Of a stretch of DNA of 32,000 nt, positions 1-32,000 are shown piece after piece. The position numbers were made by a program, and so were the translations under genes. Below the pieces are notes generated by a model. The model did no database searches and had not been told where the DNA came from. It worked only from the letters and a program-made list of their open reading frames with translations. This DNA is from Acholeplasma laidlawii PG-8A (GTDB lineage: Bacteria > Bacillota_I > Bacilli_A > Acholeplasmatales > Acholeplasmataceae). Every line of letters begins with the position of its first letter. Position 1 is the first letter of the stretch. The stretch is from contig NC_010163.1 in the NCBI RefSeq assembly GCF_000018785.1, forward strand, positions 270,001-302,000. The letters are read 5' to 3'.

Positions 1-1038
1 AGAATTAAATCGTTTTTACAAAAAGGTGTGGATGAAGCGCGTTTTCCTGGCGCACATTATGCACTAATTACAAAAGATAATTTGATCACTGATTTTGTTG
101 GGTATAAACAACTATACCCAACAAAAGAAGTGCTAAGTGGCGATGAAATATATGACGTTGCATCTCTTACAAAAGTCATATCAACAACAACGCTTATATT
201 AAAGTTGGTGGATGATAACTTACTTTCTTTAGATACGAGGTTGCAATCAATCTTGGGTAGGTACAAACATCCACATACAACCATAAAAGAATTGCTCATT
301 CACGCTTCAGGGTTACCTGCTGATGTACCAAAAATTAGAACGGTAAAATCTAAAGAAGCAGTAATGGATATTATTTTTAGTATGGATCTAATTTATGAAC
401 CAAATACTAAAGTTGTATACTCTGATGTTGGTTTTATCTTACTTGGAAAAGTGATAGAAAAAATGTATGGCATGCCAATTGATGAAGCTGCCCAAAAATA
501 TATCTTTAATCCTTTAGGTATGTTTGATTCAGGGTATAGACCCGAAGTAGATAGAGTAGCACCAACAGAAGATCATGACGATGATTTTTCAAAAGGACTA
601 CTTAAAGGTAAAGTGCATGATGAAAAATCCTATTTATTAGAGGGGTTAGCGGGTCATGCAGGTTTATTTTCTACGGTGTATGACATTGGTTTATTTATTC
701 AAAGTATATTAAATGATAAATTTGTGTTAAGTAAGGATATGACAGATAGACTATTCTTACCTCAAATTACCGATGACTCCTTAGGTTATAAGGTAACTAG
801 AACACTTGGTTACTTAAAGCCGTATGAAGATAGTTTTGCAGGATCAAAAAGTGATTTTGATAACACAATCGGGCACACTGGTTTTACTGGGTGTCATATG
901 TTTATTGATAAGAAAAATGACATTGGATTTGTATTATTATCTAATGCTGTTCATCCAAAACGTAGTTTAAATAGAATTATCGGTTTAAGAAATGAATTAG
1001 GCAATATAATTTATGAGATGAAAGTAGAGAAAAAATGA
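1..1038 (+). CDS. Beta-lactamase-fold serine hydrolase (PBP4*/AmiE-like); the 5' end is probably outside the window
   Basis: Frame 1 is open from nt 1: RIKSFLQKGV precedes the GTG at 28 that the ORF track uses, so the gene is likely 5'-truncated. The SxxK motif (ASLTKV), a YxN-like motif (YSDVGF) and an HTG/KTG-type motif (GHTGFTG) occur in canonical order. The TGA stop overlaps the next start (ATGA at 1035-1038). Confidence 0.85.
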   Translation, partial: RIKSFLQKGVDEARFPGAHYALITKDNLITDFVGYKQLYPTKEVLSGDEIYDVASLTKVISTTTLILKLVDDNLLSLDTRLQSILGRYKHPHTTIKELLIHASGLPADVPKIRTVKSKEAVMDIIFSMDLIYEPNTKVVYSDVGFILLGKVIEKMYGMPIDEAAQKYIFNPLGMFDSGYRPEVDRVAPTEDHDDDFSKGLLKGKVHDEKSYLLEGLAGHAGLFSTVYDIGLFIQSILNDKFVLSKDMTDRLFLPQITDDSLGYKVTRTLGYLKPYEDSFAGSKSDFDNTIGHTGFTGCHMFIDKKNDIGFVLLSNAVHPKRSLNRIIGLRNELGNIIYEMKVEKK

Positions 1039-4000
1039 AGAAAATATTTGCAATATTTAGTTTAGTATTGGTTAGTTTGATTACAGCATGTACTGCAATA
1101 GAAAAACCTGATGAAATTACATTAAGTTTAAGTAGTGGTCCAATCCAATTAGAAGTTGGTAAGACTCATCAGTTATCTATTACTACAAATGATACTTTAG
1201 GTTATGATATTAGTTCATCTAATCATGAAGTAGTAACCGTATCAAATACAGGGTTAGTTACTGCCTTAAAAGAAGGTACTTCAGTAGTTACTGTAACATC
1301 TAAGACTAATGAAGAAGTATCTAAAAGTGTCAACATCCATGTAACTAAAACATATAACTTAGTGATTGAAGAGCCATCCACATATTTATGGGCTGGACAA
1401 ACACTTCAATTAAGTTTTGAAACATCTGGTGAGGAAGTTACATTTAAATCAGACAATGAAGCTGTTGCAACAGTGGATAATAACGGTTTAGTTACGGCAG
1501 TAAGTCCAGGTAACTTTAAAATTACAATGACATTAGCATCAGATATTTCTGTTAAAGCAGAAATTAGTTTAGTAGTGTATGATGAAACATCAACCATTTT
1601 ACTAGAAGGTGACTCTAAGTTAAATGTGGGTCAAACAACAAAGTTAAGTGCCATTTTAGGTCCTGAAACTGCAGCACCTGCTTTAGCATGGTCATCTAGT
1701 GATGAGTTCGTTGCTACAGTAGATGATGAAGGTACAATCACCGCACATAAATCTGGTGCTGTTACAATTACAGCAACTTCATTAACCTCTACAGAGGTGA
1801 GTGCAACGCATTCGATTCTAATTGTTAATGAACTAGTAGTCGATGGTGAAGCAAAAACTGGTGATAAAGTCGTCGTTGAGGATTTAGAATTTGAGTTTGG
1901 AACGACTTTATTTAATACTTTAGAAGCAGCACTTGATACTGCAACTGATGGCGCGCATATTTATTTAAAAAATCTTGAACTTTTAACACTTACTATACTA
2001 GATAAATCTGTGACTTTAGAAGGAATCAATGATCAAGTTGTAGCGAAAAATCTAGTTACAATAGATGCTAGTGATGTGGTCATTAAAAATATAGCATTTA
2101 ATGAACAGGGTGCTATCCATGTATTACAAGGGTCAAGTAATGTATCGATAATGAATAATAAATTTTCAGATTTAAATGAAGCAGTACTTCAAGCAATACT
2201 TGTTGAAGAAGCACAAGGCTTAAGTATTGAACAAAATGAATTTAAGACATTAAAACATGATGCAATCGTTATTGATGACATTATTTCGGGTTCATTAAAT
2301 ATTAATAAAAACATTATTGATGGTGCAGAAGTTGCTATTAAGTTAGCAGGTAGTTCATATAGTAATGATACTGAAATTTTTATTCAAAGAAATTCGATTT
2401 CAAACATTGAAGTTGCATTTGATGTTTCTTTAAATGACACTGAAATTTTAGCATATGCTCGTTTTAATGCAGTATCTAGTTTTAGTAAGTACCCTGCTAA
2501 AGCGAATTTGGGGTCCAATTTTGATTTCACACTAAACTACTGGGGAAGTGCAACACTAGATTTAAACCAATTCGAAAACATATCTGAACGCATGTTAATG
2601 GGACATTATGAATCAGAAGCTGTAATACTTAAAGAAGCAGACTATGATCCAACCGCACCGCTATTCATATATATTACTAGTGATCTTAAGGTATTAGATG
2701 TTAATGATGAAATAATGCTAGAGTTCGAATATTTACCTTATGAACTTAAAGATGGTCGTTTTAGATTTAGAACAGATGCACCAGATACTTTGTTAGTAAC
2801 TGGAACAGGTTTATTAAAAGCATTGAGTAGTGGTCAGGCAACGATTAGGGTTGAAGCATCGCATAAATTTTCTAATGCACAAGATTCAATTACTCTTGAT
2901 GTGACAACTGATCCAGGTATTGACCTTGTACCATCTATTGATACACATTCACTAGTTGCTGGTGACAGTGTAAGGATTGAAGCGACACCATTTCCTGTAA
3001 CGATTAAAGATAGCGAAGTTCTATTTGAATCATCAAACTCAGCCATAGCAACCGTAGACAGTGAAGGTTTAGTGACATCTCTAACAAGTGGTAGTGTCAT
3101 TATTACTGCAAGACTTGTATCTGATGTAGAAGTTAAACAAGAAATTTATTTAGATTTTTATGAAAACTTAGATCAAAATAATCTCATGGACTTAATTACG
3201 ATGAATCAGCAAAGTCATTTGAAGATGTTTGACTTTTATGAAATCGGAACGGGACCAACTTATAGAGTCGTTGGATATGAATCGGTATCAAACTACTATT
3301 TTGATGAAGTCACACCAGATACATCACTTATGATACCTGATATATATAAAGGTAAAAATGTAAGACCCGGGTTACCACTATCACCAATACCTGCTGGCTA
3401 TACAACATACAATGATAAAAATATTCACTGGATTACAGTACATGATACTGCAAATACTGCAACCGGATCTGGTGCACTTTCTCACGCAAATTATTTAAAT
3501 AATCAAGCGAGAATTAACGGTGCTCAAGTATCATGGCACTATACAATAGATGATAAAGCATTCTATCAGCATATTCCTGAAGGTGAAGTTGCTTGGCATG
3601 CTGGAGATGGTTCTAACTTAGTTGGACAAGGTAGTTACTTGGGTGGTGGAAATAGAAATGCGATTGCAATTGAAATGTCTGTTGCAATGGGCGATGATCT
3701 CTATAGAATTTGGCAAAGAACGGCTAAGTTTTCAGCTGAAACGTTAGTTAAATATAACTTACCAAGAGAACACATCAAATTCCATCAACATTTTTCTGGA
3801 AAACATTGTCCTAATGCTTTATTAGTATCTGGATTAGAACCTAAATTCCAAAAAATGGCAGATATAGAGTATAAAGTAGCACTAGAATATCCAGGTGCTC
3901 AAATCTCAATGGTGAGCAATCATCCGGATATTATTGATAATATGGGACGTGTAATTTCAATGCCTTTACATAATACACTTGCAAGTTATACAGTAACTGT

Positions 4001-4064
4001 AGTTTATGAAGGTGTAACAACTTCTCGTACATTTAATGTGTATGTTCCAGGTACAACAAGATAA
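1035..4064 (+). CDS. Multidomain surface lipoprotein: 3 Big_2 Ig-like domains, a parallel beta-helix region, 2 more Big_2 domains and a C-terminal N-acetylmuramoyl-L-alanine amidase (Amidase_2/PGRP type)
   Basis: There is a lipobox, LITAC, near the N-terminus. Big_2 signatures recur: VTVSNTGLVTALKEGTSVVTVTS, ATVDNNGLVTAVSPGNFKITMT, ATVDDEGTITAHKSGAVTITAT and ATVDSEGLVTSLTSGSVIITAR. Periodic NNKFSD / IEQNEF / INKNII / IQRNSI repeats are typical of PbH1 beta-helix turns. The amidase core lies at about nt 3400-3830, with HWITVHDTAN, VSWHYTID, VAWHAGD, NAIAIEM and FHQHFSGKHCPN (His/His/Cys zinc-ligand pattern). Confidence 0.9.
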   Translation: MKKIFAIFSLVLVSLITACTAIEKPDEITLSLSSGPIQLEVGKTHQLSITTNDTLGYDISSSNHEVVTVSNTGLVTALKEGTSVVTVTSKTNEEVSKSVNIHVTKTYNLVIEEPSTYLWAGQTLQLSFETSGEEVTFKSDNEAVATVDNNGLVTAVSPGNFKITMTLASDISVKAEISLVVYDETSTILLEGDSKLNVGQTTKLSAILGPETAAPALAWSSSDEFVATVDDEGTITAHKSGAVTITATSLTSTEVSATHSILIVNELVVDGEAKTGDKVVVEDLEFEFGTTLFNTLEAALDTATDGAHIYLKNLELLTLTILDKSVTLEGINDQVVAKNLVTIDASDVVIKNIAFNEQGAIHVLQGSSNVSIMNNKFSDLNEAVLQAILVEEAQGLSIEQNEFKTLKHDAIVIDDIISGSLNINKNIIDGAEVAIKLAGSSYSNDTEIFIQRNSISNIEVAFDVSLNDTEILAYARFNAVSSFSKYPAKANLGSNFDFTLNYWGSATLDLNQFENISERMLMGHYESEAVILKEADYDPTAPLFIYITSDLKVLDVNDEIMLEFEYLPYELKDGRFRFRTDAPDTLLVTGTGLLKALSSGQATIRVEASHKFSNAQDSITLDVTTDPGIDLVPSIDTHSLVAGDSVRIEATPFPVTIKDSEVLFESSNSAIATVDSEGLVTSLTSGSVIITARLVSDVEVKQEIYLDFYENLDQNNLMDLITMNQQSHLKMFDFYEIGTGPTYRVVGYESVSNYYFDEVTPDTSLMIPDIYKGKNVRPGLPLSPIPAGYTTYNDKNIHWITVHDTANTATGSGALSHANYLNNQARINGAQVSWHYTIDDKAFYQHIPEGEVAWHAGDGSNLVGQGSYLGGGNRNAIAIEMSVAMGDDLYRIWQRTAKFSAETLVKYNLPREHIKFHQHFSGKHCPNALLVSGLEPKFQKMADIEYKVALEYPGAQISMVSNHPDIIDNMGRVISMPLHNTLASYTVTVVYEGVTTSRTFNVYVPGTTR

Positions 4065-4104
4065 ACCCTGAAAAAGGTGAAAATAATATTCAAAAAGTAA
4101 AAAT

Positions 4105-4119
4105 ATGAAAGCGTTGTCT
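4105..4119. promoter_or_regulatory. cre-like (CcpA-type) operator candidate; left arm of a 14-bp inverted repeat
   Basis: ATGAAAGCGTTGTCT matches every position of the cre consensus WTGNAANCGNWNNCW when read by eye. Its reverse-complement partner at 4141-4154 differs at one base. Confidence 0.45.
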
Positions 4120-4138
4120 CAACAAACACACGTATTAG

Positions 4139-4167
4139 TTGACAGCGCTTTCATAATGTAATAAAAT
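4139..4167 (+). promoter_or_regulatory. Sigma-A-type promoter for the 812-aa surface protein gene, with an overlapping cre-like site
   Basis: The promoter reads TTGACA (4139-4144), a 17-nt spacer, then TAAAAT (4162-4167). The sequence TTGACAGCGCTTTCA (4139-4153) has one mismatch to the cre consensus and covers the -35. The RBS AAGGGAG (4198-4204) precedes the ATG at 4215. Confidence 0.6.
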
Positions 4168-4214
4168 TAATACGTACGTTTAACAATAAAAAAGGAAAAG
4201 GGAGTAAAAAAAAG

Positions 4215-6653
4215 ATGAAAAAAATTACAACATTATTATTGTTGTTAGTTGCTGCATTAATCCTGGTTGTTGCACCAGCTTATGCGGATGAAGAAGCGTT
4301 AATAGATATTTATCCATATGGCAGCATTAATAATATGACGGAAACAGAACCAATCGCTGGTGGTACGTTGAGAGTGGGAACTTCTAACTGGACATTAGAT
4401 TTCTTAGGATATAGATACCATTTTGTACGTTCTTCAGTTAGATATGGTCACCAATTTGTTGATGCTAATGCAGATGGCGTATTTGAAGCAACAGAATATC
4501 CTGGTGTTTCTTACAGTGCATTCGCTGCAATGACTATTAATAATACAGAAGATGAAATGGAATTAGTAACAACTAACCTAAGAGCGAATATTACTGGTGG
4601 AGTTACAAACCGTATTTATGCATATTTCAATGAAGATATGGAATTAGCTATGTTTGAAGATCATATCTTTACGTATCACATCTTTAATGATGGAACGGAT
4701 GTTACTGACAATGCAGATTGGCGATTTGCTACTGAAGCAGAAATCGACGCATTTAAAGCTGCTGCTGATCCTCTAACAGAAACGCCTAATACAAGATTAG
4801 CTCATGTTAGAGTTGTTAAGGACACTACAGATGCACAAGGATATAAATTAGAACCATTAGGTTATTTAACTTGGTTAAACCCTGATTTAGGAGCTTTACC
4901 AGCTGAAGAGAGATCTTTATTAGTAGACTGGAATCCAAACCACGTAGTTATTCCTGCTGGTTGGACAGCTGTATCATTCGGTCAACATGACCGTGGTTCA
5001 TACAAAGCTACAGATTTTGTTAAAGTATTATATACAGCTTTCGTTGCTGAAACAACTCCGGTAGCAGTTTCTACTTATACATATCAAAATCCTGTATTTG
5101 CTGGCTTAACAGCTCACGATGATGATGCTGTAACTCCAGGCGTACAGATGATTGTAGAATATAATCAAGCTGATTTTGATTTACCAAATAATGTAAGTGT
5201 TTCATGGTTAAAAATGTTTGAAGATGATGTACTTGTTAATAAAACAGAAAAACTAAGTTATAAAGTTGATGTTTATGAAACGGCAGATTTTAATTCAGCT
5301 GAAGAAGATCATGTTCCTACAATTTTAGAAACTATTACATTTACTTATGATTCTGTAGCAGATGCTTACACACCTGACAAAGCTCTATCAGTTGTAGATT
5401 CATCAGTATTTGGTGCAGGTTATACAGCGGTATATTCTGCAACTCATGCAGAAGATGGTTTAACTGAAATTATCGTTGATATCGCTGTTGGGGTATTACC
5501 TCCAAGATTTGAAAACGTTAAAAATCGTTATGTTGATGAATCAGTATTCGTAGACCTATTAGGTGACGTAACTGCTAATGATGGTTATGGAAATGATAAG
5601 ACAGGTGATATCAAAATCACTGCTCCTGCAGGATTTAACATCTACAATCCAAAACCAGGTACTTACAAAATCGATTTAGAATTTACACATCATGTACATA
5701 TCGCTGGTGAACCTACAGTTCCGGATAGAATTACACTTGGAAGTAAAGTAATTGATGTTACTAGAAAAAATCAAAATTTCACTGCATATGGTCTAGAAAC
5801 TACACTATATACTGAACCATTCTTATATACAAATACTTCATTCCAAGGTTGGATTGTTGTTGAGTTTGATAAAGATGGTAAAATGATTCAATCTGTTGCA
5901 AGAAACACTTGGGAAGCATGGGGTGCAAGTGGCGCAATTGCTGGTATGTCTGATGCAGGCATCAAAGCGTGGTTAGAAGGTATTGACTTCTCATTAGGTG
6001 GATTTGTTGTATTCTTTGGACAAACTGCTGATAGACCATTAGCTCAAGCATTGAGATACGGTGATCAGGTTACATTCACTGAAGGATCAATTGGTACTCC
6101 TGACTTTAATGCAGATATCGTAACAAAAGCATCATATAACCTAACGGTTGATGATAAAACAGCTCCTCAAGCAATTGTAGTTAATAATAATTTAACTATC
6201 GAAGCTGATGCATTCGCATCTGCTGAAGCAGCTATCTTATCAAATATTGTTGCTGTTGATAACTACGATGCTAGAACACAATTAAGTCTATTCGTATTAA
6301 ATAATGGTGGTTTATCATTAGCAAGTGGTAAATTATCAGTTGGTACATATACAGTAACTGTTGGTGTTGAAGACCGCGCTGGTAACGCAAGCGAAGTTAC
6401 ATACACATTAACTGTAAAAGCAGCTAAACCAACTCAAGAAGAAGTAGATCAAAAAGTTGATGATAAGGTTGAAGATGTAGAAGCACAAATTCCTCAAGAC
6501 ACTATCACACCTGATCAAGTAGAAGAAGCAATTAAAGATGCTTTAGATTCTTATGACGGGGTAAGCGTATTAACTGCAGTTCTTATGTCATTAGGTGCAG
6601 CATTAGTATCATTTGGTGGTGCAGCATTATTATTCTTCTTAAAGAAAAAATAA
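4215..6653 (+). CDS. Large secreted surface protein of unknown function with Ig-like (DUF5011-type) domains and a C-terminal transmembrane anchor
   Basis: The signal peptide has an AYA/DEE type I cleavage site. Two DUF5011-like Ig segments are present (VTANDGYGNDKTGDIKITAP...TYKIDLEFT and VAVDNYDARTQLSL...GTYTVTVGVEDRAGNASEVTYTLTV). An acidic linker is followed by the hydrophobic helix VLTAVLMSLGAALVSFGGAALLFFL and a KKK stop-transfer. There is no LPXTG motif. The gene has its own promoter and terminator. Confidence 0.85.
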   Translation: MKKITTLLLLLVAALILVVAPAYADEEALIDIYPYGSINNMTETEPIAGGTLRVGTSNWTLDFLGYRYHFVRSSVRYGHQFVDANADGVFEATEYPGVSYSAFAAMTINNTEDEMELVTTNLRANITGGVTNRIYAYFNEDMELAMFEDHIFTYHIFNDGTDVTDNADWRFATEAEIDAFKAAADPLTETPNTRLAHVRVVKDTTDAQGYKLEPLGYLTWLNPDLGALPAEERSLLVDWNPNHVVIPAGWTAVSFGQHDRGSYKATDFVKVLYTAFVAETTPVAVSTYTYQNPVFAGLTAHDDDAVTPGVQMIVEYNQADFDLPNNVSVSWLKMFEDDVLVNKTEKLSYKVDVYETADFNSAEEDHVPTILETITFTYDSVADAYTPDKALSVVDSSVFGAGYTAVYSATHAEDGLTEIIVDIAVGVLPPRFENVKNRYVDESVFVDLLGDVTANDGYGNDKTGDIKITAPAGFNIYNPKPGTYKIDLEFTHHVHIAGEPTVPDRITLGSKVIDVTRKNQNFTAYGLETTLYTEPFLYTNTSFQGWIVVEFDKDGKMIQSVARNTWEAWGASGAIAGMSDAGIKAWLEGIDFSLGGFVVFFGQTADRPLAQALRYGDQVTFTEGSIGTPDFNADIVTKASYNLTVDDKTAPQAIVVNNNLTIEADAFASAEAAILSNIVAVDNYDARTQLSLFVLNNGGLSLASGKLSVGTYTVTVGVEDRAGNASEVTYTLTVKAAKPTQEEVDQKVDDKVEDVEAQIPQDTITPDQVEEAIKDALDSYDGVSVLTAVLMSLGAALVSFGGAALLFFLKKK

Positions 6654-6670
6654 GACTTTAGTTTAATTCG

Positions 6671-6701
6671 AAAAGCCCAATAACAAATTGGGCTTTTTGT
6701 T
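6671..6701 (+). terminator. Rho-independent terminator after the surface protein gene
   Basis: The stem is AAAAGCCCAAT / ATTGGGCTTTT with loop AACAA, and it runs into a T-tract (GGGCTTTTTGTTT). Confidence 0.85.
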
Positions 6702-6716
6702 TCATTGTGTGACAAT

Positions 6717-6731
6717 ATGTAAGCGTTTGAA
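6717..6731. promoter_or_regulatory. cre-like site upstream of the long transporter/catabolic operon
   Basis: ATGTAAGCGTTTGAA has one mismatch to WTGNAANCGNWNNCW. It shares the core ATGWAAGCGTT with the site at 4105. Confidence 0.3.
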
Positions 6732-6778
6732 AAAGATTTTAATAATATGAAAATTAAATAGAAATTTAGATAAAAATA

Positions 6779-6807
6779 ATCAAATAATACTATTTACATA
6801 GTATAAT
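6779..6807 (+). promoter_or_regulatory. Candidate promoter of the 6850-28803 operon
   Basis: A perfect -10, TATAAT, lies at 6802-6807. The hexamer 17 nt upstream, ATCAAA, is a weak -35. This is the only intergenic region with a promoter-like signal between the terminators at 6671 and 28809. Confidence 0.4.
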
Positions 6808-6849
6808 TTAAGTGAAGTTTAATTACAAAAAATACAAAGGAGCTTAAAT

Positions 6850-8421
6850 ATGAAAAAAATATTTAGCGTATTATTACTGTTAGTCGCAATGTTTGCTCTA
6901 GTAGCGTGTGACAATACAGAAGGTAATGGTAACGATAAAAATTCAGCAACTATAACAGGTGCAGCGGATGTTACAATCAACGTCGGTGATGAGTTCGATC
7001 CGATGAACAATGTTAAAGCTGAAGATACAGTAGATGGAAATATCACTACACGTATTCAAGTAAGTGGTACTGTACTTACAAATACAGCAGGAACTTATAC
7101 TTTAACTTATACAGTAGAAGGTTCTGATGGTAAAGTAACCACAGTAAAAAGAGTTGTAACTGTAGTACAAAATCACACTACACCTCCAACAGAAATCGTA
7201 ATTATGCATGGTGCGCCATATGAGGTTGACCCATTCGATGCTGCTTACTCTGGTAGAGAACAACAAGCAAGACAAAATAAGCAAAGAGAAGTTGAATCAA
7301 GACTTAATGTTAAAGTGGTTTATAAGGCTTACCCTGCGGCAGCTGCATGGGGACCAGACCGTATTAATGAAATAATTAAAGCATCAGTAGCGGGAGCTCC
7401 GTTAGCGGATATCTTATGGACAACCTCTGACTGGACTGCTCAATTAGCTAACGCGAATGCAATTGTTCCAGTTGACAAGTACTTAGAATCAACTGGTGCA
7501 AACATTACGGAAGAAGCTCAACAACTAGGTAGATTTAAGAGTCAATTCTATGCATTCTCAGTAAACAAACCTACAGTTGACGTTGGTCTATACTTCAATA
7601 TTGAGTTAGTTAATGACTTAGGTATTGAAAATCCAGCCGAACTATACAATAACGGTGAGTGGACTTGGTCTAAATTTGAAGCTTGGTCAGATGCCGCTAA
7701 AGCTGCACTTACAAGTATTGGACCTGATTATAAAGTCTTAGGTGGTGTACGTGCAGTATATGCTGAAAATATGATTCCATTAAATGGTGGTTCATTAATA
7801 AACGCATTATCTGGACGTGTTGCATTCCATCAAACAGCTGCATTAGAAACATATAGTTTCTTACATGGTTTATATAATAAAGGTTTATTTGAAGGTTCAG
7901 GTACTTATGATTCAGGATCTCCATTATGGCAATCAGGTAAAGTTGTAATGCACCCAGGTAGTTTCTGGTTCTTAAATGCAGAAAATAGATGGAAAAACTT
8001 AGCGTTTGACCTAGGATTTGTTCCTTATCCATCAAGTGATACATACACCGGTAATTATGTTTCTCCAATCGGTGGTGTTGCAGTGTATACATTATCAAGT
8101 GGACTAACTCCTGCTAAAGAAGCATTAGCATTCCAAGTATGGAATGAAATTCAAATGTGGAAGACAGACACTGAATTTTCAGATGAATTCTACGCAACAT
8201 TAGTACAAAGATTCAATGATGAAGCTTCGATTGATGCTTACCTAAGCATATTTGATAAAACAACATTAGATTTAACAGGTGCATTAGGTATCTCAAGATT
8301 CGCAGCAAATGGTTGGTACGGCGCAGCAAACCTTGCAATCGCTAATGGCGATGCTAGAGGTGAGATGGACAAGATCAGACCTGCTTACGAAGACGCACTT
8401 GCATCATATTTAGGACAATAA
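6850..8421 (+). CDS. Lipoprotein: N-terminal Ig-like (DUF5011-type) domain fused to a family 1 (CUT1) carbohydrate ABC solute-binding protein
   Basis: There is a lipobox, LVAC. The Ig-like segment is ITGAADVTINVGDEFDP...VDGNIT...GTYTLTYTVEGSDGKVTTVKRVVTV. The remaining ~420 aa have sugar-SBP character (aromatic-rich, for example GEWTWSKFEAW and FWFLNAENRW). The RBS AAGGAG lies 7 nt upstream of the ATG. Confidence 0.85.
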   Translation: MKKIFSVLLLLVAMFALVACDNTEGNGNDKNSATITGAADVTINVGDEFDPMNNVKAEDTVDGNITTRIQVSGTVLTNTAGTYTLTYTVEGSDGKVTTVKRVVTVVQNHTTPPTEIVIMHGAPYEVDPFDAAYSGREQQARQNKQREVESRLNVKVVYKAYPAAAAWGPDRINEIIKASVAGAPLADILWTTSDWTAQLANANAIVPVDKYLESTGANITEEAQQLGRFKSQFYAFSVNKPTVDVGLYFNIELVNDLGIENPAELYNNGEWTWSKFEAWSDAAKAALTSIGPDYKVLGGVRAVYAENMIPLNGGSLINALSGRVAFHQTAALETYSFLHGLYNKGLFEGSGTYDSGSPLWQSGKVVMHPGSFWFLNAENRWKNLAFDLGFVPYPSSDTYTGNYVSPIGGVAVYTLSSGLTPAKEALAFQVWNEIQMWKTDTEFSDEFYATLVQRFNDEASIDAYLSIFDKTTLDLTGALGISRFAANGWYGAANLAIANGDARGEMDKIRPAYEDALASYLGQ

Positions 8422-8443
8422 CAAAAGAAACGATCTTGGTATA

Positions 8444-8477
8444 ACCTTCCTTATGTTATAAAATTCATAAGGAAGGT
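8444..8477 (+). promoter_or_regulatory. Intercistronic stem-loop (possible partial terminator or mRNA-stabilising hairpin) after the SBP gene
   Basis: A perfect 12-bp stem ACCTTCCTTATG / CATAAGGAAGGT encloses a 10-nt loop. It is followed by GGTACCATTTTCATT, which is not a clean U-tract. Confidence 0.5.
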
Positions 8478-8495
8478 GGTACCATTTTCATTGAG

Positions 8496-11420
8496 GTGAA
8501 GCATTTGAAAAAAATACATATTATACTTTTAGTGTTATTAATTGCGTTTATTACGTTCTTAGTTACGGATACACTAAAGATAGCTTTTGACACAGATCAT
8601 TTAAAATATAACGTCAAATTAGATGTTGAGTCTAATAGAGATACAGAAAATGATTCCTATGTCAAAAACTATCAAAATTACATTGCATCAAATCCAGCAA
8701 CATATCCAAAAGATAAAACAATCCTTGTTTCAGCTAAGGATTTTACACATATTGAGGGGAATTATGAAATCATCAATAATTTTAATGGTGTTGCGGAATC
8801 AGTATTAACTCATGAGGTTGGATCTATTAGTTTACCTGTTGATATTGAAGAAGCAGGATTTTACACTATTAGAGTGAATTACTACGCTTATGAAGGAAAA
8901 AGTTCAGCGATTGAAAGGCGCGTTTTTATTAATGGAGTAGTTCCATTTGATGCAGCTGAAAACGTATTATTCCAACGTTACTACGGTAATGCCGCTGTTA
9001 TTTATCAAGATTACGCAGGTAATGATATTAGACCAAGTCAAGTTGAAAAACCAATTTGGACATCCAAATTGATTGGTGACCCACTTGGTTATATAACAGA
9101 ACCATTCAATTTTTATTTAAATTCTGGTACAAACGTTATTAAATTTGAAAGTTTAAGAGAACCATTATTAATTGATTCTATAGTCATAGAATCGGTAAAA
9201 ACTTTACCAACTTATGAAGATGTTAAAGCACAATATGAGGCTAATAACTATGAAGTTGCTAAAGAAGAACTTCAATTTGTTCAAGCAGAAGATGCTGTTC
9301 GTACGACTTCCCCAACGCTATATCCTTTAAATGATCGTACATCATCAAGAACTATGCCATCCGACCCTACTTTAATCAAATTAAATACCATTGGTGGTAC
9401 AAACTGGGATAAAGCAGGTGATCAAATTACATGGACATTTGAGGTACCAAAGACTGGTCTTTATGAAATTTCCATGCGCGTAAAACAAAGATTGGCTAAT
9501 GGTATGGTCGTCTTTAGAGATATTTATATTGATGGCGAAATTCCATTTGCTGAAATGGAAGGATATGCATTTAAATTCTCTAATGACTGGAGAGTCCAAA
9601 CATTAGGAACAAATGAAGAATCATTCTTATTTTATTTAGAAGAGGGTACTCATGAGTTGACAATGGAAGTATCGTTAGGTATTTATGGTCAACTTATTTC
9701 AGATTTACAAGATGTTATCGATAATTTAAATAAAATCTATCGTGAAATATTAATTTACACAGGACCTAGTCCTGACCCATTTAGAGATTATGAATTAGCA
9801 AACCGTATACCTAATTTAATTTCTAGATTCAAAAGTGAATTAGAACAAGCAAAATACATTAGAGAAACACTAATTGAAGTGTCTGGCAATAGAAGTGAAA
9901 AAACTGGTATCCTGGATACTGTTATTCTTCAATTACAAGACTTTATCAAGCGTCCTCGTAGTATTCAAAACAGTTTATCAACATATGTTTCAAACATATC
10001 TTCATTAGGTACATTAGTTATTCTTTTATCTAGTCAACCACTTGAAATTGATTATTTTGTGCTACATGAACCAGGTGCTAAAATGCCACAATCAACACCA
10101 AGTTTCTTTGAAAGTACATGGTTTGGATTTAGATCGTTTTTAGCTACGTTTACTACAGATTTCTCTGCTGTAGGTCGCGTGGATACTGGTGAAGTAAATG
10201 AAACTATTGAAGTTTGGTTATCTATAGGTCAAGACCAAGCAAACATTCTTAGAAAATTAATTGACGAAACATTTGCCCCGGAAAATCAAATTCAAGTAGA
10301 CTTGAAATTGGTTTCAGGTGCATCATTATTACCTGCTACACTATCAGGTAGAGGGCCTGACGTGGCTATTGGCCAAGCAGACTCAACACCTGTAAACTAT
10401 GCTATGCGTAATGCTGTTTATGATTTAACTCAGTTTGATGACTTTGACGAAATTGCACAAAGATTTATGCCAAGTGCATTAGTACCATATGAATTTGATG
10501 GTAGCTATTATGCATTACCAGAACAACAAATATTTTTAATGATGTTCTATAGAACGGATATTTTTGAAGAGTTAGGTTTAACACCTCCAAATACTTGGAG
10601 AGAAGTTGTTGAAATGATTCCTTCATTACAAAAACATAATTTAGAATTTTATTTACCTGTTCCATTAACTCAAGGTGCTGCAATCATCTTGCCACCAAAC
10701 CCAATATTCTCTACAATGTTCTACCAAAATGATGGTCAGTTCTATATTGATGGTGACAGACAAGCAGGATTTAATGAAGGTAATGGACCTAAAGTATTTG
10801 AACAATGGTCATCATTCTATACAAACTATTCATTCCCGGTAGAAGCGAACTTTAATAACCGTTTTAGAAGTGGTCAAATGCCTATTGGTATTTCTTACTA
10901 CAATACATATAACGTGTTAAGTGTCTTTGCTCCAGAAATCCGTGGTAAATGGAACTTCGTAGCTGTACCTGGTACAGAGTATGTTGATGAACATGGTCAA
11001 ACTCAAATTAGACGTGAAACTGTATCAACAGGTACAGGTGGTATTATCCTAAATCAATCGAATAAAAAAGAAGAGTCATGGGAATTCTTAAAATGGTGGA
11101 CATCTACTGAAACTCAAATGCGTTTTGGTCGTGAACTAGAAGGTATTTTAGGAGCAGCTGCTAGATATCCAACTGCTAACATAGAAGCTATGGAACAATT
11201 ACCATGGACAGTCGATGAATTAACAAAACTGAAAGAACAATGGGCATGGGTACGTGGTATTCCTGAAGTTCCAGGTGGTTATATGACGGGTCGTCATTTA
11301 GACAATGCATTTAGACTTGTATTAAATGAAGCAGCGAACCCACGTGAAACTATTTATGATTACGTACAAATGATTAATGAAGAATTAGCGAAGAAACGCC
11401 GCGAATTCGGATTAGATTAA
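8496..11420 (+). CDS. Membrane-anchored giant solute-binding protein: two tandem CBM-like beta-sandwich modules, a helical linker and a C-terminal SBP_bac_1-type domain
   Basis: The N-terminal TM helix is IHIILLVLLIAFITFLV, with no lipobox. An internal duplication is visible: AGFYTIRVNYYAYEGKSSAIERRVFINGVVPF versus TGLYEISMRVKQRLANGMVVFRDIYIDGEIPF, and FNFYLNSGTNVIKFE versus FLFYLEEGTHELTME. The C-terminal ~400 aa resemble sugar SBPs. The start is ambiguous: GTG at 8496 or TTG at 8505 (MKKIHII...), the latter 6 nt after GAGGTG. Confidence 0.85.
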   Translation: MKHLKKIHIILLVLLIAFITFLVTDTLKIAFDTDHLKYNVKLDVESNRDTENDSYVKNYQNYIASNPATYPKDKTILVSAKDFTHIEGNYEIINNFNGVAESVLTHEVGSISLPVDIEEAGFYTIRVNYYAYEGKSSAIERRVFINGVVPFDAAENVLFQRYYGNAAVIYQDYAGNDIRPSQVEKPIWTSKLIGDPLGYITEPFNFYLNSGTNVIKFESLREPLLIDSIVIESVKTLPTYEDVKAQYEANNYEVAKEELQFVQAEDAVRTTSPTLYPLNDRTSSRTMPSDPTLIKLNTIGGTNWDKAGDQITWTFEVPKTGLYEISMRVKQRLANGMVVFRDIYIDGEIPFAEMEGYAFKFSNDWRVQTLGTNEESFLFYLEEGTHELTMEVSLGIYGQLISDLQDVIDNLNKIYREILIYTGPSPDPFRDYELANRIPNLISRFKSELEQAKYIRETLIEVSGNRSEKTGILDTVILQLQDFIKRPRSIQNSLSTYVSNISSLGTLVILLSSQPLEIDYFVLHEPGAKMPQSTPSFFESTWFGFRSFLATFTTDFSAVGRVDTGEVNETIEVWLSIGQDQANILRKLIDETFAPENQIQVDLKLVSGASLLPATLSGRGPDVAIGQADSTPVNYAMRNAVYDLTQFDDFDEIAQRFMPSALVPYEFDGSYYALPEQQIFLMMFYRTDIFEELGLTPPNTWREVVEMIPSLQKHNLEFYLPVPLTQGAAIILPPNPIFSTMFYQNDGQFYIDGDRQAGFNEGNGPKVFEQWSSFYTNYSFPVEANFNNRFRSGQMPIGISYYNTYNVLSVFAPEIRGKWNFVAVPGTEYVDEHGQTQIRRETVSTGTGGIILNQSNKKEESWEFLKWWTSTETQMRFGRELEGILGAAARYPTANIEAMEQLPWTVDELTKLKEQWAWVRGIPEVPGGYMTGRHLDNAFRLVLNEAANPRETIYDYVQMINEELAKKRREFGLD

Positions 11421-11434
11421 GAAAGAGGGTCTAT

Positions 11435-12364
11435 ATGCAAGCAACAATTAAACGAGATTTCAAAACTAGATCCAAACAAATGTGGAAAGAGATGAAAGAA
11501 GCCAAACATTTATATGTTTTAATGGCACCTTTTATCATACTATTCTTCACTTTCACAATCATTCCGGTTGTTATGTCACTTGGTATTAGTTTTACACAGT
11601 TTAATATGTTAGAAGCACCTCGTTTTGTGGGCTTTGATAACTATATTAAATTGTTATTAGATGATGAAATATTCATCATCGCTATTAGAAATACACTAGT
11701 ATTGGCGGTTGTTACCGGACCAGTATCCTATTTATTAGCATTCGTATTTGCTTGGTTAATTAACGAGCTTAAACCAAAATTACGTGCATTTATGACTTTA
11801 GTCTTTTATGCACCCTCAATTAGCGGTAATGCATTTTTAATTTGGTTACTTATCTTTTCTGGTGATGTTCATGGATATGCCAATGCATTCTTAATGCAAT
11901 TTGGTATTATCAATAACCCGATACTGTGGTTAAGAGATCCAGATTACATGCTATTTGTTATTATCCTAGTTCAATTATGGTTAAGTTTAGGTGTGTCCTT
12001 CCTTGCCTTCATTGCTGGGTTACAAAGTGTGGATAAAACACTTTACGAAGCAGGTAGTATTGATGGAATCAAAAACAGATGGCAAGAATTATGGTTTATT
12101 ACAATTCCAAGTATGAAACCACAATTATTATTTGGTGCCGTAATGCAAATTACCACATCCCTTGCGATTGCAGAAGTTTCTATGCAGCTTGTAGGGTTCC
12201 CATCTGTACAGTATGAAGGACATACAATTGTAACGCACTTAATTGACTATGGGTCCATTCGCTTTGACTTAGGTTATGCCTCAGCAATTGCGACTATCCT
12301 ATTTATAATTATGATTAGTGCCAACTTAATTGTCCAAAAATTCTTAAGAAAGTTGGGTGAATAA
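11435..12364 (+). CDS. Carbohydrate ABC transporter permease (MalF/LplB-like), pair 1
   Basis: The protein is multi-TM. It has the EAA-loop motif YEAGSIDGIKNRWQELWFITIPSMKP and a basic N-terminal segment typical of LplB/YteP-type permeases. Confidence 0.9.
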   Translation: MQATIKRDFKTRSKQMWKEMKEAKHLYVLMAPFIILFFTFTIIPVVMSLGISFTQFNMLEAPRFVGFDNYIKLLLDDEIFIIAIRNTLVLAVVTGPVSYLLAFVFAWLINELKPKLRAFMTLVFYAPSISGNAFLIWLLIFSGDVHGYANAFLMQFGIINNPILWLRDPDYMLFVIILVQLWLSLGVSFLAFIAGLQSVDKTLYEAGSIDGIKNRWQELWFITIPSMKPQLLFGAVMQITTSLAIAEVSMQLVGFPSVQYEGHTIVTHLIDYGSIRFDLGYASAIATILFIIMISANLIVQKFLRKLGE

Positions 12365-12366
12365 TT

Positions 12367-13251
12367 ATGCAAATCGTAAAAGATTTCATGATGAAAAGAA
12401 AAATCAAGAAGAAAAAAAGACTCAACCGTTCTATAGGTGGAGACATTGCGTTATTCATTTTACTAGCATTGTTTGGTATTTTCTCAGCTTATCCATTAAT
12501 TATGACTGCATCTAATGCATTCAAACCACTAGATGAGTTGTTTGTTTTCCCACCAACATTATTACCAAGAAACTTAACATTCAATAACTTTAGAGACTTA
12601 TCTGAATTAATTGGAAACTCTTGGATACCATTCTCTAGATACTTCTTTAATACAATATTTGTAACAGTAGTCGGTACAGCAGGACACGTACTAATCGCTA
12701 GTATGTGTGCTTACCCACTTGCTAAATACAAATTTCCAGGATCAAAGATTATATTCATGTTAGTAGTGTACTCATTAATGTTTGCACCTCAAGTTACTGC
12801 TACACCAAACTATATTATCGTATCTTGGGTTGGTTTAATTGATACACCATGGGCAATTATTTTCCCTGCAATCGCTTCTTCACTAGGTTTATACTTAATG
12901 AAGCAATTTATGGAACAAGTGCCTACGGAGTTAATTGAGTCAGCTAAAATCGATGGTGCAAGTGAATATCGTATATTTTTCCAAATTGTTATGCCACTGG
13001 TAAAACCAGCATGGTTGACATTAATTATTTTACTCTTCCAAAGACTATGGACTACTGATGGTGGTGCATTTATCTTCAGTGAAGAATTGAAACCTCTATC
13101 ATTTGCACTACGTCAAATTGCACAAGGATCTATTGAACGTGCAGGGACAGTTGCAGCAGTAGGGTTTATTATGATGATTGTTCCAGTTGTGTTCTTTATA
13201 TTCTCACAATCTAAGATTGTGGAAACATTTAGTACATCTGGTCTGAAATAG
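12367..13251 (+). CDS. Carbohydrate ABC transporter permease (MalG/LplC-like), pair 1
   Basis: The EAA loop reads ESAKIDGASEYRIFFQIVMPLVKPA. There are about six predicted hydrophobic helices. A 2-nt gap separates it from the upstream permease. Confidence 0.9.
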   Translation: MQIVKDFMMKRKIKKKKRLNRSIGGDIALFILLALFGIFSAYPLIMTASNAFKPLDELFVFPPTLLPRNLTFNNFRDLSELIGNSWIPFSRYFFNTIFVTVVGTAGHVLIASMCAYPLAKYKFPGSKIIFMLVVYSLMFAPQVTATPNYIIVSWVGLIDTPWAIIFPAIASSLGLYLMKQFMEQVPTELIESAKIDGASEYRIFFQIVMPLVKPAWLTLIILLFQRLWTTDGGAFIFSEELKPLSFALRQIAQGSIERAGTVAAVGFIMMIVPVVFFIFSQSKIVETFSTSGLK

Positions 13252-13260
13252 GAGGATTAT

Positions 13261-15075
13261 ATGAAATTATTTACACTCATATCTCTTTTATTTACATTAC
13301 CATTAAACTTTTCAATTATAAGATATAACTTCTCATACTATGGTGATGTAATTCATTCAGCGCCAGGCTTAAGTTATGCACAGACTTTTAGTGAGAGAAC
13401 ACTAGAAACTGATATGGTCACTCCTGAAGATCTTGTGGTTTATGAAAACGAAATATATATTATATCTAGTGGTTCTAATGCATTAATCGTTGTGAATAAT
13501 AATTTTGAATTAAACCAATCTGTGAAATCATTTGAGATAAGCACAGCATACAGAAATTTTCTATTTGACACTACTGAGGGTTTATTAGAAGCTCATACAA
13601 CGCTTAAGTCAGATGTAGCAGTCCAGCTAAATACTGCAAAATTAAATGCTAATGAAAGTATGGCATCTCTAGTATTCTTAGAAGCTGAAGCTAAAAATGT
13701 ATTTATAGCAGATATTGATGCTCTACATGCAACACTTAACACAAAAGTTACATCAAGTTTTAATCCATCAACTATTGTTGGCACAATTACAGAAGCTAAT
13801 ACAGAGTTTAAAAAAATTGTTGATCTAGCAATTGATGCAGATGAAGCAGCAAGAATTGAAAAAGGATTAGAACGTGGTGAGAACACAGTTTTAAACTATA
13901 AAAATGCTACATCGGTTGAAAAGGACGAAATCCTTAACGTATTGGAAGCACAAACATTAAACGGACCTATGGGACTTGATGTTCAGCATACTGGTATCTA
14001 TATTGCAGATACTGGTAATAATCGTATTGTAAAATTAAATCATAACTTCGAGGTAGTAGATTTATTTACTGAAGTTGATGATGTAACCTTTGAAACAGTC
14101 GACTTTATTCCTGTAAAAATTACTACAGACTCAACGGGTAGAATGTATGTTGTAGCTAGAGAAATTTACGAAGGTATTTTAGAATTAGATACTGACGGAT
14201 CATTTAACAGATACACAGGGGTCAACCCAATCACTTTATCTCCAATTGATATCTTTAACCGCTTTTGGATGAGTGATGCACAAATTGACAAATTACCTAA
14301 GTTCTTACCTACAAGTTATACAAACGTTACAATGAACTCAGAAAACTTTATTTATGCAACCTCATTACCATCTACAAACAACTCTGATAACATGATTCAA
14401 TTAATCAACCCTAAAGGTGTTGACGTACTTATCCGTAATGGATACCACGTACCAAAAGGAGACATACAATTTGTTGAAGGCATGAATAACTACGTTATCG
14501 ATGGTCCATCAAGACTAGTAGATATTGCAGTGTACCAAGATGGTATTTATACAGTATTAGACGCTAAACGTTCAAGATTATTTACTTATGACTCAGAAGG
14601 TAACCTATTATATGTTAATGGTGAAGCTGGTCAACAATTAGATAAATTCACAAACGGTGTAGCACTTGCTTATTTTGGTGATAATTTATTAGTATTAGAC
14701 AAAGAACTTAGAACAGTTATAGTTTATGAACACACAGAATTTGGATCTAAAGTAAATGAGGCAATTCATCACCATGAAAATGGAGAATTTGAATTAGCAG
14801 CTCAACTATGGGAAGAAGTCTTAGTATTAAATACAAACTATGAAGTAGCATACAACGGTATTGGTAAGTATCATTTAAGAAATGGTGATTATGAAAAAGC
14901 TATGGAATATTTCCAATATGGCTATGACAAATATTACTATTCAAGAGCTTATAAATCATATCGTAATGAGTTAATTAAATCAAACTTTGGTTACATTATG
15001 CTTGTTGTATTATTAATTCCTACAGCACTGATTACATTAAAACAAATTAAAAAAAGAAAGGGTAGACTAAAATAA
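13261..15075 (+). CDS. Extracytoplasmic NHL-type beta-propeller protein with a C-terminal TPR segment and C-terminal TM anchor; function unknown
   Basis: The N-terminus is hydrophobic. NHL-like blades are present (for example GLDVQHTGIYIADTGNNRIVKLN, TDSTGRMYVVARE, LVDIAVYQDGIYTVLDAKRSRLFTYDSEGN). A helical insert of ~120 aa sits between the first two blades. The TPR-like part reads GEFELAAQLWEEVLVLNTNYEVAYNGIGKYHLRNGDYEKAMEYF. The terminal helix FGYIMLVVLLIPTALITL is followed by KQIKKRKGRLK. The RBS AGGAGG lies upstream. Confidence 0.8.
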   Translation: MKLFTLISLLFTLPLNFSIIRYNFSYYGDVIHSAPGLSYAQTFSERTLETDMVTPEDLVVYENEIYIISSGSNALIVVNNNFELNQSVKSFEISTAYRNFLFDTTEGLLEAHTTLKSDVAVQLNTAKLNANESMASLVFLEAEAKNVFIADIDALHATLNTKVTSSFNPSTIVGTITEANTEFKKIVDLAIDADEAARIEKGLERGENTVLNYKNATSVEKDEILNVLEAQTLNGPMGLDVQHTGIYIADTGNNRIVKLNHNFEVVDLFTEVDDVTFETVDFIPVKITTDSTGRMYVVAREIYEGILELDTDGSFNRYTGVNPITLSPIDIFNRFWMSDAQIDKLPKFLPTSYTNVTMNSENFIYATSLPSTNNSDNMIQLINPKGVDVLIRNGYHVPKGDIQFVEGMNNYVIDGPSRLVDIAVYQDGIYTVLDAKRSRLFTYDSEGNLLYVNGEAGQQLDKFTNGVALAYFGDNLLVLDKELRTVIVYEHTEFGSKVNEAIHHHENGEFELAAQLWEEVLVLNTNYEVAYNGIGKYHLRNGDYEKAMEYFQYGYDKYYYSRAYKSYRNELIKSNFGYIMLVVLLIPTALITLKQIKKRKGRLK

Positions 15076-15713
15076 TGAATAAAATTAAAAATATTTTAAC
15101 AGATTATCTATCCTTTCCTAAATATTTAATGATGCATCCATTTGATGGATATGATGAATTTAAAACAGAAAAGAAGGGTAAATTGAGTGTTGCGATCGTT
15201 TTTATTGCACTGTTTGCATTATTACGTATCTTAACTTATCAGTATGAAAGTTTCTTAATTAATGAACGTAATCCAATGTTAATTAATAACCTACAAGAAA
15301 TCTTTGTAGTTGGATTATTAGTCATTTTATTTGTAACTGCAAACTGGTCAGTCACAACACTAATGGAAGGTAAAGGGAAATTTAAAGAAATCCTTATGGT
15401 AACAGGTTATGCATTATTCCCTATTATCATTATTGGTTACCCAGCCTTACTTATTTCAAACTTCTTAACATTAGATGAAATGGCATTTTATACACTTGCA
15501 GTAGGTGTTGCATATTTCTTAACGGGTTGGATGTTGTTTATGGGTATTTTAAATATCCATCAATACGGTCTATTAAAGACAATTATGGCATTTCTTGCAA
15601 CTGTTATATCTATGATGGTGATGATGTTCTTAGGATTATTATTCTTTGACGTTATTCAACAAATCATCTCATTCATTTCTGCAATCATTGAAGAATTGGG
15701 GTTACGAAGATGA
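15075..15713 (+). CDS. Yip1-family polytopic membrane protein
   Basis: The protein is 212 aa. A cytoplasmic N-terminal segment (PFDGYDEFK) is followed by about 5 hydrophobic helices, the architecture of bacterial Yip1-domain proteins. It is coupled on both sides: TAATG with the upstream gene and ATGA with the downstream gene. Confidence 0.7.
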
Positions 15714-18292
15714 TATTTATTAAAAAACATTATATTAAACTAATTATTGGTTTTCTTGGATTTGCTTTAATTGCATTTGTTGCGATTGGGGTACCACTTT
15801 CTAAAACAACTTATGCACATCAGACCACTCAAAGTTTTGACAAAGAAGGGTTTGTAGAAGCAACTAAAGATTCTAATCCAAATAAACTTGTTGCTGAAAA
15901 TGCAAACTACCAATTATTTTTAGATGAAACAACTTCATACTTTAAAGTTGTTGATAAAGCATCAGGCTATGTCTGGGAGTCCAACCCAAGCGTTGAAGAC
16001 GACCGATTAGGTACAACGCCAGCTGCTAAAAATAGACAAAAAGCTACATTAGAATATAACTATTATAATGAGGCTGGTTCTGTTGCAACATCTAATAACT
16101 ATGCACTAAGTATTTCTCACCCACAAGGTGTGAAAAATGATGCTGGTGAACGTACTTACCAAATTCGTTATGTAGAAAATGGGTTCCAAGTATTATATGT
16201 CATTGGTAATATTGATATTACAAACTTATATTTCCCAAGATATATCTCAAGTGAATTAATGGAATCTTTCGATCCGGATATACGTGCAGAATTAGAATTA
16301 TTCGCATATGGCCAATTTGATGCCGAATTAGATGCATTCTTTATTCAATCTTATTCAACTGAATTAGCTCGTGGTGTTAAAACAAGACTTTATAGAATTT
16401 TCTATGAAACGCTAGGTTATACATTAGAGGATATTCAAGAAATGAATTTCGAATATGGCATCACAGAAGAAGCTGAACAAACTGAATTTGAAATTGCTGT
16501 AGAAGTTAAATTAGAATCACATGGTATTAATGCAAAAATTATTAGAGACTCCATCGTTGAAAGAAATGGTAGATTATCTGAAATATCATTATATCCAATG
16601 TTTGGTACAGCACATATGACTGTTAATAATGAGGACTCACAAGGTTACTTATTTATTCCAGATGGTAGTGGTGCTATTATGGAATTTAATAATGGTAAAA
16701 CAAACCAGTCAGCTTATAGAAAGCGTCTTTATGGTATGGATTTATCCCAAATGCCAATGAAGATGGCTGAACAACAACAAAAAATTAGTTTACCAGTCTT
16801 TGGTATGGTGAAAGAAGAAAATGGATTTGCAGCAATCATCACAGAAGGTGATGCAATGGCTTATGTGAATGCTGACGTTTCAAACCGTAGAGACTCATAC
16901 AACCGTATTTATGCTTCATTCCAAATTAGAGAAACTGAACAAGTTATCTTAGGTTCTGGATTCAACCAATATGGTATTACATTACTTACAAAAGATATTG
17001 TAAAAACTGATTTTGAAGTAGAGTTCCACTTTATTAAAGGCTTAGAAAACAACTATGCAGGGATTGCTAAAGTATATCGTGATTACTTAATTGAAAATCA
17101 TGGCTTAACAAAAACTGATCATACAAATACGATTCAATTAACTGCAGAATTCTTAGGTGCATTTGATAAAAAAGATTTCTTCTTAGGTATTCCTTACACT
17201 TCTTTAGACAGTCTAACTACATTCAAACAAGCACTTGAAATACTTGATGAATTAGAAACACGTGGTATTAATGATATCAATGTGAACTATCTAGGTGCTG
17301 CAAATGGTGGTTTAGTCAACCAATTATATGATAGAAATACCATTCCTTCAGTTTTAGGTGGTAAATCTGAGTTTGTTAAATTCAATGATGAACTCACAGG
17401 ACGTGGTATTGATCTATATCAAAATGTGAATTTTGTATCTACAAAATCATATAGAGGTATATTCGATGAATCAATGTACAATACAAAGAGAATTCGTGGT
17501 TCACAATCACTATTATATGGATACCATTACCCATCACTTCTACCAAGTTCAGAACTTCCAACTGGTAAGAATTTAGACCAATACCTTTTAAATCCACTTT
17601 ACTATCAGGCGTTATATAACAAATTTAGTAAAGAAGTATATACAAATGGACTAAGTTTAGGTATGATTGGTTCACAAATTGTGTCTAATCATGATTTTAA
17701 CAATACAATTTACAAGCAAGATGCTTTAATTATTCAAAAGAACTTATTAGAGACAATTAATGAAGATATGATGATCTCAAATCCACTTGGATTTGCTATT
17801 CCATATGCTACAAGATTTGATAGTCTACCTACAGAAACCACATTATATGGTTTAATTGATTATCCAGTTCCATTTACGCAACTAGTATTAAGTGGGTATA
17901 AAGATTACACGGCAGACTCTATGAACTTATCAAGTAACCGTAGTCCGAGATTCCAATTCTTAAAAGCTTTAGAAACGGGATCAAACATTAAATATACGTT
18001 ATCTTATGATAGTTCTCAAAAATTACTCAACACAGAGCATAACCAATATATGTCAACGCACTATATTAACTGGTTAGACACAATTGAAGCTCAAGTTAAA
18101 GAATTAAATACAATTAATATTTCAAGCGGTGCTTTAATTGCACACGAAAAACTAGCAAACTTTAATAACGTATACAAAGTAGGTTATTCTAACAACTTAG
18201 AAATGATCATTAACTACAACCTATTTAGTATCACAGTAGAAGGTGTAACAATTCCAGCAATGGATTACCATATTACGAGAGGAGCAGCCTAA
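15710..18292 (+). CDS. Membrane-anchored ~860-aa extracytoplasmic protein, DUF5696-like; function unknown
   Basis: There is a single N-terminal TM helix ([18 protein letters not shown]) and a large soluble domain with no motif I can assign to a characterised enzyme family. The size and the position after a Yip1 gene match what databases label DUF5696 (recalled, not verified). The stop overlaps the next start (TAATG). Confidence 0.7.
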
Positions 18293-19236
18293 TGCAAGAT
18301 ACAGTACATTCAAACCAAGTTAATCCAAAAGGCAAAAAGAAGTTTGAAATGACCTATGAACGTCAAAAACTATTTTGGGCTGCGGTCTTCTTACTACCTT
18401 GGTTTATTGGTTTATTATTACTATTTATAGTGCCATTTTTTCAATCACTAAATTATAGTTTTTATAAATTAACTCCTCAAGTAGGATCTATACTCTTTGA
18501 GTATGTCGGTTTTGGTAACTATTTATTTGCATTCAATGAGCACGTAAGTACTTCAACATCTACAAGCTTTAGTGTCGAAATGATTAACACAATGTCTGAT
18601 GTAGCGTTTAATATTCCTGTTTTATTAATTTTCAGTTTATTTATGGCTGTATTATTAAACATGAAATTCAAAGGTCGTGCAATTGTTCGTGCAATCTTCT
18701 TCGTACCAGTTATTCTAAACTCAGTTGCAGTTGCTTCTGCTTTAGGTGGTGGCTCAATTATGACTGAAATCTTAGAACAACAAGGTATTGGTAAAATATT
18801 TGATTTACAATTTTTCCTAATTCAATCTGGTTTACCAGAAATCATGGTAAATTCAGTCGTTGGATTAATTGATCGTATTTACGACATTTTATCATTAAGT
18901 GGTGTGCCAATATTACTCTTTTTAGCAAGTATTCAATCGATTCCAGGTCATTTATATGAAGCGGCAAAAATTGAAGGTGCTACTGGATATGAAACATTTT
19001 GGCTAATTACTTTACCAAACGTGACCCCTCATATTTTAACGGTTGTGGTATATGCGCTCGTAGATACATTCTTAACATCTCCAGTATCTGGTATTATTCA
19101 ACATGAATTAAATACACAAAACTGGGGTTTGAGTTCAGCGATGGCATGGATATATGTACTATTTATATTAGGTACTCTCCTAGTTGTCTTTGTATTAGCT
19201 AAAATATTTAAGATAGGAGGTTCACATTATGAATAG
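18292..19236 (+). CDS. Carbohydrate ABC transporter permease (MalF-like), pair 2
   Basis: The EAA loop reads YEAAKIEGATGYETFWLITLPNVTP and the protein has multiple TM helices. It overlaps the next gene by 8 nt. Confidence 0.9.
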   Translation: MQDTVHSNQVNPKGKKKFEMTYERQKLFWAAVFLLPWFIGLLLLFIVPFFQSLNYSFYKLTPQVGSILFEYVGFGNYLFAFNEHVSTSTSTSFSVEMINTMSDVAFNIPVLLIFSLFMAVLLNMKFKGRAIVRAIFFVPVILNSVAVASALGGGSIMTEILEQQGIGKIFDLQFFLIQSGLPEIMVNSVVGLIDRIYDILSLSGVPILLFLASIQSIPGHLYEAAKIEGATGYETFWLITLPNVTPHILTVVVYALVDTFLTSPVSGIIQHELNTQNWGLSSAMAWIYVLFILGTLLVVFVLAKIFKIGGSHYE

Positions 19237-20227
19237 TAGAATTACTGCTAATTTGGGCTTAGGTCAACTTTCATTAGTTGAAGCAGCAAAAGAACGTGGT
19301 AAAAATATAAGACGCGTTCGTAAATTTCAAAGTATCCTCATATCTGTTTTAAGAGCACTATTACTAGGTGGATTATGTTTTATTATTCTATATCCTGTAA
19401 TCCAACAAGTATTACTTGGACTTAGAGCACCAATAGATGCCAATGACCCTTCTGTAGTGTGGGTTCCAAAAAACTGGAGTTTTCAAAACTTTAGACTGGC
19501 AATGCTCGTATTGGATTACTGGAATGCACTATTAAATACATTTAAATTAAGTGCCATCTCAATGGTTTTGCAAGTAGCATCTACCGCACTTGCAGGTTAT
19601 GCATTCTCAAGACTAAAATTTAAAGGTAGCGAAATATTATTTATCTTTGTTATCTTAACTATTGTTATTCCACCACAAGCACTATCGCTAGCTCAATATC
19701 TATATTTTAGAGATTTAGGATTGATTGGTAGCGAAAACGCAATTTACCTAATGAGTGGCTTGGGTCAAGGGATTAGAAGTGGTATTTTCATTTATATCTT
19801 TAGAAGTTTCTTTAAAGGATTACCAAAAGAACTAGAAGAAGCTGCACAAGTAGACGGTGCATCAGTATTTAGAATTTTCTGGAATGTTATGTTGCCAAAC
19901 GCACGTGGTGCAATTATTACAGTAGGATTATTTGCGTTTGTATGGCAATGGAATGATACTTATTATGCGAGTATCTTCAACATTTCAACCGAGGCATTCC
20001 CGATACTTACAATGCGTTTAGTTAATGCTGCTGAAAACGTATATGCTGCACTCTTCTATTCAGGTGCACTAAGCTTAATTGGGCAAGACGTATGGTCTAA
20101 CCCGATGTTCTTAGCAACCATTTCAAACGTTGCAGCCTTACTCATGATGTTACCATTATTGGTTATGTACTTATTTGTACAAAAACAATTCGTTGAATCG
20201 ATAGAAAGAACAGGTATTGTCGGCTAA
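19229..20227 (+). CDS. Carbohydrate ABC transporter permease (MalG-like), pair 2
   Basis: The EAA loop reads EEAAQVDGASVFRIFWNVMLPNARGA and the protein has multiple TM helices. Its stop overlaps the next start (TAATG). Confidence 0.9.
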   Translation: MNSRITANLGLGQLSLVEAAKERGKNIRRVRKFQSILISVLRALLLGGLCFIILYPVIQQVLLGLRAPIDANDPSVVWVPKNWSFQNFRLAMLVLDYWNALLNTFKLSAISMVLQVASTALAGYAFSRLKFKGSEILFIFVILTIVIPPQALSLAQYLYFRDLGLIGSENAIYLMSGLGQGIRSGIFIYIFRSFFKGLPKELEEAAQVDGASVFRIFWNVMLPNARGAIITVGLFAFVWQWNDTYYASIFNISTEAFPILTMRLVNAAENVYAALFYSGALSLIGQDVWSNPMFLATISNVAALLMMLPLLVMYLFVQKQFVESIERTGIVG

Positions 20228-20883
20228 TGAAAAAAGATAAAAAACAATATGATAAAACACTCTATCAAAAATTAAATATATTTGCAGATTGGGTTATTCG
20301 TTTGGTCGTGATCAATATCTTAATTATTGTTACTAGTTTACCTATTATTACCTTATATCCAGCATTACTTGCTGGATATAAGATGTTTCATAAATACTTA
20401 AATAAAGAAGAAGTGCCAATATTTAAATCATACTTCAAGTTCTTCACAGAAAATATTGCACAAAAATTAAAAATGGGTTTAATATTAGCAGCGGCTATAT
20501 TTGTTGGCGTGATCAATATCACAATCTACAATGACTTCTTAGAAGCAAATCCTTCACCATTTAACTTGGTTGGACAATATGTGATGGTTGTTATGGTATT
20601 AAGTGTCATCTTTGTTACGATGTATACTTTCCCATTAATGATTACATATCCAAACACCAATGTATGGTTAATGGTCAAATTTTCATTTTTCTTAAGTGGT
20701 AAATTTATTGTAAGAACAGGATTAGCAATTATTACACTATTTATCCCAATTGTATTACTAGTACATCCATTACTGACATTAATCTTAGTGTTTATTGGAA
20801 TGTCTACCATGGTATTACTATATGCACTTATCTTTAGCAAAGTTGTAACATATGTCGAAGGATTGGATGGAGAAAATGTTTAA
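20227..20883 (+). CDS. DUF624/YesL-like integral membrane protein
   Basis: The N-terminal pattern LNIFADWVIRLVVINILIIVTSLPIITLYPALLAGYKMF and a 5-6 helix membrane body are typical of YesL-family proteins encoded next to CUT1 sugar transporters. Confidence 0.7.
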   Translation: MKKDKKQYDKTLYQKLNIFADWVIRLVVINILIIVTSLPIITLYPALLAGYKMFHKYLNKEEVPIFKSYFKFFTENIAQKLKMGLILAAAIFVGVINITIYNDFLEANPSPFNLVGQYVMVVMVLSVIFVTMYTFPLMITYPNTNVWLMVKFSFFLSGKFIVRTGLAIITLFIPIVLLVHPLLTLILVFIGMSTMVLLYALIFSKVVTYVEGLDGENV

Positions 20884-22015
20884 ATTAGGTATAGATCGTA
20901 TTGATGAATTTCTACATTTATTTGAAAATAAACGTGTGGGTTTAATTACAAACCCAACAGGGGTTAACTCTAAATTAGAGTTAACAGCGGATATATTAAA
21001 TCGTAAAGTAAACTTAACGACACTCTTTGGTCCTGAACACGGTATACGTGGAGATGCAGAGGCTGGTGTTAAAGTAGAAAGTTATTTTGATAAAAAATTA
21101 AATATTGAAGTACACTCACTTTATGGACAAAATAGAAGACCGAATCAAGAAATGTTAAAAGATGTTGATGTATTAGTCTTTGATATGCAAGATGTAGGTG
21201 CTAGATTTTATACATACATCTACACGATGAGTCATGCGATGCAAGCTGCAAAGGAAAATAATATTCCATTTGTAGTGTTTGACAGACCTAACCCAGTAGG
21301 ACACAAGTTAGAAGGTAATATACTTGATTTAACTTATCGTTCTTTTGTTGGATATTATCCAATACTACAAAGATATGGTATGACTATTGGAGAACTAGCT
21401 TTATACTTTAATACCGAGCAAGGTATTGGCTGTGATTTAACAGTAGTACCAATGCAAGGCTATTCATATGATAAAGATTATACAGAATATGATATACCTT
21501 GGTTAGCACCAAGTCCAAATATTCCAACACTAGATAGTGCTCACATTTATTTAGCAACATGTGTATTTGAAGGTACTAATGTTAGTGAAGGTCGTGGCAC
21601 TACAAGGCCATTTAGTATGATTGGTGCACCGTTTATCGATGCAGATGATTTAGCCGCTAAAGTGGCTAAATTAAATACACCAGGTATCTTAGTTAGACCA
21701 GTTCATTTTATTCCGAACATGAGTAAACATGAAGGTGTAAATTGCTCTGGTATCGAAATATTTTTAAGAGATAAAAACGTATTTGAACCTGTTAAATTTG
21801 GTTATAAACTACTAGATATCATTCGTAAAGATTATAAAGAATTTGAATTTAGAGTGCCTTGGAGTGAAGGCGGTAAGCAAATGATTGATTTATTAACTGG
21901 TGATAATAAGTTAAAAACAAATGTTGATTTAGACCTCATTTTTGATGGGTTTAAACAGGATGAAAAAACTTTTGAGCAATCAATTAGGAGGTTTAAATTA
22001 TATGAAAAAATTTGA
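20876..22015 (+). CDS. namZ: DUF1343 family protein, NamZ/YbbC-like candidate exo-beta-N-acetylmuramidase (GH171); no signal peptide
   Basis: Family motifs are present: RVGLITNPTGV, LFGPEHGIRGD, DMQDVGARFYTYI, FVVFDRPNP and SEGRGTTRPF. The start is uncertain: the ORF track uses ATG 20852, while ATG 20876 (MFKLGIDRI...) fits the usual family N-terminus and cuts the overlap with the upstream gene to 8 nt. Confidence 0.8.
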   Translation: MFKLGIDRIDEFLHLFENKRVGLITNPTGVNSKLELTADILNRKVNLTTLFGPEHGIRGDAEAGVKVESYFDKKLNIEVHSLYGQNRRPNQEMLKDVDVLVFDMQDVGARFYTYIYTMSHAMQAAKENNIPFVVFDRPNPVGHKLEGNILDLTYRSFVGYYPILQRYGMTIGELALYFNTEQGIGCDLTVVPMQGYSYDKDYTEYDIPWLAPSPNIPTLDSAHIYLATCVFEGTNVSEGRGTTRPFSMIGAPFIDADDLAAKVAKLNTPGILVRPVHFIPNMSKHEGVNCSGIEIFLRDKNVFEPVKFGYKLLDIIRKDYKEFEFRVPWSEGGKQMIDLLTGDNKLKTNVDLDLIFDGFKQDEKTFEQSIRRFKLYEKI

Positions 22016-23573
22016 CATTAATAAATTAACAACCCAAGAAAAAATTGGACAATTAATCGTTGCAGGCTTCCATGGTACAACTGTTGGACCAGAAATTGAA
22101 AATTTAATTAGAGAATATAAAGTAGGTAACATCCTATTATTCTCAAGAAATATTGAGTCTGCAGCACAATTATTTAAATTAAATCAAGATTTACAAAAAA
22201 TCGCGATGGAAACATTTGGTATTCCTTTATATATTACTATCGATCAAGAAGGTGGTATGGTTACACGAATTTTTGAAGATGGTACATTCTTCCCTGGTGC
22301 AATGACAATTGCAGCAACAAACAATGTTGAGTACGCATATAAAATAGGTGACTTAATGGGTAAAGAATTAATCGATCTTGGTATCAATATGGATTTAGCA
22401 CCTGTACTTGATGTGAATAATAACCCTAAAAACCCAGTCATTGGTGTAAGAAGTTTTTCGGATGATCCAGATAAAGTAGCTTTATTTGGTAATGCAAACA
22501 TTAGAGGTTTACAAAACCACGTTGTTGCAACCGCTAAACACTTCCCAGGTCACGGTGATACACATGTGGACTCACACTTAGCATTACCAAAAGTTGAAAA
22601 ACCATTAAATGAATTAGAAAAATTTGAATTCAAACCATTTAAAGCGGCAATCAATGATGGACTACATGCAATTATGTCAGCACACATTAACTTTACACAT
22701 CTAACTGAAGATGGATTACCAGTGACATTATCTAAACGTGCATTAACAGGTTTACTACGTGAAGAAATGGGCTTTGAAGGTTTAATTATTACAGATGGTA
22801 TCGAAATGAAAGCTATCCATGATAATTATGGCACCATCGAAGCGACATTAAAAACAGTAAACGCTGGTGCAAACTTGGTATGTATCTGTCATGATTTACC
22901 TTACCAAATTGGTGCTTCTGATCGCTTTAATAAAGCATTAGAAACAGGTGAGTTAACTATGGATACACTAAATGAGCGTGTAGCACGTATCTTAACATAC
23001 AAAGAGAAATTAAATGTAGACTTAACACGTACTTATGAAGATGTTAAAGAAAATGTAGAATCTATAGAATCTAAGGCTTTTGCTAGACAAGTTGTAGAAG
23101 AAGCAGTGACCTTAATTAAGGGTGAAACTTTCAAACAACATGGTAAAACTTTAGTTATTTCTACAAACCCTCAAGCAACTTCGATTGCTGATGAAGATTC
23201 ACATAATTCTAAATTAGGACGTCGCATTAGAGAAGCATTTGCAAACTTTGAAGTGATTGAAACTAAAGTTAAACCAACTGAAGTTGAAATTGCTGACATC
23301 GTTTCAATAGCAAGCGCATTTGATCAAATCGTTTATACATCATATAACGGTAATGTCTATCAAACACAAATCCAATTAATTGATGCATTAAGCGCATTAA
23401 ATAAGGATTTACATGTCTTAGCACTTAGAAATCCATATGATTTATATTACACAAAAAATATTAAAAACTATGTTGCCTTTTATGAGTACACACCAAACTC
23501 AATCGAAGCAGTTGTTAAATACTTAAAAGGTCAATTAAAACCACAAGGAGTTTCACCGATACGTTATGAATAA
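22002..23573 (+). CDS. nagZ: GH3 beta-N-acetylhexosaminidase (NagZ-type); no signal peptide
   Basis: Motifs are KHFPGHGDTHVDSH, GVRSFSDDP and LIITDGIEMKAI. I chose ATG 22002 (MKKFDINKLT...) because a strong RBS, AGGAGG, lies 8 nt upstream. The ORF-track start at 21942 would add 20 aa inside the upstream gene. Confidence 0.88.
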   Translation: MKKFDINKLTTQEKIGQLIVAGFHGTTVGPEIENLIREYKVGNILLFSRNIESAAQLFKLNQDLQKIAMETFGIPLYITIDQEGGMVTRIFEDGTFFPGAMTIAATNNVEYAYKIGDLMGKELIDLGINMDLAPVLDVNNNPKNPVIGVRSFSDDPDKVALFGNANIRGLQNHVVATAKHFPGHGDTHVDSHLALPKVEKPLNELEKFEFKPFKAAINDGLHAIMSAHINFTHLTEDGLPVTLSKRALTGLLREEMGFEGLIITDGIEMKAIHDNYGTIEATLKTVNAGANLVCICHDLPYQIGASDRFNKALETGELTMDTLNERVARILTYKEKLNVDLTRTYEDVKENVESIESKAFARQVVEEAVTLIKGETFKQHGKTLVISTNPQATSIADEDSHNSKLGRRIREAFANFEVIETKVKPTEVEIADIVSIASAFDQIVYTSYNGNVYQTQIQLIDALSALNKDLHVLALRNPYDLYYTKNIKNYVAFYEYTPNSIEAVVKYLKGQLKPQGVSPIRYE

Positions 23574-24453
23574 AATCATTAGCATTGACGGTGGAGGCAC
23601 TAAAACCCTGGGTGTGTTATATAACACATCTGGCGATGAACTTAAACGTACAACTAAAGGATCAAGTAACTTTGCTGTAAGTGTTGATGATGCATATCAA
23701 TCACTTAAAGGCGTCATTGATGAACTAATATCAGAAGACGTAAAAAGCATTCAAATTGGTCTTTCAGGGTTTAGTATGATACCGAATCTAGATAACTTAA
23801 TCAAGTCATTAGAAGACTTATATCATACGCATGTGTATATCTACCCCGATGCATACTTAGGACTTTATTCAGCGTATGATCCTTTATTACCACTTATTTA
23901 TGTAGTAGGTGGCACTGGTAGTATAGTATATAGTTTAGTTGATAATGAATTTAATAGATATGGCGGATATGGTCACCTATTTGGTGACCCCGGCTCCGCT
24001 TATGGATTTGTAATGGATGTCTTTCTAGATTGTCTTAAAAAATTAGATAATCAAAAAAGATTAAATAAAGTACAAGCTGATTTATTAAAACATTTAAATC
24101 TAAGAACTAATCAAGAACTGATCGGTTATGCACATAAAGTTAAAAAGCAAGAAATTGCTGGACTAGCAAGATTTATTACAAGCTATACACATACATATGT
24201 TGATCAAAAGATCAAAAAACAAGCAATGATTATTGCTAAAAGTATTGAACAAGTTGCAAAGGCACAACGCATTCAAAATAATTTCCTACTTGCACTAAGA
24301 GGTGGATTCTTAGAATCAGCGCCAAACTTAAAAGAAGAAGTATTAAATTATTTAAACAAAAAAGAAATCAAGTATATATTAAATAGGGATATTAAAGAAG
24401 CGGTTTACGGCGGTTATATGCTCTCTAAGTTATCCAAAGGAAAGGAATTTTAA
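23566..24453 (+). CDS. BadF/BadG/BcrA/BcrD-type ATPase sugar kinase (MurK-like MurNAc/GlcNAc kinase candidate)
   Basis: Phosphate-1 motif ISIDGGGTKT, VVGGTGS, and GGYGHLFGDPGSAYG are present. An 8-nt overlap with nagZ and a 1-nt gap to murQ indicate coupling. Confidence 0.75.
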   Translation: MNKIISIDGGGTKTLGVLYNTSGDELKRTTKGSSNFAVSVDDAYQSLKGVIDELISEDVKSIQIGLSGFSMIPNLDNLIKSLEDLYHTHVYIYPDAYLGLYSAYDPLLPLIYVVGGTGSIVYSLVDNEFNRYGGYGHLFGDPGSAYGFVMDVFLDCLKKLDNQKRLNKVQADLLKHLNLRTNQELIGYAHKVKKQEIAGLARFITSYTHTYVDQKIKKQAMIIAKSIEQVAKAQRIQNNFLLALRGGFLESAPNLKEEVLNYLNKKEIKYILNRDIKEAVYGGYMLSKLSKGKEF

Positions 24454-24454
24454 A

Positions 24455-25369
24455 ATGGTAGATATTAAATCCATTACAACTGAACAACGCAATAAATTAA
24501 CTAAAAATTTAGATGTTAGTTCAACAACAGAAATACTAAAAATGTTTAATAATGAGGACAAAAATGTACCTTTAGCTGTAGAAAAAGTACTTGATAAGAT
24601 TGCTTTAACAGTAGATGAAGTTACTAAACGACTTGCAGAAGGCGGTAGACTATTTTACATTGGTGCAGGAACGTCCGGCAGATTAGGTGTTTTAGATGCC
24701 TCTGAATGTGTTCCAACCTTTGGTGTTTCTGAAAACTTGGTCATCGGTATTATTGCAGGTGGCGATAGAGCATTAAGAATCGCTGTTGAAGGCGCTGAAG
24801 ATGATGAAGTAGCAGGTGTTAATGACCTTAAAGCTTATAACTTTAATGAAAAAGACTTTGTTGTAGGTTTAACTGCAAGTGGTCGTACACCATATGTTAT
24901 GGCAGCTATGAAATATGCGCGTAGTATTGGTGCTAAGGCAGCAGGTATTACAACATCTCATAATGCACCATTATCTCAAGTAGTAGATTTTCCAATTGAG
25001 GCAGTAACAGGTGCTGAACCGTTAACAGGTTCTACACGTATGAAATCAGGAACTGCTCAAAAACTAATTTTAAATATGATATCCACAGCAACCATGGTAA
25101 AACTAGGTAAAGTCTATGAAAACTTAATGATCGATATTCAAATGAGTAACGATAAATTAGTTTCACGTGCAGTAGGTATTGTTGTAGAAGTTACAGGTGT
25201 TGATCATGATGTTGCAAAAGTTTACATTGATAAATTTAAATCTGTAAAACACGCAATATTCGCAATCATCTCAAAATTAGATAATATTGAAGAAATTAAC
25301 GAAGTATTAAATAAATACAATGGTAACATTAGAGAAGCATTGAAACATTCTATATCATTTGGAGGATAA
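24455..25369 (+). CDS. murQ: N-acetylmuramic acid 6-phosphate etherase
   Basis: The canonical SIS/MurQ signature GGRLFYIGAGTSGRLGVLDASECVPTFG is present, plus TGSTRMKSGTAQKLILNMIST. The length (304 aa) is typical. Confidence 0.93.
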   Translation: MVDIKSITTEQRNKLTKNLDVSSTTEILKMFNNEDKNVPLAVEKVLDKIALTVDEVTKRLAEGGRLFYIGAGTSGRLGVLDASECVPTFGVSENLVIGIIAGGDRALRIAVEGAEDDEVAGVNDLKAYNFNEKDFVVGLTASGRTPYVMAAMKYARSIGAKAAGITTSHNAPLSQVVDFPIEAVTGAEPLTGSTRMKSGTAQKLILNMISTATMVKLGKVYENLMIDIQMSNDKLVSRAVGIVVEVTGVDHDVAKVYIDKFKSVKHAIFAIISKLDNIEEINEVLNKYNGNIREALKHSISFGG

Positions 25370-25373
25370 ATTT

Positions 25374-25838
25374 ATGAAAGATATGTTGGTTCATTTATAT
25401 AATTTAGACTTTGCGGACAAAATGCCAAGCAAAGACGTTAGAATCGTACGCGTACTATCACCAAACAGTGATAAAGTTATCGCATTTGTAGAGGCTCACT
25501 TTTCAAAGGGTTGGGCAGCTGAAGTTAAAGCGGCTGTATACAGAAGTCAACCAACATGTTTTGTTGCATTACATGAAAACAAAATCGTAGGTTTTGCTGC
25601 TTATGATGCAACAGCTAAAGGCTACTTTGGTCCAATTGGTGTAGACCAAACCTTAAGAGGAAAAAATATAGGAAAGGCATTAATCTTACACACATTAGAA
25701 GCAATGTATCATGATGGCTATGGTTATGCTATTATTGGTGGCGCTGGTGATAACGTATTTGAGTTTTATAGAAAAACTGTTCAAGCTTATGACATTGAAA
25801 AACCAGGTAATGTGTACGATAGATTAATCAGAGGTTAA
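25374..25838 (+). CDS. GNAT family N-acetyltransferase
   Basis: The acetyl-CoA binding motif A reads [20 protein letters not shown] chose ATG 25374 because the RBS GGAGGA lies 7 nt upstream. The ORF-track start at 25359 overlaps the end of murQ. Confidence 0.8.
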
Positions 25839-25842
25839 CGAA

Positions 25843-26565
25843 TTGAAAATAAACGTATTTGAGACAAAAGAAGAATTATATAGAGCAGTAGCTGATTTTT
25901 ATATTAAGGCAATCAATGAAAAACCAAATATGACATTAGGTTTAGCAACAGGTACAACACCGATTCCTTTATACCAAAATCTGATCAAAGCATATCAAGA
26001 TAAATTAGTATCATTCAAAGATATTACAACATTTAACTTAGATGAATATATTGGGTTACCTAAAACACATAAAGAATCATACTTTAGTTTTATGAGAAAT
26101 CAATTATTTAATCATGTAGATATTAATTTAGATAATACACATATTCCAAGTGGTGTATTAGAGCCTAGTGAAGCAATAAAAGAGTTTCAAACTGCTTTAG
26201 ATGCTCATCAGATAGACATCCAATTATTAGGCTTAGGATCTAACGGACATATCGGTTTTAATGAACCAGGTACATCATTTGAATCTACAACGCATAAAAC
26301 ACAACTTGCATTATCAACTATTCAAGATAACTCAAGAATGTTTGATTCTATTGATGAGGTTCCAACTGAATCAATTACAATGGGTATTAAAGATATTATG
26401 CGTGCATCTAAAATCGTTATGATAGCAACAGGTGCTCAAAAAGCTGATGCTGTTTACAAAATGATTCAAGGTCCAGTAGATGAAAGTCTACCAGCATCAA
26501 TTTTACAAAAACATGATGATGTAGTTATCTTCCTAGATAAAGACGCAGCATCGTTATTAAAATAG
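25843..26565 (+). CDS. nagB: Glucosamine-6-phosphate deaminase
   Basis: Motifs are [18 protein letters not shown] and [15 protein letters not shown]. The length (240 aa) is typical of the non-allosteric Bacillota type. It uses a TTG start. Confidence 0.92.
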
Positions 26566-26582
26566 AAAGCAGGTAAGAAATC

Positions 26583-27941
26583 ATGGCATTAAAAAATAAA
26601 TTAAAATTAGACCCAACATATGAACCAGCAATTATTTACTTTAATGAATTTAAAGAAGAAGTAAAGAAGTCAAATAACTTTGAACCACTAACTGTAGTTG
26701 TTGAACGTATGGATGGCTTTAACGAAAGTTATACAGCAAACATATTTAAAGATCCTAGCAAATTAGAAAAGAATATTTTCTTTGCTGATCGTTTAGTGAA
26801 AACACTACTTTGGTTATATGGTGGTTATAAAGTAACTATCGTTGGTAATAAAGATGTATATGAGTCTATTAAAAAGACTTATCTAGAAGGTGAGAGACTA
26901 TTTGATTCTAAGTTTATGAGCCGTATTTATGGAAAACCATTTGAAGTAGTTCACGCGGATGAAGTACCAAAACTGGTTAAAGGCGACAGCCCAATTGGAA
27001 AACACTTAAAAGGTAATAGAATTGGATTTGACGCTGGTGGATCGGATATGAAAGTTTCTGCAGTAGTTGATGGTGTTCCAGTATTTAGTACAGAAGTCGT
27101 ATGGTTTCCAAAATTAAATAGTGATCCAAACTACCACAAAGAAAACATTCGTAAAGTGATTCAACTAGCAGTTGAACAACTTCCGAGTGTTGATGCCCTT
27201 GGGGTATCAAGTGCTGGTGTATATATTCACAATGAAGCTAGAGTAGCAAGTTTATTTATAGAAGTACCTGATGAATTATTTGATGAACATATTACAAACA
27301 TCTATAAAGATATTGCTAAAGAATTAAATGTACCTTTAGAAGTCGCAAACGATGGTGATGTGACAGCCTTAGCAGGATCTATGAGTTTAGGTAAAAACAA
27401 ACTATTAGGTATTGCTATGGGTACAAGTGAAGCAGTTGGTTATATTAATGCAGAAGGTAACGTTACAGGTTGGTTAAATGAATTAGCCTTTGTACCAGTA
27501 GACTTCCAAAAAAATGGTCCAATTGATGAGTGGAGTTTAGACATGGGCACTGGTAATAAGTACTTTAGTCAAGACGCAGTCATTCGCTTAGCTGAAACTT
27601 CAGGGATTACATTCCCAGAAGATATGCCATTAGCTGAACGTCTAAAAGTTGTTCAAAATTTAGATGAAAACAGTGAAACATATCAAGAAATATATAAGAC
27701 AATTGGTACATACTTAGGTTATACACTAGCATATTATGAAGAATTTTATGATATTGAAGAAGTCTTATTATTAGGTCGTGTTACATCTGGTCTAGGTGGT
27801 CAAATCATCGTAGATGTAGCAACAAAAACATTAAAAGAAAACTTTGAACATTTAAGTAAAAAGATTAATATCTCACTTCCAGATGAAAAAGCACGTCGTG
27901 TTGGACAATCTGTGGCAGCTGCAAGCTTAGTGAAACTATAA
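26583..27941 (+). CDS. Atypical ASKHA/ROK-like sugar kinase with a ~140-aa N-terminal extension and no ROK zinc motif
   Basis: The phosphate-1-like motif RIGFDAGGSDMKVSAV appears only at about aa 146. VANDGDVTALAGS and GIAMGTSEAVGYI resemble ROK/glucokinase motifs. The CxCGxxGC zinc cluster is absent and I see no helix-turn-helix in the extension. Confidence 0.6.
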   Translation: MALKNKLKLDPTYEPAIIYFNEFKEEVKKSNNFEPLTVVVERMDGFNESYTANIFKDPSKLEKNIFFADRLVKTLLWLYGGYKVTIVGNKDVYESIKKTYLEGERLFDSKFMSRIYGKPFEVVHADEVPKLVKGDSPIGKHLKGNRIGFDAGGSDMKVSAVVDGVPVFSTEVVWFPKLNSDPNYHKENIRKVIQLAVEQLPSVDALGVSSAGVYIHNEARVASLFIEVPDELFDEHITNIYKDIAKELNVPLEVANDGDVTALAGSMSLGKNKLLGIAMGTSEAVGYINAEGNVTGWLNELAFVPVDFQKNGPIDEWSLDMGTGNKYFSQDAVIRLAETSGITFPEDMPLAERLKVVQNLDENSETYQEIYKTIGTYLGYTLAYYEEFYDIEEVLLLGRVTSGLGGQIIVDVATKTLKENFEHLSKKINISLPDEKARRVGQSVAAASLVKL

Positions 27942-27954
27942 GAAGGTAAAAAAA

Positions 27955-28803
27955 ATGGAAAAATATAACAAAACAACCGAATTTTATGTACCTGATAACA
28001 AACCTCTAGAAGAAGCTATCAAACGTACAACTCATATGGCAATTTTAGCGCACCATGACGATATTGAAATTGGTGCAATCGATGGTGTTTTACAAACATT
28101 TCAGAAACCAGACAAATGGTTCTTTGGTGTGGTTGTAACAGATGGTTCAGGTTCTTCACGTGGTGGAAATTATGCACACTACACAAATGAAGAAATGATG
28201 GTCGTTCGTAACCTTGAACAAAAAAAGGCTGCGTACTTAGGTGAATATGGACTACAAGCATTTATTAATTCTCCTTCAAAACAAACAAAAGATCCACAAG
28301 ATACAGTTGTTGTAGAAGAAATTAGAAAAATGATTTTAGACGCTCAACCAGAAGTGTTATATACACATAACCTAGCTGATAAACATGACACACATATTGG
28401 TGTTGTAACTAAGACCATTAAAGCGTTACGTTTATTACCGAAAGATAAACGTCCTAAAAAACTTTATGCAGTTGAAGTATGGCGTGATCTTGACTGGTTA
28501 AATGACGATGAAAAAGTTGCATTTAGTGTTGGTGGAAGACCAAACCTTACAAATAGCTTAGTTGAAGTGTTTGACTCACAAATTGACGGTGCAAAACGTT
28601 ATGACTTAGCTGCAATTGGTCGCCGTTTAGCGAATGCAACATTTGCTACAGCTCATGCGCTTGACCAATCTGATCAAGTTGTTAACGGTATGGATTTAAC
28701 ACCATTAATCGAAGATGACTCACTAGATATGGTAACATTCATCTTAGATGCAATTGACCGTTTCAGATTAGATGTTGAACAAAAAATAAGAAAAATTTTA
28801 TAA
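27955..28803 (+). CDS. PIG-L/LmbE family N-acetyl-sugar deacetylase
   Basis: The family motifs are ILAHHDDIEIG (the AHPDDxxxG equivalent) and HNLADKHDTHIGV (the HxDH-type metal site). This is the last gene before a strong terminator. Confidence 0.8.
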   Translation: MEKYNKTTEFYVPDNKPLEEAIKRTTHMAILAHHDDIEIGAIDGVLQTFQKPDKWFFGVVVTDGSGSSRGGNYAHYTNEEMMVVRNLEQKKAAYLGEYGLQAFINSPSKQTKDPQDTVVVEEIRKMILDAQPEVLYTHNLADKHDTHIGVVTKTIKALRLLPKDKRPKKLYAVEVWRDLDWLNDDEKVAFSVGGRPNLTNSLVEVFDSQIDGAKRYDLAAIGRRLANATFATAHALDQSDQVVNGMDLTPLIEDDSLDMVTFILDAIDRFRLDVEQKIRKIL

Positions 28804-28808
28804 TAATG

Positions 28809-28844
28809 TATGCACTTTAGATAATCTAGAGTGCATATTTTTTT
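28809..28844 (+). terminator. Rho-independent terminator ending the long operon
   Basis: The stem TATGCACTTTAGA / TCTAGAGTGCATA has one mismatch and a 3-nt loop, followed by TTTTTTT. Confidence 0.85.
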
Positions 28845-28864
28845 AATTTTACGAAATAAAGTCC

Positions 28865-28892
28865 TTGATTCAGTATGATTTCATGTTATAAT
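28865..28892 (+). promoter_or_regulatory. Promoter P1 upstream of the DUF402 gene (extended -10)
   Basis: TTGATT (28865-28870), a 16-nt spacer, then TGtTATAAT (TATAAT at 28887-28892). Confidence 0.55.
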
Positions 28893-28904
28893 AGTCTTCC
28901 TGTA

Positions 28905-28934
28905 CTGACAACAAAAGCGCTTAGATGTTATAAT
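28905..28934 (+). promoter_or_regulatory. Promoter P2 upstream of the DUF402 gene (extended -10)
   Basis: CTGACA (28905-28910), an 18-nt spacer, then TGtTATAAT (TATAAT at 28929-28934). The RBS AGGTGAG precedes the ATG at 28958. Confidence 0.55.
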
Positions 28935-28957
28935 ACATTTAAGTAGGTGAGACTTAT

Positions 28958-29542
28958 ATGAAATTAAAAAAAGCAAAAAAAATCCAAATACATGGCTATA
29001 AACATGATGGTAGTTTACACCGAGTGTGGATAAATTCATTTGTTGTTGATGATAATGAATCATATTTAGTTACAGGAAATCAAAGAACAAAAGTGATTGA
29101 ATCTAGTGGCCGTAGTTGGTATACCAAAGAACCAGCACTATGTTATTTCTTTGAAAAAGAATGGTTTAACATTATAGCAATGTTTAAAAAAGATGGTATA
29201 CATTATTATTGTAATGTATCAAGTCCTTATGTGTATGACTCAGAAGCGATTAAATATATAGATTATGATCTAGACATCAGAGTCTATCCAAATGGTCGTA
29301 TCGTGGTTTTAGATCGTAAAGAATTTGAAACAAATAGCAGTAAATTAAACTATTCGGAAGACATTATAAAAATCGCTAATCACGCGATTACCGAACTTAA
29401 AGCCTGGATTAAGGAAAAGCGTCCACCATTTGATGATGTGACTGTAAAATTGAATTTAGAGACATTTAAGAAGGTTTTAGACTATCATAAAGAGTTAAAA
29501 GAAACAAAGAATATTGAAAGGAATAGGAAAAGGGATAAATGA
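28958..29542 (+). CDS. ntdP: DUF402 / UPF0374 family nucleoside tri/diphosphate phosphatase (YgaC/Ntdp-like)
   Basis: The protein is close in pattern to B. subtilis YgaC along its length: IQIHGYKHDGSLHRVW, YTKEPALCYFF, WFNIIAMFKKDGIHYYCNVSSP and IKYIDYDLDIRVYPNG. Confidence 0.85.
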   Translation: MKLKKAKKIQIHGYKHDGSLHRVWINSFVVDDNESYLVTGNQRTKVIESSGRSWYTKEPALCYFFEKEWFNIIAMFKKDGIHYYCNVSSPYVYDSEAIKYIDYDLDIRVYPNGRIVVLDRKEFETNSSKLNYSEDIIKIANHAITELKAWIKEKRPPFDDVTVKLNLETFKKVLDYHKELKETKNIERNRKRDK

Positions 29543-30075
29543 TCGAAAAAACTTATGAAGAAATAAAGTATGACCTTATTATTAAGCGTCTAAAAGAACG
29601 TGGTGTGGAGGTAGCTGATATTGCTAAAATCACACTAGATTTACAAAAACCATACTTAAAGGATATGACACTTGAAATTTGTATAGACCACGTGAATCGT
29701 GTTTTAATCAAAAGAGAAGTTCAAAATGCTGTATTAACAGGTATTGAGTTAGACGTTTTAGCAGAAAAAGGATTACTTTCAGAACCACTTTCAACGATAC
29801 TTATGGAAGACTACGGTCTATATGGTGTTGATGAAATCTTAGCGTTATCTATCGTCAACGTTTATGGATCCATTGGATTAACAAACTTTGGTTATGTAGA
29901 TAAACTAAAATTAGGTATCATCAAAGAACTAGATACGAAACAAGAAGGTGTGGTACGTTGTAACACATTCTTAGATGACCTAGTTGGTGGTGTTGCAGCT
30001 GCTGCAGCTGGTAGCATTGCACATAAATATGCAGATACTACAAAAGTACTAGAAGCATACAAAAAAGCTATATAA
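29539..30075 (+). CDS. Phosphatidylglycerophosphatase A family protein (YutG-like)
   Basis: Motifs KREVQNAVLTGIELDVLAEKG, GLYGVDEILALSIVNVYGSIGLTNFGY and CNTFLDDLVGG recall B. subtilis YutG. An ATGA overlap couples it to the upstream gene. Confidence 0.85.
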   Translation: MIEKTYEEIKYDLIIKRLKERGVEVADIAKITLDLQKPYLKDMTLEICIDHVNRVLIKREVQNAVLTGIELDVLAEKGLLSEPLSTILMEDYGLYGVDEILALSIVNVYGSIGLTNFGYVDKLKLGIIKELDTKQEGVVRCNTFLDDLVGGVAAAAAGSIAHKYADTTKVLEAYKKAI

Positions 30076-30083
30076 TAGATTAG

Positions 30084-30117
30084 AAAAAACTACTTTTCAT
30101 CGAGAGTAGTTTTTTTA
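30084..30117 (+). terminator. Rho-independent terminator after the yutG-like gene
   Basis: The stem AAAAAACTACT...AGTAGTTTTTT has core ACTACT/AGTAGT and is followed by a T-run. Confidence 0.7.
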
Positions 30118-30120
30118 TGA

Positions 30121-30149
30121 ATCACTAGTATATTTTATATTCTAGTGAT
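30121..30149. promoter_or_regulatory. Imperfect palindrome in the sirtuin leader (possible operator)
   Basis: ATCACTAGTATA-ttta-(a)TATTCTAGTGAT pairs at 11 of 12 positions. It lies 27 nt upstream of the ATG at 30176 and abuts a TATGAT -10-like hexamer. Confidence 0.3.
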
Positions 30150-30175
30150 ATGATGAGGTTAAAGGAGAACTTTTT

Positions 30176-30886
30176 ATGACTATAAAAGAACTACAAACTA
30201 TCATAGATACATCGAACTATATCGTCTTTTTTGGTGGTGCTGGAGTATCTACAGAATCTGGTATTAAAGACTTTAGAAGTAAAGATGGTTTATATAGCCA
30301 AAAATTTAAAAACTACCGACCAGAAGATATCCTAAGTAGAAGTTTTTTCTTTAATCATACAAAAGATTTCTATGAGTATTTTAGACGCCACTTCTTAGAT
30401 ACTGGCATTAAACCAAATAAAGCACATATGTGGCTCAAAGATGCTGAAAGTATCGGTAAAGTTAAATGTGTTATTACTCAAAATATTGATGGACTCCATC
30501 AAATGGCAGGTTCAAAAAATGTAGTAGAACTCCACGGATCAGCTCACAGATATTACACAGTAAAAAAGAAACAACCTATTGATGGGTTAACCTACATTTT
30601 AAATACTGAAGATATACCAGTAGATAGTGAAGGCGATCTTATAAAGCCAGATGTTGTACTTTATGAAGAACCACTTAACTCTGAAGTAGTAAGAAAAGCC
30701 ATAGAAGAAATATCAAAGGCAGATACTTTAATTGTTGCAGGTACATCACTAACGGTTTATCCAGCAGCAAGTTTTATAGAATACTTTAAGGGTAAACACT
30801 TAATTGTGATAAATAAAGAGTATATGCAATTTAAACACTTTATTGAAGGTCAAGTTGGTGAAATTTTAAGTCAAATTAAGTTATAA
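30176..30886 (+). CDS. Sir2-family NAD-dependent protein deacylase lacking the zinc-ribbon cysteines
   Basis: Motifs are FFGGAGVSTESGIKDFRS, ITQNIDGLH, VELHGS (catalytic His) and VAGTSLTVYPA. The RBS AAAGGAG lies 8 nt upstream. The protein contains only one Cys. Confidence 0.88.
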   Translation: MTIKELQTIIDTSNYIVFFGGAGVSTESGIKDFRSKDGLYSQKFKNYRPEDILSRSFFFNHTKDFYEYFRRHFLDTGIKPNKAHMWLKDAESIGKVKCVITQNIDGLHQMAGSKNVVELHGSAHRYYTVKKKQPIDGLTYILNTEDIPVDSEGDLIKPDVVLYEEPLNSEVVRKAIEEISKADTLIVAGTSLTVYPAASFIEYFKGKHLIVINKEYMQFKHFIEGQVGEILSQIKL

Positions 30887-30897
30887 GAAAATAAAAA

Positions 30898-30935
30898 AAG
30901 TTCTCAAGCATTTACTTGAGAACTTGTTTATTATT
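30898..30935. terminator. Bidirectional rho-independent terminator shared by the sirtuin gene (+) and tRNA-Gly (-)
   Basis: The stem AAGTTCTCAAG / CTTGAGAACTT has a 6-nt loop. It is flanked by an A-run upstream and a T-rich tract downstream. Confidence 0.8.
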
Positions 30936-30938
30936 TAC

Positions 30939-31013
30939 TGGAGCCGGTGAGCAGGATCGAACTGCCGTCTAAGCCTTGGCAAGGCCTTGTAATAACCATT
31001 ATACGACACCGAC
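30939..31013 (-). tRNA. tRNA-Gly (anticodon GCC), CCA encoded
   Basis: The reverse complement reads GTCGGTG-TC-GTATAATGGTTATTAC-A-AGGCC-TTGCCAA-GGCTT-AGAC-GGCAG-TTCGATC-CTGCT-CACCGGC-T-CCA. This gives a 7-bp acceptor stem (one G-U), a 5-bp anticodon stem with loop TTGCCAA (anticodon GCC), and a T arm with TTCGATC. Confidence 0.92.
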
Positions 31014-31026
31014 ATGTTGCTTTATT

Positions 31027-31055
31027 ATGATATCAAATGCATCCATACTTGTCAA
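31027..31055 (-). promoter_or_regulatory. Promoter of tRNA-Gly
   Basis: On the - strand: TTGACA (31055-31050), a 17-nt spacer, then TGaTATCAT (TATCAT at 31032-31027). It lies about 13 nt upstream of the mature tRNA 5' end. Confidence 0.65.
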
Positions 31056-31148
31056 GCCTTATTTCAAAAAAGATTTACTTTTTTTCTAACTTATTCATTT
31101 GTAAGAATTATACCACAAATCTTTGGTAAAAAGAAACCGATAAGTTGA

Positions 31149-31157
31149 TGTTATAAT
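31149..31157 (+). promoter_or_regulatory. Extended -10 promoter element for the HExxH membrane protein gene
   Basis: TGtTATAAT has no convincing -35. The RBS AGGGTGA (31165-31171) precedes the ATG at 31177. Confidence 0.45.
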
Positions 31158-31176
31158 ATGTATTAGGGTGAACACA

Positions 31177-32000
31177 ATGAAAAAAAGACTGCGAAAAACA
31201 TGGATTTATTTTTTACTTGGAATTGTAGTAAGTTTTTTTTATGTTTTATTAATTTATGAAAACTTTTTTACACATTTAAATAAGGGCTTAAATACAGTAC
31301 CCTTTTATGTGCACATAATATATATGTTCATAGCTTTATTTCTAGCTATCTTTGCACATGAGATGGGGCACTTCATCTCATTTGTTAAACAAGGCATAAA
31401 ACCCAAGGCTTTATATGCCCTTGGTATCGCCTTTGTAAATGACAATGGACTAAAGATTAGATTCGTACCTAAATTTCTTCTGATGATTGGTGGTATCGTC
31501 ATACCTGATCACTTAAGTATTCAATCTAAGGATGAAGAAGAAACAATGGTTCATAAATTTAAAAGAGTTTTACTAGCAGGGCCTAAAGCATCTATTATAT
31601 ATGGTGTCCTCATAATATTAATCTGGATACTTTGTTTATTTACGAATATATATTGGTTAAATGGATTTTTATTCACCGTGTTGATTGTAACCTCCATCAT
31701 GACAGTGCTTGCTGTATTATCCTCTAAAGTATCTAGAGCAGGTATGTATGGAGACTTTGCAGCAGAAAAAGCATTTGATAAGGATAAACTCTTTAGATTA
31801 ACCTATCTAATCCAGTTAACAACCTTAATTGAGCACGATAAGGAAAGTATGGCATACTTTTGGCCAAGCATCGTAGAGATGCTTGAAACACAGCATCAGG
31901 CGCATTCACAGCTTTATACCAACCTTTTAGGTCAATACATATATGAGGTTGCATTTCATGGGCAAATTGCATGTCTAAGTATTGAAAAGAAGATGAACAG
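31177..32000 (+). CDS. Membrane-embedded HExxH putative zinc metalloprotease (M50/site-2-protease-like), 3' end outside the window
   Basis: This gene is not in the supplied ORF track because it has no stop in the window. My manual translation from ATG 31177 is open to nt 32000: MKKRLRKTWIYFLLGIVVSFFYVLLIY...FIALFLAIFAHEMGHFISFV... HEMGH sits in a hydrophobic helix and further hydrophobic segments follow (IIYGVLIILIWILCLF, FLFTVLIVTSIMTVLAVL). Confidence 0.75.
   Translation, partial: MKKRLRKTWIYFLLGIVVSFFYVLLIYENFFTHLNKGLNTVPFYVHIIYMFIALFLAIFAHEMGHFISFVKQGIKPKALYALGIAFVNDNGLKIRFVPKFLLMIGGIVIPDHLSIQSKDEEETMVHKFKRVLLAGPKASIIYGVLIILIWILCLFTNIYWLNGFLFTVLIVTSIMTVLAVLSSKVSRAGMYGDFAAEKAFDKDKLFRLTYLIQLTTLIEHDKESMAYFWPSIVEMLETQHQAHSQLYTNLLGQYIYEVAFHGQIACLSIEKKMN

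Follow-up and report, generated by a model that had tools for sequence, protein, structure and literature searches.

The three genes that lie between two ABC permease pairs in Acholeplasma laidlawii PG-8A, coding for an NHL-propeller/TPR protein, a Yip1-family membrane protein and a DUF5696 protein, are fixed in a recurrent cassette distributed across Bacillota and the wall-less Mollicutes, and very probably encode accessory subunits of a transporter. The eight-gene cassette hosting them is best read as a portable, general glycan-uptake platform, whatever degradative genes follow. The trio is apparently undescribed, as no description of it, or of the twin-importer cassette, was found in a literature search.

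The stretch of DNA analysed (the window) spans 32,000 nt of NC_010163.1, from 270,001 to 302,000 of the forward strand, and positions are given within it. The relevant features are:

1035..4064, + strand: surface lipoprotein; four Big_2 domains, beta-helix, Amidase_2 (Pfam); signal and lipobox-like LITAC
6669..6699, + strand: terminator-like (intrinsic) hairpin, 13-bp stem and T-rich tail, closing the upstream unit
6850..8421, + strand: small SBP (SBP523), 523 aa; lipoprotein-type signal, Ig-like domain and SBP_bac_1 (Pfam)
8496..11420, + strand: giant SBP (SBP974), 974 aa; N-terminal signal anchor, two CBM35/CBM6-like repeats, coiled coil, CUT1 SBP domain
11435..12364, + strand: permease 1a, UgpA/MalF-like (BPD_transp_1; NCBIfam)
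12367..13251, + strand: permease 1b, UgpE/MalG-like (Pfam; NCBIfam)
13261..15075, + strand: bitopic NHL-propeller/TPR (NHL-TPR) protein, 604 aa; N-terminal hydrophobic helix, propeller and TPR, C-terminal TM helix
15075..15713, + strand: Yip1-family membrane protein, 212 aa; PF04893 at 43.4 bits (cut-off 28.6), five hydrophobic segments
15710..18292, + strand: DUF5696 protein, 860 aa; PF18952 at 555.9 bits over residues 240-853, single N-terminal anchor
18292..19236, + strand: permease 2a, divergent UgpA-like (Pfam; NCBIfam)
19229..20227, + strand: permease 2b, UgpE/MalG-like (Pfam; NCBIfam)
20227..20883, + strand: DUF624/MusI-like membrane protein; PF04854 at 41.5 bits
20852..25369, + strand: lineage-specific cargo, namely NamZ, GH3 (NagZ-like), BadF-type sugar kinase and MurQ etherase (Pfam; NCBIfam)

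The three ORFs of the trio and their hydrophobic anchors are as originally predicted, and the trio is flanked by two complete CUT1-type permease pairs, each made of a UgpA/MalF-like and a UgpE/MalG-like protein (Pfam, NCBIfam). Coupling of the three genes to each other and to both flanking permeases had also been proposed. Reading of the sequence bears this out at three junctions, NHL-TPR/Yip1 (TAATG, a TAA/ATG overlap at 15073-15077), Yip1/DUF5696 (ATGA overlap, 15710-15713) and DUF5696/permease 2a (TAATG overlap, 18290-18294), but not upstream, where permease 1b and the NHL-TPR gene do not overlap and are separated by a 9-nt gap carrying a GGAGG Shine-Dalgarno. The 6669..6699 hairpin is probably followed directly by the start of the cassette operon. 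A terminator scan revealed no convincing terminator from 6700 up to the trio, the next one being found only past it, and the cassette through the trio is therefore likely one transcription unit. The protein encoded at 20227..20883 scores 58 bits against the NCBIfam MusI_fam model, under that model's cut-off; its gene is an optional extra, found in loci of Acholeplasmatales, of the Erysipelotrichaceae type and of some Clostridia.

NHL, TPR, Yip1 and DUF5696 domains had been expected in the trio. Yip1 and DUF5696 score above cut-off; NHL (18.6 bits, cut-off 20) and TPR_2 (24.4 bits, cut-off 27) remain below, but are supported by the AlphaFold model of the protein (pLDDT 77). The model features a propeller of six blades, the top PDB matches of which are the NHL domains of TRIM2/TRIM71 (E about 2e-8). 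Residues 493-574 form a helical TPR tail, and each terminus bears a hydrophobic helix. The helical/coiled-coil insert of about 120 aa (residues about 95-220) is confirmed, as are the five helices of the Yip1 protein. The insert is found only in the A. laidlawii lineage: homologs measure about 491 aa, and conservation over the insert is 0. The C-terminal TM helix is present in 45 of 46 NHL-TPR proteins, and the propeller and TPR are predicted to be extracellular. In 16 loci NHL-TPR and Yip1 make up a single fused ORF, and NJ trees indicate that the fused/unfused state switched at least 6-8 times. In the fusions the outside propeller/TPR is followed by the C-terminal TM helix, which leads into the cytoplasmic N-terminus of Yip1. 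Because they have been fused repeatedly, and with compatible topology, the two proteins are, judging from their sequences, two halves of one unit.

Gene order was surveyed in the best 80 of at least 587 matches, ranked by similarity to the query, and distant DUF5696 members may differ. The cassette consists of eight collinear genes, in the order giant SBP (CBM-bearing), two permeases, NHL-TPR, Yip1, DUF5696, two permeases. Among these 80 matches, 59 of the 60 loci with enough flank host the whole collinear cassette, giant SBP included, as anticipated for the three families beside a giant SBP and CUT1 permeases. Host groups are Acholeplasmatales, Paenibacillaceae, Lachnospiraceae, other Clostridia and Erysipelotrichaceae. 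Where flanks allowed, NHL-TPR was found in 68/69 loci, Yip1 in 72/73, permease 2b in 71/71, and permease 2a, always directly behind DUF5696, in 75/75. Independent gene calls with precomputed Pfam assignments give the same order, also in representatives about 30% identical. No ATPase gene resides in the cassette at any locus examined. The synteny and the 16 fusions uphold the view of the trio as a genuine undescribed unit linked to two ABC importers. Downstream cargo differs from locus to locus, and includes GH38, GH30, GH35, GH53, GH26, GH10 with GH67, NAGPA, GHL10, GH20, GH2, GH130 and pectate-lyase-like genes. It is because the same cassette adjoins so many different sugar-degrading genes that it qualifies as a general platform, and the specificity for MurNAc/GlcNAc attributed to the trio in the original prediction is not supported.

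The idea that the trio feeds two importers is too symmetrical as well. Partial loci and co-divergence place it with importer 2 and SBP523, and not with SBP974 and permeases 1a/1b. In mirror-tree comparisons, in which all correlations are inflated by the phylogeny common to all genes, DUF5696 co-diverges with SBP523 (Spearman rho 0.88), NHL-TPR (0.78) and permease 2a (0.72), but correlates with permeases 1a/1b at only 0.41-0.44; SBP974, permease 1a and permease 1b correlate with one another at 0.82-0.87. A minimal locus in Treponema consists of DUF5696, permease 2a and permease 2b alone. Another locus (L066) retains a fused NHL-TPR::Yip1, DUF5696, permeases 2a/2b and an SBP523 homolog, and neither a giant SBP nor permeases 1a/1b could be recognised in it. 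In evolutionary terms DUF5696 belongs with permeases 2a/2b and with the small SBP, which evolves fast. SBP523, which carries a lipobox-like motif in 35/46 homologs and has a median identity of 25% across lineages, is the variable, substrate-specific partner of this module. The giant SBP (41% identity; nearest PDB relative Lin1841, 5ysb, E 3e-24) and the first permease pair (median identity to non-Acholeplasma loci 63% for 1a, 57% for 1b) make up a module of their own, conserved to an unusual degree.

DUF5696 is an ectodomain anchored in the membrane, remotely homologous to GH129-like TIM-barrel glycosidases and derived from them; the N-terminal anchor is found in 203 of 215 family proteins. 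The glycoside-hydrolase fold expected for the 860-aa protein is indeed there: its model (pLDDT 86.7) is made of a beta-sandwich, a TIM barrel and a second beta-sandwich, and Foldseek matches it in the PDB to DagB (5opq, E 1e-29) and NagBb (5wzr, 6e-23), followed by GH101, GH36 and GH31. The family profile matches the PDB at E 4.8e-12, and a GH129-like profile with a probability of 96.9% over 635 columns (HHalign); a barrel-only profile yielded no GH match in the PDB. The "processing" role assigned to the trio fares less well, as the alignment revealed, in the A. laidlawii protein, no clear counterparts of the catalytic acids of DagB, its nearest characterised relative. D486 and E517 of DagB align, with low confidence, to S655 and S690; the family Asp columns 652 and 660, near S655, are Met and Asn; the sole catalytic acid with a candidate counterpart (D704) is E531, and the family-invariant D717 pairs confidently with a non-catalytic Ser of DagB. 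Conserved residues of the main family include D245, D318, D344, E378, D652, D660, D717, N739, E755 and H812, and the invariants PDGSG, YGxD, D717, N739, E755, H812 and N835 lie away from the DagB/NagBb acid positions. At the candidate nucleophile column only 81% of main-family proteins have Asp, and none of the Acholeplasma clade does; this clade lost E378 and D660 and gained the clade-invariant D586, E615 and D623. The putative catalytic constellation has been remodelled in this clade. Conserved polar residues are identical across cargo types, a pattern explained no less well by an unchanging partner or ligand than by an enzyme with substrate specificity. The arguments for catalysis in the main family are evenly balanced, and catalysis by the A. 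laidlawii protein is rather unlikely; for that protein a module for binding and hand-over, or an enzyme with an altered mechanism, is likelier than a classical GH129-type hydrolase.

In A. laidlawii the operon is a MurNAc/GlcNAc catabolic one, encoding NamZ, GH3, a BadF-type kinase, MurQ (395 bits) and NagB, and cassettes of Acholeplasmatales are always followed by NamZ, GH3, kinase and MurQ. These four proteins lack N-terminal hydrophobic segments, and are thus presumably cytoplasmic. The 32,000-nt window encodes no recognisable lysozyme-type enzyme. The amidase at 1035..4064 (N-acetylmuramoyl-L-alanine amidase) likely removes the peptides of foreign peptidoglycan before uptake. The best reading is that the A. 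laidlawii cassette is used for scavenging peptidoglycan sugars, not for recycling, since the host has no wall.

The explanation that fits best, and could equally turn out right or wrong as a whole, is a twin CUT1 ABC sugar importer in which the trio are accessory subunits, and obligate ones, alongside the four permeases and the giant SBP. The membrane-anchored giant SBP, whose coiled-coil stalk bears two CBM-like domains, would catch glycans on the cell surface. The GH129-like ectodomain would sit above importer 2 and bind the captured chain, and in most family members would probably trim it into pieces for SBP523 and permeases 2a/2b to take up. The NHL-TPR/Yip1 unit would be the membrane scaffold joining ectodomain and transporters, and a shared MsmX-type ATPase encoded elsewhere would give ATP. 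In Acholeplasma the amidase would strip peptides, MurNAc-GlcNAc oligomers would be imported, and cytoplasmic NamZ, GH3, kinase, MurQ and NagB would finish the job. The full chain of capture, processing and import is somewhat less likely than not.

SBP974 and permeases 1a/1b (41% and 57-63% identity) are much more conserved than would be expected if they transported chemically diverse glycans, and the capture model does not account for this.

Alternatively, DUF5696 may be a fully active ecto-glycosidase, founder of a new GH129-related GH family, which depolymerises glycans at the membrane, the propeller/TPR-Yip1 unit being a mere tether. The nucleophile position being now Ser/Asn, catalysis would possibly be substrate-assisted, and in Acholeplasma the protein would be the cleaver of glycan strands that the peptidoglycan locus otherwise lacks, in line with the lack of a recognised lysozyme-type enzyme in the window and of signal sequences in the exo-enzymes NamZ and GH3. 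Fold and homology, the many acidic and aromatic residues conserved in the main family, the co-divergence with the substrate-specific SBP, and the residue change in the Acholeplasma clade, a coordinated replacement and not decay, all speak for an enzyme. However, GH129 and GH101 enzymes target alpha-linked sugars, while the cargo genes point to beta-xylan, beta-mannan, beta-galactan and beta-1,4 peptidoglycan besides alpha-mannosides; the candidate nucleophile is missing from the Acholeplasma clade, the conserved constellation is cargo-invariant, and the barrel alone finds no GH match. Such an enzyme is possible, though doubtful.

An assembly, stability or regulatory device making no contact with the substrate, in which a Yip1/TPR chaperone-scaffold is combined with a degenerate GH-like lid, is a less probable solution still. 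It would explain why the conserved DUF5696 residues are independent of cargo and the DagB catalytic acids are not conserved; TPR and propeller are typical protein-protein interaction modules, and YknW, which modulates YknXYZ assembly, and MusI are precedents. Yet 860 residues of extracellular, GH-derived protein, a dozen of them polar or aromatic and invariant, are a high price for a pure scaffold. Moreover, few parts evolve as fast as DUF5696, and its divergence follows that of the substrate-specific SBP, which suggests substrate contact. Very improbable is a surface module specific for peptidoglycan or amino sugars within the MurNAc/GlcNAc pathway. The constant downstream genes of Acholeplasmatales, and the conserved acid set peculiar to DUF5696 of the Acholeplasma clade, are compatible with it; the same-order cassettes of Paenibacillaceae and Clostridia with GH38, GH26, GH10/67, GH53, GH35, GH30, GH2 and pectate-lyase-like cargo are not. 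As a general statement it is refuted by the cargo survey, and is tenable only for the Acholeplasma clade.

DUF5696 shares with DagB and NagBb the distorted N-terminal beta-sandwich, the (beta/alpha)8 barrel and the C-terminal beta-sandwich, as well as the motifs EN..L.v..d..T..F.V.dK.SG.vW.S.P (N-terminal), Y..MAk.Y (in the helix opening the barrel) and P.F..v.H. In contrast to them, it is membrane-anchored, about 170-200 aa longer, encoded in an ABC importer operon, and devoid of recognisable equivalents of DagB D486/E517 or of the NagBb acid pair D435/E478 (PMC5698469). YknW, a small polytopic Yip1 protein needed for assembly of the B. subtilis YknWXYZ ABC complex (PMC4887032), had been correctly named as a precedent, and the Yip1-family protein described here is likewise encoded with an ABC transporter. 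YknYZ, however, belongs to the MacB-type exporters and has a membrane-fusion protein, whereas the partners here are CUT1 type I importer permeases and their SBPs, and an extracellular NHL-propeller/TPR protein is coupled to Yip1, often as a fusion. MusI (DUF624) is an essential extra membrane protein of the CUT1 maltose importer MusEFGK2I of Corynebacterium glutamicum (PMC13008276). A DUF624/MusI-like gene lies directly 3' of the cassette in A. laidlawii, but MusI is one small protein serving one importer, while the trio comprises three proteins, with two large ectodomains, between two importers. Sus-like utilisomes of Bacteroidota combine SusC/D, surface glycan-binding proteins and a surface glycoside hydrolase. 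They offer a functional analogy only, in that genes for glycan capture, for a GH-fold protein at the surface and for transport lie together, and the core is reused for many glycans; there is no homology, and those systems are outer-membrane and TonB-dependent, whereas the cassette encodes a cytoplasmic-membrane ABC system. Pathways that recycle or scavenge peptidoglycan sugars include NamZ-NagZ-AmiE-MurQ in B. subtilis and MurNAc scavenging in Tannerella forsythia. NamZ, GH3, kinase, MurQ and NagB of A. laidlawii, together with the upstream amidase, match such a pathway, but uptake proceeds via the twin ABC cassette, not via PTS (MurP) or MurT/AmpG.

The cassette built around the NHL-TPR, Yip1 and DUF5696 genes (the trio) is best read as a glycan utilisation locus based on ABC importers, in which the trio would form a new, conserved accessory complex. 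The plus strand carries all genes of interest in the window, in the following order.

First gene, plus strand: beta-lactamase-fold protein
Next gene, plus strand: surface lipoprotein of 1009 aa with Big_2 repeats, a beta-helix and an Amidase_2 domain
4215-6653, plus strand: 812-aa protein with an N-terminal signal, a C-terminal TM helix and a weak Big_13 hit
6669-6699: strong terminator-like hairpin
6850-8421, plus strand: SBP523, the small SBP
8496-11420, plus strand: SBP974, the giant SBP
Next two genes, plus strand: Perm1a and Perm1b, the upstream permeases
13261-15075, plus strand: 604-aa NHL-TPR protein
15075-15713, plus strand: 212-aa Yip1 protein
15710-18292, plus strand: 860-aa DUF5696 protein
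Next two genes, plus strand: Perm2a and Perm2b, the downstream permeases
20227-20883, plus strand: DUF624/MusI-like membrane protein, directly 3' of Perm2b
Next gene, plus strand: NamZ
21942-23573, plus strand: GH3
Next four genes, plus strand: BadF-type kinase, MurQ, GNAT and NagB
26583-27941, plus strand: 452-aa protein
Next gene, plus strand: LmbE-like deacetylase

Taken as a whole (28-28803), the locus resembles a complete peptidoglycan-scavenging set in the wall-less Acholeplasma, with an Amidase_2 lipoprotein at the surface, the twin importer in the membrane and, in the cytoplasm, NamZ, GH3, kinase, MurQ, GNAT, NagB and LmbE-like deacetylase. The 812-aa protein has no NCBIfam match, and might act at the surface as a further part of the peptidoglycan system; an 812-residue product is encoded at the same upstream position in a related locus (L085). 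A sub-threshold ROK match is the sole family lead for the 452-aa protein, and 452-aa ORFs clustering with each other are found at the same position in three related loci (L001-L003). With its TTG start as listed, the GH3 gene would overlap NamZ by 74 nt; the true start is probably located downstream, given the later Met codons in the N-terminal sequence (e.g. ...MKKFDINKL...). The only Rfam match within the window is a tRNA gene on the minus strand (30942-31013).

Genes of the trio had been described in the original prediction as translationally coupled to each other and to the flanking permeases. The junctions read from the sequence (TAATG at 15073-15077, ATGA at 15710-15713, TAATG at 18290-18294) confirm the overlaps within the trio and with the downstream permease. 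The upstream permease does not overlap the 604-aa gene, the two being separated by a 9-nt gap carrying a Shine-Dalgarno sequence.

A one-genome-per-species scan with the DUF5696 alignment yielded at least 587 confirmed matches. Synteny was analyzed in the best 80 of these loci, which reside in Acholeplasmataceae, Izemoplasmatales, Paenibacillus, Cohnella, Lachnospiraceae, other Clostridia, Erysipelotrichaceae and one Treponema, by searching component HMMs made from labelled proteins against stop-to-stop six-frame translations. Among these best 80, the collinear order SBP974-Perm1a-Perm1b-NHL/TPR-Yip1-DUF5696-Perm2a-Perm2b was found in 59 of the 60 loci with enough flanking sequence, as expected if the trio is syntenic across genomes. 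The same order emerged from independent gene calls and precomputed Pfam annotation, including DUF5696 representatives at about 30% identity. Chance adjacency is ruled out by this collinearity, along with the gene fusions described below.

The degradative genes that follow the cassette, here called cargo, are diverse. Outside Acholeplasmatales they encode GH38, GH30, GH35, GH53, GH26, GH10+GH67(+GH3), and also NAGPA, GHL10, GH20, GH2, GH130 and a pectate-lyase-fold protein; the associated regulators are LacI or AraC-type response regulators. This survey rules out MurNAc specificity of the cassette, and the notion of a peptidoglycan-specific trio, put forward in the original prediction, is refuted as a general statement. 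Several cargo glycoside hydrolases begin directly with the catalytic domain, leaving no room for a signal peptide, which fits import of oligosaccharides followed by cytoplasmic breakdown; in the window, the N-termini of NamZ, GH3, kinase and MurQ are devoid of hydrophobic segments. The DUF624/MusI-like gene recurs in cassettes of Acholeplasmatales, of Erysipelotrichaceae type and of some Clostridia, is absent in Paenibacillus, and its product is a candidate fourth accessory component.

None of the trio proteins matches a named NCBIfam family. The Yip1 protein is a member of PF04893 (43.4 bits versus a cut-off of 28.6; model positions 2-171 of 173), and features five hydrophobic segments corresponding to the polytopic core. 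DUF5696 is likewise assigned by Pfam, as had been anticipated. The NHL and TPR domains, also anticipated, fall under the Pfam cut-offs in the window protein (NHL 18.6 versus 20 bits; TPR_2 24.4 versus 27; TPR_1 22.8 versus 27.8), but are supported by the predicted fold. The AlphaFold model of the 604-aa protein, which is 100% identical to an A. laidlawii entry, exhibits a six-bladed propeller with blade regions at pLDDT >90, best matched in Foldseek searches by the NHL domains of TRIM2, Thin, TRIM71 and Lin41 (E 2e-8 to 1e-6), a tail of paired TPR-like helices at residues 493-574, and hydrophobic helices at the termini. PF01436 (NHL) matches occur in many orthologs, and TPR_1, TPR_2 and TPR_11 matches were found in orthologs as well. 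The helical insert of about 120 aa predicted within the propeller corresponds to a coiled coil (residues ~95-220, window 13543-13920; pLDDT >90). It is confined to the A. laidlawii lineage, orthologs being about 491 aa long, and conservation across the insert is zero. Residues ~320-418 (14218-14514) are modelled at pLDDT 29-46, yet are conserved like the blades and rich in invariant residues; the segment may need a partner in order to fold.

In 16 loci NHL/TPR and Yip1 form a single ORF, and the fused and unfused states alternate at least 6-8 times on crude NJ trees. Such recurrent fusion argues strongly for a single functional unit made of both proteins, in the topology deduced from the distribution of charges around hydrophobic segments (positive-inside rule), which would place the propeller/TPR moiety, the DUF5696 body and SBP974 outside the cell.

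The 860-aa protein is a full-length member of PF18952 (555.9 bits versus a cut-off of 25.6; model positions 2-612 of 612), a family of about 4,000 clusters at 50% identity, and shares 93-99% identity with entries from A. laidlawii and from metagenomes. In eight loci of Erysipelotrichaceae/Bacilli type (L012, L016, L035, L038, L041, L051, L057, L088) large extra segments bring DUF5696 to 1040-1270 aa, permease 1a to 450-490 aa and NHL-TPR to 620-980 aa. In the AlphaFold model (pLDDT 86.7, pTM 0.86) a TM helix and a beta-rich N-terminal region are followed by a (beta/alpha)8 barrel and, at the C-terminus, a beta-sandwich; this is the three-domain GH129-like fold. A glycoside hydrolase fold had been suspected in this protein, and was indeed retrieved by Foldseek, which matched the model to the GH129-like enzyme DagB (5opq; E 1.3e-29, target TM 0.68) and to NagBb (5wzr; E 5.6e-23, TM 0.69). 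Similarity is detectable also by profiles. The family profile hits DagB (4.8e-12) and the GH129 enzyme NagBb (5e-6) in the PDB, with an alignment restricted to the N-terminus, the beginning of the barrel and the C-terminal domain. HHalign against full-length DagB homologs, fetched from marine metagenomes through a 48-aa fragment, gave 96.9% probability over 635 columns at 18% identity. A barrel-only profile found no glycosidase in the PDB, and Pfam GH129 did not match the window protein at E ≤0.01. At the sequence level the similarity of DUF5696 to GH129 is significant but only remote.

Mutation of D202, D486, E517 or E531 inactivates DagB, and D486 is the counterpart of the NagBb catalytic residue D435 (PMC5698469). 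The HHalign alignment is full-length, but of low confidence around D486 and E517: D486 is paired with S655 of the window protein, and E517 with S690 (the second catalytic acid of NagBb is E478). E531 is found opposite D704, at about 50% confidence, and the adjacent column 705 carries D, E or N in about 87% of family members. The Asp columns nearest to the expected catalytic position, 652 (Asp in 60%) and 660 (Asp in 81% of the main family), host Met and Asn in the window protein, Ser/Asn throughout the Acholeplasma clade. The family-invariant D717 is paired, with high alignment confidence, with a non-catalytic Ser of DagB. By this alignment the window protein is a GH129 relative in which the expected catalytic Asp has no recognisable counterpart. 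Acids conserved family-wide (215 sequences) are D318 in a PDGSG motif, D344 in YGxD, D717 and E755. The main family additionally keeps D245, E378, D652 and D660, whatever the cargo type; E378 and D660 are replaced in the Acholeplasma clade, which has gained D586, E615 and D623 as invariant residues of its own. Judging from these residues, DUF5696 may be either an enzyme whose catalytic centre has been shifted or altered, or a binding module derived from a glycoside hydrolase.

Both transport sets are CUT1 importers, each composed of F-type and G-type BPD_transp_1 permeases and a family-1 SBP by Pfam and NCBIfam, the Pfam score of Perm2a (25.2) being just under the cut-off of 26.4. No ORF combining Walker A and LSGGQ, as expected for a cognate MalK/MsmX-like ATPase, was found inside the cassette in 81 sequences. 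Only four such ORFs occur, all outside the cassette on the minus strand, and three of them belong to a flank cluster whose representative is of exporter type (ABC_membrane + ABC_tran); the ATPase is assumed to be shared and encoded elsewhere. SBP974 is signal-anchored; two CBM35/CBM6-like repeats and a coiled-coil segment accompany its CUT1 SBP domain, the nearest relative of which is the sophoro-oligosaccharide binder Lin1841. The small SBP is a lipoprotein in most loci. Components of the cassette are unevenly conserved.

Median identity of the window proteins to their counterparts in non-Acholeplasma loci
Perm1a: 63%
Perm1b: 57%
SBP974: 41%
Yip1: 40%
Perm2a / Perm2b: 38% / 39%
NHL/TPR: 36%
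DUF5696: 28%
SBP523: 25%

Mirror-tree analysis, in which only the contrast between correlations is meaningful because shared ancestry inflates the values, separates SBP974, Perm1a and Perm1b (rho 0.82-0.87) from SBP523, NHL-TPR, DUF5696, Perm2a and Perm2b; DUF5696 correlates best with SBP523 (0.88), least with Perm1a/b (0.41-0.44). Partial loci agree with a split into two modules. In a Treponema sp. MAG (L073:9815-14267) DUF5696 is accompanied only by Perm2a/2b, and SBP, NHL-TPR and Yip1 are not nearby; another locus (L066) has an NHL-TPR::Yip1 fusion, DUF5696, Perm2ab and an SBP523 homolog, and the giant SBP and first permease pair are not recognisable. The neighbours of the Treponema locus are housekeeping genes, encoding FliG, an M16 peptidase, a GyrB/ParE-like protein, a SPOR protein and AdhE. 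SBP974, and especially Perm1a/1b, are far more conserved than the second importer despite chemically unrelated cargo. Such conservation across cargo classes, the most intriguing point left over, is not accounted for by the twin-importer model.

The reading that best fits the trio is an ecto-complex accessory to a twin CUT1 importer, the whole working as a general glycan-uptake platform. The basis for a role as ABC accessory subunits is genomic throughout, and consists of synteny, fusions and translational coupling. NHL-TPR and Yip1 would provide the membrane scaffold, and importer 1 and the giant CBM-bearing SBP a conserved capture module; importer 2 and the small SBP would be served by DUF5696, an ectodomain derived from GH129. 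In Acholeplasma the platform would be dedicated to scavenging peptide-free peptidoglycan fragments, which would then be delivered to cytoplasmic NamZ, GH3, kinase, MurQ and NagB.

Two main rivals are to be weighed against the accessory complex. DUF5696 may be an active ecto-glycosidase of a new family, a view to which the GH129-like fold and the conserved acids lend weight. Alternatively, the role of the trio may be purely structural or related to assembly. A bolder extension of the accessory-complex reading, which we deem rather unlikely, envisages a single membrane supercomplex, a Gram-positive/Mollicute counterpart of the Bacteroidota utilisome, in which the GH129-derived ectodomain and the NHL-TPR/Yip1 scaffold couple the two importers for selfish uptake of long glycans. 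Module 1 (giant CBM-SBP, Perm1a/1b) would be a substrate-independent engine or capture device, module 2 (DUF5696, small SBP, Perm2a/2b) would confer specificity, and the GH-like subunit would have been re-tooled in the Acholeplasma clade for peptidoglycan strands.

Gram-positive bacteria take up glycans mainly through ABC importers, for which the usual picture is one SBP, two permeases and one ATPase. The cassette is a widespread architecture made of four permeases, two SBPs and three conserved proteins of uncharacterised families, reused in xylan-, mannan-, galactan-, mannoside-, amino-sugar- and peptidoglycan-related loci of soil Paenibacillaceae, gut and rumen Lachnospiraceae and Mollicutes. 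Working it out would assign a function to DUF5696 and to clades of bacterial Yip1 and NHL-TPR proteins, could establish either a new family related to GH129 or a pseudo-enzyme of GH descent, and would explain how a wall-less Acholeplasma feeds on the cell walls of other bacteria.

A literature search retrieved nothing on DUF5696, PF18952 or the gene combination of the cassette, nothing relevant for Yip1 + SBP + GH + ABC or for YIP1 family protein + TPR + Paenibacillus, and no paper joining Acholeplasma with MurQ. Trio and cassette are real, far more general than originally held, and apparently undescribed. Known systems offer partial parallels. DagB and NagBb have fold and remote homology in common with DUF5696, but their catalytic residues do not appear to be kept. 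YknW is a Yip1 accessory of a MacB-type exporter (PMC4887032), and MusI is an additional membrane protein essential to a CUT1 importer (PMC13008276); both are precedents for regarding the trio as putative ABC accessory subunits. The likeness of the cassette to the Bacteroidota utilisome is functional, and drawn by analogy.
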